A DNA stretch of 64,000 nt from a bacterium (GCA_021813945.1 JAKAJD010000001.1:335072-399071), one strand, 5' to 3'. Positions 1-64,000 are shown, numbered from the stretch's first letter. A program made the numbers and translations. The notes: a model not told the origin generated them from the letters alone.

Positions 1-43
1 TACTACTCCAAACCCAACTCCAAAGGAAGCAGCCGTTTTCAAA

Positions 44-568
44 ATGGAAACCTCTCAAATGCCGATTCCAGAAATGACAAGTGACCAAAAGACACTAATC
101 GAAAAATATAGATCTGAACTCCCCGAAATAATTGCCAAAATCAATCCAACTCCTCAACAAATAAAAGACCTCGAAATTTATTATCCAATTTACAGGGTCG
201 GCCAAGACCGATTCAAAACACCATGGTATTTAACCTGGATCGTTCATGAAGAAGAAAGTACAGCCTCGAGAAATCCAAATGCTTTTTTAGAAAATTGCCT
301 CCAGTGCGGTGCCATGCAAAGAGATATCCGTTATCATCCGCAAGCAGACGTCGATCGCGCCAACACAGGTCTCGAGTATTTTAGGCTCCTGCCGACAAGA
401 GAAAAGAAATGGGATACAACAGACTTAATTTGGGGAGCGTCTGCAATAAGAGAGTACATCGATCAAGCTGGAAGCGTATTGGGGGGACTTAAAAAATACT
501 CCGCAGTCGGACCAGCACAAGATCGCTATCAAAAATACTTACTATATCAATCTGAACTTGGATATTAA
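44..568 (+). CDS. hypothetical protein; the reading frame stays open to the window start, so the N-terminus may lie upstream
   Basis: 174-aa ORF at ATG 44. The upstream in-frame sequence back to position 2 has no stop codon. No motif recognised. Confidence 0.4.
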   Translation: METSQMPIPEMTSDQKTLIEKYRSELPEIIAKINPTPQQIKDLEIYYPIYRVGQDRFKTPWYLTWIVHEEESTASRNPNAFLENCLQCGAMQRDIRYHPQADVDRANTGLEYFRLLPTREKKWDTTDLIWGASAIREYIDQAGSVLGGLKKYSAVGPAQDRYQKYLLYQSELGY

Positions 569-1219
569 TTACTTTGAATAAGCTTCGCAAGCAGCTTTTG
601 CTTGAGGATCTGTTATAGAAGCACACATTGAAGTTCCTGATTGGCCAGAAGGAGCTTGTGAGGCACCAGGACTTTTGGTCATCGCCGAAATATCCATAAA
701 CTGCACAGTCGATGGCGGGTTAAACTTAGAATCGTCAACTCCCCAGGGTGAACACTTATATTGCACTTGCTGATTCGGATTAAATCCCGTGCTCACACCG
801 CTTGGAGCAGGCGTTGGGCTTGCAGACTCTGCAGGAATTTTCATTTTGGTTCCTTGCGGTAACGCGGAAGACCAAGAATAAATGTACCCATCTTTTTGGA
901 TCATATGCATATCCATTGTTTTTCCATCAGAAGTTGTTATTGTAAAATCTCCACTCATCTTTTGCCCAGCTACATTTATTTTCCCGACGGTCTTATTCTG
1001 CTCAACCGAATATGAAACATCACAGGTAAGATCCTTGCCCATTGCCAAAAGACCCTTTATCGTACCTGTCTGCTCGGAAACTGGAGCTTCAGTTGCTTGA
1101 GAAGCCGGTTTTTCTGCTTGTGTTTTTTGGGATTTTTGTGAAATGTAAAAGCCGGCCGCTAAAATAAGAATAAGAATGATTACAGCACCGACTATTAAAA
1201 GAACCTTTCTTGGCATCAC
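569..1219 (-). CDS. hypothetical membrane-anchored or secreted protein with a Ser/Thr/Pro-rich C-terminal region
   Basis: N-terminal hydrophobic segment MMPRKVLLIVGAVIILILILAAGFYIS. The C-terminal part is low-complexity and rich in Ser, Thr and Pro. Confidence 0.5.
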   Translation of the reverse strand: MMPRKVLLIVGAVIILILILAAGFYISQKSQKTQAEKPASQATEAPVSEQTGTIKGLLAMGKDLTCDVSYSVEQNKTVGKINVAGQKMSGDFTITTSDGKTMDMHMIQKDGYIYSWSSALPQGTKMKIPAESASPTPAPSGVSTGFNPNQQVQYKCSPWGVDDSKFNPPSTVQFMDISAMTKSPGASQAPSGQSGTSMCASITDPQAKAACEAYSK

Positions 1220-1293
1220 GGCCAGTATAATAACTCGCTTCTAACAAATCAAGTGGAAAACGTAAATCTAGTCAAAAAAGCCGAACAGCCTAA

Positions 1294-3858
1294 TCAATCG
1301 GTCCAAGGCTGGCCGACAGAAACAGTAATTTCAGAATCAGCACTTTTACCGGCTTCGTTATATGCTTTAACCTTTATTTTGTGTTTACCAGAAGAGGCTG
1401 AAGAAAATGTAAAATGAAACTTTACACTGCTATCAGAAGAATCGGTACTGTCCTTTAAAGTGCCATCAATATAAAATTCAGCTTTGGTAATTTTTCGACC
1501 GGTAGAAACAGTTGCTTGGGTGTCAAAGCTGTAATCCACCTGGTTATGATCTCCCGGCGAATCAATATGAACACTGATATCATCCGGGTTTTGATTAGGT
1601 TGGTTCAAAAGCTCCGCAGGAGGATGATATTTGGAATCACCTTGGCTTGCTTCCCAAGCGTTTATTCCTTGCTGCCAACGGTTAACTCCATCACCTGAAA
1701 CGGGATCGAATTCCTGAAAAACATAGTAATCTTGGCCGTTCATTTTTTTCTCAACTGCGCAATCTTTTGTAGGCTCGGTACCTTTGATAAAATATTCACT
1801 TCTAACGGGATATCCTGGACAAGGAAGCCCGCCACCAAACGCATCTACTTGAATAGCATTTACATTGTCTGGCTTCTGAAAACCTTCATCGCCTTTTCCC
1901 GAAAGAGCAGCCTGCATAATCTTATTCCAAATAGGAGTTGCACCTGTGACACCCGAAGCAATCTGCTGATTCATCGGAGTATTGTCGTTGTTGCCAACCC
2001 AGACACCAACTGCAACGGAAGGCGTGTAACCGATAGCCCAGTTGTCTCGCTTGTCATCAGTAGTTCCCGTTTTGACAGCAACAGTCTTAGCGGGTACAAC
2101 TAAAAGAGAATTCGGCCCAAACTCCATGCTCCTGGCATTGTTATCAGAAAGAATGTGCGAGATGATAAACGCAATATCTGGAGTAATCACTTGTTTTGGT
2201 TGAGAATCGGTTGCTTTATCTATCACCTTGCCGCTTGAGTCTTTTACTTCCAAAATTGCGACTGGGCTAAGCTGCTTTCCCGAATCGGCTAAAGTAGAAT
2301 ATCCGTCAACCAAATCTAAAAGCTTAACCTCACCGCCTCCCAGTGTAACCGCAAGCCCGAATCTTTTGAGATTTTCATCGGTTGGTTGAAGTGTCGTAAG
2401 GCCGGCATCGGATGCAGTTCTTAACATATTCTTAATACCAACCATACCGAGCATCTTAACCGCAGTCACGTTTATTGAATTACCCAACGCAAAACGAACC
2501 TGAATTGGACCCCTAAACTTGCCATCATAATTCACCGGCTTATACATAGGCTGCCCAGCCCCGCCAGGAAACTCGGTTGGAACATCCATAATAACTGTAG
2601 CTGCTGTATAACCCGCTTTTAGTCCCGTGGCATAGGTAAAAGGCTTTAAAGATGAACCAGGCTGTCTAAGGGCAAGCGCCACGTTTACCTGACCGTCGTA
2701 GTCTTTGGCAAAGTAATCTTTGGAACCAACCATTGCCAGAATTTGACCGGTTTTCGGCTCCATCACAACTGCAGCTCCGTTGCCAACATGATAATTTCCA
2801 AGTTTACTGACCTCGTCGGAAACAATTTGCTGGGCTTTATTTTGAAGGTCGAGATCGAGAGTTGTCTTAACGGAAAGACCCCCTTGTTCCACAAATTTGT
2901 CGCCGTATTTGGAAACTAAAAGGTCTCGAACATAAAAAACAAAATGGGGAGCGTTTATTCCTTGTGTATCCTGAACAAACTTAACATTTGGAATTTCGCT
3001 ATCTACTTGTTTTTCCTGATCGGATGTTATGTAATTATCCTCTCGCATTCTCCTGGCCACATCTTTGGCCCTGCCAACATAAGCTTTGGGATTTGTACCA
3101 AATGGGGAATAATAAGTCGGACTTTGTGGAAGTCCTGCCAAAATTACTGCCTCTGTGAGCGTTAAATCCTTGGCCTCCTTGCCGAAATAAGTCTGGGCAG
3201 CAGCCTCAATTCCCCACGCCGTACCACCATAAGGGACCTCGTTAAGATAGATCTGTAGAATTTCATCTTTGGTGTATTTGCGCTCAACCTGAACTGCCAA
3301 AATAAATTCTTTAATCTTTCGGGTAACTGACCGCTCGGGGGTAAGAAGCGTATTTTTGACAACTTGCTGGGTAATCGTCGATCCACCCTCAACCCTTCCA
3401 AAAACAACAGTGCTGATAAGCGATCTGGCGATTCCAGTAATCGAAAAACCGCCATGACTATAGAAATTTTTGTCCTCAATAGAAACTGTTGCCTGCTTTA
3501 CGTATGGCGGCAAGCCCTTCCAGTCTACAAGAGCCCGATTTTTTTCGCCGTGAATATCATAAAGCGGCTTCCCGTTTCTATCAAAGATCTTAGTAGAAAG
3601 AGAAGAATCATGGGTCGTTAGCTTATTCGGAGAGGGTAAATCCTTCGCAAAAATTACAAACAAAAAAAGAGTTCCCACAATTGCTGCAATAAGTCCAAAA
3701 AAGGTAACCGTTGTCACAAGTCCGAAAAATCTTATCCAAAAACGCCTTCTGTTAAATGAAGAATGTTCGTAAAATGGATGGTTATTTTGGGCCGTGGGAA
3801 TTCTGGAAATTCGGGAAGTAAATTTGCGTGCCCCTGGTCTGTACTGTGAAAATTTCAT
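1294..3858 (-). CDS. mrcA: class A penicillin-binding protein 1A (bifunctional GT51 transglycosylase and transpeptidase) with a C-terminal Ig/FN3-like extension
   Basis: N-terminal membrane anchor. GT51 motifs (GGSTITQQ..KN, RKIKE, YLNEVPYG). Transpeptidase module downstream. An extra beta-rich domain of about 110 aa at the C-terminus. Confidence 0.9.
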   Translation of the reverse strand: MKFSQYRPGARKFTSRISRIPTAQNNHPFYEHSSFNRRRFWIRFFGLVTTVTFFGLIAAIVGTLFLFVIFAKDLPSPNKLTTHDSSLSTKIFDRNGKPLYDIHGEKNRALVDWKGLPPYVKQATVSIEDKNFYSHGGFSITGIARSLISTVVFGRVEGGSTITQQVVKNTLLTPERSVTRKIKEFILAVQVERKYTKDEILQIYLNEVPYGGTAWGIEAAAQTYFGKEAKDLTLTEAVILAGLPQSPTYYSPFGTNPKAYVGRAKDVARRMREDNYITSDQEKQVDSEIPNVKFVQDTQGINAPHFVFYVRDLLVSKYGDKFVEQGGLSVKTTLDLDLQNKAQQIVSDEVSKLGNYHVGNGAAVVMEPKTGQILAMVGSKDYFAKDYDGQVNVALALRQPGSSLKPFTYATGLKAGYTAATVIMDVPTEFPGGAGQPMYKPVNYDGKFRGPIQVRFALGNSINVTAVKMLGMVGIKNMLRTASDAGLTTLQPTDENLKRFGLAVTLGGGEVKLLDLVDGYSTLADSGKQLSPVAILEVKDSSGKVIDKATDSQPKQVITPDIAFIISHILSDNNARSMEFGPNSLLVVPAKTVAVKTGTTDDKRDNWAIGYTPSVAVGVWVGNNDNTPMNQQIASGVTGATPIWNKIMQAALSGKGDEGFQKPDNVNAIQVDAFGGGLPCPGYPVRSEYFIKGTEPTKDCAVEKKMNGQDYYVFQEFDPVSGDGVNRWQQGINAWEASQGDSKYHPPAELLNQPNQNPDDISVHIDSPGDHNQVDYSFDTQATVSTGRKITKAEFYIDGTLKDSTDSSDSSVKFHFTFSSASSGKHKIKVKAYNEAGKSADSEITVSVGQPWTD

Positions 3859-3933
3859 GAAAGAAAGCTATTCGTTATTATATCGCCCCGCCCTAATTGC
3901 CTCAAGCCTTCCTTTCATTGTAATATCTACTCA

Positions 3934-5085
3934 ATGGATAAAATCGAAGAAGTTCTAACACGCGGGGTGGCGTCAGTCCTTCCGGATAAAAACTCTCTCG
4001 CCAAATTAATGGCTGCAAAAAAGATTAGGGTATATTTGGGTATCGATCCAACGGGTCCAAGACTTCACGTCGGCCACACAATTCCCATGCGTAAACTTCA
4101 AGCATTTGCAGATTTGGGGCATGACACGATTTTGGTTTTTGGAACAGGAACGGTTTTAGCAGGAGACCCGTCTCAGCGCAAAGAAAAAAGGGCAGAAATT
4201 ACAGAAGAAGAAGTTGAAAAAAACATTGCAGACTGGAAAAAACAGGCCGAAAAAATTATTGATTTCGAAAAAGTGAAAATTGTCAAAAATGGCGATTGGC
4301 TCCTAAAGCTAACGATTCCTGAACTTATTAGAATTGAATCCCAGTTAAGCGCTACCCAACTTTTCAAGCGCGACATGTTCCAGGAAAGACTCAACAGAGG
4401 AGATGTAGTTTCTTATCACGAAACTTTATACCCAGTTTTGCAAGGATACGATTCAGTCCATTTGGACGTAGATTTGGAAATTGGCGGCACAGACCAAACC
4501 TTTAACATGCTCGTGGGCCGCGAGCTTCAGAAGAAAATCAATAACCGAGAAAAGTTTGTCCTAGCAACTCCTTTAATTTCGGGAACCGATGGCCAACAAA
4601 TGACAAAATCAACCGGCAATTGCATTTGGCTAGATGATTCTCCAAACGATATGTATGGCAAGGTAATGTCTGTCGCAGATTCTCAACTTGAGGAATATTG
4701 GACTAACTTGACCAATTTCCCATCTTCCGAACTAAAAGATCTAAAACCTCTTGATGCTAAAAAGAAGTTAGCATTTGAAATCGTAAAAACTTTTCATGGA
4801 GAAGCTGAGGCCCAAAAAGCTCAAGATGATTTCCAGTCCACTTTTCAAAAGGGTGTTGCGCCTCAAAACCTTCCGGAAATAAAAGTGCAAGAACCAGATG
4901 TCGAGTTAGTCGATTTTCTAGCAAAAAACAACCTCGCAGCGAGCAAATCGGAAGCAAAAAGATTGCTAAAAGAAGGAGCAATAGAAATAGACGGCCGAAC
5001 TATCACCGAATCTGAAGTAAAATTCGAAAACAATCAGGTCATGAGAATTGGAAAGAAAAAATTCGTGCGCATTGTGATATCCTAA
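3934..5085 (+). CDS. tyrS: tyrosyl-tRNA synthetase with a C-terminal S4 domain
   Basis: Class I HIGH motif (LHVGHTIP). KMSKS-like motif (KMTKSTGN). N-terminal GIDPTGPRLHVGH matches TyrRS. C-terminal S4-like RNA-binding segment. Confidence 0.88.
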   Translation: MDKIEEVLTRGVASVLPDKNSLAKLMAAKKIRVYLGIDPTGPRLHVGHTIPMRKLQAFADLGHDTILVFGTGTVLAGDPSQRKEKRAEITEEEVEKNIADWKKQAEKIIDFEKVKIVKNGDWLLKLTIPELIRIESQLSATQLFKRDMFQERLNRGDVVSYHETLYPVLQGYDSVHLDVDLEIGGTDQTFNMLVGRELQKKINNREKFVLATPLISGTDGQQMTKSTGNCIWLDDSPNDMYGKVMSVADSQLEEYWTNLTNFPSSELKDLKPLDAKKKLAFEIVKTFHGEAEAQKAQDDFQSTFQKGVAPQNLPEIKVQEPDVELVDFLAKNNLAASKSEAKRLLKEGAIEIDGRTITESEVKFENNQVMRIGKKKFVRIVIS

Positions 5086-5206
5086 AACAAATGAAGCTTT
5101 TCAAGCGCTCCTATCTTAAAAAACTCTGGTTAGCGGTAATAATTCTCGCTTCACTTTCTTTTATAATCGGCCAATTCGCCCTCTATATAACCTACGGAGC
5201 TAGATA

Positions 5207-5276
5207 AAAAGGTCAGGCCCGCATAAGGGCAGGCCTTTGTCAAGATTAATCTAAGGTTAAGGCCTGCCCTTTACCC
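5207..5276. repeat. intergenic palindromic repeat element, copy A (13-nt inverted arms AAGGGCAGGCCTT / AAGGCCTGCCCTT)
   Basis: Seen in the sequence between tyrS and recG. The 3' arm and tail GGTTAAGGCCTGCCCTTTACCC are near-identical to copy G. Confidence 0.6.
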
Positions 5277-5330
5277 AGGGCCTTGCGCTAATTTGACTAA
5301 AGACAATAGTCGATAGACAATAGTCGCATT

Positions 5331-7376
5331 ATGGACCCACAAACCCGGATTGAAGTACTTCCTGGTGTAGGCGACTTTTACGCAAAAAGGCTTGCCAAAC
5401 TAGATATCAAAACAATAGTCGACCTTATCTACCATTTTCCATTCCGTTACGACGATTTCTCCCAAATCGAAAGCATTGCCCGCGCAAACACAAACGAAAA
5501 AATTACAATCCAAGGCACAATCTGGCAGATTAAAAACATAAGAACGCCCAGAGGCAAATTTCTAACAACCGCAACTGTGGCAGACGAATCGGGAACTATA
5601 GAGATAATTTGGTTTAATCAGCCTTATCTGACCAAAACTCTAAAAGCTGGAACACCCGTTTCTCTTTCGGGAAAACTAGACCCTAAATCGCCTCGCCCAA
5701 AATTGGTCTCACCTTCCTACGAAGTCTTAAGAAACCAGTCACCTGTCACGAGTCATCAGTCACCAAATACTCTTCACACCGGCAGACTTGTCCCGATTTA
5801 TCCGGAAACCGAAGGCGTAACGTCCAAATGGCTACGGGCAAAAATAGGTGCAATCCTGCCTTTTTATGTCAAAACTTTAGACGATTTTCTACCCAAGGAG
5901 ATTGCCTCAAGGCAAAATTTAGAAGATTTAGAAAGCTCTCTTACAAAAATTCATTTCCCAAAAACCTACGATGATGTCGAAGAAGCTAGAAAACGCCTTG
6001 GCTTTGACGAGCTTTTCTTAACACAACTTGCATCGGCAATTAGAAAACGCGAGTGGCTTTCCCAAAAAATAGCTCCACAAATTAAAATTTCCCAGTCTGA
6101 TCTTCAAAATTTTCAAAATAATTTGCCCTTCACCTTAACAGATGCCCAAAAAAAAGCTATAGAAGATATTGTCTCGGATTTGGAAAGAAAAACCCCTGCC
6201 AACCGGCTTTTGGAAGGCGACGTCGGCTCCGGCAAAACTGTAGTTGCGGCAGCAGCTGCCTTGGCAGCATACAAAAACAATTTTGAAACAATTCTCGCAG
6301 CACCAACAGAAATACTAGCGTTTCAGCACCAAAAAACACTCTCGGAAATCTTTGCGCCATACGGAATCCAAATCGGGATCTGGACAGGCAGCAAAAAACA
6401 AAAAGGTGATATAACCTGCGGAACCCACGCTCTTCTTTCAACCTTCAAAAGCCAAAAACAAATCGGACTGGTGATTGTAGACGAACAACACCGCTTTGGC
6501 GTGGCCCAAAGGGCCAAACTTTTTATGGATCAGAACTTAAAACTTTCTCCACACGTTTTAACCATGACTGCTACACCCATTCCCAGGACCCTCGCCTTAA
6601 CTCTTTATGGGGACCTCGATCTTTCCGTTTTGGACGAAATGCCTAAAGGCCGGCAAAAAATTGCCACATTTGTTGTCCCTAACTTCAAACGGCAAGGTGC
6701 TTACGGTTTTATTGAAAAACAGGTTCAAGAGGGCAGGCAAGCGTTTATCTTAACACCCTTTGTTGAACCTTCCGAAACCTTAACCAGCGTAAAGGCTGCA
6801 AAGGTTGAATTTGAAAACTTAAAAGGTAAATTTTCAAAAAAAGTAAAACTGGGACTTTTGCATGGCCGTCTTAAATCCAAAGAAAAAGAAGAGATAATTA
6901 CCAAATTTAAAAACAATAAAATAAACGTCTTGGTAACAACTCCTGTAGTTGAAGTCGGAATAGATGTACCAAACGCAACCGTAATGCTCATTGAATCAGC
7001 AGAACGTTTCGGGTTAGCCCAACTCCATCAGCTCCGTGGGCGTGTCGGCAGGGGAGAGCATAAATCGTATTGCTTCTTATTTTCTGATTCTAGATCCGAA
7101 AATTCTATCAAACGCCTAAAAAGCATGGAGAAAGTTCATATCGGCTTTGAGCTTGCCGAAATTGACCTTAAAATGCGCGGCCCCGGTGAAATCTTCGGTC
7201 TAAAACAATCCGGCTTTTTCAATTTTAAAATTGCCGACATCACCGACCAAAAATCTGTCGCCGCAGCCCAAAACGAAGCCAAAAAACTTCTCGACTCAGA
7301 TCCCAGACTCAAAAACCACCTTCACCTCAAACAAAAACTCGAATCCGTCTCAAGCGAATACTCCCAGCCAAACTAA
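5331..7376 (+). CDS. recG: ATP-dependent DNA helicase RecG
   Basis: N-terminal wedge/HhH region (LPGVGDFYAKRL). Walker A motif GDVGSGKT. DEQH box. Helicase C motifs (QLHQLRGRVGRG). Confidence 0.9.
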   Translation: MDPQTRIEVLPGVGDFYAKRLAKLDIKTIVDLIYHFPFRYDDFSQIESIARANTNEKITIQGTIWQIKNIRTPRGKFLTTATVADESGTIEIIWFNQPYLTKTLKAGTPVSLSGKLDPKSPRPKLVSPSYEVLRNQSPVTSHQSPNTLHTGRLVPIYPETEGVTSKWLRAKIGAILPFYVKTLDDFLPKEIASRQNLEDLESSLTKIHFPKTYDDVEEARKRLGFDELFLTQLASAIRKREWLSQKIAPQIKISQSDLQNFQNNLPFTLTDAQKKAIEDIVSDLERKTPANRLLEGDVGSGKTVVAAAAALAAYKNNFETILAAPTEILAFQHQKTLSEIFAPYGIQIGIWTGSKKQKGDITCGTHALLSTFKSQKQIGLVIVDEQHRFGVAQRAKLFMDQNLKLSPHVLTMTATPIPRTLALTLYGDLDLSVLDEMPKGRQKIATFVVPNFKRQGAYGFIEKQVQEGRQAFILTPFVEPSETLTSVKAAKVEFENLKGKFSKKVKLGLLHGRLKSKEKEEIITKFKNNKINVLVTTPVVEVGIDVPNATVMLIESAERFGLAQLHQLRGRVGRGEHKSYCFLFSDSRSENSIKRLKSMEKVHIGFELAEIDLKMRGPGEIFGLKQSGFFNFKIADITDQKSVAAAQNEAKKLLDSDPRLKNHLHLKQKLESVSSEYSQPN

Positions 7377-7382
7377 GACATG

Positions 7383-7410
7383 TTGACTAAAAATTCTCAT
7401 TTGATATAAT
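7383..7410 (+). promoter_or_regulatory. sigma70-like promoter (TTGACT, 16-nt spacer, TATAAT) upstream of rpmF-nusB
   Basis: Exact -35 (TTGACT at 7383-7388) and -10 (TATAAT at 7405-7410) consensus hexamers about 60 nt upstream of the rpmF start codon. Confidence 0.5.
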
Positions 7411-7469
7411 CCCCAAAAGGCTAATTTAGCCACTAGTAACTGGCTGGTGGCAACTAGTAAACTAAAACT

Positions 7470-7664
7470 ATGACACCGTTACCAAAAAAGAGGCATGCTA
7501 AAGCAAGGTCTAAAGTCAGAAGAGCTTCAATAAAGCTCTCTATTCCAAACCTTGTTAAGTGCCCTAATTGTCAAAGCCTTAAATATCCGCACCAAGCATG
7601 CAAAAAGTGTGGATATTACAAGGAAAGCCCAAAAAGCAAGGTAGAAGAGATCAAAAAGGCTTAG
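7470..7664 (+). CDS. rpmF: 50S ribosomal protein L32
   Basis: Basic N-terminus PKKRHAKARSKVRR. CxxC...CxxC zinc-ribbon arrangement typical of bL32. Confidence 0.8.
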   Translation: MTPLPKKRHAKARSKVRRASIKLSIPNLVKCPNCQSLKYPHQACKKCGYYKESPKSKVEEIKKA

Positions 7665-7671
7665 GGCAAAA

Positions 7672-8043
7672 ATGAAACGTAAAGACGATCCTAGGCATAC
7701 ACAAAGGGTCGAGGCCATGAAAGCGCTTTTTGAAACAAGCTTCAGGGCCCAAAACCCAATTGCCAAAGATTCAGTTGCATCTGAAGTATTTAAAAGCAAG
7801 CGGAAAATCGACGCCTTAATAAAAAAGAATGCACCCGCTTGGCCTATATCGCAGATTGCACCAATAGATCTGGCACTTTTGAGATTAGCAATTTGGGAGC
7901 TAATACTTAAAAAAAAGCCTGAACCTTACAAGGTAATTGTAGACGAAGCAGTTGAGATAGCTAAAGAATACGGGTCTGAATCATCGCCTGCATTTATAAA
8001 CGGCGTTTTGGGATCGATAATTTCGAAGAAATTACATGACTAA
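7672..8043 (+). CDS. nusB: transcription antitermination factor NusB
   Basis: 123-aa all-helical protein. R..AR..ALQ-type N-terminus and the conserved ALLRLAIWEL and DEAVEIAKEYG segments. Confidence 0.85.
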   Translation: MKRKDDPRHTQRVEAMKALFETSFRAQNPIAKDSVASEVFKSKRKIDALIKKNAPAWPISQIAPIDLALLRLAIWELILKKKPEPYKVIVDEAVEIAKEYGSESSPAFINGVLGSIISKKLHD

Positions 8044-8088
8044 ATCAGGCAGTTGACGATTTACTATTAACTAATTAGGATAACTGTA

Positions 8089-8340
8089 ATGACAGACACA
8101 GAAATTTTAGAAGATATCAAAAAAATAATCTCAAAAGACTTCGGCGTTCCCGCGGAAGATATCGAAGAGGACTCCAATCTGGATGAAGACCTAAACATTA
8201 CAGATTTGGAAATAGAAGATCTGGCGGAAAAACTTAGTCTAAAATACGACATCCAAATCCCTCAGGAAAAAATATCTTCATTTGTTAAGGTTTCGGATAT
8301 AGTCAACTATCTTTATGAAAACGTCGACACCACGCTCTAA
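8089..8340 (+). CDS. acyl carrier protein-like small acidic protein; the phosphopantetheine-site Ser is replaced by Asp
   Basis: 83-aa acidic four-helix pattern that aligns to ACP. The EDLGADSLD motif corresponds to EDLNITDLE here. It sits immediately upstream of rnc and overlaps its start, matching the conserved acpP-rnc synteny. Confidence 0.55.
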   Translation: MTDTEILEDIKKIISKDFGVPAEDIEEDSNLDEDLNITDLEIEDLAEKLSLKYDIQIPQEKISSFVKVSDIVNYLYENVDTTL

Positions 8341-9079
8341 AATTTCGCCACAACAATTAAATACTGGATCGGATTTTTCAAGTCTTGAGCAAAAAATTGG
8401 GATTAAATTTTCCGATAAAAACCTACTTAAAAACGCTTTTATTCACAGGTCTTACTTAAACGAGCACAAAAATTACAGGGGACAATCAAATGAACGGCTG
8501 GAATTTCTAGGGGATTCAGTGCTATCCATTATTGTTTCATCGCATCTTTTTAAAAATCTTCCCCAAAGTCCCGAAGGTAAACTCACTCAGTTAAGAGCTG
8601 CTTTAGTGCGTACCGAAACCTTGGCAAAACTCGCGCAAAAACTTTCACTTGGGCAATATCTCTATCTTTCAAAAGGTGAGGAAGACTCGGGCGGCAGAAA
8701 CAACAACTCAATTCTGGCAAACACTTTTGAAGCCCTAACAGGAGCAATTTACCTGGATCAGGGCATGGAGTCAGCAAGAGATTTTCTTGCTGAAAACGTT
8801 CTTTCTAACTGGAAACAGTTGGCAGAAACTGCAGTTTCCGACAATAAATCAAAGCTTCAAGAGGTTTTGCAAAAACTCTACCACCAGTCGCCAAGTTATA
8901 AGATAATAAACACATGGGGCCCAGATCACGATCGCAGATTTGAAATGGGCGTCTACCTAGGCCAAGAATGCTTTGGAAAAGGAGAGGGTAAAAATAAACA
9001 AGAGGCAGCCCAAAACGCTGCCAAAAACGCCCTTTCAGAGTTGGATTTGAATAAACTCCAAAAAACACTTGAACTTTGA
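8315..9079 (+). CDS. rnc: ribonuclease III
   Basis: RNase III signature ERLEFLGDSVL. C-terminal dsRBD (KQEAAQNAAKNAL). Confidence 0.92.
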   Translation: MKTSTPRSKISPQQLNTGSDFSSLEQKIGIKFSDKNLLKNAFIHRSYLNEHKNYRGQSNERLEFLGDSVLSIIVSSHLFKNLPQSPEGKLTQLRAALVRTETLAKLAQKLSLGQYLYLSKGEEDSGGRNNNSILANTFEALTGAIYLDQGMESARDFLAENVLSNWKQLAETAVSDNKSKLQEVLQKLYHQSPSYKIINTWGPDHDRRFEMGVYLGQECFGKGEGKNKQEAAQNAAKNALSELDLNKLQKTLEL

Positions 9080-9143
9080 AGTGAAAATTTGAGATAATAC
9101 CAAAATCGTCGATAGTCAAAATTCTATAGACGACAATAAAAAT

Positions 9144-9368
9144 ATGAGCGTCAAATTAAGACTCGCCATAACGGGAAAAGCACACCAAAGATCGTACCGA
9201 ATAGTCGCGCAAGACACAAAAAGTAAGCGCGATGGGGCATTTTTGGAAATTCTTGGATCTCTTGATTCTAAAAAAACCGTACAAAATGTAAAAAAAGAGA
9301 GAGTCGATTTTTGGATTTCGAAAGGCGCCAAACCCACACAAACAGTCGCCAAAATCCTCAAAATTTAA
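9144..9368 (+). CDS. rpsP: 30S ribosomal protein S16
   Basis: MSVKLRLAITGKAHQRSYRIVAQDTKSKRDGAFLEILG matches the bS16 N-terminal consensus. Confidence 0.85.
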   Translation: MSVKLRLAITGKAHQRSYRIVAQDTKSKRDGAFLEILGSLDSKKTVQNVKKERVDFWISKGAKPTQTVAKILKI

Positions 9369-9369
9369 A

Positions 9370-9603
9370 ATGGAAGACCTCTTAAAATTTACACTCGAGC
9401 CCTTAGTTTCCGATCTTAAAAAGGTTAAAATCGAAAAAGCCCAGGAAGGCAAAGATGTCCGCTTTACGGTTTATGTGCCCAAAGAAGATATCGCTAAAGT
9501 TATAGGAAAAGGCGGCAAAATGATAAAGTCCATTAAAAATTTGCTAAAAATAAGAGCCATAAAAGAAGACCTTTTCGTCGCAATCGACGTTCAGGAAGCG
9601 TGA
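9370..9603 (+). CDS. KH-domain RNA-binding protein (YlqC/UPF0109-like)
   Basis: GKGG KH-loop motif (VIGKGGKMIKSI). Conserved position between rpsP and trmD. Confidence 0.7.
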   Translation: MEDLLKFTLEPLVSDLKKVKIEKAQEGKDVRFTVYVPKEDIAKVIGKGGKMIKSIKNLLKIRAIKEDLFVAIDVQEA

Positions 9604-10265
9604 ACATTGCATTAATTACTCTTTTCCCTGAAGTATTTACTCCCATCACTAAAGCAAGCATCCTCAAAAGAGCCCAAAACAAAAGCCTTGTTAAATTTAA
9701 GTTTGTAAATCCCAGAGATTTTGCTAAAGACAAAAGGAAAACTGTTGACGATAAACCATACGGCGGAGGAGCAGGTATGGTTATGAAAGTAGATGTACTG
9801 CATAAAGCAATCTCTTCGCTTAAACCAAAGCCTTATTTAGTTCTACTTTCGGCATCTGGTGCAAAATTCACCCAAAAAAAGGCAAGGGCTTTCTCTACGA
9901 AGGAAAATCTGGCCTTAATTTGCGGCCATTATGAAGGCGTTGATGCTAGAGTCGAGAATTATGTCGATGAAGTTGTCTCAATAGGCGATTATGTCCTAAC
10001 AGGTGGAGAAATACCGGCAATGGTCATTTTGGATTCAATAGTCCGCCTTATTCCAGGCGTAATAAATTCAAAATCACCACAAGACGAATCCTTCGAAAAA
10101 AATCTGCTTGAATATCCTCAATATACAAGGCCTGAAGTTTATCAAAAAAAATCTGTACCTAATATTCTTTTAACCGGAAATCACCAGCAAATTGCTGAAT
10201 GGCGCAAAGATCAATCAGAAAAACGTACAAAAAAGTACAGACCTGACCTCGCCAAATCTAGTTAA
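9600..10265 (+). CDS. trmD: tRNA (guanine37-N1)-methyltransferase TrmD
   Basis: GTG start that overlaps the upstream stop codon. N-terminus I.LITLFPEVF and SPOUT motifs (DDKPYGGGAGMVM, VLLSASG, GHYEGVD). rimM is absent between the KH gene and trmD. Confidence 0.9.
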   Translation: MNIALITLFPEVFTPITKASILKRAQNKSLVKFKFVNPRDFAKDKRKTVDDKPYGGGAGMVMKVDVLHKAISSLKPKPYLVLLSASGAKFTQKKARAFSTKENLALICGHYEGVDARVENYVDEVVSIGDYVLTGGEIPAMVILDSIVRLIPGVINSKSPQDESFEKNLLEYPQYTRPEVYQKKSVPNILLTGNHQQIAEWRKDQSEKRTKKYRPDLAKSS

Positions 10266-11068
10266 AATGGCGCAAATAGATCTGATCTGCCCATTGGAAC
10301 TTGGGGAACCGCAGAACTACTTGCTTGCTCGGTAGGTACTGTCACAACAGCATTAAGTCTTCCGACTTCGGCACTTGAAAGTTTATCGACAGGTTTATCA
10401 AGCGTTCCAAGATTAGTTGGCAGCGGTCTCCAGAAAGCATTTATTGTTATGGCAGCCCTCACAACTCCACCGCCTCCTTCCTTACCGCTTGAGGAAGTAA
10501 GCGATAAATCATCGATAGAAATAACCCTTGAGCCGTTATAAAGATAACTTAAAAAATCCAAAAACGATCTATAACCGCCAGTCAGGGCAACCTTCACAAC
10601 TACAGCCGGAGACAAGCCTGATACTGAAGAAGCATTTTTGTCCGGCGGAGGAGCGGGAGCTCCGGAGCCTTGTCCTCCACCTGAGCTTAAACTCTTTGGG
10701 TCTACATCAACTTTTTCCACAAGTACACCAGATGTGGCAGAAGCCACCTCGATTTCCCTAAGTAGTGGAAAAATGCCGTTTTTAGATGGTAATAATTGCT
10801 CAGATTGCGCAAGTTGCTTTTCCAGCGTGGGCTTGTCCTGCGAAAGCGTAGTCAAAGTTTGAGCTTTTTCATTAAGCTGTGAAGCCTGAACCTCAAGTTG
10901 TTGGTTTGATGTTCTCATAGAAAGCACCTCCCCAAATTTAGGCCAAATCACAAAATAAGCAACCAAAATGGAAATTACCAGGCTTCCAACCGGCATAGCA
11001 AAAGGTATGTACTTAGAAACGCCTAGACTAATACCCGCCTTGGGAACTGAAATTGCAGGTAAATTCAT
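10262..11068 (-). CDS. pilO: type IV pilus assembly protein PilO-like, with a Gly/Ser-rich linker and an extra C-terminal domain that may be PilP-like
   Basis: N-terminal TM segment, then a coiled coil. Lies downstream of pilN in a pilMNO operon. Its stop codon overlaps the trmD stop on the opposite strand. Confidence 0.55.
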   Translation of the reverse strand: MNLPAISVPKAGISLGVSKYIPFAMPVGSLVISILVAYFVIWPKFGEVLSMRTSNQQLEVQASQLNEKAQTLTTLSQDKPTLEKQLAQSEQLLPSKNGIFPLLREIEVASATSGVLVEKVDVDPKSLSSGGGQGSGAPAPPPDKNASSVSGLSPAVVVKVALTGGYRSFLDFLSYLYNGSRVISIDDLSLTSSSGKEGGGGVVRAAITINAFWRPLPTNLGTLDKPVDKLSSAEVGRLNAVVTVPTEQASSSAVPQVPMGRSDLFAPF

Positions 11069-11637
11069 GAATTGTCTCCTCCCGGCGGTTTGGCAGCAGA
11101 ACTTCCATTAAGTTGGCTAGATATACTAAAGGTATAGACACCGTCTTGGTCTGAGCTTAAAGAATCTATATTTACATTTGAAATTATTTTGGAGCCTGAG
11201 TCAGAAGCAAGAGACGATATAAATCCGGCAATGTCAGCGGATGTTTTTGCTTTTCCAGAAAACGTTGCCTTGGCTCCTGTAAATTTTATATCCGTGAAAT
11301 AAACATTCTGGGGAACCAATTGAGCAAACTGAGAAAAAACGTTAACCTGGTCAGATCTGCCACTCAGTACCTTTTCAGCAACAGATGCTTTGTCCTTTGT
11401 CACAACCACCAGTGCCTCGGTATCTTTAAGCGAATTTATCTCGGCAGTACTTGATTCAATTTCGTTCTCTATCTTTGCTCTACCTGAAGCATACCTTGTA
11501 AACATCACAAGCGTTACCACCCCGAAGGCAGCAACCAAAACCAAAACAAGAGCCGAAAACAATGTGAGCTTCTTGCGAATACCCTCAGCCGCTTCCGATC
11601 CCTTATCTTCAACCGGCAATAAATTTATATCAGGCAT
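11065..11637 (-). CDS. pilN: type IV pilus assembly protein PilN
   Basis: N-terminal INLLP motif followed by a single TM helix. Sits directly downstream of pilM. Confidence 0.7.
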   Translation of the reverse strand: MPDINLLPVEDKGSEAAEGIRKKLTLFSALVLVLVAAFGVVTLVMFTRYASGRAKIENEIESSTAEINSLKDTEALVVVTKDKASVAEKVLSGRSDQVNVFSQFAQLVPQNVYFTDIKFTGAKATFSGKAKTSADIAGFISSLASDSGSKIISNVNIDSLSSDQDGVYTFSISSQLNGSSAAKPPGGDNS

Positions 11638-11675
11638 CTTAATTTAGCGTAACAAAAGCTACATTTCAAAACAAC

Positions 11676-12695
11676 CTAAACTCTTTGTGCGAGCCCAGTT
11701 GCAACTGAATAAAAACTACCCTGACCCGGAATTTTCAAAATCACACCTTCCTTTTCAAAGTTCAGCCAAGGGTCTCCCAATGAAACCTCCAAACTTGTCC
11801 TGGTGGTTAAATACTCCGACAATCCTGGCAAATAAGCTCCACCTCCACAAACTATGATTCTTGAAAAAACCGTTCCCTGCAAATGATTTCTGGAATACTC
11901 AAGAGCCTTGAGGATCTCCAAAACTACTACTTCCAAAAGAGGCTTAAGTACGTTTGCCACTTTTCCCCCAAGCTGATCGGGCAACACTCCGTAAGTATGT
12001 TTATATTGCTCTGCTTGTACTTGGCCCATGTTAAATTCTGCCATCACAGCACGAGTCAAAGCATACCCACCGGTTGAAACTGATCTTGTAAAAAGCACGT
12101 TTCCTCCCTTAACCAAAACAAGCTCGCACGATGCAGCACCCAAAGAAACAATAACTGCCGGCAAATCGGAGGGCGTAGTCAATGCTCTAGCAAGAGAGCT
12201 GGATTCGGTTTCCATTGCTGAAAGATTCAAATCGGAATCGCGAACCAGTTTTACGTATTTTTCCACGATTCGCTTTGGGGCAGCAACCAAAAGCACATCC
12301 ATCATCCCGCTTTTGCCTAAAGCCGGCTTGGATACAACCTGATACTGCAAATTAACATCTTTCAAGGGAAGTGGAATATACTGATCAGCCTCCCAATTGA
12401 TAGCAGAAGAAAGCTCTTTGTCGGTAAGGTTAGGCATCTGAATCAGCCTTGTCACCACTTGCGACTCAACAATTGAAACATTACATTTATTGCCTTTTAC
12501 ACCAGAAGAGCGAACAACTGCCTTTATCGCCTCGGATACTTTTTTCATTTCCATTGGAGCATCTGTCTGAATCCCACCAGCAGGTGTCGGAGCATTTGCT
12601 GCCGCCGACAAAATTTTCTTTTTCCCAGAAACCTTAACTTCTACTACTTTAATAAATGACCTTCCTATATCTAGGCCAAATACATCGTTTGCCAT
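11676..12695 (-). CDS. pilM: type IV pilus assembly protein PilM (actin-like ATPase fold)
   Basis: N-terminus GLDIGRSFIKVVE. FtsA/PilM-like two-domain pattern. About 340 aa. Confidence 0.85.
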   Translation of the reverse strand: MANDVFGLDIGRSFIKVVEVKVSGKKKILSAAANAPTPAGGIQTDAPMEMKKVSEAIKAVVRSSGVKGNKCNVSIVESQVVTRLIQMPNLTDKELSSAINWEADQYIPLPLKDVNLQYQVVSKPALGKSGMMDVLLVAAPKRIVEKYVKLVRDSDLNLSAMETESSSLARALTTPSDLPAVIVSLGAASCELVLVKGGNVLFTRSVSTGGYALTRAVMAEFNMGQVQAEQYKHTYGVLPDQLGGKVANVLKPLLEVVVLEILKALEYSRNHLQGTVFSRIIVCGGGAYLPGLSEYLTTRTSLEVSLGDPWLNFEKEGVILKIPGQGSFYSVATGLAQRV

Positions 12696-12704
12696 AATAA
12701 ACCT

Positions 12705-13013
12705 CTATTGCGCCGAAGGGCTGCCCTGCGGCATTGTTTGGGCTGAAGAACTGGCAGGTTTGGGAATTGGAGTAGATACGACGACAGGAGCTGATGAAGG
12801 TTGAGAGTTGACTATATTTTCAATTGAACCGGTATCAAGGTTGCGGTTATTGTTTGATTGAGATGGTGAGGTGTTTACTTTCGGGCTCAAAAACAAAAGA
12901 AGCAGCGCTGGAATTATAATCGCCCCAAGACCAACTAAAGAAAGTAGAATTTTGGCAGTTTTGCTCATAACTTTATTTAAGGATGTCTCCCTCGGAAAAC
13001 ATTGTGTAGTCAA
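12705..13013 (-). CDS. hypothetical small membrane protein
   Basis: One TM helix and a Ser/Pro-rich tail. Overlaps the upstream gene by 41 nt. Weak support. Confidence 0.3.
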   Translation of the reverse strand: MTTQCFPRETSLNKVMSKTAKILLSLVGLGAIIIPALLLLFLSPKVNTSPSQSNNNRNLDTGSIENIVNSQPSSAPVVVSTPIPKPASSSAQTMPQGSPSAQ

Positions 13014-13839
13014 AAATAGCCGGCATCATTGGAAGTGCAGTTCTTTTTACCTGAACTGCACGAGTTACACCCGCATTACTGGAAGCTGACGAGGAGATAT
13101 CATAAGTTTGCACGGGCAAATCAAACCCCACACCGAAAACTTTCACTGTCGTACTGGCCCAAAACGGTTTAATACGCAAAGCAAGTGGGGTACTTGAAGT
13201 AACTGCAACCCGTATACATTGCGTATACCCGTCAGAAGGTGGGCTGGGACAAGAAGACGTTCCAAATGTATTAATGCCTAATGTTTCGTTTGGTCGGGTA
13301 GAGGGATTTGGTACATACCACCTCATCATGCCGTATGAAGAAGACCCGTACAATTGTCCTATCTCCAAAGAAGCTGGCCCTCCGTTGCTATTTTCTGCTG
13401 AGCCTTTAGCCCAGTGAACTTCAACTTGAGAAGCTGGTGGATTTACCAGGCCGGTTAGATCAATTTGTCCGACTTCACCCAGTTCCACCTTGCTTTCGTA
13501 AACCTTTGAACCTTTTACATTAACGCTGGCAGTAATATCAGAAGAAACTGGTACGCTACACGTTGCCGTACTGCCTACAACTGAGCATCCCGATGTACTG
13601 GTGCCTAATTTAATATCGCTAGAAATTTTCGTAAGCTTAGATAAAACATCCTCAACCCCACCTTCAGCAGCCCCAAATGCCCTTTGCGATTCTTTGGTCT
13701 GTGTAGATGTTCTCAAATTGACTATATTTCTGGAAGCAACAGAAAGACCAACAGCCAAAGCAACAACCACAATAAGAAGTACCAATATCAAAATTTGGCC
13801 TGATTTCATCTTCCTCATTCTATTGTCAGGCGTCACCAC
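12973..13839 (-). CDS. PilX-like minor pilin or pilus-associated protein
   Basis: N-terminus KSGQILILVLLIVVVALAVGLSV followed by RAFGAAEGG. This resembles the PilX N-terminal domain. Confidence 0.5.
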   Translation of the reverse strand: MVTPDNRMRKMKSGQILILVLLIVVVALAVGLSVASRNIVNLRTSTQTKESQRAFGAAEGGVEDVLSKLTKISSDIKLGTSTSGCSVVGSTATCSVPVSSDITASVNVKGSKVYESKVELGEVGQIDLTGLVNPPASQVEVHWAKGSAENSNGGPASLEIGQLYGSSSYGMMRWYVPNPSTRPNETLGINTFGTSSCPSPPSDGYTQCIRVAVTSSTPLALRIKPFWASTTVKVFGVGFDLPVQTYDISSSASSNAGVTRAVQVKRTALPMMPAIFDYTMFSEGDILK

Positions 13840-13906
13840 TCACTTGTCAAATACCCACCTTGGCTCACACCTTAGTCCTTCGTCGTTATTCGTTAAGACC
13901 TCATAT

Positions 13907-14566
13907 CTAATACGTCCTCAGCGATATCGTGGTATTAAAATTGGCAGATGCCATAAAATCAGCTCTAGTGGGAGCATCAAGCCCTTGAGAAGCAGTAAAC
14001 TGGACAGAAACAACAGCTGGGATATTGGAGCCTTGTGATGCTGATTTTGAAGTCACACCAAACGAGCAGTTAGTAATTTCCACCCCTTTGACTCGATCGT
14101 CATTGCTCACAGAAATAAAGTTAGAGTCAGAAGGTGAGCCGGAAGCCATAGACACCGACCCAATACGATCATTTTGAGTAGCGGTTGAACTTAAGCACTT
14201 TATGTAAAGTGGATCGTCATTTGGCCTGGTTAAAACAATAGTTGTGTAATTCGGGCCAGCACCAATCCCGGCTACATTAGTTGCACCACGTATTTGCTTA
14301 TCCAAAGAATCCAAAACGGCCTGGCCGTTTTGCTTAACCTCTTGTGTAATATTTGTTTGATTTGCACCTCTTAATGTGGAATTCAAAAAGAGCATTATCG
14401 ATCCAAGCAAAAATCCCAAAACCCCCAAAACAACCACAAATTCAATTAAAGTGAAGCCGTATGGGCGAACTTTAATATCAGATCGCAACTGCGAAGCTGA
14501 TCTAAGCGTAAAACCCTCAAAAGTTTTGATTTTTGACCTTTGAATTTTGAGTTTATGGTAGGGCAT
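13907..14566 (-). CDS. type IV pilin-like protein (minor pilin or pseudopilin); the true start is probably downstream of the annotated Met
   Basis: Class III signal motif G/FTLIEFVVVLGVL with Glu at position +5. The annotated ORF carries a 37-aa leader, which is unusually long. Confidence 0.65.
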   Translation of the reverse strand: MPYHKLKIQRSKIKTFEGFTLRSASQLRSDIKVRPYGFTLIEFVVVLGVLGFLLGSIMLFLNSTLRGANQTNITQEVKQNGQAVLDSLDKQIRGATNVAGIGAGPNYTTIVLTRPNDDPLYIKCLSSTATQNDRIGSVSMASGSPSDSNFISVSNDDRVKGVEITNCSFGVTSKSASQGSNIPAVVSVQFTASQGLDAPTRADFMASANFNTTISLRTY

Positions 14567-14590
14567 TATCTAAACTATAGCACGAAAAAC

Positions 14591-15043
14591 TTACGGCCCC
14601 TGCCACAAAGAAAGGATCGTATGACTGGTAACAGTTTGGGTACCACCAGAATCAATCCACTGCACAGTTGCCGTTATAAGCTTTGTGTTTAAATCAGTAC
14701 CGTCAGCAATTGCAAGCTGTCTTGTGAAATTCATACCACCCTCAACTAGTGTTTGAGGGCAACTTCCGCCATCTGTTAAAGTCCAAGAACTGGGATCTGA
14801 ACTTGGCATATTTATAATGTAGCATGAGTTATTTGAAAGGGCACCATAGCCTTGTCTATCCCTAAAAACTCTAATTTCCTCAATATATTCCTCAGCAAGC
14901 TTAGTAGCCTGCGCGTTACTTCTGGCAGTACGCGCAGTTTTATTCGAAACTAAGCTTGCAGAAATAATGGCAACCGCTAAAATTGCCGCAATTCCAACGC
15001 TAACTATGACCTCAATTAAAGATTGACCATCAACCTGCTTCAT
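14591..15043 (-). CDS. type IV pilin-like protein (minor pilin or pseudopilin)
   Basis: MKQVDG/QSLIEVIVSVGIAAIL prepilin-type leader with Glu at position +5. Confidence 0.65.
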   Translation of the reverse strand: MKQVDGQSLIEVIVSVGIAAILAVAIISASLVSNKTARTARSNAQATKLAEEYIEEIRVFRDRQGYGALSNNSCYIINMPSSDPSSWTLTDGGSCPQTLVEGGMNFTRQLAIADGTDLNTKLITATVQWIDSGGTQTVTSHTILSLWQGP

Positions 15044-15630
15044 TGAACTTCACCAGCAGATGTCATGACAACATTGCTCGTGCCTTCAGAAGAAGAGAGA
15101 GTTACAGTAAAATTATTCTGCGGCGTAGTCCCATACAAATTCAAAAGAGAATCATCACTAGTGTTTATAAATGGGGTCGCACTGTGAAAAGTAACACCAT
15201 CCTTTAAATGTCTAAACAATTCATAAGCCGGTCCTGAAATAGACGTAGAACCATAAGCCATACCAGCCACGGTAACACCCGCCGGAAGGGTTACAGTTGA
15301 CGTGCCAAATGTAAATAAAGGACCTCCGCTTGCAATGGGCAATGTCTCGCATAAACCTGTCATAGTAATCTGATTGCTTGCAATAGTCAAAGTAACATAC
15401 CACCCCACAAGCCCACCGTTAGTTGCCGCACACTGCGATTTTCCAGACAAAGCATTATTTTGAGCCTGACGCACAGTGTTTTTTAAAACACTTGCCGCCT
15501 CCGTTAGCCTTTGCCGCTTCTCAAACGAAAGAAACGCTGCCGAAACGCTTGCTCCAAGTATTGCCATTAGAGAAATCACGATCAAAAGTTCCACAAAAGT
15601 AAAACCCGTTCTAAAATTTGGAATTTGCAT
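15040..15630 (-). CDS. type IV pilin-like protein (FimT/PilE-like minor pilin); start placed at the internal Met MQIPNFRTG/FTFVELL
   Basis: Prepilin motif G/FTFVELLIVISLMAIL. The longer ORF running to 15714 would overlap pilD by 46 nt. Confidence 0.6.
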   Translation of the reverse strand: MQIPNFRTGFTFVELLIVISLMAILGASVSAAFLSFEKRQRLTEAASVLKNTVRQAQNNALSGKSQCAATNGGLVGWYVTLTIASNQITMTGLCETLPIASGGPLFTFGTSTVTLPAGVTVAGMAYGSTSISGPAYELFRHLKDGVTFHSATPFINTSDDSLLNLYGTTPQNNFTVTLSSSEGTSNVVMTSAGEVQ

Positions 15631-15668
15631 TTTCGAAGAAAAAGTCTTCAATTTGGAATTTGGAATTT

Positions 15669-16466
15669 TCACAACAGTGCCCTCGTATACCAACTCAAAA
15701 CAAGCTCGCCCCAAAAAAGTGCAATTAAAAATCCGGCAACTAGAAACGGCGCAAATGGCACGGTTTGTCCAAATTTTTTCCGCCTTATGGCAATTAAGAT
15801 CAAGGAAAATAAAGCACCTAAAAAGAAAGCCAAAAACACCGCTACCAATACCCCTCGAATACCCAGTACTATGCCCATCAAAAATGCCAGAACAATATCC
15901 CCCTGACCCATACCTCGTCCACGAGTCGCAACAACTATTATCAAAAAGAAAAGTCCCGCACCAAAAGCAGCCATAATGTTTTCAATAAAAACCGCTGAAG
16001 ATAAGAAAAAATAATTATAGAATAAGGAAACGATAGCAGCAGCAAACACAAAAGTCGTCGGAATAAGTGAGAATTTCCAATCAACCACTGCAACCACCAC
16101 AACAGTCGAAACCAAAAATAGAATGTAGAAAGATGTGATTAGATCAAAATTCCCTGATTCAGCCAAATACCAAAAACTGACTGCAAAAAGAATAGCAGTT
16201 ATTGTTTCGACGATAGGGTATTGCCAGGAAAGTGGCTTTTTGCAATAACGACATTTTGCCCGAAGAACCGCAAAGCTTAGAAGCGGAACTAAATCAAATG
16301 TGCCTAGCTGGGCCTTACAGTAATCACAATAAGACCTACCCATAATTGTTTCGCCTCTGGTAGTCCTGTCGATAACAACATTCAAAAAACTGCCGACCGC
16401 CGAGCCTAAAATGAAAAAGATAATAAGATAAAGAACCACTACCTTGATAGTAGCCTTATTAGACAC
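15669..16466 (-). CDS. pilD: prepilin peptidase / N-methyltransferase PilD (A24 family)
   Basis: GTG start. N-terminal CxxC...CxxC zinc motif (CDYCKAQL...CRYCKKPL). Multi-TM body with conserved Asp residues. Confidence 0.88.
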   Translation of the reverse strand: MSNKATIKVVVLYLIIFFILGSAVGSFLNVVIDRTTRGETIMGRSYCDYCKAQLGTFDLVPLLSFAVLRAKCRYCKKPLSWQYPIVETITAILFAVSFWYLAESGNFDLITSFYILFLVSTVVVVAVVDWKFSLIPTTFVFAAAIVSLFYNYFFLSSAVFIENIMAAFGAGLFFLIIVVATRGRGMGQGDIVLAFLMGIVLGIRGVLVAVFLAFFLGALFSLILIAIRRKKFGQTVPFAPFLVAGFLIALFWGELVLSWYTRALL

Positions 16467-16522
16467 ATTCTGACAAGTTGAACCTATTTAAGCTAAAGTT
16501 TTTCTGCTAAACTTGCAAGTAG

Positions 16523-18667
16523 GTGATCTGGAAAATCTTAAAAAACTACTGGCCAGGGATAACAATCACAGTAGTAGTATTCGCTTTTCTATCAAACTTA
16601 TTCTTTCCAAGATTATCTCTTTTGGTCACTCCAGATTACGGAAGAAGCGATTCATGGAGTCTATCTATAGCAGACAGTTATTACTATGCCCAAGAACTTA
16701 AAAATAATCACTTTCCAATTTGGAATCCTCACATTGGAAATGGTTTTCCTACATTTGCAGAAGGTCAGACGGGTGAACTTTACCCGTTAAATTTTGTATT
16801 GTTTAGAATCTTGCCATTCCCACTTGCATATAACCTTACCATTACATTTACATTAATTATCGCTGCAACAGGTGCTTATCTTTTTTGCCGCTCCCTAAAA
16901 ATCTCAAGATATTCTGCAACATTTGCAGGTCTAATATTTTCTCTTGGAGGGTTTTTCGTTTTTCACCTACAGCATCACGCTCTAATAGAAACAGCATCAC
17001 TTTTACCGTGGTTATTTTGGGCAACTAATGAATTTATTAATAGTAAAAAAATTAAATTTCTACTCTTCATAAGTATCTTTTCATCTCTTCAAATTCTCTC
17101 CGGATTTCCACAGCTAGCCTTTTATGCTGAAGTTTCAATAGCTTTATATGTTTCACTACATTCCATCTTCAATAAATCAGCTAAACTTAAACCCCTAATC
17201 TTAGTCGTTTGTGCAATCATACTTGGACTTTTCCTGGCATCGATTCAACTTCTTCCAAGCTACGAATTCTTGAAACTGTCCACAAGATCAGCCAATCCAG
17301 GTGAAATTCTTTCTCAATTTCCTTATTTACCAAAAAATTTGCTACAGTTTTTAAACCCGTTCATACTCGGCAGTCCAAAAGACGGAACATACCCACTATG
17401 GCAACCTGGAAAATGGGGTATATTTTGGGAAAGTTCGGCATATATAGGAGTTCTTCCGCTAATCCTGGGTCTAGGCACAATATTTGGAACTGTTTTTAAA
17501 AGCAAAAAAAATATTATTGTTTTTTGCATGTCTGGGATTTTTGCGCTCACCCTATTGCTTGCTTTGGGAAAAGAATCACCACTTTATGTTATCTTCACAA
17601 TTCCACCATTTTCACTTTTTAGAGTCCCTTCAAGATTTTTACTCCCTGCCAGTTTCGCGCTTGTAACATTAAGCGCAATTTACCTTGATAAATTAAAAAA
17701 GTCCGTTGCCCTTCTTTTCATGACTCTATCTATTTTGGATATTTTTATATTCCTTAAAAACTATAATCCTACTCTAGAAGCCAGTGCACTTCTAAAAAAA
17801 CCAAAAACGGCACAATACTTAAGTGAAAACTTAGCTTCAAATGTCTATACCGTCGGAACAGTTAGCAAATGGAACGAAAGCTTTGTTAAAAACGGGTGGG
17901 GGAGCATCAAAAAATTTTTCTTTTTCAAAAATTATCTCGACCAAAACTCAAACTTAATTTTTAATATTGACCAATTCTCTGCTTATGAAAGTATCCAAAC
18001 CAGAAGACAGGCATTTTTGAAATCGCAAATTGCAAACAACATAAAATTTGTAAACCAAAAGTACTATTTCTCCGATAAAGCCATCAAGCTGCTTGCTGCC
18101 ACAAATACTAACCATATAATAAGTCCTTATGAGATAAACTCCTCGCTTGTAGACAAAGTGTTTACTTACCAGGAAGAAAATGGCAAGGTGAATATCTACA
18201 AAATTAAAGACTCGTTAGATCCGATTTTTCTTAGCAAAGAAGCTACAAGCGTCGAAACAATTCCAGATATTACAAGCGCTATTTCAAATGCCAACTTTGA
18301 TCCGCAAAAAGCTCCACTGGTGGAAAACCAAATAAGCCTGACCGGAAACGAACCTCGAACTTCACGACTTCAACTGATCAAACAATCCTCAACGGAAGTT
18401 ACTACAAAAACTCAAACCTCCGGTCCTCAAATTCTCACTTACAACCAAACTATTTACCCGGGATGGGAAGCTTATCTAGACTCCCAAAAAGTGGCAATTA
18501 TCCCATCAAATATAAACTCGATGGCAATAGAAATTCCAGAAGGTGATCATGTCATTACCTTTAGGTATTTCCCCAGAACCCTTGTTGTCGGTTTGCTAAT
18601 CAGTTTTGCGTCAGTGCTGATAACTTTAATGACTTTTTTAAAATATAGAAATCTTAAAGTAAGCTAG
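16523..18667 (+). CDS. large polytopic membrane protein, YfhO-like / GT-C-fold glycosyltransferase candidate
   Basis: 714 aa. At least ten hydrophobic segments in the N-terminal two thirds. Soluble C-terminal domain. Confidence 0.5.
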   Translation: MIWKILKNYWPGITITVVVFAFLSNLFFPRLSLLVTPDYGRSDSWSLSIADSYYYAQELKNNHFPIWNPHIGNGFPTFAEGQTGELYPLNFVLFRILPFPLAYNLTITFTLIIAATGAYLFCRSLKISRYSATFAGLIFSLGGFFVFHLQHHALIETASLLPWLFWATNEFINSKKIKFLLFISIFSSLQILSGFPQLAFYAEVSIALYVSLHSIFNKSAKLKPLILVVCAIILGLFLASIQLLPSYEFLKLSTRSANPGEILSQFPYLPKNLLQFLNPFILGSPKDGTYPLWQPGKWGIFWESSAYIGVLPLILGLGTIFGTVFKSKKNIIVFCMSGIFALTLLLALGKESPLYVIFTIPPFSLFRVPSRFLLPASFALVTLSAIYLDKLKKSVALLFMTLSILDIFIFLKNYNPTLEASALLKKPKTAQYLSENLASNVYTVGTVSKWNESFVKNGWGSIKKFFFFKNYLDQNSNLIFNIDQFSAYESIQTRRQAFLKSQIANNIKFVNQKYYFSDKAIKLLAATNTNHIISPYEINSSLVDKVFTYQEENGKVNIYKIKDSLDPIFLSKEATSVETIPDITSAISNANFDPQKAPLVENQISLTGNEPRTSRLQLIKQSSTEVTTKTQTSGPQILTYNQTIYPGWEAYLDSQKVAIIPSNINSMAIEIPEGDHVITFRYFPRTLVVGLLISFASVLITLMTFLKYRNLKVS

Positions 18668-18704
18668 TGCTGAATTAAAATCCAAAAGTGTTTAGAATCA
18701 AATT

Positions 18705-20024
18705 GTGACAATTTTAGGAATTTCAATACTGTTGATTTTCTTCGCGACAACGCCAAATTTAGGTTTTTTTACAATTCCGTCTATTTTAACAGTTACATCA
18801 GTAATTCTTATTTTAATTTTAAACACGTCAAGCCTCATAAAAATAAAGTCGTTTGACATAAAGAGTGAGAAGGTTCTCACAATTTACTTATTCTTCATCC
18901 TGCTGTTTTATTCCGCAATTTACTATGGTGGTCTTTATCAAAACAAGAATTCGATAGTTTTAGGTTATTTTGTGCTAACAGGTTTCATTCTCATAAATTT
19001 CATCCGGTATCATTTTTTTAAAAAAACTTTCTCTTTTATATTCATTTGCACTGTATACGTCCTAATGTCTCTTTGGACGATTTTCAACTCTCCACACCCC
19101 GTAGTTGATACTGTAGTAGTTTTAAAAGAAGCACCGCAGATGTTAATTAGGGGAAAAAATCCTTATTCCTCAACCTTCACACAAGTTTATCCTAACGTAA
19201 ATCCCAACTATTACAATTATCTTCCTTTTAGTTTTTTCTACGAATTACCCTTTGTACTTTTATTTAAAGATCCCCGATCAGTGATCGTCTTTTCAAATTT
19301 GCTTTCTGCGATTTTAATCTACAAATTATTTAAAAAAACAGACAAGGAGCGTGTCATAAATGTTTTCGTTCTAACATTCTTATTCCTTCCCAGGACTTTC
19401 TATATGCTCGAACATGCATACCTGGATCCGGTAATCTTCTCCTTCTTCCTTCTCTTCATTTTTTTCTATGTGAACAAAAATAAAAACAAATTTGCATATT
19501 TATTTTTGGGATTGTTCCTTTCATTCAAGCAACCACCCATACTAACCATTCCGCTATTTTTAAAAGAGAACTTTTTTAGGAAAGACTTTTTTAAATTAAA
19601 AAATTTTTCGCTTTTCCTGCTACCCCTAATACTGCCATTAATTTATTTAGCAATAAACAGTAAGGCGTTTTTGGAAGATATCGTTTTTGGACTAAATCCA
19701 GCTAAGATTACCAGTCCTATTTCCTCAAGTCTAACATTGCCAACTCTTTTGAAATATCTCAGTATTAACGCAAATTTTGCTTATCTAATAGGGTTAATTC
19801 TATTTGCAGTAACTTTTATTTATCTGTTTTTTAAAAAAACTTCACCTTTAACAAAAATCGTTATAACATTTCTCGCCTTCAACTATTTTACCTATCATGC
19901 TTTTTTCAATAGCTATTTTCTGGTAATTCAATTTTTGCTGTTAGCAATTACAACCGAATATTTTGGGCAGGCAGATAAAGCACATTCGAAAAAGTCATTG
20001 CAACTTTTCCATCTGGGATCTTAA
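18705..20024 (+). CDS. polytopic membrane protein, possibly a GT-C-like glycosyltransferase
   Basis: 439 aa and almost entirely hydrophobic helices. No soluble-domain motif recognised. Confidence 0.45.
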   Translation: MTILGISILLIFFATTPNLGFFTIPSILTVTSVILILILNTSSLIKIKSFDIKSEKVLTIYLFFILLFYSAIYYGGLYQNKNSIVLGYFVLTGFILINFIRYHFFKKTFSFIFICTVYVLMSLWTIFNSPHPVVDTVVVLKEAPQMLIRGKNPYSSTFTQVYPNVNPNYYNYLPFSFFYELPFVLLFKDPRSVIVFSNLLSAILIYKLFKKTDKERVINVFVLTFLFLPRTFYMLEHAYLDPVIFSFFLLFIFFYVNKNKNKFAYLFLGLFLSFKQPPILTIPLFLKENFFRKDFFKLKNFSLFLLPLILPLIYLAINSKAFLEDIVFGLNPAKITSPISSSLTLPTLLKYLSINANFAYLIGLILFAVTFIYLFFKKTSPLTKIVITFLAFNYFTYHAFFNSYFLVIQFLLLAITTEYFGQADKAHSKKSLQLFHLGS

Positions 20025-22046
20025 CAAACGCTGTGCTTCATCATCATATTGTTTTGCTAAAGCTTCGTTAGACTCACACCGCCTGGCTTCATCTGCTAAT
20101 TCGTTTAAAACTCTCACGTTTGTCTTGTTTAACCTATACGATTTTTCAAGATAATCTTTTGCCTCCTGGCATTCTCCTAATTCCAAATCAGATCGGCCAA
20201 CCCCAAAAGAAGCTCTTGGATCATCTGGTTGTATCAAAAGTGCTATCGTGTAATACTTTTTAGCATCCCCATAATTATTAGCCACTAACATTTGGTCACC
20301 AACTTCATTGAAAGAAAAAGAATAAAATCGTTTTATACTTTGCTCTATAAAATTGCTATATCCCCAAGTCGGATAGTTTCCTTTCATTTCCATTGAGGCA
20401 AACGCTTTCTCGTTTAGCTCCCTTATGTACTCCTTGTCCTTAATCTCGCCTTCCGGAACAAGCTTTTTTAATAGACCGCTAACGACCCAACCGTATCCTT
20501 CTATCTTTGGAGAATATGAAACTGTGTAAATCGGCACTTTATTTATATTTGACCTTATGAGTTGCTCCATGTAAGCTGCGCTTTGAGCTTCGGTAGTATC
20601 AAAAAACCCCAAAGGGAAGGTAAGATCTGGATATTCTCTTGCAAGCTGCTGTCTGTAAAAAAAATGCCTCAAAATCCCGCCTAATACTATTTTTCTGTCT
20701 CTAAATCGATCGCTAGTATAGTAAATATACTCTGTATTGAAAGCAGTCGTATCGTCGAACAAAAAAATGAGAGAGCCCGGTTCAGACGAAACTAATACGT
20801 CGTGTCCGAGCCAATCACCTAATTGGAATCCAGACATATCGGCTTTGGGCCAATTTGTCCTAAACATATAAAGAGGTATCAAGAAAAATGACAATCCCAA
20901 AATCAAAAGACCCAACTCTTTTTTTAACTTAATCCTTTTGAAAATTTTTGGGCTCACTTGATAAAGAAACAGTAATCCAAAAGCAAAATCAATCGTCAGA
21001 AAAAAATAGCTCAGGAGAATAAATCGTTCCCAAATTCCAAAAAGAAAATCAGATGAAAGAGAAAAACTTGAGTAAAAAAGAAAAATTGGACCGGAAACAA
21101 ATACTGCCAAGATCAAAAACCAGAAAAGTTTACGTTCTTTGAAAAAAGTATATACAGCACCCAAAATGATAAAAAATGATCCAATTAAACCGAAGTCGCT
21201 TTTTAAAAAAGCAAGATACGAGGCCACTTGAAGAAGTCTGGCTTTGTAATCCATCCCGACAAAGTCTTGCGATGCCGCAAAAGTACCATAGTCTGCCCTC
21301 GTTATCAAATGTAATAAGTTTCCAACATTCACGGCGTAATCCCAGTTAACCGGCGTATGCCTCAAAGCCAAAAGCGGAACAGCTAAATATGGAATTCCAC
21401 CCAATAAAAACGTTAATCCCAAAACAGCGGCCTTTTTTGAAATTTGGGTGTAAGTTCTTTGCGTCTTATGTATCAAATATAAATATGCAGGAAGAACCAA
21501 AACCGATGTTTGGTGATGAAAAACAGCAAGCCCAAGAAAAAAAATGCTTAAAAAAAGCCACTTCTCAAGTCTTATTCGTATCTCCTTCTTGTAAGCAACT
21601 CCCGTGATCCATAAAGTCAAAAAATAGAAACTTGCAGAAATCAAAAGAAGATTAAGCTGAAATACTTCAGTCACATGTGCATAAAGCCAAAAAAGGGGAG
21701 TAAAAGCCAGCGCCAAAGAAGCTGTAAGGGCAATAAAGTAACTTTTGGTTAGATTCCGAAGCGAAAGAAAAAGAAACGCAAGCGTCCCTGCAGAAAAAAA
21801 GGCCATCATCAAACCGGTTCGGTATGCAATGCTTCCGGCAATTGGTAAGTGGGTAAACAAAAAACCAAGAAGGGAATTCAACGGATATCCAGGGGGATGG
21901 GCAACGCCTCCAAAATATGCGGCCAAAATAACATCTCCGCTATCACCACCATAAACGGACGAAGAGACACCTAGCAAATAAATGAAAAAGGCAGCGGCAA
22001 AAAGAAAAATGGCGAGAAAGAACTCAAGCTTAAGCCTAAAAATCAC
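19995..22046 (-). CDS. GT-C-like polytopic membrane protein with C-terminal TPR repeats; candidate pilin O-glycosyl/oligosaccharyl-transferase
   Basis: N-terminal region of about 450 aa with multiple TM helices. C-terminal TPR-like repeats (YYTIALLIQPDD...EAKDYLEKSYRLN). Immediately downstream of pilA on the same strand. Confidence 0.5.
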   Translation of the reverse strand: MIFRLKLEFFLAIFLFAAAFFIYLLGVSSSVYGGDSGDVILAAYFGGVAHPPGYPLNSLLGFLFTHLPIAGSIAYRTGLMMAFFSAGTLAFLFLSLRNLTKSYFIALTASLALAFTPLFWLYAHVTEVFQLNLLLISASFYFLTLWITGVAYKKEIRIRLEKWLFLSIFFLGLAVFHHQTSVLVLPAYLYLIHKTQRTYTQISKKAAVLGLTFLLGGIPYLAVPLLALRHTPVNWDYAVNVGNLLHLITRADYGTFAASQDFVGMDYKARLLQVASYLAFLKSDFGLIGSFFIILGAVYTFFKERKLFWFLILAVFVSGPIFLFYSSFSLSSDFLFGIWERFILLSYFFLTIDFAFGLLFLYQVSPKIFKRIKLKKELGLLILGLSFFLIPLYMFRTNWPKADMSGFQLGDWLGHDVLVSSEPGSLIFLFDDTTAFNTEYIYYTSDRFRDRKIVLGGILRHFFYRQQLAREYPDLTFPLGFFDTTEAQSAAYMEQLIRSNINKVPIYTVSYSPKIEGYGWVVSGLLKKLVPEGEIKDKEYIRELNEKAFASMEMKGNYPTWGYSNFIEQSIKRFYSFSFNEVGDQMLVANNYGDAKKYYTIALLIQPDDPRASFGVGRSDLELGECQEAKDYLEKSYRLNKTNVRVLNELADEARRCESNEALAKQYDDEAQRLLRSQMEKLQ

Positions 22047-22130
22047 TTTTTTATTCTAAACTATCGCTAGTCCATAAAAAAGCACGGCAACCCATACGAC
22101 GTCACCGTGCTTTTTAATAATTCTCAGAGC

Positions 22131-22610
22131 TTATGGTGTACAACTACCTGATGTAATCTCAGTTGCCTTACCGGATGTTGATTCCCAACACCACAGCCAA
22201 TTTCCGACGCCTGAGTTAGGGTCTTCAAGTGTTGCATAAACAGCAGCTTCCGTCGTCGCAGCATTCAAAGTTATACAGTAGTCCTCAGCTGCACCACCAA
22301 TTCCAGGTCCTGTAGGTATCTGTTTCAAATCACCTTTTGCAGTGAGAGTCTGCAATGCACCGGCCCCTGAACCACATCCACCACCACCTGGGTAAGATCC
22401 TTGCCCTGGTGTTGTGTAGTAAGCCTGAAGAGCAGTTGCGATTTGTCCAACATCACTCTTTCGGGTCGCGTCTTTAGCCTGTTTTGTTCTCTTTCCGGGA
22501 TTTGCGGCAACCAAAACTGCTGCAGCCAAAATACCAAGGATTGCAATAACGATAAGAAGCTCGATTAATGTAAAACCACGAAGAAATTTCTTTTGGGCAG
22601 TAAAAATCAC
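22131..22610 (-). CDS. pilA: type IV major pilin
   Basis: Leader MIFTAQKKFLRG/FTLIELLIVIAILGILAA with Glu at +5. Two C-terminal Cys residues (disulfide loop). Ser/Thr-rich C-terminus ESTSGKATEITSGSCTP. Confidence 0.85.
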   Translation of the reverse strand: MIFTAQKKFLRGFTLIELLIVIAILGILAAAVLVAANPGKRTKQAKDATRKSDVGQIATALQAYYTTPGQGSYPGGGGCGSGAGALQTLTAKGDLKQIPTGPGIGGAAEDYCITLNAATTEAAVYATLEDPNSGVGNWLWCWESTSGKATEITSGSCTP

Positions 22611-22778
22611 TAAATTATCTCACCTCCCTCTGGAATAAAAAATATTCCTCTCCAATTAAAGTATGATTCAATTTAGCTTTCTTTGTCAAGCAAAAAGAAG
22701 TGATTAAAATTGGCTTGTCAGATTTAGGCCCGCAACGTAGTGAGGACAGCAATTTAACTTCCTTATTATTTAGATTAT

Positions 22779-23990
22779 TTAGAATTGTGAAGTTAAATTA
22801 TAGATTGGAAGTATTATCGAAAGGACCAATATTCCAACTCCTAAACCCAAAATAACCAAAATTATCGGCTCAAGTGCTGTGGTTAAATTACGGATCGAAT
22901 TTTCGCTTTCACCCTCAAAGTAAAGCGACAGCCTTCCCAAAACTTCATCCATTTTGCCAGTTTCTTCCCCAACTCTTATCATTTGCGAAATAATTGGCGG
23001 AAAAGCAGGGTCGGCAGCCAATGGCTGAAATAAAGGTGAACCACGCTCTACTCTGGCAATAGCTTTATCTATACCTTCCTGGTACGATGGCGACGAGAGT
23101 ATATCCCGAACAACCCTCAGCGCCGAAATAATTGGGATTCCGGTCCCGATAAGAAGTCCTAAGGTTCTTGTAAATTCAGCTAGGATCAAAGTCTTTCGAA
23201 TCTTTCCCCAGATTGGCAAGCTTAAAACAATCCTCGACATTATTTTAGCTCCAGTTGGCGTTCTGGAAAAAACTTTAAGGCCATAAATGGCACATGCAAT
23301 AACAATAATAAGAAGCCACCAAAAAGATCGCAAAAAATTAGACATTGCAATAAGAATTCGGGTAGGCAGTGGCAATTGGGTTCCTATTTGGCTATAAAGG
23401 CCGGTCAGCTTTGGAATAACAAAAATCATCATTAAAACCATCACAACTATCATGACGGTTACAACAATGGAAGGATAAATAAACGCACCTCTTGTTTTAG
23501 ATTTAAACTCGCGCTCTTTTTCTAGTGATTGCGCCAGCTTTGAAAGGACTTTATCTAAAACTCCTCCGGTTTCACCGGCCTCGATCAACTTTACGTATAC
23601 AATTCCAAAAACCCTGTCGTGCTTTCCTAGTGCTTGGGAAAGCGAAAGGCCTCCCTCAACATCCGAAACAACTTCTCCTAAAATTCTTGCAAAGGTTCCG
23701 CTTTTTGTCTGCTTTTGCAAAATGATCAAAGCATCGGTTAGGGGCAATCCCGCAGAAACCATTGTCGAAAGCTGTCTTGTAAAATTGACAACCTCCGATG
23801 AGGAAACACCTTTTCCAATATTTAAAATGGAAATGTTTATAACCTGCTTTTTTTCTCTACTTCGAACCTCAATTGGAATCAACTTTTCCTGTTGCAGGAT
23901 TTTAACCAAGGCATTTTCATCAACCGCCTCCACCTCACCTGTAAACTTTTTACCAGTTGAATCTTTTGCAACAAATTTAAAAAGAGGCAT
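22779..23990 (-). CDS. pilC: type IV pilus platform protein PilC (two GspF domains)
   Basis: About 400 aa with duplicated T2SS-F domain architecture. Characteristic N-terminus MPLFKF.AKDSTGK. Confidence 0.9.
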   Translation of the reverse strand: MPLFKFVAKDSTGKKFTGEVEAVDENALVKILQQEKLIPIEVRSREKKQVINISILNIGKGVSSSEVVNFTRQLSTMVSAGLPLTDALIILQKQTKSGTFARILGEVVSDVEGGLSLSQALGKHDRVFGIVYVKLIEAGETGGVLDKVLSKLAQSLEKEREFKSKTRGAFIYPSIVVTVMIVVMVLMMIFVIPKLTGLYSQIGTQLPLPTRILIAMSNFLRSFWWLLIIVIACAIYGLKVFSRTPTGAKIMSRIVLSLPIWGKIRKTLILAEFTRTLGLLIGTGIPIISALRVVRDILSSPSYQEGIDKAIARVERGSPLFQPLAADPAFPPIISQMIRVGEETGKMDEVLGRLSLYFEGESENSIRNLTTALEPIILVILGLGVGILVLSIILPIYNLTSQF

Positions 23991-23992
23991 AG

Positions 23993-25063
23993 CTATTGCT
24001 GGGAAACTTCGCCCTTATCAACAAGTCTTTCAAGCTCCTCTGGCCTTATACTGTAAGCCCTGGCTGTTTCAAGTGATAATCTACCGGCTTTAACGAGATA
24101 GGCAAGGGAAGCATCCATTAAAATCATCCCCGAAGCGCCAGACGTTTGGATGATATTATCAATTTGGTGGGTTTTGCCATCTCGGATTGCGGTTTGGACA
24201 GCCGGGGAAGAAAGCAAAATCTCGGCAACCGGAAGCCTGCCTCCGCCAATTGCAGGAACAAGACGCATCGAAACAATCCCCGCCATCGTTGCTGCCAACT
24301 GCAACCTAACCTGTGCTTGTTGGGTTTCCGGAAATACATCAATTATTCGGTCAATTGACTGTGATGCTGAATTCGTATGCAAAGTCGCAAAAACCAAATG
24401 TCCTGTTTCGGCAACTGTAATAGCAGATGCAATCGTTTCAAAATCACGCATTTCACCAACTAAAACTACGTCTGGATCCTCACGAAGTGCAGATCTTAAG
24501 GCAATTTCCCAGGAATGTGTATCCAAATGCATTTCCCGCTGGGAAACCAAGGCTTTACCTTTTGGATAAACGTATTCAATCGGATCCTCAATTGTCAAAA
24601 CATGAACAGGCCGTGTCTGGTTAATCTCGTTGATAATAGATGCAATTGTCGTCGATTTTCCGTGACCCGTGGGGCCAGTCACCAAAATAAATCCTTGCCT
24701 GAGTTTTGCAAAGCTATGGCAAATTCGCGGCAAATTCAATTCTTCTATTGTCTTGATATAGGAAGGGATAAGTCTTAAAGCTGCCGAGAGATAACCTTTT
24801 TGGTAATACGCGTTGACCCTGAACCTTGCAACTTCGCCAAGCGCAAACGAAAAATCGATTTCCTTGTTGACAGAAAGCATCTCCTTTTGTTCAGGAGAAA
24901 GTAACTCATACACCAAATTTTCAGTATCATCCGACGTCAAAAGGGCAGATGCAATCGGGAGAAGCTGCCCGTCAATTCTAATAACTGGGGGCGAACCAAC
25001 CACCAGATGTAAATCCGACGCTTCCTTTTTAACAACTATTTCCAAATACTCTTGTATCGACAT
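23993..25063 (-). CDS. pilT: twitching-motility retraction ATPase PilT
   Basis: Walker A motif GPTGHGKSTT. Asp box and His box. PilT-type N-terminus. About 355 aa. Confidence 0.9.
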   Translation of the reverse strand: MSIQEYLEIVVKKEASDLHLVVGSPPVIRIDGQLLPIASALLTSDDTENLVYELLSPEQKEMLSVNKEIDFSFALGEVARFRVNAYYQKGYLSAALRLIPSYIKTIEELNLPRICHSFAKLRQGFILVTGPTGHGKSTTIASIINEINQTRPVHVLTIEDPIEYVYPKGKALVSQREMHLDTHSWEIALRSALREDPDVVLVGEMRDFETIASAITVAETGHLVFATLHTNSASQSIDRIIDVFPETQQAQVRLQLAATMAGIVSMRLVPAIGGGRLPVAEILLSSPAVQTAIRDGKTHQIDNIIQTSGASGMILMDASLAYLVKAGRLSLETARAYSIRPEELERLVDKGEVSQQ

Positions 25064-25124
25064 TAAGTTTTGACTTTTGCGTTTTGCGTTTCCGAAGGAA
25101 AAGTTTTCCTTTTGATTTCTTTTC

Positions 25125-26885
25125 TCATTCTTCTGCCACTCTCAAAACTTCCTCAATTGTCGTTATTCCCTCGACAACTTTCAAAAATCCGTCTTGTTTC
25201 ATAGTTATCATACCGTCTAAAATTGCCTGGTTTTCAATAGCCTGAGAAGTTTCATGGCCAATAATCATCCTTGATATTTTCTCAGTCACAACTAGAGCCT
25301 CAAAAATTCCAATTCGCCCTAAATAGCCTGTGTTGTTACATTCAGGGCAGCCTCTACCGCTAAATAGAGTGACCTTTTTTTTGAAATCATATAGATTTCC
25401 CAAGACAGTTTGCAGCCGGTCCAAAGCTTCCTTGGTAACCGGTTTTGGGACTTTGCAAGAAGGGCACGCTCTTCTAACAACACGCTGGCCCATAACAGCC
25501 GTCACCGTCGAAGCAATAAGATAAGGCTCTGCGTGCATATCCAAAAGCCTGGGCAGCGCCCCAGCGGCGTTATTGGTGTGCAGGGTCGAAAAGACCAAGT
25601 GACCAGTCAAGGAAGCCTGTACGGCAAGCTCAGTTGTTTCTGCATCACGAATCTCTCCAACCATCAAAATATTAGGATCTTGCCTTAAAATCGACCTCAA
25701 ACCAGATGCAAAAGTTAAACCTGCTTGTGGATTTATCTGGACCTGGTTAACACCTGGGATTTGATACTCAATTGGATCTTCAAGGGTAATAATATTGACC
25801 CTTGTTGAATTAAGCTTTGAAAGTATTGAGTAAAGTGTAGTTGTCTTACCGGAACCGGTAGGCCCTGTAATTAGAATAATTCCATGAGGTCTTAAAATCG
25901 TCTCTTCTATATTGGCAAGTGCTTTGCCCCGAAGACCCAATTCCGGAAGAGAAGGCACGCCACCGGTTTTTTTAAGAAGCCTCATAACGACCTTTTCACC
26001 AAATGCAGTGGGGAGCGTAGAAATACGCAAATCCAATTCCTCCCGCCCAATTTTAAAATTGAAGCGGGCGTCTTGAGGAATACGCTTTTCATCAATTTTC
26101 ATATTGCCCAAAATTTTGATTCTGGAAACAATTGCTTCGTGAATTCGCTTTGGCAAAATTAGCTTTTCGTGCAGGATTCCATCAATTCTGTACCTCACTC
26201 GAGTCTCGTTCTCCAAAGGTTCTATGTGAATATCGGAAGCCCTAACTTTAATACCGTACTCAAGTAGGGTCGAAACAATCCTTGCAACGGGCGCCTCCCC
26301 TAAAACTGCCGTTGCTTCAGGCTGCTCTATGTAAGTTTTAGAGGCCCCTGTTGTAGTTTCCTTAAGCGCTTCTGTGACCTCTGTCGAAAGACCTCTGGTG
26401 TATTGTTCGGAAATCGCCTTAATAATAGAGGGGCCGGTAGAAATATACGGCTTTACCGAAAGGCCGGACTTTTTCTCCAAAAACTCTAAAGTCTGCAAAT
26501 CCAAGGGGTCAACCATGGCAACCGAAAGAGTTTCCTTATCTTTTGCAATCGGAATAACCGTAAAACGCTTTGCTACATCTTCAGGGATATATCCTAAAAC
26601 TTCAGGAGAAATAGGCTGTTCAGAAGGCTCAAAAAACTCAACTCCAATAGCCTCCGCCTTTGCCTTAACCAGCTCTTCATCGCTCACCCAGGCCATCTGA
26701 GAAAGAACCTGCTCTGGCGTTTCTTGTCGCCTTTTTGCTTCGTTTTTTACAAATGAAAGCTGCTCAGAGGTGATAAGCCCACGCTTTGCCAAAACATCCT
26801 CAATAGAAAATCCAAAGCCGGAGCCTGGATAACTCGTACCAGTTTGGGCAGTAGTTGGCATTGCAAAGAAAGTACACAAAACCAC
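25125..26885 (-). CDS. pilB: type IV pilus assembly ATPase PilB (GspE family)
   Basis: Walker A motif GPTGSGKTTT. Tetracysteine zinc motif CPSC...CPEC. N-terminal GSPII domains. Confidence 0.9.
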   Translation of the reverse strand: MVLCTFFAMPTTAQTGTSYPGSGFGFSIEDVLAKRGLITSEQLSFVKNEAKRRQETPEQVLSQMAWVSDEELVKAKAEAIGVEFFEPSEQPISPEVLGYIPEDVAKRFTVIPIAKDKETLSVAMVDPLDLQTLEFLEKKSGLSVKPYISTGPSIIKAISEQYTRGLSTEVTEALKETTTGASKTYIEQPEATAVLGEAPVARIVSTLLEYGIKVRASDIHIEPLENETRVRYRIDGILHEKLILPKRIHEAIVSRIKILGNMKIDEKRIPQDARFNFKIGREELDLRISTLPTAFGEKVVMRLLKKTGGVPSLPELGLRGKALANIEETILRPHGIILITGPTGSGKTTTLYSILSKLNSTRVNIITLEDPIEYQIPGVNQVQINPQAGLTFASGLRSILRQDPNILMVGEIRDAETTELAVQASLTGHLVFSTLHTNNAAGALPRLLDMHAEPYLIASTVTAVMGQRVVRRACPSCKVPKPVTKEALDRLQTVLGNLYDFKKKVTLFSGRGCPECNNTGYLGRIGIFEALVVTEKISRMIIGHETSQAIENQAILDGMITMKQDGFLKVVEGITTIEEVLRVAEE

Positions 26886-26924
26886 CGGTCAAAAACCGGC
26901 AGATGGTACTAAATAGATCATAGC

Positions 26925-26947
26925 AATTCCAAGCTTAAATTGGAATT
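26925..26947. promoter_or_regulatory. perfect 8-bp inverted repeat AATTCCAA-N7-TTGGAATT in the divergent pilB/holB promoter region
   Basis: Read directly from the sequence. Candidate operator site. Confidence 0.3.
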
Positions 26948-26979
26948 AGCTGGCCAAGTCAGGTAAAATCCAAGCTGCA

Positions 26980-27642
26980 ATGTACCCACAAAGTAAATTT
27001 CAATGCTACCTTATTATAGGAGAGCCCACAGATACTAAAACGGAATCTCAAAAGATCGCAAAAACACTTGGCGTTGACCTTAATAAAACATCACCCGATA
27101 TTTTCGAAATAGTGCCAGCAAAACAAAGCATCTCGATAGATGAGGTCAGAAACCTCAAAAAACATATATTTCAAAAACCTGTTAAGCTTCCTGTAAAAAT
27201 GATTATTTTTCGCGAAGCACACAAATTGACCCTCGAAGCCCAAAACGCGCTTTTAAAAATCCTCGAAGAACCGCCTGGAAAAGCCATAATAATTCTTGAA
27301 TCAGAAAACAAGCAAAATTTGCTCCCAACAATAAGATCAAGGGTCGTTATTCGCGAATTGAAAAAAGGAGGGGCCGAAAATTCAGATCTTTACCTTAACC
27401 ACAGCCTCGATAATTTGCTCGAACGGCTGCCGCTTATCGAAAACCACCAGAAATGGCTAGACATTCAAATAGAAATCGCCCACAGCCAAATAATAAAAAA
27501 TGCAAAAAGCTCAAAAAATACTCCAAAAGAAATCACAAATGCCATCGAGGCCTGCATAGCTACCAAAAAAATGATCTCGGCCAATGTCAACCCGACTTTT
27601 GCCATTGCAAATCTTTATCTTCAGACCGTGAAATCGGACTAA
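26980..27642 (+). CDS. holB: DNA polymerase III delta-prime subunit (clamp-loader AAA+ protein lacking a Walker A motif)
   Basis: Clamp-loader motifs NALLKILEEPP and TIRSRV (sensor/SRC). No P-loop. Confidence 0.72.
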   Translation: MYPQSKFQCYLIIGEPTDTKTESQKIAKTLGVDLNKTSPDIFEIVPAKQSISIDEVRNLKKHIFQKPVKLPVKMIIFREAHKLTLEAQNALLKILEEPPGKAIIILESENKQNLLPTIRSRVVIRELKKGGAENSDLYLNHSLDNLLERLPLIENHQKWLDIQIEIAHSQIIKNAKSSKNTPKEITNAIEACIATKKMISANVNPTFAIANLYLQTVKSD

Positions 27643-27670
27643 AAACTTAGCCTCAAAATAGCTTGCATAA

Positions 27671-29668
<1,998 letters not shown>

Positions 29669-30181
29669 ATGGACGCAAGAGCTACAGAACTTGAACCAAC
29701 TGTAAAAACGGTCATCTTAAACCAATCTTTCGGTTTTTTCGACAGGCCAGTTCCATCCGGCGACGATGAAATAATGGAAACAGCGGACATCAGAAATCCC
29801 GCCATGGAAAATCCTATAGGTGGCTTAATCGGCATCGCAAAAACAGATAACGGCCGAAGCATCACCGGCAATGATTCTTTACAAGTAGCCTTCGAAATTA
29901 GGGCAAAGGCAGAACGTCCAGGACAAACTCACCAGATACTTACAGGTCACCCTTTTCACAATCCTGTATTTTATATGGAAACACCTCAAGGCTTGTTTGC
30001 AAGCTTAGGGGAAAGATCCGGACAAAACACAGAGTCAATTCTTTTCGATCGATGGGTCGAAATCACTAACCGCCGCCAGGCTTCAAAGTCGGATATTGCT
30101 CAAATGGTCAGAAACAATAAAGCCCAGCCTAGACCTGTAAGATTAAGCGATCTCCCAAAAACAAAATTCAAAATAACCTAA
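29669..30181 (+). CDS. hypothetical protein encoded between gyrB and gyrA
   Basis: 170-aa ORF that fills the gap exactly: its ATG directly follows the gyrB stop, and its stop lies 1 nt before the gyrA ATG. No recognisable motif. Confidence 0.5.
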
Positions 30182-30182
30182 C

Positions 30183-32750
30183 ATGGCAGATATAGGCAAA
30201 ATCCAACCGGTCGAAATAACCACAGAAATGCAAAGGTCTTACCTCGACTACGCCATGTCGGTTATTGTCGCCCGCGCTCTTCCGGACGTGCGCGACGGCC
30301 TAAAACCGGTTCACCGCAGAATAATCTACGCCATGCAGAGAATGGGTGTCACCCATAGCGCCCATTACACCAAAAGTGCCAAGGTAGTCGGTGAAGTTTT
30401 AGGCAAATACCATCCGCACGGCGACACATCTGTCTACGACGCAATGGTCCGAATGGCCCAGGATTTTGCAATGCGAAACCCGCTTGTCGACGGCCAGGGG
30501 AACTTCGGTTCAGTCGACGGCGATTCTCCGGCTGCCATGCGTTATACCGAAGCGCGCCTTGCCACAATCGCAGAAACCCTGCTTTACGATTTAGACAAGG
30601 ACACAGTCGATTGGACCGACAACTTTGACGGCAGCCTCAAAGAACCTGTTTTTCTGCCTGCACTTCTTCCCAACCTTCTCATAAATGGTGCCTCGGGAAT
30701 TGCGGTCGGTATGGCCACAAATATTCCGCCTCATAACCTTGGAGAAATAATAGATGCCACCATTCAACTAATCGATAAACCGGAAAGTTCTATTGAAGAT
30801 TTGATGGAGCATGTTAAGGGTCCAGATTTCCCAACAGGTGCCCAAATCTACGACATATCGGAAATTACGGCAGCCTACGCCACTGGCCGGGGCAAAATTA
30901 TGATGCGTGCCAAAGCCGATATCGAAGAAACAAAAGGTGGGCGCTTCCAAATTGTCGTCACCGAAATCCCGTATCAGGTCAACAAAGCCGTTTTGGTTTC
31001 CAGAATCGCGGAGCTGGTAAAAGACAAGAAATTGGATGGCATCTCCGACCTTCGCGACGAATCAGACAGAAAAGGTCTTCGGGTTGTAATAGAGTTAAAG
31101 CGAGATGCCAAGCCAAAATCGGTTCTGAATAACCTTTACAAACATACTGCCCTTCAGCAATCGTTCCCTGTGAATACAGTCGCCCTTGTCGACGGCACTC
31201 CGCAGACTTTAACCCTCAAGATGATTCTTGAGGAATTCATAAAACATCGCCAGAGTGTCATTACCCGAAGAAGCAAATTTGAACTTGAAGAAGCCAGAAA
31301 ACGCGAACACATTTTGGAGGGATTAAAAATTGCCGTCGACAACATCGACGCGGTCATAGAGACTATCAAGAAGAGTAAGGATACAACCGATGCAAAAGTA
31401 AACTTGATGTCCAAATTCAAGCTTTCCGAAATCCAAGCTTTGGCAATTTTGGACATGCAGCTCAAGCGTCTGGCCGCGCTAGAACGTCAAAAGATAGAAG
31501 AAGAATTGGCCATGGTCCGCGAAGAAATTGCATATCTTGAAGATCTTCTTGCCCATCCGGAAAAAATCCTTCTGGTTGCCAAAAACGAACTTTTAAAACT
31601 CAAGGAACGTTTTGCAGAGCCCAGAAGAACAAGGGTTTTCAAACAGAAAATTGGAGAATTTTCGGAAGAAGACCTAATTGCTAACGAGCCGACAATCGTA
31701 ACAATCACTGTAGGAGGATATGTTAAGCGTCAGGACATCGGGTCTTTTAGAACCCAACGCCGCGGCGGAAAAGGTATCTCGGGAATCACCACCAAGGAAG
31801 AAGACACAGTTGCCCAGCTTATGGCAGCACAAACTCACGACTTTTTGCTATTTTTTACAGACCGCGGCCGTGTTTTCCAGCTCAAAGTCTGGGAGCTTCC
31901 GGAATCTTCCAGAACCGCCAAGGGTGTTGCAATAGTTAATCTTTTAGACCTTCAGGCAGAAGAAAAAGTGCTTTCTATTCTAAAGATTCAAAAAGCCTCA
32001 AAAGACAGTGGTGAAAAAGCGAAATATGTTATTTTGGCAACCAAAAACGGTGTTATCAAAAAATCCGAAATCGCAGCCTACGAAAATATCCGCAAAACCG
32101 GAATCATTGCTATAAAGTTAACCGCCGGCGATTATCTTAGATGGGCAAAACTCACAAAGGGTGACGATATTGTCTTTTTAATATCCAAAAAAGGTATGTC
32201 CATCAAGTTTTCTGAAAAAGATGTTCGTCCAATGGCCCGCGACACAATGGGCGTTCGCGGAATCAAAATCAAACCGGGAGATGAACTGATCGGTATGGAT
32301 GTTATCGACAAAGACGATATAAAAGCCGACCTTTTGGTAATAACCCAAAAAGGAATCGGCAAAAAAACCAGCGTTTCAGCTTGGCCCACACAGCTCAGGG
32401 GGGGGGTTGGAGTGAAAGCGGCAAACCTGGCGGATAAAACAGGGGATATAGTCAATGCCCAAATCCTCACAAAAGACGACGAAGGGATTATCCTAACAAG
32501 CCAAAAAGGTCAGGTGATGCGAACCACCTTAAGATCTGTCCCACGTCTAACCCGCGATACTCAGGGCGTAATTATCATGCGTCTTTCAGGCGAAGATAAA
32601 GTTGCGGCAGCAACAGTTATTCAGAAGAAAAAAGAAGATGAGCAAGATTTAGAAGGGGAAATTAAAAAAGAAACGCAAAAAGCAGCACCTAAAAAGCCGG
32701 TCAAAAAACCGGCACCAAAAAAACCTGTCCAGAAAGCAAAGAAAAAGTAA
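30183..32750 (+). CDS. gyrA: DNA gyrase subunit A with a lysine-rich C-terminal tail
   Basis: Active-site region [28 protein letters not shown]. GyrA-box and beta-pinwheel repeats. C-terminal tail [19 protein letters not shown]. Confidence 0.95.
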
Positions 32751-32774
32751 GATGGCAAAATCAAAAACAGTCTA

Positions 32775-32798
32775 AGGGCCCCTCGGGGTCTTTTTTTT
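32775..32798 (+). terminator. intrinsic terminator after gyrA (GC-rich stem GGGCCCCTCGGGGTC followed by T8)
   Basis: Hairpin followed by a run of 8 T within 50 nt of the gyrA stop codon. Confidence 0.6.
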
Positions 32799-32805
32799 AG
32801 AAAAC

Positions 32806-33876
32806 GTGAGCAACAAAAAAGCAAGACTAATTCTAGAAGACGGCACAATTATTGAAGGCCAGGCGTTCGGGGCATCAACCTCAAAAGCCGGTGAAGTTGT
32901 TTTTGCAACAGGCATGACAGGCTACGACCTTTCTTTAACCGACCCTTCCTATGCCGGGCAAATTCTGACATTTACTTATCCTCTCATCGGGAATTGGGGA
33001 GTGCCGCCAAAAGAATTTTGGGAATCGGAAAAAATCCACGTTGAAGGTGTCGTCATTTCAGACCTGACCACAAATCCCAACCACTGGCAAAACGAAAAGT
33101 CGTTAAACGATTGGCTCGTGGAACAAAACGTTCCGGCAATTGTCGGAATCGACACTAGAGCTCTCACTCAAAAACTACGCGAAAAAGGTGTGATGCTAGG
33201 AAAAATCTTGGTAGGAAATCAGGATGTCGACTTCATCGATCCAAATGAAAAAAATTTGGTTGCAGAAGTTTCGATCGCAGAAGTCAAAATTCACAAATCG
33301 CCAATATTAAATCATAAATCAGAAATCCGAATAGGGCTACTCAACTGCGGCGCAAAGAAAAACATTACACGTTGTCTTACAAATCGGGGAGCCACAGTTT
33401 ATGAACTTCCCTGGAATTTCGACCCGTTTGCCAGTAAACTGCCGCTCGACGGACTGGTTATCTCCAATGGTCCTGGCGATCCAAAAATGGCTAAAGAAAG
33501 CATCAATATAATAAAGAAGGCTCTTTCCAAAAAACTGCCAACATTCGGAATATGTCTTGGCAACCAGCTTTTGGCCCTCGCCGCCGGCGCCAACACTTAC
33601 AAATTAAAATTTGGTCATCGGGCCCAAAACCAACCAACAATCGAAGTCGGCACAAAACGCTGCTACATCACAACCCAAAATCATGGCTTTGCAGTTGATG
33701 ACAAAAAGCTTCCGGACGGTTTCAAAAAATGGTTCACAAACGCCAATGACGGCTCAAACGAGGGGATCATACACTCAAAACTCCCTTTTATGAGCGTCCA
33801 GTTTCACCCCGAAAGTTTCCCTGGCCCGACAGATACCGAATTTTTATTCGATAAATTTATGGAGAATTTTAAATGA
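32806..33876 (+). CDS. carA: carbamoyl-phosphate synthase small (glutaminase) subunit
   Basis: CarA N-terminal domain (LILEDGTIIEGQAFGA). Class I GATase Cys in the GICLGNQ motif. Confidence 0.9.
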   Translation: MSNKKARLILEDGTIIEGQAFGASTSKAGEVVFATGMTGYDLSLTDPSYAGQILTFTYPLIGNWGVPPKEFWESEKIHVEGVVISDLTTNPNHWQNEKSLNDWLVEQNVPAIVGIDTRALTQKLREKGVMLGKILVGNQDVDFIDPNEKNLVAEVSIAEVKIHKSPILNHKSEIRIGLLNCGAKKNITRCLTNRGATVYELPWNFDPFASKLPLDGLVISNGPGDPKMAKESINIIKKALSKKLPTFGICLGNQLLALAAGANTYKLKFGHRAQNQPTIEVGTKRCYITTQNHGFAVDDKKLPDGFKKWFTNANDGSNEGIIHSKLPFMSVQFHPESFPGPTDTEFLFDKFMENFK

Positions 33877-36800
33877 AGATTTTACTTCTAGGTTCCGGAG
33901 CACTGCAAATCGGCCAAGCAGGTGAATTCGACTATTCCGGCTCGCAGGCAATAAAAGCCTTAAAAGAGGAAGGCCACCAAGTGATATTGATAAATCCAAA
34001 TATAGCAACAATCCAAACATCTCAAGGTTTTGCCGATAAAGTTTACTTCCTGCCAATCACCCCTCATTTCATAGAAGAAGTGATAAAAAGCGAAAAACCG
34101 CATGGAATCATTCTCTCATTTGGCGGACAGACTGCCTTAAATTGCGGTCTGGAGCTGGTCAAAAATAAAACACTTGCAAAGAACAAGGTTAGGGTTCTGG
34201 GAACACCAACCGCAGCAATTGAAAAAACCGAAGACAGACAATTATTTGTCCAAACCTTAGACGAAATAGGTGCAAAATATCCAAAAAGCATAGCGGTAAA
34301 AAACGAAAAAGAAGCAACAAATGCCGCCCGAAAAATTGGCTATCCAGTAATGGTTCGTGGCGGTTTTTCGCTTGGGGGTCAGGATTCAGGCCTTGCCAAA
34401 AACAAGAAAGAGCTTTTGGAAATTGCTTCCCGGGCTCTTGCCAAAACGAAGCAAATTTTAATTGAAGAATACCTAAAGGGATGGAAAGAAATTGAATACG
34501 AAGTAGTCCGCGATAAATTCGACAACTGCATAACTGTTTGTAACATGGAAAATTTCGACCCTATGGGCATCCATACAGGAGAATCTATAGTGGTCGCACC
34601 CTCTCAAACTTTGAACAATTTTGAATACCATGGTCTTCGTGAAGTGGCAATTCGCGTTATTCGTCATCTTGGAATAGTAGGCGAATGTAATATTCAGTTC
34701 GCCTTAAATCCCAATCCAGATACCAGTGACCAGAAACCAGAGACCAGGTCTGGGAACTGGAACCTGGAAGCTGGAAACTTGCTCGATTATCGCATTATCG
34801 AAGTTAATGCCCGCCTTTCCCGGTCATCCGCTTTAGCCTCAAAAGCAACCGGCTATCCGCTCGCGTACGTCGCAGCCAAACTCGCTTTGGGATATTCACT
34901 CACAGAAATAAAAAACTCTGTGACTAAAAAAACTATCGCTGCATTTGAACCGGCACTGGATTATCTTGTTGTTAAAATCCCACGATGGGATCTTTCAAAA
35001 TTCAAAAACAGCCACACTCAAATTGGCTCATCCATGCAATCTGTAGGCGAAGTCATGGCGATCGGTCGCAAATTTGAAGAAGCCCTGCAAAAAGCAACCA
35101 GAATGCTCGATATTGGCACTCAAGGCATATGTGACGAATCTTATGCCACCGGTGACTATAAAACCCCAAGCCCTTCACGTGTATTTTCAATAGCAAGAGC
35201 AATAAAAAAAGGCAAAAGCACTGAAACAATTGCCCAAAAAACCGGAGTCGACCTGTTTTTTCTTGAAAAAATAAAAAATATTACAGAAGTCGAAAAAGAC
35301 CTCAAAAAAGAAAATTTAACGAAAGAAAATTTGCTGCTTGCCAAGCAACTTGGAACATCCGACAAAAGAATTGCCCAAATAAAAAAAACGGACCCTCAAA
35401 AAATCACCGACCAAAGGACTGGGTGGGGGATAAAACCGTCTGTAAAACAAATCGACACGCTTGCTGCCGAATATCCCGCACAAACTAATTATCTTTATCT
35501 GACTTATAATGGCAACAAAGACGACCTTTCTTTTTCCAACTCTAAATTAAAGAATTCAAAATCAGTCATTGTTTTGGGCTCCGGTCCTTACCGCATCGGC
35601 TCTTCCGTGGAATTCGATTGGTGCTCCGTCACATGCGCCCAAACTGTCAGAGAAAATGGACTTAAGCCAATAATCATAAACTGCAACCCGGAAACCGTTT
35701 CCACAGACTATGATATGGCCGAAAGGCTTTATTTTGAGGAACTTACACTAGAAACCGTTCTGGAAATTTACGAAAAGGAAAAACCGCATGGGGTCATTGT
35801 TTCAATGGGTGGACAAACTCCAAATAACCTTACTCCAAAGCTAGAAAGTGTCGGAGTCAAAATCCTTGGCACAAAACCCCAAAATATAGATATGGCAGAA
35901 GACAGAAGCAAATTTTCAGCTCTTTGCGACACACTAGGAATCGATCAGCCGAAATGGGCAATGCTAAAAGACGTTAAGAGTGCAGGCCGATTCGCCAAAA
36001 AAATCGGCTTCCCTGTACTGGTTCGTCCTTCTTATGTTTTATCCGGGGCTGCCATGAATGTAGCCTTTAATAAAGAAGATCTGGAACAATATCTAAAAGC
36101 AGCTGCCAACGTTTCACCGGAGCACCCGGTTGTTGTTTCTAAATTCCACGAAAACGCCAAGGAGTTGGAAATAGACGCGGTTGCAAAAGATGGCAAAATT
36201 CTATGCCAGGCAATCTCCGAACACATTGAAAACGCCGGCGTTCATTCAGGCGACTCAACAATTGTCCTTCCGGCCCAAAGGCTTTATCAGGAAACCATAG
36301 AAAAAGTAAACGAAATTTCAAAAAAGATCGCTCTAAATCTTAAAATAACCGGCCCTTTCAACATCCAGTTTTTGGCGGTCGAAAACCATATCAGAGTCAT
36401 TGAATGCAACCTACGCGCATCCCGAAGCCTTCCGTTTGTATCTAAAGTTTCAGGCATCAATTTTGCCAAAGTAGCAACCGAAGCAATTTTGGATAAAAAG
36501 CCTATAGTCAATGATCGGTCAACAATAGTCAAAAGTTCTGAAAGAACCCTGCCTTATGTTGGAGTCAAGGCACCTCAATTTTCCTTTGCCAGAATAAAAG
36601 GCGCCGACCCAATTCTTCGCGTTGAAATGGCCTCAACCGGTGAAGTTGCCACATTCGGGAGTGACGTTTACGAAGCGTTTCTAAAATCGCTTTTGGCAAC
36701 AGGAAACCGGCTGCCCGCAAAATCAGTCTTTATCTCACTTGCCGGCGATGAAAACAAGATTAAATTTTTAGAAAGTGCCAAACTGCTCAAGTCTATTGGC

Positions 36801-37133
36801 CTAAAGATCTACGCCACAGAAGGGACCGCTAAATTCCTAGCCGAAAACGGAGTCAAATCAACAAAACTTTATAAAATCCACGAGCACAAAAAACCAAACG
36901 TTTTGGATATTTTGCACAACAAAAAAGTGGATCTTGTGATAAATATTTTCGACCCTTATTTTAAAAAAGAATTCGATGACGATTACCTGATAAGAAGAAA
37001 CACCATCGATTTCGGCATCCCACTTCTTACAAATTTGCAAACTGCTGAACTTTTCGCCAAAGCAATCTCACTCAAAAAACTTCCGGATCTAAAAGCTCTT
37101 CCCTGGGAAAGCTACGTGACATTCCTAAATTAG
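33873..37133 (+). CDS. carB: carbamoyl-phosphate synthase large subunit
   Basis: 1086 aa. Duplicated ATP-grasp modules (MKILLLGSGALQIGQAGEFDYSG and a second VIVLGSGPYRIGSSVEFDW). MGS-like C-terminus. Its start overlaps the carA stop (ATGA). Confidence 0.95.
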   Translation: MKILLLGSGALQIGQAGEFDYSGSQAIKALKEEGHQVILINPNIATIQTSQGFADKVYFLPITPHFIEEVIKSEKPHGIILSFGGQTALNCGLELVKNKTLAKNKVRVLGTPTAAIEKTEDRQLFVQTLDEIGAKYPKSIAVKNEKEATNAARKIGYPVMVRGGFSLGGQDSGLAKNKKELLEIASRALAKTKQILIEEYLKGWKEIEYEVVRDKFDNCITVCNMENFDPMGIHTGESIVVAPSQTLNNFEYHGLREVAIRVIRHLGIVGECNIQFALNPNPDTSDQKPETRSGNWNLEAGNLLDYRIIEVNARLSRSSALASKATGYPLAYVAAKLALGYSLTEIKNSVTKKTIAAFEPALDYLVVKIPRWDLSKFKNSHTQIGSSMQSVGEVMAIGRKFEEALQKATRMLDIGTQGICDESYATGDYKTPSPSRVFSIARAIKKGKSTETIAQKTGVDLFFLEKIKNITEVEKDLKKENLTKENLLLAKQLGTSDKRIAQIKKTDPQKITDQRTGWGIKPSVKQIDTLAAEYPAQTNYLYLTYNGNKDDLSFSNSKLKNSKSVIVLGSGPYRIGSSVEFDWCSVTCAQTVRENGLKPIIINCNPETVSTDYDMAERLYFEELTLETVLEIYEKEKPHGVIVSMGGQTPNNLTPKLESVGVKILGTKPQNIDMAEDRSKFSALCDTLGIDQPKWAMLKDVKSAGRFAKKIGFPVLVRPSYVLSGAAMNVAFNKEDLEQYLKAAANVSPEHPVVVSKFHENAKELEIDAVAKDGKILCQAISEHIENAGVHSGDSTIVLPAQRLYQETIEKVNEISKKIALNLKITGPFNIQFLAVENHIRVIECNLRASRSLPFVSKVSGINFAKVATEAILDKKPIVNDRSTIVKSSERTLPYVGVKAPQFSFARIKGADPILRVEMASTGEVATFGSDVYEAFLKSLLATGNRLPAKSVFISLAGDENKIKFLESAKLLKSIGLKIYATEGTAKFLAENGVKSTKLYKIHEHKKPNVLDILHNKKVDLVINIFDPYFKKEFDDDYLIRRNTIDFGIPLLTNLQTAELFAKAISLKKLPDLKALPWESYVTFLN

Positions 37134-39226
37134 GGACAAGTTGCCGCAGTTATAGATTGCCCCGGTGCTCCGGTAGAATTTGGTGGATATATGTGATTGC
37201 TTCCTTTATCAAAACTAAAAGCCTTCACTCGCCAAAAGTAAGTTGTCCCATTTTGCGGCATTAACTGATCTCCCGCCGTCTGTGAATCTGCATCACCGCT
37301 ATCCATAGGCCCAACTGTCATTGTTGGTGTCTCGCTATCCCACTTAAACAGCACAGGATTACCACTATCCGACATTTGTTTTTGGGTTCTGTAAATTCCT
37401 TTAACTCCCCAAACCGAAGGTCTTACGCTTGTACTCGAAGGGCCACCAAATGGATCGCGGCTTATATCGAGCCAAAAACCTGTTTCGAAAGTACTACTAT
37501 CCAAAAAGCTAAAGGTAACAACAGGGTTGGCGCCACTGCATGTTGTAGTAGCCGTTAAACCGGAAGGGTCACCGATAATAGGCGTAACAGTGGGACTAGG
37601 GGTTACAGTCGGACCTGTCGTCGGTGTGGCAGTGGGAAGCGGAGGTTGCGCAGTCCCGGTATCGCCCTGGGCGTAAAACGATGGTGTAGCAGATTTTGTA
37701 TATCCCAAAGGAGCTAAATCAAAAGTGGAATATACATTACCACCGGTTGGGACCTGCCACCTGTAAACTGCAATTAAGTTATTCTTAGTATCCTGATAAT
37801 TTTTCGCATAAAAGGCAATACCTTGAGATGCATAACTCCCACCAGGCGAGCTTGTCTCATAAAGATGAACACCGCTTGAATTGTCCAACCAGTCATAAAT
37901 GGGCACCAAATCGGAAGCCGAAACAGAGGAGGCGGTAAATGCATTACCTTCAAACGTGTACCCCGAAGGGCCGCTCGTCGAACTTTGCAAATAAACCGTA
38001 TTTCCTTTGCTGTCACGCCATTGATAAATAAAAGACCCTAAAACTATTTCCTGCATGTACACCTGATAATCTGTACCATTTGAATATGTCTCGTAAATAA
38101 TCGGTCCCTTGGCAAATTGCTCATGCTGAGCCCCTCCGTAACAAAAAAATCCGGTAGCGCCGCTAACCCATTGGTCGCAATGCACAAGAATTTGCTCGCT
38201 ACTCCAAGGACCACTTAAGCTGTCTGAGGTTCTTGCGGCTACCACACTTACAATTCCGGTATTGTAAGTTGCCACCCATTTACCAACAAAGGTGTTGTAT
38301 CTGACCGAGACACCATGAATATAAGTGAACGGATTCACATCGTTAAGCCATAAAAGCCCCGAGCCAGCCCTCCATAAAGGTGCAACAGCGGAAATATTTG
38401 ACACAAAGGAGCTACCATTCCAATATTGGTAGTCAGCAATATTATTTTTGGCAACAGACGCAATCGGTACCTTCATAAGACCAATTCCTATCTGTTGGCT
38501 CGTATTTTCAACAGAAACGTAAATATAAATATCACTTCCGGAAATTGTCGTCTGCGCACCCATCAACTTGATGCCATAAGTGCTGTAAAGCGTGTTATTA
38601 TTCCACAAATAGCAATTACTGGGATTCGTACAGGTACCAATCCTCTGCGTAGACAAATCCGTGACATTCATTTTTGCCAAACCTGTGCCTTGGGGATTAC
38701 CTGAAAAATCGACACCAACGTAGTAAAAATAAATGTAGCCGCTTGTAATAGTTGAATCAATCCAGGAAACAGGCCACGCGGTTAACTCACCAACCGTCGA
38801 AAGTAGGGGAAACATAGGCGTAGCAGTTGCTCCGGACGCCTTACTTGTTAAATTCATACACACAGAAGGGTCTGTATCGGTGGTATAACTTACGCTGTTT
38901 GGCATAATCCAAATACCACCACTTCCGGTAATATCCCCGAACATAAAATAGCTTTTTCCGCCAAGATAAGTACCGACCCCGCCATCCTGTCCGTAAATAC
39001 CAACACTGCGTTGATTCGCACCCAAAAGGGAACAAACTTTTCTGCTTGCAAAGGAAACAATTGGTTTATCCGTCTGAAAGGGAACACCGCTTGTGCTTGC
39101 CGATTTAACCTTGGATCTTGCCATGTCTTGACCCAGAAACAAAAGCGCACCGAAAACTAAAATTACTGAAAAAAATACAAAAAGGAACCTAAGATGATAA
39201 AGGCGTTCAATAAACATTACGGACAA
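37130..39226 (-). CDS. secreted or membrane-anchored Asp-box (BNR-like) beta-propeller protein with a Pro/Thr linker and a conserved C-terminal FN3-like domain (paralog A)
   Basis: N-terminal TM anchor. Degenerate Asp-box (TSDSLSGPW). PT-rich linker TPTTGPTVTPSPTVTP. The last ~150 aa are about 65 percent identical to the C-terminus of the upstream gene and end in YFWRVKAF...ATCP. Confidence 0.7.
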   Translation of the reverse strand: MSVMFIERLYHLRFLFVFFSVILVFGALLFLGQDMARSKVKSASTSGVPFQTDKPIVSFASRKVCSLLGANQRSVGIYGQDGGVGTYLGGKSYFMFGDITGSGGIWIMPNSVSYTTDTDPSVCMNLTSKASGATATPMFPLLSTVGELTAWPVSWIDSTITSGYIYFYYVGVDFSGNPQGTGLAKMNVTDLSTQRIGTCTNPSNCYLWNNNTLYSTYGIKLMGAQTTISGSDIYIYVSVENTSQQIGIGLMKVPIASVAKNNIADYQYWNGSSFVSNISAVAPLWRAGSGLLWLNDVNPFTYIHGVSVRYNTFVGKWVATYNTGIVSVVAARTSDSLSGPWSSEQILVHCDQWVSGATGFFCYGGAQHEQFAKGPIIYETYSNGTDYQVYMQEIVLGSFIYQWRDSKGNTVYLQSSTSGPSGYTFEGNAFTASSVSASDLVPIYDWLDNSSGVHLYETSSPGGSYASQGIAFYAKNYQDTKNNLIAVYRWQVPTGGNVYSTFDLAPLGYTKSATPSFYAQGDTGTAQPPLPTATPTTGPTVTPSPTVTPIIGDPSGLTATTTCSGANPVVTFSFLDSSTFETGFWLDISRDPFGGPSSTSVRPSVWGVKGIYRTQKQMSDSGNPVLFKWDSETPTMTVGPMDSGDADSQTAGDQLMPQNGTTYFWRVKAFSFDKGSNHIYPPNSTGAPGQSITAATCP

Positions 39227-42129
39227 GTTGCTGCTTTAATTGAAGTGCCGGGTGGGGTAAGACCTCCAGGGTAAATATGGTTGCTTCCTTGGCCAAAATT
39301 GAAAGCCTTAACACGCCAAAAGTAAGTTACACCGCTTTGAGGAGTTTTTTGATCAGCACCAATTGAAGAATCGGTATCTCCACTATCCGCTGGTCCAACA
39401 GTTAAACTCGGCGTTTCATTGTCCCAGGTAAATTGGACTGTGCCCCCAAGCCCTGTCATATCTGCAGCGCTTCTGTAAATTCCTTTTACACCCCAAACGG
39501 AAGGATTGGCGCTTGTATTTGAAGGACCATTAAAAGGGTCCTTAGATATATCAAGCCAAAACCCACTCTCAAAATTGCTATTGTCCAAAAAGCTAAAGGT
39601 GATCTTAGGGCTGGCGCCATTGCAAGAAGTGGTGGCAGTCAGATTCGACGGGTCACCGGCAATTGGAACGACAGTCGGGGATGGTGTTGGCGTTGGCATG
39701 GGAGTAGGTGTTGCTAAAGTGGGATCCTTTTGAAGGGTTACCTTCATCCAGTAAGTACTGTAAGGATTAAACCCTGTACAAAATCTGGACATTCTAAAAT
39801 ATACCACCTGTCCGTCGTTTTCCTCGTAACCTTCACGCATATAAGGTGCATACAAGCAAGGGTAAGTATTACCATTTACAATATCCTGTGGAGCACCCCA
39901 TGGTCCCCACAAATCAGGCGCCGACCTTAACTGAATTGTATACGGAGAAACATCCTTTAAATACATCATTATGTATTTTCCTAAATAGTTATCCCAACGG
40001 ACGCTTAATTCTCCAACGGGAGCAGGCACAACAATAACCGCAGAACTTTCAGCATTCACTGTCCAAGTTGGATTGCCGGAAGGGTCGAAACCCGTTACAT
40101 ATTCGTAGGCTGCCTTGTTTTCAATCGAACCCTCCAAAACTCGCATCAACTTTGCTCCGCCGGTCCTTCCACAGGGAATACCAAAAAAGTAGACATACCC
40201 GCCCTTCTTGTAAATTGCCACCTGGTTAAAGTTGCCGGGAGACCACTTTAGCCCCGAAAGTTTTGTCCAATTCTGGCCACCATCTGTCGATTTGGCAACA
40301 GATGAGTAATTGCAACTCCAGCTCGGTGAAATGGTGCCCTCAAAATAGAAGAGGTATCCTGTTGTTCCAATACTTACCCCATATGTTGGAATTGCCGTTT
40401 CGGTAGCCGGTCCGGCATCATGGGGGATAAGTGCCTTGGCTTTTCCGTCTGCACCGACAATCCAGCCGTCAAAAGTTATTCCGTCACTGGGATTACTATC
40501 AGTAGTATAAGAAAGAGTATTGCTTCGCCAGTTGACAGGGGTAGCGCTTAAGGGACACCCAAACGTGTCACCAAAAACGTTATAAACTTTCCCGTTCCAG
40601 TCAAACATGCTGCCTAAATCAGCACCACAAACATCGACATTTTGGGTAGAATTATTTCCATCCGGGCCAATTTCCTTGTTTACAGAACTCTGACGCGGCG
40701 TTGTACAAGTTTTGCCTGAGTATGAACCCTCTAAAGTCAAATCAGAAGCACTAATAAAGCCATCTGCATTAAGATCAAATCGCTTATCGTAAGTAGCACC
40801 GCCAGTCCTAGAGCCATAATGCGCAGAAATCAAACTCATATCAGCAGAGTCTGATATTCCGTCATTATTAAAATCAGGCGGCCAAGCGTTGGGTCCACAA
40901 GCAAGGTTAATATCTGTTCCCATGTAATTTTCTACATAATCGGTAAACCCATCTTTATCGGTATCCAAGGTAGGCAACGGAGTAGGTGTTGGAGTAGGCG
41001 GGGGATAATAAAGCTTTTCGCCAGCCGCCTTAGCCGCATCAAAATCAGCGATAAAATCCCACCAGTTGGAAAGCTCAGGATTAGGATTGTTAAGTCCCGG
41101 CATATTTTGCCACTGCCAAATGTGAAATTTTACTTCGTCACACTTCCACTCGTCACAATTTATGTTTACAGTTTGCCCTGTTCCACCTGGATTCCAATCT
41201 TCGCAATCCGTCCAAACAAATCTAGTATTGGAATAATCGTACGAACCCCATATCATATCCGGCGTCGCAGGAGTATTAGGCGGATCGTGCGTCCACCCAC
41301 AACGATGGGCGTTACCGGCGCCACTGCCGTCGTTATTGTAATAAGTCCTCCATGGACCCTCAAATTTACCTGTATAAGTTGTAGAGTCAATATTGTTATA
41401 AACTGCCTCAAGCTGATGCCCATGGTCATGGACGGCTGCATCTGTACCTCGTCCGTAATTGTAGTTGTATAAAACATACGTTTTGGAACAAACCGGCATA
41501 TCAGCTATTCCTTCGCTGTTGCTGATGTCCCCATAAGGCCCAGCCATATTCGACTCGGTTGGCTCAATGTTTCCCCAATGGTAACCAAAAACCCAAACTT
41601 CCTTTATCCCCTGTGTATCCACATAGTTGCAAATATTCAGATCAGTTAAAATTTTCATATAATCTGGCCTGTAAATGTTTGTGCCCGCCGGATACCAGGG
41701 GACAGCATTAGTACTAACCGGCATTGCAGCTAAATATTCCTTATCGTCAATAAAACTATAGTGCATAGAAACGGGAGCTGCGGCATCCTTATAACCATGC
41801 AACCTGCTTGCTTCTTCGAGGGCATTTAAAGTACCGCTCTTAAGGGTATCTACATAGGCTCTTACATCGGTAAGACTAGAAGAAACCCCCGTAATAGTCG
41901 AATCAAGGTTTATGCCATCTGCCGTCGGGAAATACCTCAACACCAAAACAGGCATATTATATTGCTTGGATTTATCCGGCACCCCAGCCGCCGCGGCCAG
42001 CACTTGAGGTTTTGCGGCAATCTTAACCTGATATCGTCCAAACCAAACGCCGATTGCTACCAATACAAAAAAGGAGGTGATAAAACCGTAAGAAGCAAAT
42101 TTTCTAAACCTAAAAGAAGCCCGAACCAT
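39217..42129 (-). CDS. large secreted or membrane-anchored protein: unknown N-terminal domain, dockerin-like Ca-binding repeat pair, Asp-box beta-propeller domain, PT linker and conserved C-terminal FN3-like domain (paralog B)
   Basis: N-terminal TM anchor. Dockerin-type repeats DFNNDGISDSADMSLISAHYG and DLNADGFISASDLTLEGSY. Canonical Asp-box STDGGQNWTK. PT linker. C-terminal module shared with paralog A. Overlaps paralog A by 10 nt, so the two are likely co-transcribed. Confidence 0.7.
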   Translation of the reverse strand: MVRASFRFRKFASYGFITSFFVLVAIGVWFGRYQVKIAAKPQVLAAAAGVPDKSKQYNMPVLVLRYFPTADGINLDSTITGVSSSLTDVRAYVDTLKSGTLNALEEASRLHGYKDAAAPVSMHYSFIDDKEYLAAMPVSTNAVPWYPAGTNIYRPDYMKILTDLNICNYVDTQGIKEVWVFGYHWGNIEPTESNMAGPYGDISNSEGIADMPVCSKTYVLYNYNYGRGTDAAVHDHGHQLEAVYNNIDSTTYTGKFEGPWRTYYNNDGSGAGNAHRCGWTHDPPNTPATPDMIWGSYDYSNTRFVWTDCEDWNPGGTGQTVNINCDEWKCDEVKFHIWQWQNMPGLNNPNPELSNWWDFIADFDAAKAAGEKLYYPPPTPTPTPLPTLDTDKDGFTDYVENYMGTDINLACGPNAWPPDFNNDGISDSADMSLISAHYGSRTGGATYDKRFDLNADGFISASDLTLEGSYSGKTCTTPRQSSVNKEIGPDGNNSTQNVDVCGADLGSMFDWNGKVYNVFGDTFGCPLSATPVNWRSNTLSYTTDSNPSDGITFDGWIVGADGKAKALIPHDAGPATETAIPTYGVSIGTTGYLFYFEGTISPSWSCNYSSVAKSTDGGQNWTKLSGLKWSPGNFNQVAIYKKGGYVYFFGIPCGRTGGAKLMRVLEGSIENKAAYEYVTGFDPSGNPTWTVNAESSAVIVVPAPVGELSVRWDNYLGKYIMMYLKDVSPYTIQLRSAPDLWGPWGAPQDIVNGNTYPCLYAPYMREGYEENDGQVVYFRMSRFCTGFNPYSTYWMKVTLQKDPTLATPTPMPTPTPSPTVVPIAGDPSNLTATTSCNGASPKITFSFLDNSNFESGFWLDISKDPFNGPSNTSANPSVWGVKGIYRSAADMTGLGGTVQFTWDNETPSLTVGPADSGDTDSSIGADQKTPQSGVTYFWRVKAFNFGQGSNHIYPGGLTPPGTSIKAATCP

Positions 42130-42350
42130 TAGCCTAAATTAAGTATACCAACTTATCGATTATTTACCTATTTATTACATTAAGCATGCACCATTCAGAA
42201 TAATTTAAGGCTACAATCAGTTTATCAGGGAGGTGAAAATAATATGTACAAAGTAGATGATAATGAAGAAGAGCCCGAATCAAAAAACATTGTAGACGAT
42301 ACGGTACAACAAATCACAGGAACAGGGGACTATGATGAAGACAAGTAGCT

Positions 42351-43280
42351 CTATTTGTTTCCCGAATGAAAGCTTTTATGAACGTCCTTTAATTGAGCAT
42401 TTGTAACGTGCGTGTAAATTTGAGTCGTTGCCACATTTTTGTGACCTAAAAGCTCCTGAACCGATCTTAAATCCGCGCCGTTCATCAAAAGGTCTGTTGC
42501 AAATGAATGCCTCAAAACGTGAGGCGACGCTTTAACAGGCAACTTCGCTTTTCTCACATATTTGTCGACAAGCCTCTGGACCGATCGGGGAGTAAGCCTC
42601 ATTTTTTCACCACTTATTGTTGGATCCTGGTTTCCCGAATATCTAATAAAAAGCGGCCCGAAAGCATCGCTTCTTTTGGCAAGATAACGCTCAAGCCACA
42701 AACAGGCTCTGTCCGAAAGAAAAACCACCCTGGCTCGGCCACCTTTACCGATTACCCCAAACTCGCGCCTTTCCAAATTAACCTGGTCCCTGTTAAGTCG
42801 GCACAATTCCGAAACCCTCAACCCTGTTGAAAAGAGCATCTCCATAAGCGCTTTATCCCTTAAACCCCGCTCTACTGAAACATCTGGTTGGCCCAAAAGC
42901 CGGTCAAGCTGGTCTCTGTCTAAAAACTTCAAAGACCTCGATTCCGTTTTCGGAAGTTCTATCTTATCCGGCGTCACAACCTTTAAATCTTTTTTGACTA
43001 AATATCGCAAAAATGATCTCAAAGCGATTACATAGTAGTTCTGTGTCACTTTTTTAATCGGTAAATTACCGTTTGGACTGTTATAATGGGCTAAATAGAC
43101 ACGAAATTTGCGAACAACCTCTAAAGTCAAATCCTGCGGCTTTAAAATAGGGGAGTTAGCTTTCGACCAATCGGAAAAAAACTCTAAATAATGTCGGTAG
43201 TCCCGGATTGTAAGAGGGGAAAGATTCCGTTCAATTTCGCAATATTCCAAAAATTCGTCAACCAGAGCAGGCAGGTCCAT
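42351..43280 (-). CDS. tyrosine site-specific recombinase XerC/XerD family
   Basis: N-terminal SAM-like core-binding domain. Catalytic-domain motifs ...R...HVLRHSFATDLL...LGH...TTQIYTHV (the R-H-R-Y set). Confidence 0.85.
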   Translation of the reverse strand: MDLPALVDEFLEYCEIERNLSPLTIRDYRHYLEFFSDWSKANSPILKPQDLTLEVVRKFRVYLAHYNSPNGNLPIKKVTQNYYVIALRSFLRYLVKKDLKVVTPDKIELPKTESRSLKFLDRDQLDRLLGQPDVSVERGLRDKALMEMLFSTGLRVSELCRLNRDQVNLERREFGVIGKGGRARVVFLSDRACLWLERYLAKRSDAFGPLFIRYSGNQDPTISGEKMRLTPRSVQRLVDKYVRKAKLPVKASPHVLRHSFATDLLMNGADLRSVQELLGHKNVATTQIYTHVTNAQLKDVHKSFHSGNK

Positions 43281-43406
43281 AACTATATTCTACGACGTGG
43301 CTAAATAGAAAATCAACAAGCCATGAACCTAAAGCCAAAATTGTGCGACGTCGCATTAACCCTATAGTTTGCAATCCGAAATTCCTTCCGATATAATAAA
43401 GAGTCG

Positions 43407-44060
43407 ATGGGAAGGCTTATCGAAACCGAGCAGGGATTTGGTGGATTTAATGGTATGTTCACCTTAGCCGAAATGGACCGGGGAAGTAACGCTTACTGCG
43501 AAATCTTCAGAGACACCACCGGAAAACCGCTTGTACAAATTGCCGCAGATATTCTCAGGGAAAAGGGGCAACTTCGGGTGCTGGATGCTGGTTGTGGAAC
43601 AGGCCGGGCAATATACACCTTAAGGGAAGACGTCGCCCGTCAAACCGGATTGCCTCAAGCGGCAATCGACGTAACAGGTATAAACGACGTGGATTACCGG
43701 GGTAAAAGCAAAATGGTTGAGGTAAGAAGAGCAGCCGCAAGCGGAAGCCTAAGGTATATAGTCCAAGATCTGGACATAGCAGATTTAAGCGCCGACCATT
43801 ACGATTTAATAACAAGCGTTGAGGTCCTCATCTATAACGGCTACGAAAAAGCTGCAAGAATTGTTCATAAATTAACATCGGCCATGGCACCTGGGGGAAA
43901 AATGTTTATGACCCTAAAAAGTCGACAAAAACAACATTTAGAAAGCTATATGAGAACTCTTCAGTCGAACGGTTTTAAACTGTTTGAAAGGTCTATTCCT
44001 CCATTCGACCGGGTAGCAGTGATGGTAGAAAAACCAGCCGTTCGACAGGAGCAAGTATAA
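43407..44060 (+). CDS. class I SAM-dependent methyltransferase
   Basis: Motif I VLDAGCGTGRAI. Rossmann-type pattern. Confidence 0.65.
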   Translation: MGRLIETEQGFGGFNGMFTLAEMDRGSNAYCEIFRDTTGKPLVQIAADILREKGQLRVLDAGCGTGRAIYTLREDVARQTGLPQAAIDVTGINDVDYRGKSKMVEVRRAAASGSLRYIVQDLDIADLSADHYDLITSVEVLIYNGYEKAARIVHKLTSAMAPGGKMFMTLKSRQKQHLESYMRTLQSNGFKLFERSIPPFDRVAVMVEKPAVRQEQV

Positions 44061-44061
44061 A

Positions 44062-44799
44062 TTGTTAAAATACTTAAAGATGCCTCAGGAAAACACCTAC
44101 AAACGCGTCATCTTAAAACTCTCCGGAGAAATGTTTCTGGGAAACCGCGAATTCGGAATCGATCCTAAATTCACTACCTGGCTTGCCAGAGAAATCATAA
44201 AAGCCCAAAAAGGCGGCACTCAAATAGCGGCAGTTGTCGGTGGCGGCAACATTTTCCGTGGAACTTCAGCAGAAGAAAACGGTCTTGAGCGAACCGTCGG
44301 CGATTACATCGGCATGCTCGCAACAATCATGAACTCCTTAGCCCTGCAAGCTGCTTTGGAAAAAGAAGGCCAACCTGCGCGGGTGCTTTCTGCAATTGAA
44401 ATTAAAGATGTCTGCGAACCATACATCCGCCGCCGGGCAATTCGCCATTTGGAAAAGGGGCGTGTTGTCATTTATGCGGGAGGTACCGGTAACCCTTACT
44501 TTACCACCGACACGACCGCGGCCTTGAGAGCCCTTGAAACCGGCTGCGACGTTATTCTAAAAGCCACAAAAGTGGATGGTGTTTACGAAAAAGACCCTAC
44601 CAAACACGAAGGCGCCAAAAAATTCGACCACCTAACTTTTTCCCAAGCCCTATCAAGCGACGATATCCAGGTTCTTGATAACAGCGCGCTATCTCTTTGC
44701 AAGGAACACAAAATCCCAATCATCGTTTTTGACCTAGATAAAGAGGATAATATCCAAAAAGCCGTCTCCGGCGAAAAAATAGGGACCTTAATTTCTTAA
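44062..44799 (+). CDS. pyrH: UMP kinase
   Basis: Amino-acid-kinase family motifs (RVILKLSGEMF, VVGGGNIFRG, GTGNPYFTTDT). Confidence 0.9.
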   Translation: MLKYLKMPQENTYKRVILKLSGEMFLGNREFGIDPKFTTWLAREIIKAQKGGTQIAAVVGGGNIFRGTSAEENGLERTVGDYIGMLATIMNSLALQAALEKEGQPARVLSAIEIKDVCEPYIRRRAIRHLEKGRVVIYAGGTGNPYFTTDTTAALRALETGCDVILKATKVDGVYEKDPTKHEGAKKFDHLTFSQALSSDDIQVLDNSALSLCKEHKIPIIVFDLDKEDNIQKAVSGEKIGTLIS

Positions 44800-44858
44800 C
44801 CTCCACATTCTTTTTATCCTATAGTTTTAATCTCCTTTTTGTGGTAAAATCGTAGTTT

Positions 44859-45266
44859 ATGAAAGAAGCCCCTGGTAATCTAAATCTAGATCCGGAAGAA
44901 CAAGCCGTAATAGAAAGCGCAAACTTGGCAATAGCTACAGCCAAAAAAAGGAAACGCTTGGATCTGGTCTATATGGTAAAAGGCCAAAAATACTCAACTA
45001 TAAAAATTGCCTTGCGTCGGAAATTTACACATCTTACAACAGCATTTGCCCAAACTGAATATGGTCCGCAAGAAACTCCACTTGTTCCGCTGGAAATAAA
45101 AGTTGATGCAGACAATTTAACAGACGATGTTTTAATCGATTCAACTATAGCTTTTTGCGAAAGTAATTTTCCTAACCTTAACAGGGCAACAGTAAATATT
45201 TTTGGAAGCCTTCGAGAATATATCAATAAAAGACCCTCAGTAAGTTTTGTAACGATTTCCAGATAA
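44859..45266 (+). CDS. hypothetical protein
   Basis: 135-aa ORF with no recognisable motif. Sits where frr would follow pyrH, but the sequence is not RRF-like. Confidence 0.35.
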   Translation: MKEAPGNLNLDPEEQAVIESANLAIATAKKRKRLDLVYMVKGQKYSTIKIALRRKFTHLTTAFAQTEYGPQETPLVPLEIKVDADNLTDDVLIDSTIAFCESNFPNLNRATVNIFGSLREYINKRPSVSFVTISR

Positions 45267-45318
45267 AGGGCAGGTCTTTTTCTTGCATTTTAGCCATGGT
45301 TAAGGCCTGCCCTTAACC
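45265..45318. repeat. intergenic palindromic repeat element, copy B
   Basis: AAAGGGCAGGTCTTT, 18-nt spacer, GGTTAAGGCCTGCCCTTAACC. Begins 1 nt before the stop of ORF 44859-45266. Confidence 0.6.
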
Positions 45319-46131
45319 TATTTTTAGCCTCGTTTTAGCCTCGCCGAGCCTCTAATTGCCCTTTAAAAGGCTTTTTATAAACCTAGTCGATAAATGGGCC
45401 AGAGTATATAGATCAATTTCCATCAATCCGGACCAAAAATTAACTATTTGTTATAAACAGGGGATAAGTGGATCGAAATTGGTCCGCAACAAAAAAAGAA
45501 AGAAAACTGAAAAAAGCGGGAAAACACGAAAAATATAAAAACGAGAAAGTCCATAAATTATGATAAGTTAAAAAGCTTCGCCCCCTCTCTCAGCCTCAGC
45601 TCGCGTCGCAAAAGTATCATTGTGCGACGTGGAAGCTAATAGGAAATAAGGCCCTACCATAGGGAATATAAGGGACAAATTTTTTGAAGTGATTTAAAAC
45701 TGTTTATTCTATTTTTGGTCACTTTTCGCCTCATTTTAGCCCTTCCCCGAAAAAGGCAAAAATGCCACTTTCTAATGCCTTTAGCAGTTAACTTGTCAAC
45801 ATGCCAAAAAATATGTAAGAATCTCTTACGTAGAGTAGCAGAGTCTTATAGTCCTCCGTCAGGATCGCCTTAATATATTATTTATATCTTTAGTTGCGGG
45901 AATTTTTTTCATCATCTAACTTTTTCACGGTTCCTTTTTTCACGATTTCACAAACTATAACTATATCACACTATATCACCTGTTTCCCTTCCCCACCTCC
46001 TCTATCCCCGGTTTTTATAATTTTTCCTGAAGCTAATTTGAAGCTAAAATTTTCTCTATTTTTGGAGGAAAATAACTAAAATATACCACTTCTCTACAAA
46101 ATACTATAGGTTAATAATCGTTCACTTATTC

Positions 46132-46177
46132 AAGGTCAGGTCTTAGCCCTAGATTAACCCAACAAAGGCCTGACCTT
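46132..46177. repeat. intergenic palindromic repeat element, copy C (divergent)
   Basis: AAGGTCAGG, 28-nt spacer, CCTGACCTT. Sits just after the stop of the gene at 46194-47024. Confidence 0.45.
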
Positions 46178-46193
46178 CACTTATCACTTACAA

Positions 46194-47024
46194 TTACCCT
46201 CCCCATCTGGACGAAATCATAATTATCACAGCTACAACTAAAGCAACCGATAAGTGCTCCCACACAATCCTTGGCCTCAGCTTTTCGTGAAACACAAACT
46301 GCCCCAGCCCCAAAAGAACATACATGACAGTGATAACGACAAGAGAAGCGTTTATTGGTGCCAGCGGCCAAAGCGAAAAAACTGTAGCGACTTGGGCAGT
46401 CACAAGAGCAAAAACGATTGTATGCCAAAACACTTTTCTGGTAATGTATTCCTCAAGTCCAAAAGACCACAAGTTAACTAAATATATGGGGCCACAAACT
46501 GCCGCAACCCCCAACACTGTTAAAAATATTGAACCGTGAAGTGAAAACAGGACGTTTAGCAAAAAAAACGCAGCCACCAGAGAAAACAAATGTCCAACCG
46601 CATGGGCTGCCCTAAGAAGCGCAATCGTGCGGATTGCGGCGACATTATAGATATTTGAAGTCAACATTAAAAGGTAAACCGAGATTCCAAATGCCAGGGC
46701 AAACGGCAAGCGCGTAATCCACCTAACCGGAAGTAAAAAGTAAAAAAGAGTCGCGCCCATTACAAAATAAACCGGCAGCAAAAGAAGCAAAAAATATTTG
46801 ATTCCCGAAAGCTCTCCCCAAAGCGAAAAAACAGCCAAAAGCAAGGTCGACAAGGCTAAAAAGGCCATCACTTGATACCTAAGTGATTCGGAAACGGTTT
46901 GTGTGGCAATCAAAATTGCAGTTAGAAAAAACGACATCAAAATGAACCTTTGACGTTTGGTTATTTCGTACGACGTTATTTTCGGAAAAAATTTAAATGG
47001 ATTTGAAAAAATTTTTAGCTTCAT
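46194..47024 (-). CDS. hypothetical polytopic membrane protein
   Basis: 276 aa with about eight hydrophobic helices. No motif recognised. Confidence 0.55.
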   Translation of the reverse strand: MKLKIFSNPFKFFPKITSYEITKRQRFILMSFFLTAILIATQTVSESLRYQVMAFLALSTLLLAVFSLWGELSGIKYFLLLLLPVYFVMGATLFYFLLPVRWITRLPFALAFGISVYLLMLTSNIYNVAAIRTIALLRAAHAVGHLFSLVAAFFLLNVLFSLHGSIFLTVLGVAAVCGPIYLVNLWSFGLEEYITRKVFWHTIVFALVTAQVATVFSLWPLAPINASLVVITVMYVLLGLGQFVFHEKLRPRIVWEHLSVALVVAVIIMISSRWGG

Positions 47025-47050
47025 ACCTTACACCTATTTCGGTTCTTAGC

Positions 47051-47101
47051 AAAGGCCAGGCCTTTACCCTAGACAATACGTAGTTAAGGCCTGGCCTTAA
47101 C
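47051..47101. repeat. intergenic palindromic repeat element, copy D (the best-conserved copy)
   Basis: AAAGGCCAGGCCTTT, 17-nt spacer, GTTAAGGCCTGGCCTTAAC. The ruvC stop codon lies inside the second palindrome. Confidence 0.65.
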
Positions 47102-47683
47102 ATTCGGCTTCGGCTTCGGCTTTGACTTCCCTACCTTTGTATTTCGACTTATCGAAACCTTTTTTACGTTTGATACATCTGTTAACTGTGTAACCTTTAT
47201 GTAGTGGCATATTGCAACTGCCAGCGCGTCTGCCGCATCGTCTATATAACCATTTTTCGGTTTTGCCAATTTCCTTTTACCTAAATACTTCATCACGTAC
47301 TTTTGGATTTCTTTTTTATCCGCCTTCCCGGAACCTGTTATTGTGTGCTTTACATGAAGACCTTGGTATTCAAATATGGGTATCCTATAGGATGCGACAG
47401 TCGAGAGTACTACTCCCCTTGCCTGCCCAACAGTCATTGCCGTTCTGGAATTTACTCCAAAGAACAATTGTTCAATAGAAACGCAATCGGGTTTATATTG
47501 TTTCAGTAGCTTGTGAAGGTCTTTTTGAATACTAAAAAGCCTCATAGGCATTTCCATCTCCTTTGGAGTGACAATACAACCGTATTCTATTAACTGAAAT
47601 TGCTTTCCAGAGCTTTCAACGAGGGTCTCAACAAGCCCATAGCCTGTTGTTGCAGTACCTGGATCTATGCCTAAAATCAACAT
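47084..47683 (-). CDS. ruvC: Holliday junction resolvase RuvC with a lysine/proline-rich C-terminal tail
   Basis: N-terminus MLILGIDPGTATTGYGLVE. RNase H-like catalytic acidic residues. C-terminal tail KSKPKPKPNVKARP. Confidence 0.9.
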   Translation of the reverse strand: MLILGIDPGTATTGYGLVETLVESSGKQFQLIEYGCIVTPKEMEMPMRLFSIQKDLHKLLKQYKPDCVSIEQLFFGVNSRTAMTVGQARGVVLSTVASYRIPIFEYQGLHVKHTITGSGKADKKEIQKYVMKYLGKRKLAKPKNGYIDDAADALAVAICHYIKVTQLTDVSNVKKVSISRNTKVGKSKPKPKPNVKARP

Positions 47684-47686
47684 GGA

Positions 47687-48421
47687 TTAATCCCTAACTC
47701 TGGGTCCGTCGTATTCGACTTCGTTTTCGTCCAAACGTCTGACCGGTTTTTCCCTCAGTGACTCTTCAACTACGTGTGCAACCAACCCTGGTACTCTGGC
47801 AATTATAAAAATACCTTTACCTACTTTAGGATTAAATCCCATCTCGAGAAGTAACGCCCCGAAAATTCCGTCTATATTTAGCGGCAATTTTTTGACACCT
47901 TTGGAAACTTCTGCTTCAACTTCCAGCGCAAACTTTACATACTTTCCGTAGAATCCAAGCTTCTTGGCAATCTCCAAAAGCTTTTGCGTTCTCGGATCAA
48001 CCGTATAAAGCCTGTGGCCAAAACCGCTGACCCGTTCTCCCCTTTTTGCAAAATCGGCAACCATTTCCGCAGCGCCAACACTCTGCCACTTTTTAAAATT
48101 CTCCATCGTCTGCTGTATTGCACCGCCATGGAATTCACCAAACGCCAAAACTCCGGCTGCAACAGCTGCCTGTACCGGCGACCCAGCCGAATAAACGTTT
48201 CTGGCCGCAACCACAGAAGAAGGTTCAACTCCATGATCAATAGCAATCGTAAATATTGCATCAAGCATTCTTTCCGAATTTTTGTCCGGCATCTTACCCA
48301 TCAAAATTAAATAGATTGTTCTTGTGAAAGATGGAGATTCTGCAAGTTTGGTCAAATCGTAACCATAAACATACGGCTTGCCGTTGTGATGTGTCGAAAT
48401 TGAAGTTTTATACTTTGCCAT
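47687..48421 (-). CDS. truncated citrate-synthase-family protein (candidate citryl-CoA lyase, or the ATP-citrate lyase C-terminal module)
   Basis: Citrate synthase signature GFGHRLYTVDPRT. Only 244 aa, which corresponds to the C-terminal catalytic half of citrate synthase. Confidence 0.7.
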   Translation of the reverse strand: MAKYKTSISTHHNGKPYVYGYDLTKLAESPSFTRTIYLILMGKMPDKNSERMLDAIFTIAIDHGVEPSSVVAARNVYSAGSPVQAAVAAGVLAFGEFHGGAIQQTMENFKKWQSVGAAEMVADFAKRGERVSGFGHRLYTVDPRTQKLLEIAKKLGFYGKYVKFALEVEAEVSKGVKKLPLNIDGIFGALLLEMGFNPKVGKGIFIIARVPGLVAHVVEESLREKPVRRLDENEVEYDGPRVRD

Positions 48422-48438
48422 TATCTAAATTATTATAC

Positions 48439-49332
48439 CTACTTAATAACTTTCTTCAAAATTCCAGGAATATCTTCAAAGTTTTCGGCCAAAATTGCGC
48501 CGGATTTTTTGATTGATGCCACTTTTTGCTCCATCGTTGAATCCAGCCCCACAATTGCACCGGCGTGGCCTAATGCAGTATCCTTTGGCAGTTTTTCCGC
48601 AAACTTTCCTGCCAAAAATATGATCAGGGGTTTTGTGAATTTTTTCTCCGCGACTAATTTAGCCGCCTCTATTTCCGCATTTCCACCAACCTCTCCAAAC
48701 ATCACGGCAACCTTTGTTTGAGGATCCCCTTCAAACATTTCCAAAACATCTACAAACGTTGTCCCGACAAGCAAATCACCACCAATTCCTACAACTGTTG
48801 ATTGCCCAAAACCGGCATTTGTAATCATGGAACCCAACTCCGAACACATTCCGCCGGATTTAGAAATCACTCCAACCGGACCCTTAGAAAAGGTAATCTT
48901 GGCATTCGGCCCGCCGATAGAACCGACCTTTCCTTCGCTCGGCGAAATTGCCCCAACAGAGTTTGGTCCTAAAACCCTAACCCCTTTTTCTTTTGCTCGA
49001 TACAATATTCGGCATGTATCTAAAACCGGAACCCTTTCCGCAAAAATATGTATTAGTGGAATCCCGGCATCAATTGCTTCCATCGCCGCATCCAATGTTA
49101 AAAGTGGTGGCACGTTGACCATTGCACAATCAACCGGACCAAGATCGGAAACCAACTCTTTGACCGAATTAAAAACCGGCAAATCCAACGCTTCCTGTCC
49201 ACCCTTTCCCGGCGTTACTCCCCCCACAACTTTCATCCCGTAATCTAAAAGATCGGCACATGCCGAAAGCCCCGATTTCCCGGTAATTCCCTGAATTAAA
49301 ACTTTAGTTTCGCTATCAACTAGAATTGCCAT
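48439..49332 (-). CDS. succinyl-CoA synthetase alpha-subunit-like protein (CoA-binding and CoA-ligase domains; phosphohistidine loop present)
   Basis: CoA-binding Rossmann N-terminus (KVLIQGITGKSG). GHAGAIVG phosphohistidine motif. 297 aa. Confidence 0.85.
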   Translation of the reverse strand: MAILVDSETKVLIQGITGKSGLSACADLLDYGMKVVGGVTPGKGGQEALDLPVFNSVKELVSDLGPVDCAMVNVPPLLTLDAAMEAIDAGIPLIHIFAERVPVLDTCRILYRAKEKGVRVLGPNSVGAISPSEGKVGSIGGPNAKITFSKGPVGVISKSGGMCSELGSMITNAGFGQSTVVGIGGDLLVGTTFVDVLEMFEGDPQTKVAVMFGEVGGNAEIEAAKLVAEKKFTKPLIIFLAGKFAEKLPKDTALGHAGAIVGLDSTMEQKVASIKKSGAILAENFEDIPGILKKVIK

Positions 49333-49340
49333 AATCTTTC

Positions 49341-49392
49341 GTTAAGGCCTGGCCCTAAAGTTTGATTTTCCCAGCCTAAAGGCCAGGCCTTT
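49341..49392. repeat. intergenic palindromic repeat element, copy E (inverted orientation)
   Basis: GTTAAGGCCTGGCCCTAA, 19-nt spacer, AAAGGCCAGGCCTTT. Located between the sucC-like stop and the sucD-like start. Confidence 0.65.
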
Positions 49393-50578
49393 CTCTTTTG
49401 AATTCTTCCGAAAGCTCAACCATTTTCTTGCATGCCACAGATATCGGTGTTTCCGGTCCAAACAAATGGATATCAAATCCTTCTTTTTTGGCAAAACGCT
49501 CAAGCATTTCGTATGCTTCTTTTTGCCTGGGCCCGCCGCGGCGAATAACGATCGGGTAATTCGGTTTTGGTTTTACTTTCAAAAGCCCGTCACAAAATCC
49601 GGCTAACGTTGCGTAAATATCCGTAAAATTGGCAACGGCTCCTGCGACCAAACAACCTGCCAAACCTTCTTTTCCTAATGTAATTTCGGTTAACTTTTCA
49701 ACTTTTTCCTGCGGCGGATTCCCGGAATATTCCGTGTAATTTGAAGGTTTGCCACCGACTTCTGAAAGCGCATCCATCACCAAAAGCGACGCTCCTCCGC
49801 CGGATGCCAAAACCGCGATATCTCCACCAAATTCTATAAAGGTGGAACCTGCACTTCCGCGATAATCTTCCTCGTCGATTTTTCTGGCCGCCAGCTCTCT
49901 TTCTGTCGGTACTGCTCCAGCAGAACCTTTTTGTAAAACATCCAAATCACGATGTCGCGCCAGGCCCGCATCATCCAAAATAATCTTTGCATCAACTGCT
50001 AAATAATCATCTCCGACCTTCGCAATCGGGTTCACCTCAACTAAACGACAATCGTATCTAACAAACGCATCCCAAAGCCTCACCAAGAAATCAACAAGTT
50101 TTTCGTCGCCCAAATTTTTAAAAAGTTCTTTTTTGTTTGGCCCCGAAAACGGATCAATGTCGAACCGCAAAATTTCATCCGGTGAATTCTTCTTAACCTC
50201 TTCTATATCCATTCCCCCGCTTTTGGAAAATAAAAGAAACGGAATTTTTAAAGTTGTGTCGTAAGTAATAGAAGCATAATATTCGCCTTCAATTTGCGCC
50301 TTTTCCGCAAGTGATATAAACCGCACTTGCTCATCAGCAAAAGTTGACCCAAACATTCCTTTGCAAAAATCCAGAAGCTGTTTTTCGTTTGTACAGATTT
50401 TTATTCCCCCACCTTTTCCCCGTTTTCCGGAAAGCACCTGCACTTTGGCAACTATCGGAAATCTCAACCTTTGTCTCGCTTGTTCGACTTCTTCCATGTT
50501 GGAGCAAGCCACAAAAAAAGGGCTTTCAATTCCCACCTTGGAAAGCAAATTGTGCCCTTCAAATTCGTAGAGTTTCAC
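49376..50578 (-). CDS. succinyl-CoA synthetase beta-subunit-like ATP-grasp protein
   Basis: ATP-grasp motifs KVQVLSGKRGKGGGIKI and EVNPI. C-terminal CoA-ligase domain (GGDIAVLASGGGASLLVMDAL). 400 aa. Confidence 0.85.
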   Translation of the reverse strand: MKLYEFEGHNLLSKVGIESPFFVACSNMEEVEQARQRLRFPIVAKVQVLSGKRGKGGGIKICTNEKQLLDFCKGMFGSTFADEQVRFISLAEKAQIEGEYYASITYDTTLKIPFLLFSKSGGMDIEEVKKNSPDEILRFDIDPFSGPNKKELFKNLGDEKLVDFLVRLWDAFVRYDCRLVEVNPIAKVGDDYLAVDAKIILDDAGLARHRDLDVLQKGSAGAVPTERELAARKIDEEDYRGSAGSTFIEFGGDIAVLASGGGASLLVMDALSEVGGKPSNYTEYSGNPPQEKVEKLTEITLGKEGLAGCLVAGAVANFTDIYATLAGFCDGLLKVKPKPNYPIVIRRGGPRQKEAYEMLERFAKKEGFDIHLFGPETPISVACKKMVELSEEFKRERPGL

Positions 50579-50634
50579 CAGGAAATTTTATCATAAACTT
50601 GGCTTAGTTTGGGCAAATCCTTTACAATATAGCC

Positions 50635-51060
50635 ATGGAAATTAGAACTGCTGTGGCAGAAGATTCAGATCAAATCCTGGCCCTGCAAACGCAAATCTAT
50701 CGCACCGATAAAATTGCCGAAAACGCCAAAGATGTTTTGGAAAAACAATTGGCGGATGAAAGTTGCGAAATTCTGGTGGCCGTCGATGAAGGCAAAATCG
50801 TCGGTACTTGCGCCATATATTATATAGAAGTCCCCGCCCGCGGCGGGCCCTATGCATTTTTGGAAGGCCTGGTTGTCGATTCAACAACCCGCGGAAAAGG
50901 AATAGGAACAAAAATGTTTGAGGAAATTATAAAAATCTGCCGAGCCAAAAACTGCTACAAACTTCTCTTTACTTCAGGCGCTGACAGAGAAGACGCCCAC
51001 AAACTCTACGAAAAACTAGGCTTCAAGAAATGGGGTCTGGAATTTCGGATGGATTTGTGA
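50635..51060 (+). CDS. GNAT family N-acetyltransferase
   Basis: 141 aa. Acetyl-CoA binding motif (GLVVDSTTRGKGIGTKM). Confidence 0.8.
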   Translation: MEIRTAVAEDSDQILALQTQIYRTDKIAENAKDVLEKQLADESCEILVAVDEGKIVGTCAIYYIEVPARGGPYAFLEGLVVDSTTRGKGIGTKMFEEIIKICRAKNCYKLLFTSGADREDAHKLYEKLGFKKWGLEFRMDL

Positions 51061-51066
51061 AAGAAA

Positions 51067-51561
51067 CTAGCCTCTTTTTCCCAAGTTCTTTAACGCGAGC
51101 TTAACTTTTCCTATCGGTAATCCTAGGGTTCGAGAAATCTCTGGGATTGATTTGCCCTGAGTATCAAGCTCATGAACTTCCCGCAAATGTCCCCCTCTTG
51201 AATCACTCCTCTTAAACATTGATCTTTCTGTGTGCGGTTTTGGTATTTTTATCTCAGAAAGTCGATATTTAGCGCGGATATCTAAAGAAGAGTTAAGCCA
51301 TAAATACTTTGTAAACCTTTCTACAATTTGACTGACACGCTCCCCGCTTAAACGATACATTTCGCCAATATCATAAATAGTTGCCCCGCTTGAGAAATAT
51401 ATCCCGGCTATATTTCTTTCTTTAATCCAAACATCTTCTGCATCAGAATAACGCATTAGCCTTTTGGGTACTTTTAAGTGCGCGCCCTCGGCCACAGCTT
51501 CCTTTAAAAACTCAAAAGTTTTCGGCTGAGCATACGGATATGGCCTTTCAGCTCTTTCCAT
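51067..51561 (-). CDS. hypothetical DNA-binding protein with two sigma-70 region-4-like HTH motifs
   Basis: HTH-like segments DIGEMYRLSGERVSQIV and IPEISRTLGLPIGKV. Confidence 0.4.
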   Translation of the reverse strand: MERAERPYPYAQPKTFEFLKEAVAEGAHLKVPKRLMRYSDAEDVWIKERNIAGIYFSSGATIYDIGEMYRLSGERVSQIVERFTKYLWLNSSLDIRAKYRLSEIKIPKPHTERSMFKRSDSRGGHLREVHELDTQGKSIPEISRTLGLPIGKVKLALKNLGKRG

Positions 51562-51602
51562 AACCCTATAGTATATAGACCTCGAGGCTAAAAGTCAATT
51601 TT

Positions 51603-52349
51603 TTAGTTCAAAAGATTGTCCGGAATATCGAAGTTGCTGTAGACCTTTTGTACCGCATCTAAATCTTCTAATTTTTCCACAAATGCCAAGACTTTTTCCG
51701 CTTCCGCTTTGTCGGTTATTGAAGCGGTTGTCGTTGCTTTTTTAAATAGTTCTGCAGATTGAACATTGAAGCCTTTTTCCGCCAAAGCATTTTTAACCTT
51801 TTCTACATCTGCCGGTTTTGTATAAACTTCAACAGAATCTCCTACATCCTCAACATCATCCGCTCCTACTTCCACCGCCGCTTCGAAAACATCATCGAGA
51901 GATTTGCCGTCTTTGGCAACAGTGACCATTCCGACATCGGTAAACATCCACGAAACAGCACCTGGCGATGCAAATGTTCCACCGTTTTTTTCTATCGTTC
52001 CACGGACTTCCGGAGTTGTCCGATTTTTGTTATCCGTCGCCGCTTCAATAATAATCGCAACTTTTCCGGGTCCGTATCCTTCGTAAACTACGGTTTCGAA
52101 TGCCGCTCCGCCTGCCTTTCCGGTCCCGCGGTCTATCGCCCTCTGGATATTAACGTTCGGCATATTAACCGCTCTTGCAGTATCCATCGCCAGCCGCAAT
52201 TTAAAATTGGATGCCGGATCCCCGCTTCCGCCGCCTTCGCGAACGGCAATCGTTATGGCGTTTGCCAACTTCGTAAACACCTGCCCGCGCTTGGCGTCGT
52301 TTAACCCCTTTTGTCTCTTTATTGTCGACCATTTGGAATGTCCGCTCAT
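51603..52349 (-). CDS. yebC: YebC/PmpR family DNA-binding regulator
   Basis: N-terminus MSGHSKWSTIKRQKG. Three-domain YebC/DUF28 pattern. 248 aa. Confidence 0.9.
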   Translation of the reverse strand: MSGHSKWSTIKRQKGLNDAKRGQVFTKLANAITIAVREGGGSGDPASNFKLRLAMDTARAVNMPNVNIQRAIDRGTGKAGGAAFETVVYEGYGPGKVAIIIEAATDNKNRTTPEVRGTIEKNGGTFASPGAVSWMFTDVGMVTVAKDGKSLDDVFEAAVEVGADDVEDVGDSVEVYTKPADVEKVKNALAEKGFNVQSAELFKKATTTASITDKAEAEKVLAFVEKLEDLDAVQKVYSNFDIPDNLLN

Positions 52350-52418
52350 ATTTTAGTTGGAAAAATTATATATCAGTCTTGTTTCTAGAACAATCGATAT
52401 AGTTGATTTATTTGAAAA

Positions 52419-53351
52419 TTATCTCGACCCAGGAACTTCGCCTTTCCAAGGCCTCATGGTTGTATATCTTAGAACAACAGGATGAGGAAAATCTGCAGTT
52501 GCACTTGCAGCACCGACAATAAAATCTCCACCTGTTTTTTCTGGGACAACTCTAACAACATTGCCACGCTTAAACTCAATTGGAGTGCCCCCGCGATTAA
52601 TAACCTCTTCATAATCGAGCGGTGAAATATATGTGTCAATTGGTAATAGTCGCGTCTTATCTAAGTGAACCATTTGAATATTAATATGGGAGCCATGCTC
52701 CCCCATGCATAGATCTCTATTCGCCCAAAAACCCATCTGCCCATAAATTATTCCTTTTTGGAAAAATTTACCTCTACCCATTACGCCACCTTTTACATGA
52801 GCAACCCTGATTTCTGATGACCCGCCGTTTAGGGGGTAGTCCTCAATATTGATATCCCCATAGCCGGATTTCAACACTTCGGAAACTTGTGTATCCCACG
52901 CTGCGTGCCAAATCAGAGCAGTGTCACGCTGTCCGGTGACAAACATTACAAACTCGCGTCTTGCTCTTGAAGCATTAACCATGTCAGCTTCAGTTAATGA
53001 AGGCTCGCAATTGTATTTGAAAACTGTGTAAGTCGAGTAAGAGTTGAGAGCTTCTCCATTTTCTGTTACTGCTAATACATCAATTAACGGGTCTCTTCTT
53101 TCTCGCCTCGCCTGAACCAGCTGTGCATCAACCCAGGGACCATTATGCTTCTCGGCAAACCCTTGTCTTCGCCTTAGCTGATCAATCAACCTGCCCCTTT
53201 CGGCAAAACCGTCGCCAAATATTGCTTGGTAAGTTGAACCGGAATCAACGAAGTTAGCAAGTCGAAAAATCGGTCTGTCAGCACTCATAGCCACGTAATA
53301 TACGCTTAAAATTTCCAAAAAACAACCATTTAAAACGCTTTTGAACAACAT
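52419..53351 (-). CDS. hypothetical protein (weak M23-peptidase-like HxxxD motif; function unknown)
   Basis: 310-aa ORF. The start is more likely at the internal MSADRP. HAAWD and GEHGSH segments are only weak hints. Confidence 0.4.
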   Translation of the reverse strand: MLFKSVLNGCFLEILSVYYVAMSADRPIFRLANFVDSGSTYQAIFGDGFAERGRLIDQLRRRQGFAEKHNGPWVDAQLVQARRERRDPLIDVLAVTENGEALNSYSTYTVFKYNCEPSLTEADMVNASRARREFVMFVTGQRDTALIWHAAWDTQVSEVLKSGYGDINIEDYPLNGGSSEIRVAHVKGGVMGRGKFFQKGIIYGQMGFWANRDLCMGEHGSHINIQMVHLDKTRLLPIDTYISPLDYEEVINRGGTPIEFKRGNVVRVVPEKTGGDFIVGAASATADFPHPVVLRYTTMRPWKGEVPGSR

Positions 53352-53393
53352 GAGTACTCAAATTATTCAAAATCGTTTCATTATTTTCACTTA

Positions 53394-54134
53394 TTGACTA
53401 CTTTGCGCCAATATTCTAACTTACTTGCTATGCTTCCAACTGACGATAACAAGTGGCAGGACGTTGAAAACTGCGACCTCCTTAGCCAGCTGGCCATAGA
53501 ACAAGCCCTCAGTGCAAACTGGGAAGAGGCAGCAAAGATAAACGAAAAAATAGCCAAGCTAGACCCCCAAAACGTAGCAGCCCTAAACCGCCTGGCAAGG
53601 GCACAATGCTGCATGGGGCTAGTTACAAAAGCCAACAAAACCTATCAAAAAGTCTTGGAGCTTGACCCCTACAATGTAATCGCCAAAAAAAACCAGGAAA
53701 AAATCGGGAAACTCAAAACCGAAGTGAAAGCTCCAACTAATGGCAACACCCAAGCCGATGGAGCAAGTGTCGACCTTTCCGCAATATTCGTTTTTGAACC
53801 TGGAAAAACCAAAGTAATAAATCTGCTAAATCTTGCATCTCCCGCAATCCTAGCGGGTCTTAATTGTGGAGACAAAGTGACAATCTTGCCCAAAAAACAC
53901 TCGGTCGCCATTGCAAAAGACGACGGCACCTATCTTGGCGCCCTCCCAGACGATCTCTCTTTTAAACTAATTGGATTTTTGGCCGGCGGCAACAAATATG
54001 AAGTTTTCGTTAAATACGCAACCACCAAAAGCCTGACAATTTTTATCCGGGAAATAGAAAGATCCAACAAATTTACAAATCAGCCTTCTTTTGCCGAAAG
54101 CCATACGGAAGAAAAGCACATCGCTTTTGCCTAA
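53394..54134 (+). CDS. TPR-repeat protein with a C-terminal domain of unknown function
   Basis: TPR-like helices (AAKINEKIAKLDPQNVAALNRLARA...VLELDPYNV). Confidence 0.5.
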   Translation: MTTLRQYSNLLAMLPTDDNKWQDVENCDLLSQLAIEQALSANWEEAAKINEKIAKLDPQNVAALNRLARAQCCMGLVTKANKTYQKVLELDPYNVIAKKNQEKIGKLKTEVKAPTNGNTQADGASVDLSAIFVFEPGKTKVINLLNLASPAILAGLNCGDKVTILPKKHSVAIAKDDGTYLGALPDDLSFKLIGFLAGGNKYEVFVKYATTKSLTIFIREIERSNKFTNQPSFAESHTEEKHIAFA

Positions 54135-54140
54135 AGAAAC

Positions 54141-54707
54141 TTATCCCTTTAAATCTGAAATTGAAACTTCTCCCGTTAATCTTTGCGCCGGTTCTTGAAC
54201 TTTAACCTTGGGTTGTGGTTTTGGTTCGAGAACAATTTCTTGCTGCTGATCCTGAAGAGGAGCTTGCGGTTGATTCAACGCAGGTCCCGGTTCTGGCGGC
54301 ACGATTGGTTCTGGCTCGGCCGGTACGTCTTGCGAGATCTCGCTTGCAACCTCTGTGCCAGCTGCTACCGCCCTTGATTTTAGTTCGGCTAGCTGGCTTC
54401 TAAGCGCCTCAACCTTCGCCCTATCTGCCTCCATCTCACCACTTCCGGTTTTATATTTGCCCTCCTCCCAAGGAAAAAGGTCTCTATTAACTACCGGTTT
54501 TGAAGTTTCTTGCAAAGGAGCTTCTACTGGCGTTTTGCTTTGGGTTACAGGCCCAACTTTAGCAGCATCTTCACCTATACTTGGGCTTGCGCTTTTTGAC
54601 TCTTCGCTCTCTTCATCTTTAGCCTTGTTTTGCTCACGAACCAAAGTGATAAGGGCAATCAAAAACGAAGCTACCAAAACTATAATTCCCAAAATAACAA
54701 AAATCAT
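54141..54707 (-). CDS. membrane-anchored coiled-coil and proline-rich protein
   Basis: N-terminal TM helix. Charged coiled-coil segment. Pro-rich C-terminal segment. Its start overlaps the upstream gene's stop (ATGA). Confidence 0.4.
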   Translation of the reverse strand: MIFVILGIIVLVASFLIALITLVREQNKAKDEESEESKSASPSIGEDAAKVGPVTQSKTPVEAPLQETSKPVVNRDLFPWEEGKYKTGSGEMEADRAKVEALRSQLAELKSRAVAAGTEVASEISQDVPAEPEPIVPPEPGPALNQPQAPLQDQQQEIVLEPKPQPKVKVQEPAQRLTGEVSISDLKG

Positions 54708-55690
54708 CTAAAGTATCTTTCGGCAAAATCCTCACCAAGAAGTAGTGTTACAACTGCCCCTTCGTTTGGATCTTTTGCGAAACCTGTTATATCACAGCCA
54801 AACATATTTGCCAAATAGGCTGGCGTGTAATCTTTAGGAGAAGAAGCTGCTATTTGACACTTTGGGCGGTTTTTATCGCCATCTTCAGTAGAAATTACAT
54901 TACCCCCTACAGCGGAAATAAATCGAGTCGCAACAACTCCAGCGTATTGATTAGACGATTCGTTAACTATGGTTATTTTGTAGCCTTCCTTTTCGATCTC
55001 CGGGTTGTTCAAATAATTTCCTATTTCCCGGTTTAGCGATAATGTGTCAGCTCCCAGTACTTTTGTTTTTCCCGAAAGTATTTCTTCACTCATACTAGAA
55101 ACATTCGTCAAATTTACCTGATTTATGCTTAAACTTTTAGCTTGCCACCACAGCCTAAAAGCAGTAGAACGAGTAATATTAGTATCTGCTATATATCCAG
55201 GCTTAATACCAGCCAAAATTTCAAAGGGCGTACCAATTGATGCAAAACTTTTGAAAATCTGTCTTGCACTTTGGGTATCCAATTTTTGCACTTTGGAAAA
55301 TTTAACATAGTCAGGTATAGAAGCACCAAACACTAAAGACATCGAGTCCGAAAATTCTAATCCGGTGCCAGCTGCCGCACTTGATAGCTGCTTTATAGAT
55401 TTTAAGTCCCCTCTCTCAAAATATATATTTTTGTCAACAGTCAAAAAAACTATCCGCTTGGGTTCCTTTTCAAAAACCAAAACCGCAGGAGGGTCGGTCT
55501 TAAGAGCAACGGCGAAAGAAGAACTACCGTCCCATGAATACGTTTTTGAACTTGTATGAGCTGGAAATTTAAAACTTTTCAAAAATCCCGAAAAAATAAG
55601 AAGAACCAAAACCGCACAAATCAAAACAGAAAGAAGCGTCCCTCTACCTCTGGGTTCATTCCTTTTGTATGAAGTTCGTCGGGTCATCAA
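54704..55690 (-). CDS. membrane-anchored protein with a LytR_C-like C-terminal domain
   Basis: N-terminal TM helix. C-terminal segment YKITIVNESSNQYAGVVATRFISAVGGNV is LytR_C-like. Confidence 0.45.
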   Translation of the reverse strand: MMTRRTSYKRNEPRGRGTLLSVLICAVLVLLIFSGFLKSFKFPAHTSSKTYSWDGSSSFAVALKTDPPAVLVFEKEPKRIVFLTVDKNIYFERGDLKSIKQLSSAAAGTGLEFSDSMSLVFGASIPDYVKFSKVQKLDTQSARQIFKSFASIGTPFEILAGIKPGYIADTNITRSTAFRLWWQAKSLSINQVNLTNVSSMSEEILSGKTKVLGADTLSLNREIGNYLNNPEIEKEGYKITIVNESSNQYAGVVATRFISAVGGNVISTEDGDKNRPKCQIAASSPKDYTPAYLANMFGCDITGFAKDPNEGAVVTLLLGEDFAERYFR

Positions 55691-55738
55691 ATTATTTTTT
55701 TACTTTGCTGCCCGACTTCTTATTAAATAAGCAAGAAG

Positions 55739-55876
55739 TTACTTCCCTTTTTTGCGGCCGATTATCTCAACCTTCGGCACCACATTAACCTTCGGAATAT
55801 GAGAAGCTTTTTTTTCTAAAACTTCCTTTTTTAATTTTCTCTTTTCGCCTTTGTAAAATCCGCCAAAATTACCCAT
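55739..55876 (-). CDS. small basic 45-aa ORF (MGNFGGFYKGEKRKLKKEVLEKK...); hypothetical
   Basis: The only ORF in a 310-bp gap, and it is shorter than the ORF-track cutoff. Identity unknown. Confidence 0.2.
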   Translation of the reverse strand: MGNFGGFYKGEKRKLKKEVLEKKASHIPKVNVVPKVEIIGRKKGK

Positions 55877-56000
55877 AAAATTGTTAATTTTATATCAGAG
55901 GAGCGCCATTGGCATGACTTGAAAAGGTGCCAAGGCGACCTGCTGACATAGAATAATTACCTCTAAACCATTTTATCAGGCCAGATCAACAGCTACAACA

Positions 56001-57701
56001 TTAGAAAATTTTGTGTGCCAAAAGCTCCTCAAAATGTTTGCTCTTATCCTTTTTCATCTTGCCTAAATTATCCCAATGCTCAGAAAGAATCCGGGCTATG
56101 TGCTTTCCTCCAACAGTTTCTGGTACCACCACATAATCTGCTCCCATTTCATAAAGTTTGACAGCATCGTGAATCCAGTAACTGGTTCCAATAACCGGCC
56201 CCTTGTAATTTTTCGCCCTGGCAAACGTAATAATCTGATGACTGTCGGAAATATCCGGGTCGGTAATAATAAGAAGTTTAGCTCGGCCCAGCTCCAGCTC
56301 TTCCAAGACCTCCGGATCGGAAATATCTCCAAACACTGCATTAAAACCCGAAGCCTTAAGGGAATTAAAAATTTTCGGATTAAAATCCACAACCACAATC
56401 TGGTCGTGGTCGGATATCTTACCCTTCAAAAAATCCAAAATGTCCCAGCCCATTTGTTCCCCACCAACCAAAACAACATGGTCTTTTAAATTCTCCCGAT
56501 TGGCAACATAAGGGTCATGTTGTTTTTCGGGAAACAGCTTTGCCATCGGAGCGCTTATATATTTGTAGATTTTATCTCCATATAAAATAAGGTAGGAAGA
56601 AAGCGTAATTGTAACTATGGCAACCGCAGCGACCAGGGCAACTTCGGAGGAATTGACTTGACCCAGTCTCGCCCCCGTTGCCATCAGAATTAGCGAAAAC
56701 TCCGAAACTTGCGCAACGGTTACGGATGCCAAAAAAGCGGTTCTGTTTCTGAATTTCAAAGTCATCATAATTGCCATTGCAATCAGCGGATTTCCAATAA
56801 GAATAAAAACCGAAAGGATAATAATATGTGAGGCAACCAAACCCGATGTGCCTTTAGAAAGAGTCAGCCCCAGAAGAATAAAAAAGACTACCACAAAAAA
56901 ATCTCGAAGCGGCTTGACTCGACCTGAAATTTGGATCCTGTAAGGCGAAGCTGCAATGGCAACTCCTGCCAAAAACGCACCTATTGCAACCGAAAATCCG
57001 GCTTGTTCCGCCAGAGCAGACATAATAAAAGCCCAAGAAATGGCAGCCACAAACAAAAGTTCAACCGATGAAGAAACAAGCCGAAACACCGATTTTAAGG
57101 CATATTTTGAAACAATGTATGTAAAAGCAATTAAAATTGCGCCTTTGGCAAAAATCAAAAGTATGGCAGCCAAATTTGGAGCTTCGCCGCCTTTGCCGAA
57201 GCCTGATAGTATCATCAGGGTCAAAATCGCCACAAAATCCTGAACCAGCAAAAACCCAACCGCAATTTTGCCATGCAAAGATTGCAAGTCATTTTTCTCG
57301 GCTAAAAGTTTAACAATAATTACAGTTGAAGAAAAGGTCATTGCAAAAGCAATGTAAAAAGCGGCAACAACCGAAAAGCCCAAAGCGCTAACTATTACAA
57401 ATCCAACAAGTGTTGTAAAAAGAATTTGACCCAAACCAGTATAAATTGCTGCCCGACCGACGTACTTTAAATCTTCAATCCTCAAATCTATACCTACTAA
57501 AAATAAAAGGAAGGCTATTCCAAAATTAGAAAGCAAATCGAAAACGTTCTGCCCTACTCCGCGAAACACACCAAGATACGAAATAACAACTCCGGTAAAA
57601 ATATAGGCAACTATAAGTGGCTGCCTAAGCGACCTTGCCAAAATTCCAAGGACTGTTGCCAACACCAAAACAGAAGCTATTTGAAAAAATAAATGCGGCA
57701 T
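56001..57701 (-). CDS. Kef-type monovalent cation:proton antiporter (CPA2) with a C-terminal RCK/TrkA domain
   Basis: About 12 TM helices in the N-terminal two thirds. Rossmann-fold RCK domain (VVLVGGEQMGWDI). Confidence 0.85.
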   Translation of the reverse strand: MPHLFFQIASVLVLATVLGILARSLRQPLIVAYIFTGVVISYLGVFRGVGQNVFDLLSNFGIAFLLFLVGIDLRIEDLKYVGRAAIYTGLGQILFTTLVGFVIVSALGFSVVAAFYIAFAMTFSSTVIIVKLLAEKNDLQSLHGKIAVGFLLVQDFVAILTLMILSGFGKGGEAPNLAAILLIFAKGAILIAFTYIVSKYALKSVFRLVSSSVELLFVAAISWAFIMSALAEQAGFSVAIGAFLAGVAIAASPYRIQISGRVKPLRDFFVVVFFILLGLTLSKGTSGLVASHIIILSVFILIGNPLIAMAIMMTLKFRNRTAFLASVTVAQVSEFSLILMATGARLGQVNSSEVALVAAVAIVTITLSSYLILYGDKIYKYISAPMAKLFPEKQHDPYVANRENLKDHVVLVGGEQMGWDILDFLKGKISDHDQIVVVDFNPKIFNSLKASGFNAVFGDISDPEVLEELELGRAKLLIITDPDISDSHQIITFARAKNYKGPVIGTSYWIHDAVKLYEMGADYVVVPETVGGKHIARILSEHWDNLGKMKKDKSKHFEELLAHKIF

Positions 57702-57732
57702 AGGCAGTTTTGTTAGATGTCAGGTCCCGGCA

Positions 57733-57785
57733 AAAGGCCAGGCCTTTACGCTTTGACTTTCGATGGTTAAGGCCTAGCCTTAACC
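57733..57785. repeat. intergenic palindromic repeat element, copy F
   Basis: AAAGGCCAGGCCTTT, 17-nt spacer, GGTTAAGGCCTAGCCTTAACC. Located between the rluA-family gene stop and the kef start. Confidence 0.65.
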
Positions 57786-58594
57786 TAAGCCTGATTCCTT
57801 TCGTCAGTCGTTAGAAAAAGCATCGCATTTTTGAGATCGTTTGGCAAGTCGCACTCGAACGTTAAGACTTTCTTGGACCTTGGGCTGGAAAAGTAAATCT
57901 TTTTTGCGTGCAAATATAGCCTTGGACACCACACTTGATCAAACTTTAAAAGCTTTGACGGAGTGTAAATTAAATCGGAAACAACCGGATGGCCGATTGA
58001 TTTTAAATGTACTCTGATTTGATGAGTTCTTCCTGTTTTTGGGAAAACCGAAAGCAGTGTGTAATCCTGTCCATGCTGGTCAAGATATCTAACACGAGAT
58101 CTGTTATATCCTTTTTCAACAATTATATTTTCAAAATTTGAAATTTGAAATTTGAAATTTGAAATTCTTTCATAATCGGTAACAGCCTCCCTACCTCCCT
58201 CTTGTCGATTTTTGAGATTACCAAATTTGCCAAACTTGCCAATTCTAGCGATATTACTTGCAATTTCTCCACTGTCATCCTTTACCAATCCATGAACCAA
58301 AGCTATATATTCTTTTTTAACTCTCCTCTCTTTAAACTCGCCCTGCAAAAATTCAAAAGTCTTCTGGTTTTTAGCAACAACCAAAACTCCGGATGTCTCC
58401 CTATCCAATCGATGTACGATTCCAGCCCTTTCCCCTATTCCCAAATCGCCGTTGGCTAATTTGAAATAATCGGACAACTGATCCTGTAGAGTTTCCTCTC
58501 TGGAAGTTTCAGATTTGTTGACCGTCAACCCTGAAGGTTTGTCCAAAACTAAAAAATCTTTGTCTTCAAAAATAATATTAAGATTAGGCTTCAT
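57785..58594 (-). CDS. RluA-family pseudouridine synthase
   Basis: Catalytic motif HRLDRETSGVLVVAKN. Family motifs DKDFLVLDKPSGL and HQIRVHL. Confidence 0.85.
   Translation of the reverse strand: MKPNLNIIFEDKDFLVLDKPSGLTVNKSETSREETLQDQLSDYFKLANGDLGIGERAGIVHRLDRETSGVLVVAKNQKTFEFLQGEFKERRVKKEYIALVHGLVKDDSGEIASNIARIGKFGKFGNLKNRQEGGREAVTDYERISNFKFQISNFENIIVEKGYNRSRVRYLDQHGQDYTLLSVFPKTGRTHQIRVHLKSIGHPVVSDLIYTPSKLLKFDQVWCPRLYLHAKKIYFSSPRSKKVLTFECDLPNDLKNAMLFLTTDERNQA
58133..58165. repeat. heptanucleotide tandem repeat (AAATTTG)x4.7 inside the pseudouridine synthase CDS
   Basis: Read directly from the sequence. Encodes ...RISNFKFQISNFE... on the minus strand. Confidence 0.8.
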
Positions 58595-58988
58595 CCTTAT
58601 TTGCGAAAATTAAATTATAAAAAATTAAAATTGCGCCAACTGTAATTGCTGTATCTGCCAAATTGAAACTTGGAAAAACTTTAAAATCAACAAAATCCCG
58701 AACGCAACCTACAGTAAACCTATCTATTAAATTTGAAAATCCTCCAGAAAAAACCAATGAAAGCGCAACCAAATTCAATCTGTTTTTTTCTTTCAAAAAA
58801 AGCCACAAGACCACTATCAAAACTAAAATAGAAATTACAGCAAAATTACCAGAAATACCAAAAGCCCCGCCCCTATTGCAAGAAATCTCAAAAAATTTAA
58901 CTGCAATAAATTTAGTTAGCTGGTCTAAAACTAAAACAGAGAAAATTAAAAGACCTAATTGAAGATTATTTTTTGTTTTCAACTTCAC
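58584..58988 (-). CDS. lspA: lipoprotein signal peptidase (signal peptidase II)
   Basis: Four TM helices. Conserved motifs NRGGAFGI, FSNLIDR and FNLADTAIT. Confidence 0.85.
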   Translation of the reverse strand: MKLKTKNNLQLGLLIFSVLVLDQLTKFIAVKFFEISCNRGGAFGISGNFAVISILVLIVVLWLFLKEKNRLNLVALSLVFSGGFSNLIDRFTVGCVRDFVDFKVFPSFNLADTAITVGAILIFYNLIFANKDEA

Positions 58989-59316
58989 TCTCGCACTTCA
59001 AGCAATAGACAGCTTGAGGTTTAACTTCTAGTCTTCCTGCATCAATCGACTTGCCGCAGCGTTCACACAAACCATATGTTCCTTTTTTAATCTTTTTGAG
59101 AGCAGACTCAATTTCTTTAAGATCAGCCTTTAGTCTATCTTCTAAAACTACTGCCCGTTCATGCCCAGATAAAACTGCAGCATCTGTTCCGGGTTCGACA
59201 ATAAGCGATCTGTCCTCTGAAGAAAATGGGTCTTCTTCTTTTACCCGACCGAGCTTTTTTAAAATTAAATTCCTTTGTTTTTCAACCTTACCTCGAAATT
59301 TCGCGACATCTATCAT
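58966..59316 (-). CDS. DksA/TraR family C4-type zinc-finger protein
   Basis: C-terminal CERCGKSI...CLKCESE four-Cys finger, preceded by a coiled-coil region. Confidence 0.75.
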   Translation of the reverse strand: MIDVAKFRGKVEKQRNLILKKLGRVKEEDPFSSEDRSLIVEPGTDAAVLSGHERAVVLEDRLKADLKEIESALKKIKKGTYGLCERCGKSIDAGRLEVKPQAVYCLKCESEVENKK

Positions 59317-60320
59317 TTTCTAACTCCTAACGCGTGAGCAAAATCCAAAAGTCCTCCGGAAATCTCACGACTTACTAATTTTACTAAAAACCATACTCCT
59401 TTTACCAACCTGAAGGGAAAAAGCAGTATTAGCTTGGCAATTCCATCTGCTTCCGTGACACTAAAAATTACGCGTTTTGTCTTAAAGATAAAAAGTAAAA
59501 CCCATCCAAAAAAACTTTTTAAATCGTTCCAAACTCTGCGCTTTGCCAAAATATACCAAGCCGGAACAATGTAGATTAACGCTAAAATCCCCCACGAAAG
59601 TTGATATGAAATCTGAAAATTAAAAGGTCTTCTAATTGGGAAAAATCCCAAAGCCAGATCGGTAAGAACTACCGAAGTAATTGCAAAACAGGCAAAAAAG
59701 CCCCGATGCCGTTTTCTCTTTTCAAGCCTTTTTATAATCCAGAAAACTGCAAAAAAGTAAAGGGCAAGAAACAACCCGTTCTTGCCAACCGTAAACCCTT
59801 TTGCCAGTGACAAAAAAAGATAAGCTATCGCATAGTAAAAGCTTAATGCAAATATCATAGGAGCAGCAGCTAAATCAAAAACAAACCAAAAACTTTCTCG
59901 TCTGCCCTTCATGTAAAACCAAACTGCAAAAACCCCTCCCAAAAATGCCAGATACCAATCAAAACCGGAAAAAACGTTAAAGAAAAAAAGTCTGGTAAAC
60001 GACCATTTGTAAAAACCAGATCTAACGAAAAAATCGCCTATTCTTCCTAAAAATAATGCGCCTACTAAAAAAAGTAAGAGCACATCGAAAATGTCTTGTG
60101 AATCTACAAGCTCATAGCGGCTTGACCTCCAAAAAAGAAAGGCTCCAAAAATAAAGCCAAGAATAATTCCAAGCGGGCTTGCTAAGATTTCCAAAAGCTT
60201 GGGGGAAAGGTGCAGCATAGGAGCCTTATTATAGAAAAGATAGACTCCCAAATTCAAACAGTATTTTTCAACAAAGGTCATGCCTGTCTCGAGCACAGAA
60301 CGTAGGTTAAGGCCTACCAT
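59313..60320 (-). CDS. probable prolipoprotein diacylglyceryl transferase (Lgt-like polytopic membrane protein); true start probably at an internal Met
   Basis: Multi-TM protein with an Lgt-like GRIGDFF motif. Sits next to lspA and the DksA-like gene. The first 13 codons are encoded by the palindromic repeat copy G. Confidence 0.5.
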   Translation of the reverse strand: MVGLNLRSVLETGMTFVEKYCLNLGVYLFYNKAPMLHLSPKLLEILASPLGIILGFIFGAFLFWRSSRYELVDSQDIFDVLLLFLVGALFLGRIGDFFVRSGFYKWSFTRLFFFNVFSGFDWYLAFLGGVFAVWFYMKGRRESFWFVFDLAAAPMIFALSFYYAIAYLFLSLAKGFTVGKNGLFLALYFFAVFWIIKRLEKRKRHRGFFACFAITSVVLTDLALGFFPIRRPFNFQISYQLSWGILALIYIVPAWYILAKRRVWNDLKSFFGWVLLFIFKTKRVIFSVTEADGIAKLILLFPFRLVKGVWFLVKLVSREISGGLLDFAHALGVRK

Positions 60321-60326
60321 TTACCC
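60305..60326. repeat. partial copy (G) of the palindromic repeat
   Basis: GGTTAAGGCCTACCATTTACCC, two mismatches from the matching arm of copy A. Overlaps the annotated 5' end of the Lgt-like ORF. Confidence 0.45.
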
Positions 60327-60402
60327 GGCTTTGATCTAAACCTAAAATATGATATATTGGATTTTGTACTAACTGCGTCTCAGCCTGCAGTCCAAACATT
60401 AA

Positions 60403-60882
60403 ATGACCGCAACTTCACATGCACTAATTGGGGCAAGCCTGGCTGCAAAGATCGCCAATCCCCTAATTGGAATCCCGCTTGCATTCGTCTCACACTTTCT
60501 GGCAGATCTCACACCGCATTGGGACGCCGGAACCAATCACCGAAATAAAACAAAAATGAGGCTCAGAATGGAAGCTGTTTTTGACGTTCTTTTGGGTTTT
60601 GCCCTAGTTGCGATTCTCTTCCGCTCGCTCGCATTTGACAAGCCCGTTTACTTGCTTTCTATGATAATAACCGCCCAGCTTCCCGACTGGCTTGAAGCTC
60701 CAAGTTCAATGTTTGGTTTTCAAGTTCCGCCTTTTTCTTGGATGGATTGGATCGGCCACCGAACTCAAACCCGCATGCAGCTTCCCTGGGGTCTTGTTAC
60801 TCAGGTTGTATTGGTAGGACTTCTAGTCCTTTTTGCACTCGGCGGCCCAAGCCAAATTACAACCGTCCTCGCCTACCACTGA
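60403..60882 (+). CDS. small inner-membrane protein, possibly a YdjM/DUF457-like metal-dependent hydrolase
   Basis: Four hydrophobic helices. H...D..PHWD motif (SHFLADLTPHWDAG). Confidence 0.4.
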   Translation: MTATSHALIGASLAAKIANPLIGIPLAFVSHFLADLTPHWDAGTNHRNKTKMRLRMEAVFDVLLGFALVAILFRSLAFDKPVYLLSMIITAQLPDWLEAPSSMFGFQVPPFSWMDWIGHRTQTRMQLPWGLVTQVVLVGLLVLFALGGPSQITTVLAYH

Positions 60883-60890
60883 GCTGAAGC

Positions 60891-61214
60891 CTAATTTCCT
60901 GATCCCTGAGGTCTGTATTTATTCCTTAAAATAACTGTGACACCGTGCTCAACTGCTTTATGAAATACATCCGAGTTATATCTTTTTGCTCCGGATCCCA
61001 TTATCTGCGCCACTAATCGAATCTCTCGAAGTGCAGCCTCGTCAAGCAACCTACCGGGAAGAACACCACTCAACGCATCTTGAAGATCCAACTCAAAAGT
61101 GGCCGCGGGGAAAAATCTCTGACTGTTACTGCGAATTTCCTGCCCTGCTGGTGTCCTGACCAGGATACCTAGAATTGCAGAATATTCTGGTATACGTACA
61201 TGACGCTCGTTCAT
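60891..61214 (-). CDS. hypothetical protein
   Basis: 107-aa Arg-rich ORF upstream of efp. No confident motif. Confidence 0.4.
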   Translation of the reverse strand: MNERHVRIPEYSAILGILVRTPAGQEIRSNSQRFFPAATFELDLQDALSGVLPGRLLDEAALREIRLVAQIMGSGAKRYNSDVFHKAVEHGVTVILRNKYRPQGSGN

Positions 61215-61772
61215 CTATTTTGCCCGCTCAACATAATCACCGGATCTGGTATCAACCCGAATCACTTCGCCGTTTTTAATAAATAGTGGCACCTTAACAA
61301 CCAGCCCGTTTTCCAAGGCCGCGTCCTTATAGCTTGCCCCAACGGTATTTCCGCGAGCCGACCCACCGGTTTGGGTTACAGTGTAATCAACAATTTTTGG
61401 AATTTCCAGGTAAAGCGGTTTGCCTTCGATGGAAAAAAGCGTAATCTCCAAACCTTCTTTTAAGTATTTGGATACATCCTCCGCCAATTTCCTATCCAGT
61501 TCAAACTGCTCGTAAGTTGCCATATCCATGACGTGGATTTTGTCATCCGTATACAAATACTGGACCTTTTTACGATCGACAGTAATATCCTGAACCCTGG
61601 CGCCTGTTTGGAAAGATTTTTCGATATTGGCGCCTGTTTCTAGATTCTGGACTTTTACCTTTATGGTTCCGGAACCGCGAGCAACCTTAATATGTTCATA
61701 CGAAAGCACCAGAAAATACTTTCCTTGTTCCTCAAAAACAACACCGGAACGTAAATCAGTAACAGAAATCAT
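61215..61772 (-). CDS. efp: translation elongation factor P (Arg32 type)
   Basis: Gap-free alignment to B. subtilis EF-P across the first 48 residues and full-length similarity. The conserved loop reads KVARGSG, with Arg where Lys32/34 normally sits. Confidence 0.9.
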   Translation of the reverse strand: MISVTDLRSGVVFEEQGKYFLVLSYEHIKVARGSGTIKVKVQNLETGANIEKSFQTGARVQDITVDRKKVQYLYTDDKIHVMDMATYEQFELDRKLAEDVSKYLKEGLEITLFSIEGKPLYLEIPKIVDYTVTQTGGSARGNTVGASYKDAALENGLVVKVPLFIKNGEVIRVDTRSGDYVERAK

Positions 61773-61778
61773 GGGAAA

Positions 61779-62747
61779 TTAATTCTTTTTGGTCTTTGTG
61801 CGCTTTACTCTAATTAGTCCAGATGCGGGAACAACCGCAACACCTCGTTTTTCCAATTCATCCAGAAACAAATTCGCACCAATTGAATCAGCTGCCATAT
61901 GACCAACATCAATGGCGTTTATGTGTTCCTTTTTAAGCTCTTGCAATGATTCTTCCGGGATATGCATTTCAACCAAAGTACCCACCCCAGCCTCTGCCAA
62001 TGCTTTGTAAAGCTCCTTTGAAGGGTTTGTCCCTCCGGTAAAAGAAACCATAATCTTTCCGGTCCTGCCCTTTTCTGATCCGGATACAATACTCGGCCCA
62101 TTCTTGCCCTTTATGGCTTCCTTGAATTCGGGAATTTCACAAATTGCATCCAAAACATCCCCCAAAGAACCATACTCCCTTCCCAAAATGTGGTTTTTCA
62201 TAAAATTATCCCCGATGTTGTCCCAAACTGTATGAAGTGCCAAAAGCGGTACATCAAGAAGCCGGGCGGCATCTACAGCTTGTGAGTGGTTAATAGGACC
62301 AAATTTCCTTTTAACAAGCCCCATTGTTTCCTGCAGTAGCGAATAAGCTACATTTTCGTCTACACCGTTTGCGGAATAAATATCGACCAAAATATCCATT
62401 ACCTCGTGAAGACTTGCCAAAGCATGTCCAGCCGGATGATGCCCAATCAAAAGATCTATTCCGGCACCCTTTTGGTTTAACCTGTCAACCAAGAGTACTT
62501 CAGCCCCGTTAGAATCAATACCGGCAAGCACCTTTTTTACATTCTTTTTAGGATCGCCAAACAAAATCCTGGTGTCGGAATAAGGGTTGGTTAGGGTTTC
62601 TGTGTCGAAATGCTCCCTTTTTTTAGGAGTAAGTTGGTCGTAATCCTTATTTTGTCGCTTAAGGTAAGCCTCAACCCCTTTTTTGCCACGGGGATCCGCC
62701 TCCATACCCATTTTTAGAGCCAAAAGATATATTTCTTGGATGGTCAC
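61779..62747 (-). CDS. Nif3-family (YqfO/DUF34) dinuclear-metal-centre protein
   Basis: LLIGHHP motif and a C-terminal GHMAAD-type metal-ligand segment. 322 aa. Confidence 0.75.
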   Translation of the reverse strand: MTIQEIYLLALKMGMEADPRGKKGVEAYLKRQNKDYDQLTPKKREHFDTETLTNPYSDTRILFGDPKKNVKKVLAGIDSNGAEVLLVDRLNQKGAGIDLLIGHHPAGHALASLHEVMDILVDIYSANGVDENVAYSLLQETMGLVKRKFGPINHSQAVDAARLLDVPLLALHTVWDNIGDNFMKNHILGREYGSLGDVLDAICEIPEFKEAIKGKNGPSIVSGSEKGRTGKIMVSFTGGTNPSKELYKALAEAGVGTLVEMHIPEESLQELKKEHINAIDVGHMAADSIGANLFLDELEKRGVAVVPASGLIRVKRTKTKKN

Positions 62748-62783
62748 GTTAACTACAAATGATATAACAATAGGCTAAATCTA

Positions 62784-63125
62784 TCAAGGCTTGCGAAGAA
62801 CTAAAGTGGCGCCTTTGAGCATTTGCTCTGCAATTTTTTCGCCTTGTCCGGGTTTATAAGAATCAACAACCGTTTTCAATCCAAGTTTACTCATTGCACC
62901 ACCTTCATCAATCATTTGGCCATTGATATAAACCTCCACAGGGCCACCGTTAGCCAGTTCCGCTGCCGTCAATCTAACATCACCAGCACCGTGTGTAACC
63001 TGTTCGTCTATCCTAAACTTGGTAGCAAGGTAAGGATTAAATTTTTCAAGACGATGGCTTACAATTGCCTCATAAGAGGCCTGAGATACCGGCTGGTCAG
63101 CATCAAGAATGATTTCCCTTGCCAT
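62784..63125 (-). CDS. hypothetical protein
   Basis: 113-aa ORF with no recognised motif. Confidence 0.4.
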   Translation of the reverse strand: MAREIILDADQPVSQASYEAIVSHRLEKFNPYLATKFRIDEQVTHGAGDVRLTAAELANGGPVEVYINGQMIDEGGAMSKLGLKTVVDSYKPGQGEKIAEQMLKGATLVLRKP

Positions 63126-63238
63126 TTATAGAATTATCTTCCCCAAAAAATAAGATATCAGCAGTTCGCTGATATAATTTCTCTTCCAATGGGAATTGGA
63201 TTCAAAAAATAATATAATATGTAAGCCGATTTTTCAAT

Positions 63239-63265
63239 GCCGAAGTGGCGGAACCGGCAGACGCG
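63239..63265 (+). pseudogene. 5' fragment (acceptor and D arm) of a tRNA-Leu-like gene; no matching 3' half
   Basis: GCCGAAGTGGCGGAACCGGCAGACGCG matches the canonical tRNA-Leu 5' end. The downstream sequence cannot form an anticodon arm, a T arm or a CTTCGGC 3' acceptor strand. Confidence 0.4.
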
Positions 63266-63341
63266 TAAGTATCCTTTTTTGAAGTTCTCTTCAAAAACGT
63301 TTTAGCTTTTAGCTAAAACCAAAACTTATGCCTGCAGACTA

Positions 63342-63426
63342 GGCCGGGTGCTGGAACTGGTAGACAGTTACGTCTCAAAAACGTATGGGCTTAACGCCCG
63401 TGAGGGTTCGACTCCCTCCCCGGCTA
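63342..63426 (+). tRNA. tRNA-Leu (anticodon CAA), class II with a long variable arm
   Basis: Hand-folded: 7-bp acceptor stem GGCCGGG/CCCGGCT, 3-bp D stem with a GG loop, 5-bp anticodon stem TACGT/ACGTA, loop CTCAAAA (U33, anticodon CAA), 4-bp variable stem, T arm GAGGG-TTCGACT-CCCTC, discriminator A. Confidence 0.8.
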
Positions 63427-63433
63427 CAAATAT

Positions 63434-64000
63434 ATGCAAAAGCGCGTCATCATTGTTCATGGTTGGGACGGATATCCTGAAGAAGGATGGTTTCCGTGGC
63501 TAAAAAGTAATCTTGAGCAAAAGGGCTTTCAAGTCATTGTTCCCCAACTTCCAGAGGCAGATATGCCAAAAATTGAACCTTGGGTGAAAGGTTTATCTGA
63601 AGCCGTCGGCAAACCGGATTCCCAAACCTATTTTGTCGGCCACAGCATCGGTTGTTCCACAATCGCCCGTTACCTCGACACACTTTCTGCAAATACAAAA
63701 GTAGGCGGAGCAGTTTTTGTCGCCGGCTTTTTCAAAAGATTAACCAAATTGGAAGGCGAAGAAGCAAAAGAAATTGTAAATCCCTGGCTTACAACACCAC
63801 TTGACTTTGATAAAGTGAAAAACATACTAGGAAAAAGCGTCGCAATTTTTTCGGACAATGACCCTTATGTCCCGTTGGACAATCAAGACGATTTTCGCGA
63901 CAAGCTAGGCTCAAAAATCATAATAGAGCACAACATGGGCCACTTTTCCGGATCCACCGGCACAACCCAACTCCCCATCGCACTCGAGAAACTACTTGAG
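63434..64000 (+). CDS. alpha/beta-hydrolase-fold serine hydrolase (RBBP9/YdeN-like); 3' end truncated by the window edge
   Basis: ATG at 63434 opens a frame with no stop before the window end, which is why it is missing from the ORF track. N-terminus MQKRVIIVHGWDGYPEEGWFPWL. Nucleophile elbow GHSIGC. Confidence 0.65.
   Translation, partial: MQKRVIIVHGWDGYPEEGWFPWLKSNLEQKGFQVIVPQLPEADMPKIEPWVKGLSEAVGKPDSQTYFVGHSIGCSTIARYLDTLSANTKVGGAVFVAGFFKRLTKLEGEEAKEIVNPWLTTPLDFDKVKNILGKSVAIFSDNDPYVPLDNQDDFRDKLGSKIIIEHNMGHFSGSTGTTQLPIALEKLLE

Follow-up and report, generated by a model that had tools for sequence, protein, structure and literature searches.

[quoted passage not shown] The Hydrogenobacter system consists of three separate polypeptides: a large subunit with ATP-grasp and citrate-binding domains, a small subunit that carries the phosphohistidine, and a lyase of about 250 aa that constitutes a citrate-synthase homology module. 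ACL joins the alpha-type subunit and the CCL module covalently in a single chain, AclA, of about 610 aa. As to CPR bacteria and DPANN archaea, a 2022 preprint reports that sequences annotated as SCS or citrate synthase are monophyletic with CCS or CCL, and PMC11976288 places DPANN sequences with eukaryotic ACLA/B.

In this context, we analyzed a 64,000-nucleotide stretch of DNA, hereafter the window, from a Curtissbacteria-like CPR bacterium with a tiny genome of about 976 kb. It contains three genes, P1 to P3, that probably encode an unfused, three-polypeptide system for ATP-dependent citrate cleavage of the citryl-CoA synthetase/citryl-CoA lyase type. This identity is based on domain architecture, residue conservation, phylogenetic placement, operon conservation and the co-evolution of the three genes. 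P1-P3 belong to the same gene family as the CPR/DPANN sequences of the 2022 preprint, and the enzyme type is already known from that preprint and from existing database labels.

The operon and its surroundings

The three genes follow each other on the minus strand. P1 (49376-50578) encodes a CcsA/AclB-like large (beta-type) subunit of 400 aa, P2 (48439-49332) a CcsB/SCS-alpha-like small subunit of 297 aa with CoA-binding and phosphohistidine domains, and P3 (47687-48421) a 244-aa candidate CCL with citrate-synthase homology. The ORF listing thus agrees with the consecutive minus-strand triad of the first-pass annotation in both coordinates and lengths. The calculated masses are 44.2, 30.6 and 26.9 kDa, and the spacers measure 43 nt between P1 and P2 and 17 nt between P2 and P3. 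One gene caller gave a shorter P1 of 373 aa; the GTG start of the longer form is supported by the alignment with CcsA, which runs from residue 1, and by M1 and E5, which are invariant in the family.

Downstream, ruvC (47084-47683, minus strand; NCBIfam RuvC 183 bits, cutoff 163) starts 3 nt past P3 and is probably co-transcribed with the operon. The same neighbor is found in 24 Curtissbacteria-type loci; it is functionally unrelated to the operon and reflects synteny at the level of the lineage. A scan of positions 46000-51700 for promoter and terminator consensus sequences returned counts at shuffle level (8 versus 9.2 and 7 versus 6.5), making it uninformative on the transcription unit. On the other side, a GNAT acetyltransferase of 141 aa (50635-51060, plus strand; Pfam Acetyltransf_1 75.5 bits) is transcribed divergently from P1 at a distance of 56 nt, an arrangement that recurs in 15 Curtissbacteria-type loci. 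The protein is a putative acetyl-CoA consumer. An assignment of its substrate was rejected, as the matches are generic to GNAT proteins and include, besides many others, GlcN-6-P acetyltransferases (25-31 bits). A co-oriented GlmU-like gene is located no more than 1.5 kb upstream of P1 in 21 of 68 loci, from CPR as well as DPANN genomes, and in 13 loci it abuts or overlaps P1. One GlmU-like protein, at locus L063, scores above the curated alt_bact_glmU cutoff, and the standalone forms match the acetyltransferase half of GlmU with 233-246 bits. The 64-kb window itself holds no GlmU-like gene.

The palindromic repeat placed between the first two genes by the first-pass annotation (its copy E) is a GC-rich hairpin at 49344-49391, read on the minus strand, which spans both the stop codon of P1 and the spacer to P2. 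Its perfect 11-nt arms occupy 49344-49354 and 49381-49391. As RNA it would form a 13-bp stem with an MFE of -28.4 kcal/mol (z = -4.1), a fold equaled by none of 200 shuffles. The core GGCCAGGCC has six copies in the window where 0.43 would be expected, and six similar hairpins, copy E among them, lie at the 3' ends of genes in this stretch. On the operon strand no U-tract follows copy E, and L010 and L027, the closest relatives, are the only ones to keep it at the P1-P2 junction.

The operon itself is widely conserved. Among the 80 best loci in named genomes, 74 have P1, P2 and P3 in this order on a single strand as unfused genes; all 74 loci with both P2 and P3 encode them separately, and a fused form occurs in 0 of 80 related loci. 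At least 477 species genomes, most of them from CPR bacteria and DPANN archaea, contain members of the family. The pairwise distance matrices of P1, P2 and P3 correlate with r = 0.73-0.86, values reached in none of 500 permutations; the three genes co-evolve. Additional ORFs interrupt the operon in about 30 relatives. They were considered as a recurrent fourth subunit and rejected for being too heterogeneous, comprising 23S-rRNA-IVS proteins, a Trp-repressor-like HTH, HAD, Fic and GIY-YIG-like proteins and unknowns.

Subunit identities

The large subunit P1 combines an ATP-grasp_2 domain (136 bits) with the Pfam domain Citrate_bind (88.4 bits, cutoff 26.8). Ligase_CoA is absent from P1 in the Pfam search, in which the E. 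coli SucC control scores 113.9 bits for this domain; the controls SucC, CcsA and AclB behaved as expected, and the CcsA control has the architecture of P1. Against the NCBIfam SCS-beta model P1 reaches 191 bits, below the cutoff of 370. Its top PDB matches are CcsA (6hxq_B, 187.6 bits) and AclB (6hxj_A, 149.3 bits), with 33-34% identity to the characterized CcsA and AclB and 25% to SucC. For the C-terminal domain taken separately, AclB scores 91, CcsA 82, human ACLY 58 and any SCS beta chain at most 34 bits.

Residue numbering between P1 and ACLY follows from the alignment with 3mwd_A together with a column analysis. It pairs P1 G286, N317, F318, T319, R346 and R347 with ACLY G309, N346, F347, T348, R378 and R379, and the citrate-site columns G286, N317-F318-T319 and R346-R347 hold the same residues in AclB and ACLY. 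In the human ACLY structure 3MWD, G309, N346, T348 and R379 reportedly bind citrate, and P1 is identical at the corresponding positions G286, N317, T319 and R347. The ATP-grasp residues K45, R53, E99, E181, N183 and D196 are conserved as well. In an NJ tree, P1, CcsA and AclB separate from every sequence with an SCS signature in 100 of 100 bootstraps. Within this group P1 pairs with AclB and not with Hydrogenobacter CcsA in 73 of 100 bootstraps, so that 'CCS' is an architectural rather than a clean phylogenetic label for P1. Firm clustering with bona fide SCS, which the first-pass annotation had named as grounds for abandoning its proposal, is found for P1 neither in the tree nor in domains or scores. 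Judged by these features, P1 should not be annotated as a succinyl-CoA synthetase beta subunit.

The small subunit P2 shows the Pfam domains CoA_binding, Ligase_CoA and Succ_CoA_lig, and the GHAGA phosphohistidine loop proposed for this SucD-like protein is indeed found at residues 255-259. H256 and E214 correspond to SucD H246 and E208; together with the CoA-site residues G15, T17, G18, P41, K43, P75 and E99 they are kept in 75-76 of 76 relatives (H256, P41, K43, P75 and E99 in 76 of 76; G15, T17 and G18 in 75 of 76). With 276 bits P2 stays under the NCBIfam SCS-alpha cutoff of 336. Taken alone it is nearest to SCS alpha chains, with 258 bits versus 184 for CcsB in the PDB; its top five PDB matches are all SCS alpha, and its identity to Aeropyrum SCS alpha is 44%.

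P3 passes the curated NCBIfam citryl-CoA lyase model NF004869 (277.8 bits, cutoff 212), and all full-length citrate-synthase models of NCBIfam score far under their cutoffs. Hydrogenobacter CCL (6hxp_A) is its best PDB match with 210.6 bits, E = 2.5e-61 and 45% identity, against at most 85 bits for the citrate synthases in the PDB. The expected citrate synthase signature, GFGHRLYTVDPRT, lies at residues 133-145. The protein had been described as about half the length of a citrate synthase; it is shorter, but at about 57-65% (244 versus 370-430 aa) not strictly half. A loss of the catalytic His/Asp residues would have spoken against the lyase assignment, but H98, H136 and D184, equivalent to H264, H305 and D362 of E. 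coli GltA, are present and invariant. Likewise, R144, R209, R229 and F205 correspond to GltA R314, R387, R407 and F383, and together with H63 they make up all the citrate/oxaloacetate-binding residues of citrate synthase. H98, H136, D184, R144, R209 and F205 show no variation across 74 relatives, 58 of which also have R229. The retention of length and catalytic residues in 74 relatives indicates that P3 is under purifying selection and not in decay. Older annotations give P3 homologs the name 'citrate synthase'. At the level of sequence matching, the folds of P1 and P3 can be taken as settled by their similarity to the solved CcsA and CCL (E = 1e-54 and 1e-61).

Proposed reaction, direction and role

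By homology to SCS, CCS and ACLY, ATP would be bound by the ATP-grasp domain of P1 and its phosphoryl group passed to His256 of P2. Citrate, held in the C-terminal citrate-binding domain of P1 by G286, N317, T319 and R347, would then be converted to citryl-phosphate, which CoA bound to P2 would attack to give citryl-CoA. Finally, the P3 triad H98/H136/D184 would split citryl-CoA into acetyl-CoA and oxaloacetate. We infer both that citrate is the substrate and that the reaction runs this way in the cell.

Whether P1-P3 work in this direction is read circumstantially from the gene neighborhood. The same enzymes could run in reverse, turning acetyl-CoA, oxaloacetate, ADP and Pi into citrate, CoA and ATP, and thus act as an ATP-conserving 'citrate synthase' that provides a fermentative symbiont with substrate-level phosphorylation. 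All catalytic residues for reversible chemistry are present in P1-P3, and the ACL reaction lies near equilibrium; the ATP-citrate lyase of Desulfobacter postgatei, studied by Moller et al. in 1987, reportedly works in the citrate-forming, ATP-conserving direction. CPR bacteria are also described as fermentative, and PFOR converts pyruvate to acetyl-CoA in at least one Microgenomates genome (PMC7143001). Yet the recurrent partners of the operon, the GlmU acetyltransferase half and GNAT, consume acetyl-CoA and are not oxaloacetate-producing enzymes or citrate exporters; a reverse run would moreover need a steady supply of oxaloacetate, and an ADP-forming acetyl-CoA synthetase would reach the same ATP on a simpler path, which leaves citrate formation an unlikely function. 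A still smaller probability falls to a different acid, for example malate, citramalate, 2-methylcitrate or itaconate, with the matching acyl-CoA being made and cleaved. The identity of just 33-34% between P1 and its characterized relatives leaves room for this, as does the diversification of acid specificity in the SCS/ACL superfamily, reflected in NCBIfam matches to malate-CoA ligase and hydroxy-acid-CoA ligase; it is countered by the citrate-contacting columns of P1, identical to those of ACLY and AclB, and by P3, which keeps every citrate/oxaloacetate-binding residue and passes the CCL-specific model.

The origin of CCS/CCL research suggests another role, as the enzymes were discovered in Hydrogenobacter thermophilus as the citrate-cleavage step of the reductive TCA (rTCA) cycle. 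That the operon serves autotrophic CO2 fixation here, as in Aquificae, is highly improbable: no other rTCA gene lies within the 64-kb window, CPR/DPANN hosts with their ~1-Mb genomes are described as having no TCA cycles, respiratory chains or autotrophic pathways (PMC7143001), and a complete rTCA cycle occurs in few CCS/CCL-bearing taxa according to the 2022 preprint. P1-P3-type genes in small genomes should not be taken to indicate an rTCA cycle or carbon fixation. The absence of neighboring TCA-cycle genes remarked on before extends to the whole window, as judged by Pfam on the called genes. A reading of the locus as what genome reduction has left of a TCA cycle, with an ordinary SucCD beside a citrate synthase that is truncated and decaying, would fit the SCS alpha chains that are the best matches of P2 and the older name of the P3 homologs. 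It is contradicted by the scores of P1 and P2 below the SCS equivalog cutoffs, by P1, which has no Ligase_CoA, carries N-F-T in place of the G-I-V of SucC and separates from SCS in every bootstrap, and by the conserved length and catalytic residues of P3. The P1 domain and tree evidence and the conservation of P3 effectively refute this explanation, to which we assign a minimal probability.

Returning to citrate cleavage, the GlmU-like gene upstream in relatives and the GNAT gene beside the operon point to acetyl-CoA supply rather than carbon fixation. CPR bacteria generally have no complete TCA cycle (PMC7143001), a statement made for the group and not for this genome. In such a symbiont the operon may convert scavenged citrate into acetyl-CoA for acetyltransferases, a role for which we see an even chance. 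The chief candidate consumer would be a GlmU-type GlcN-1-P N-acetyltransferase, which would make UDP-GlcNAc for the cell envelope and recycle a small CoA pool. A more tentative extension, possible though somewhat less probable, is that CPR and DPANN share a mobile module of GlmU-type acetyltransferase, ccsA, ccsB and ccl, exchanged across domains, in which citrate would serve as the direct source of acetyl groups for UDP-GlcNAc and further acetylated compounds. Its hosts would be cells without a TCA cycle, the citrate would derive from the host or the environment, and the overall conversion would read citrate + ATP + GlcN-1-P -> oxaloacetate + ADP + Pi + GlcNAc-1-P, with a scavenged CoA pool recycled catalytically. 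If so, these episymbioses would involve cross-feeding of citrate as a key metabolite, and the module would represent a present-day unfused system that has the citrate site of ACL and stands between CCS/CCL and fused ACL. CPR and DPANN account for a large part of microbial diversity, and what their hosts supply is mostly guesswork. A conserved cross-domain operon leading from citrate to acetyl-CoA would, if true, name a concrete cross-fed metabolite and explain acetyl-CoA-dependent envelope synthesis in cells without a complete TCA cycle.

Relation to SCS, ACL and CCS/CCL

With SucCD the locus shares the superfamily and the division of labor between alpha and beta subunits, and P2 keeps the CoA-binding and phosphohistidine residues. 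It differs in P1, where Citrate_bind takes the place of the Ligase_CoA of SucC and N-F-T that of G-I-V, and in P2, where the whole family has Ser-Val/Ile at the position of Cys123-Pro124 of SCS alpha and Gly at that of Thr155; both subunits fall under the curated equivalog cutoffs. AclAB and ACLY have in common with it the overall chemistry, the phosphohistidine loop and the citrate-binding residues of P1, whose C-terminal domain matches AclB best. The fusion that defines ACL is replaced here by a stop codon and the 17-nt spacer between P2 and P3, which stay separate.

In architecture the locus corresponds to CcsAB and Ccl, which are likewise three separate polypeptides of similar size. The SCS-like subunits are unfused, P1 has the ATP-grasp and citrate-binding domains, P2 the phosphohistidine and CoA site, and P3 is a short module with His/His/Asp and the binding Arg residues that passes the curated CCL model. 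CcsA is the best full-length PDB match of P1, and CCL by far the best of P3. In contrast to Hydrogenobacter, all three genes form one tight operon, P2 (297 aa) is more SCS-alpha-like than the CcsB chain of 353 aa, and the citrate-site signature of P1 is the ACL-type N-F-T/RRGG instead of the N-N-T/RRNG of CcsA. Hydrogenobacter is a thermophilic autotroph, whereas the organism studied here is a CPR symbiont whose examined sequence gives no hint of an rTCA cycle. The earlier reports, in their accessible parts, make no mention of the three-gene operon, the ACL-type citrate site, the co-evolution or the GlmU/GNAT linkage. The first-pass annotation had left the choice between a CCS/CCL pair and a split ACL, and each holds in part: the unfused architecture is that of CCS/CCL and the citrate site of the beta subunit that of ACL. 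The combination of separate subunits with an ACL-type citrate site bears on the scenario that leads from CCS/CCL through ACL to citrate synthase.

Three unfused proteins with an ATP-citrate-lyase-type citrate site

As the first-pass annotation had described, three consecutive genes lie on the minus strand. P1, a CcsA/AclB-like beta-type subunit (49376-50578; 400 aa, GTG start, calculated mass 44.2 kDa), is followed after 43 nt by P2, a CcsB/SCS-alpha-like subunit (48439-49332; 297 aa, 30.6 kDa calculated), and after another 17 nt by P3, a citryl-CoA lyase-like protein (47687-48421; 244 aa, 26.9 kDa calculated), which ends 3 nt before the start of ruvC. Both motifs reported earlier were located, GHAGA at residues 255-259 of P2 and GFGHRLYTVDPRT at residues 133-145 of P3. 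Public gene calls differ on the start of P1, placing it at an internal ATG (373 aa) on k141_182599 of ENA ERZ27237587, a 975,962-bp metagenome contig that carries the exact P3 sequence, and at the GTG (400 aa) on other contigs. The GTG at 50578 is supported because the alignment with Hydrogenobacter CcsA begins at P1 residue 1 and because M1, L3, E5, E7 and K9 show little or no variation across the family alignment (n = 50).

In Pfam, P1 matches ATP-grasp_2 (136 bits) and Citrate_bind, the citrate-binding domain of ATP-citrate lyase (88.4 bits against a cutoff of 26.8), and its scores with the NCBIfam succinyl-CoA synthetase (SCS) beta models, 191 and 180 bits, fall below the cutoffs of 370 and 376. 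Controls validate this discriminator, since Citrate_bind matches Hydrogenobacter CcsA (59 bits) and Chlorobium AclB (188 bits), and E. coli SucC carries Ligase_CoA (114 bits) without a Citrate_bind match. Compared with the PDB at full length, P1 scores best with CcsA (6hxq_B, 187.6 bits), then with AclB (6hxj_A, 149.3) and Thermus SCS beta (138.7). When only the C-terminal 161 residues are used the groups part clearly, at 91 bits for AclB, 82 for CcsA and 58 for human ACLY, with every SCS beta at 34 bits or less. Following the alignment to 3mwd_A, P1 residues G286, N317, F318, T319, R346 and R347 occupy the columns of ACLY G309, N346, F347, T348, R378 and R379, which line the citrate pocket and which we take to contact citrate in the 3mwd structure. 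AclB has the same signature as P1, whereas Hydrogenobacter CcsA reads N-N-T / RRN and E. coli SucC G-I-V / RLE at these columns. The ATP-grasp catalytic residues K45, R53, E99, E181, N183 and D196 are conserved in P1.

P2 contains the CoA_binding and Ligase_CoA / Succ_CoA_lig domains and scores 276 bits with the SCS-alpha model, below its 336-bit cutoff. In the PDB it scores highest with SCS alpha chains (258 bits; Aeropyrum, 44% identity), followed by CcsB (184) and AclA (126). H256 and E214, equivalent to H246 and E208 of E. coli SucD, are conserved or near-invariant among 76 relatives, as are the CoA-site residues. Throughout the 76 operon-linked alpha subunits, Ser-Val/Ile stands in place of SCS alpha Cys123-Pro124 (P2 residues 125-126) and Gly in place of Thr155 (residue 161), substitutions that could form a signature separating the P2 family from true SCS alpha. 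P3 passes the curated citryl-CoA lyase model NF004869 (277.8 bits, cutoff 212). It scores 210.6 bits with Hydrogenobacter citryl-CoA lyase (CCL; 6hxp_A, E = 2.5e-61, 45% identity) versus at most 85 bits with citrate synthases, and it keeps the catalytic triad (H98, H136 and D184, corresponding to GltA H264, H305 and D362) together with H63, R144, R209, R229 and F205. Across 74 relatives, no variation is seen in the triad or at R144, R209 and F205.

Phylogeny, distribution and transfer of the operon

When all 1.84 billion cluster representatives were scanned with P1, 314 proteins had E <= 1e-30, and about 60 clusters outscore CcsA against P1. In a neighbour-joining tree of 126 representatives plus references (100 bootstraps), P1, the protein first described as SucC-like, falls in a group with CcsA and AclB apart from all SCS-signature sequences (100/100); P1 and AclB group without Hydrogenobacter CcsA in 73/100. 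P1 belongs to a large clade whose signature, N-F-T / RR, is of the ACL type (57 of 130 sequences).

With one genome considered per GTDB species, relatives are encoded in at least 477 species genomes, and the best 80 of these were used for locus analyses. Almost all 80 belong to CPR bacteria, the group holding Curtissbacteria (Curtiss-, Woyke-, Davies- and Woesebacteria, Microgenomates, Parcubacteria, Saccharimonadales), and to DPANN archaea (Woese-, Iain-, Micr- and Nanoarchaeia), the rest being a few Acidobacteriota, one genome labelled Alphaproteobacteria and one Heimdallarchaeota. The order P1, P2, P3, on a single strand and unfused, is found in 74 of the 80 loci; at the remainder contig ends intervene or, in one case, P3 is absent within the flank. 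Across the non-Curtissbacteria loci, the matrices of pairwise distances for P1, P2 and P3 correlate with one another at r = 0.73-0.86, a level reached by none of 500 permutations, and the three genes are therefore inherited as a unit, with P2 a dedicated partner and not a stray SCS alpha. In the concatenated tree, archaeal (DPANN) and bacterial (CPR, Acidobacteriota) loci interleave (L035, L039, L040, L061, L063, L083 and others), which implies that the whole operon was transferred between CPR and DPANN, sometimes with an upstream GlmU-like gene.

At about 30 related loci unrelated small ORFs interrupt the operon (for example L012 7259-7666, L064 7176-7571, L020 8484-8921, L031 2991-3428, L036 7212-7655, L078 8201-9499, L026 6556-6771 and L077 7263-7556). 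They include 23S-rRNA-intervening-sequence, Trp-repressor-like HTH, HAD hydrolase, Fic and GIY-YIG-like proteins and unknowns, and this variety suggests that selfish or accessory genes often insert into CPR and DPANN intergenic spacers. Operons 60-75% identical to those of Curtissbacteria or DPANN also occur in many MAG records whose titles read 'uncultured Gammaproteobacteria bacterium' or 'uncultured Methanosarcinales archaeon' (L012, L014, L017, L019 and other 'binchicken'/TPA loci; L051, L071, L072); these titles look like placeholder taxonomy, not to be taken at face value.

Genomic neighbourhood and direction of the reaction

After the triad itself, GlmU-like proteins are the most widespread neighbour family. 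At 21 of the 68 loci with sufficient upstream sequence, the end of a co-oriented GlmU-like gene lies no more than 1.5 kb upstream of P1, and at 13 of these 21 the gene abuts or overlaps P1. Some are standalone hexapeptide-repeat proteins matching the half of GlmU that acts as GlcN-1-P N-acetyltransferase (233-246 bits, model positions ~240-440) or the same half of archaeal GlmU; others are complete enzymes with both nucleotidyltransferase and acetyltransferase functions, and that of L063 scores 280.9 bits with alt_bact_glmU (curated cutoff 225.3). The window contains no GlmU-like gene; here, and in 15 Curtissbacteria-type loci, a GNAT acetyltransferase gene divergently adjoins the operon. Searches for the substrate of the window's GNAT gave matches generic to the GNAT family. 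Since both families use acetyl-CoA, the direction from citrate to acetyl-CoA is favoured, and the gene neighbourhood favours a CoA-recycling couple of operon and acetyltransferase. We give acetyl-CoA supply an even chance of being the role of the system; operation in reverse, with a yield of ATP, seems unlikely given these neighbours. Elsewhere, an 83-aa ORF (~8089-8340, plus strand) lying between nusB and the gene for RNase III has a weak PP-binding (acyl-carrier-protein-like) match, which suggests acyl-carrier-dependent reactions of some kind; these, too, could use acetyl-CoA.

Pfam on called genes and our own scans covered essentially the full window and found only housekeeping genes (PBP, TyrRS, RecG, NusB, RNase III, TrmD, type IV pilus, gyrase, CarAB, PyrH, integrase, RuvC, YebC, EF-P, Lgt). 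No TCA-cycle gene was detected in these 64 kb, in agreement with the earlier remark; CPR bacteria are reported to lack, in general, a complete TCA cycle and a respiratory chain (PMC7143001). Directly downstream of ruvC, a 276-aa protein (46194-47024, minus strand) with long hydrophobic stretches, syntenic in 23 Curtissbacteria-type loci, has no Pfam or NCBIfam match and is probably an integral membrane protein. Two very large neighbouring proteins (970 and 698 aa; 37130-42129 and 42351-43280, minus strand) beside a tyrosine integrase gene have DUF4185 and weak dockerin / DUF5648 matches and may mark a surface-protein island.

The palindromic repeat noticed between P1 and P2 (copy E) is real: its two 11-nt arms, 49344-49354 and 49381-49391, match perfectly, and the corresponding RNA folds into a 13-bp stem (MFE -28.4 kcal/mol, z = -4.1). 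It is one of six GC-rich hairpins in the window, each at a gene 3' end (5225-5271, 45266-45314, 46132-46177, 47052-47098, 49344-49391, 57734-57790), whose arms follow the pattern AAGGnCnGnCCTT and whose loops span 20-30 nt (20-26 nt in the five copies measured); the core GGCCAGGCC is present 6 times, the expected number being 0.43. On the operon strand, no U-tract follows any of the six. The family looks like lineage-specific REP-like or transcript-end elements. Of the relatives, only the closest (L010, L027) retain the hairpin at the P1-P2 junction. Copy E probably serves this lineage as an element for transcript ends or mRNA stability, outside the enzyme system.

Relation to known citrate-cleaving systems

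SCS identity was rejected for the P1-P2 pair: both score below the curated cutoffs, and P1 failed the domain test. A citrate / citryl-CoA system is the likely biochemical identity. The closest named homologues come from Candidatus Curtissbacteria (CPR / Microgenomates); those of P3 are called 'citryl-CoA lyase' (NCBI or JGI) or 'citrate synthase', and public sources attach no name to the exact P1, P2 and P3 proteins. In two earlier reports, sequences from CPR and DPANN that carry SCS or citrate synthase annotations are monophyletic with citryl-CoA synthetase (CCS) or CCL (bioRxiv 10.1101/2022.10.25.513756), and DPANN sequences branch with eukaryotic ACLA/B (PMC11976288). The family and its CPR/DPANN presence are already on record; added here are the conservation of the operon, the co-evolution of P1, P2 and P3, a citrate site of the ACL type and the link to acetyltransferases. 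With these papers and the existing 'citryl-CoA lyase' annotation, our finding is therefore a correct identification within a known kind of system.

The first proposal, CCS/CCL or a split ATP-citrate lyase (ACL), stands in part on each side. Hydrogenobacter CCS/CCL consists of three separate polypeptides in the same architecture as P1-P2-P3, whereas ACL is defined by the fusion of its alpha subunit to the CCL module, and P2 and P3, when tested, were unfused. Yet it is the beta subunit of ACL that P1 resembles in citrate site and tree position.
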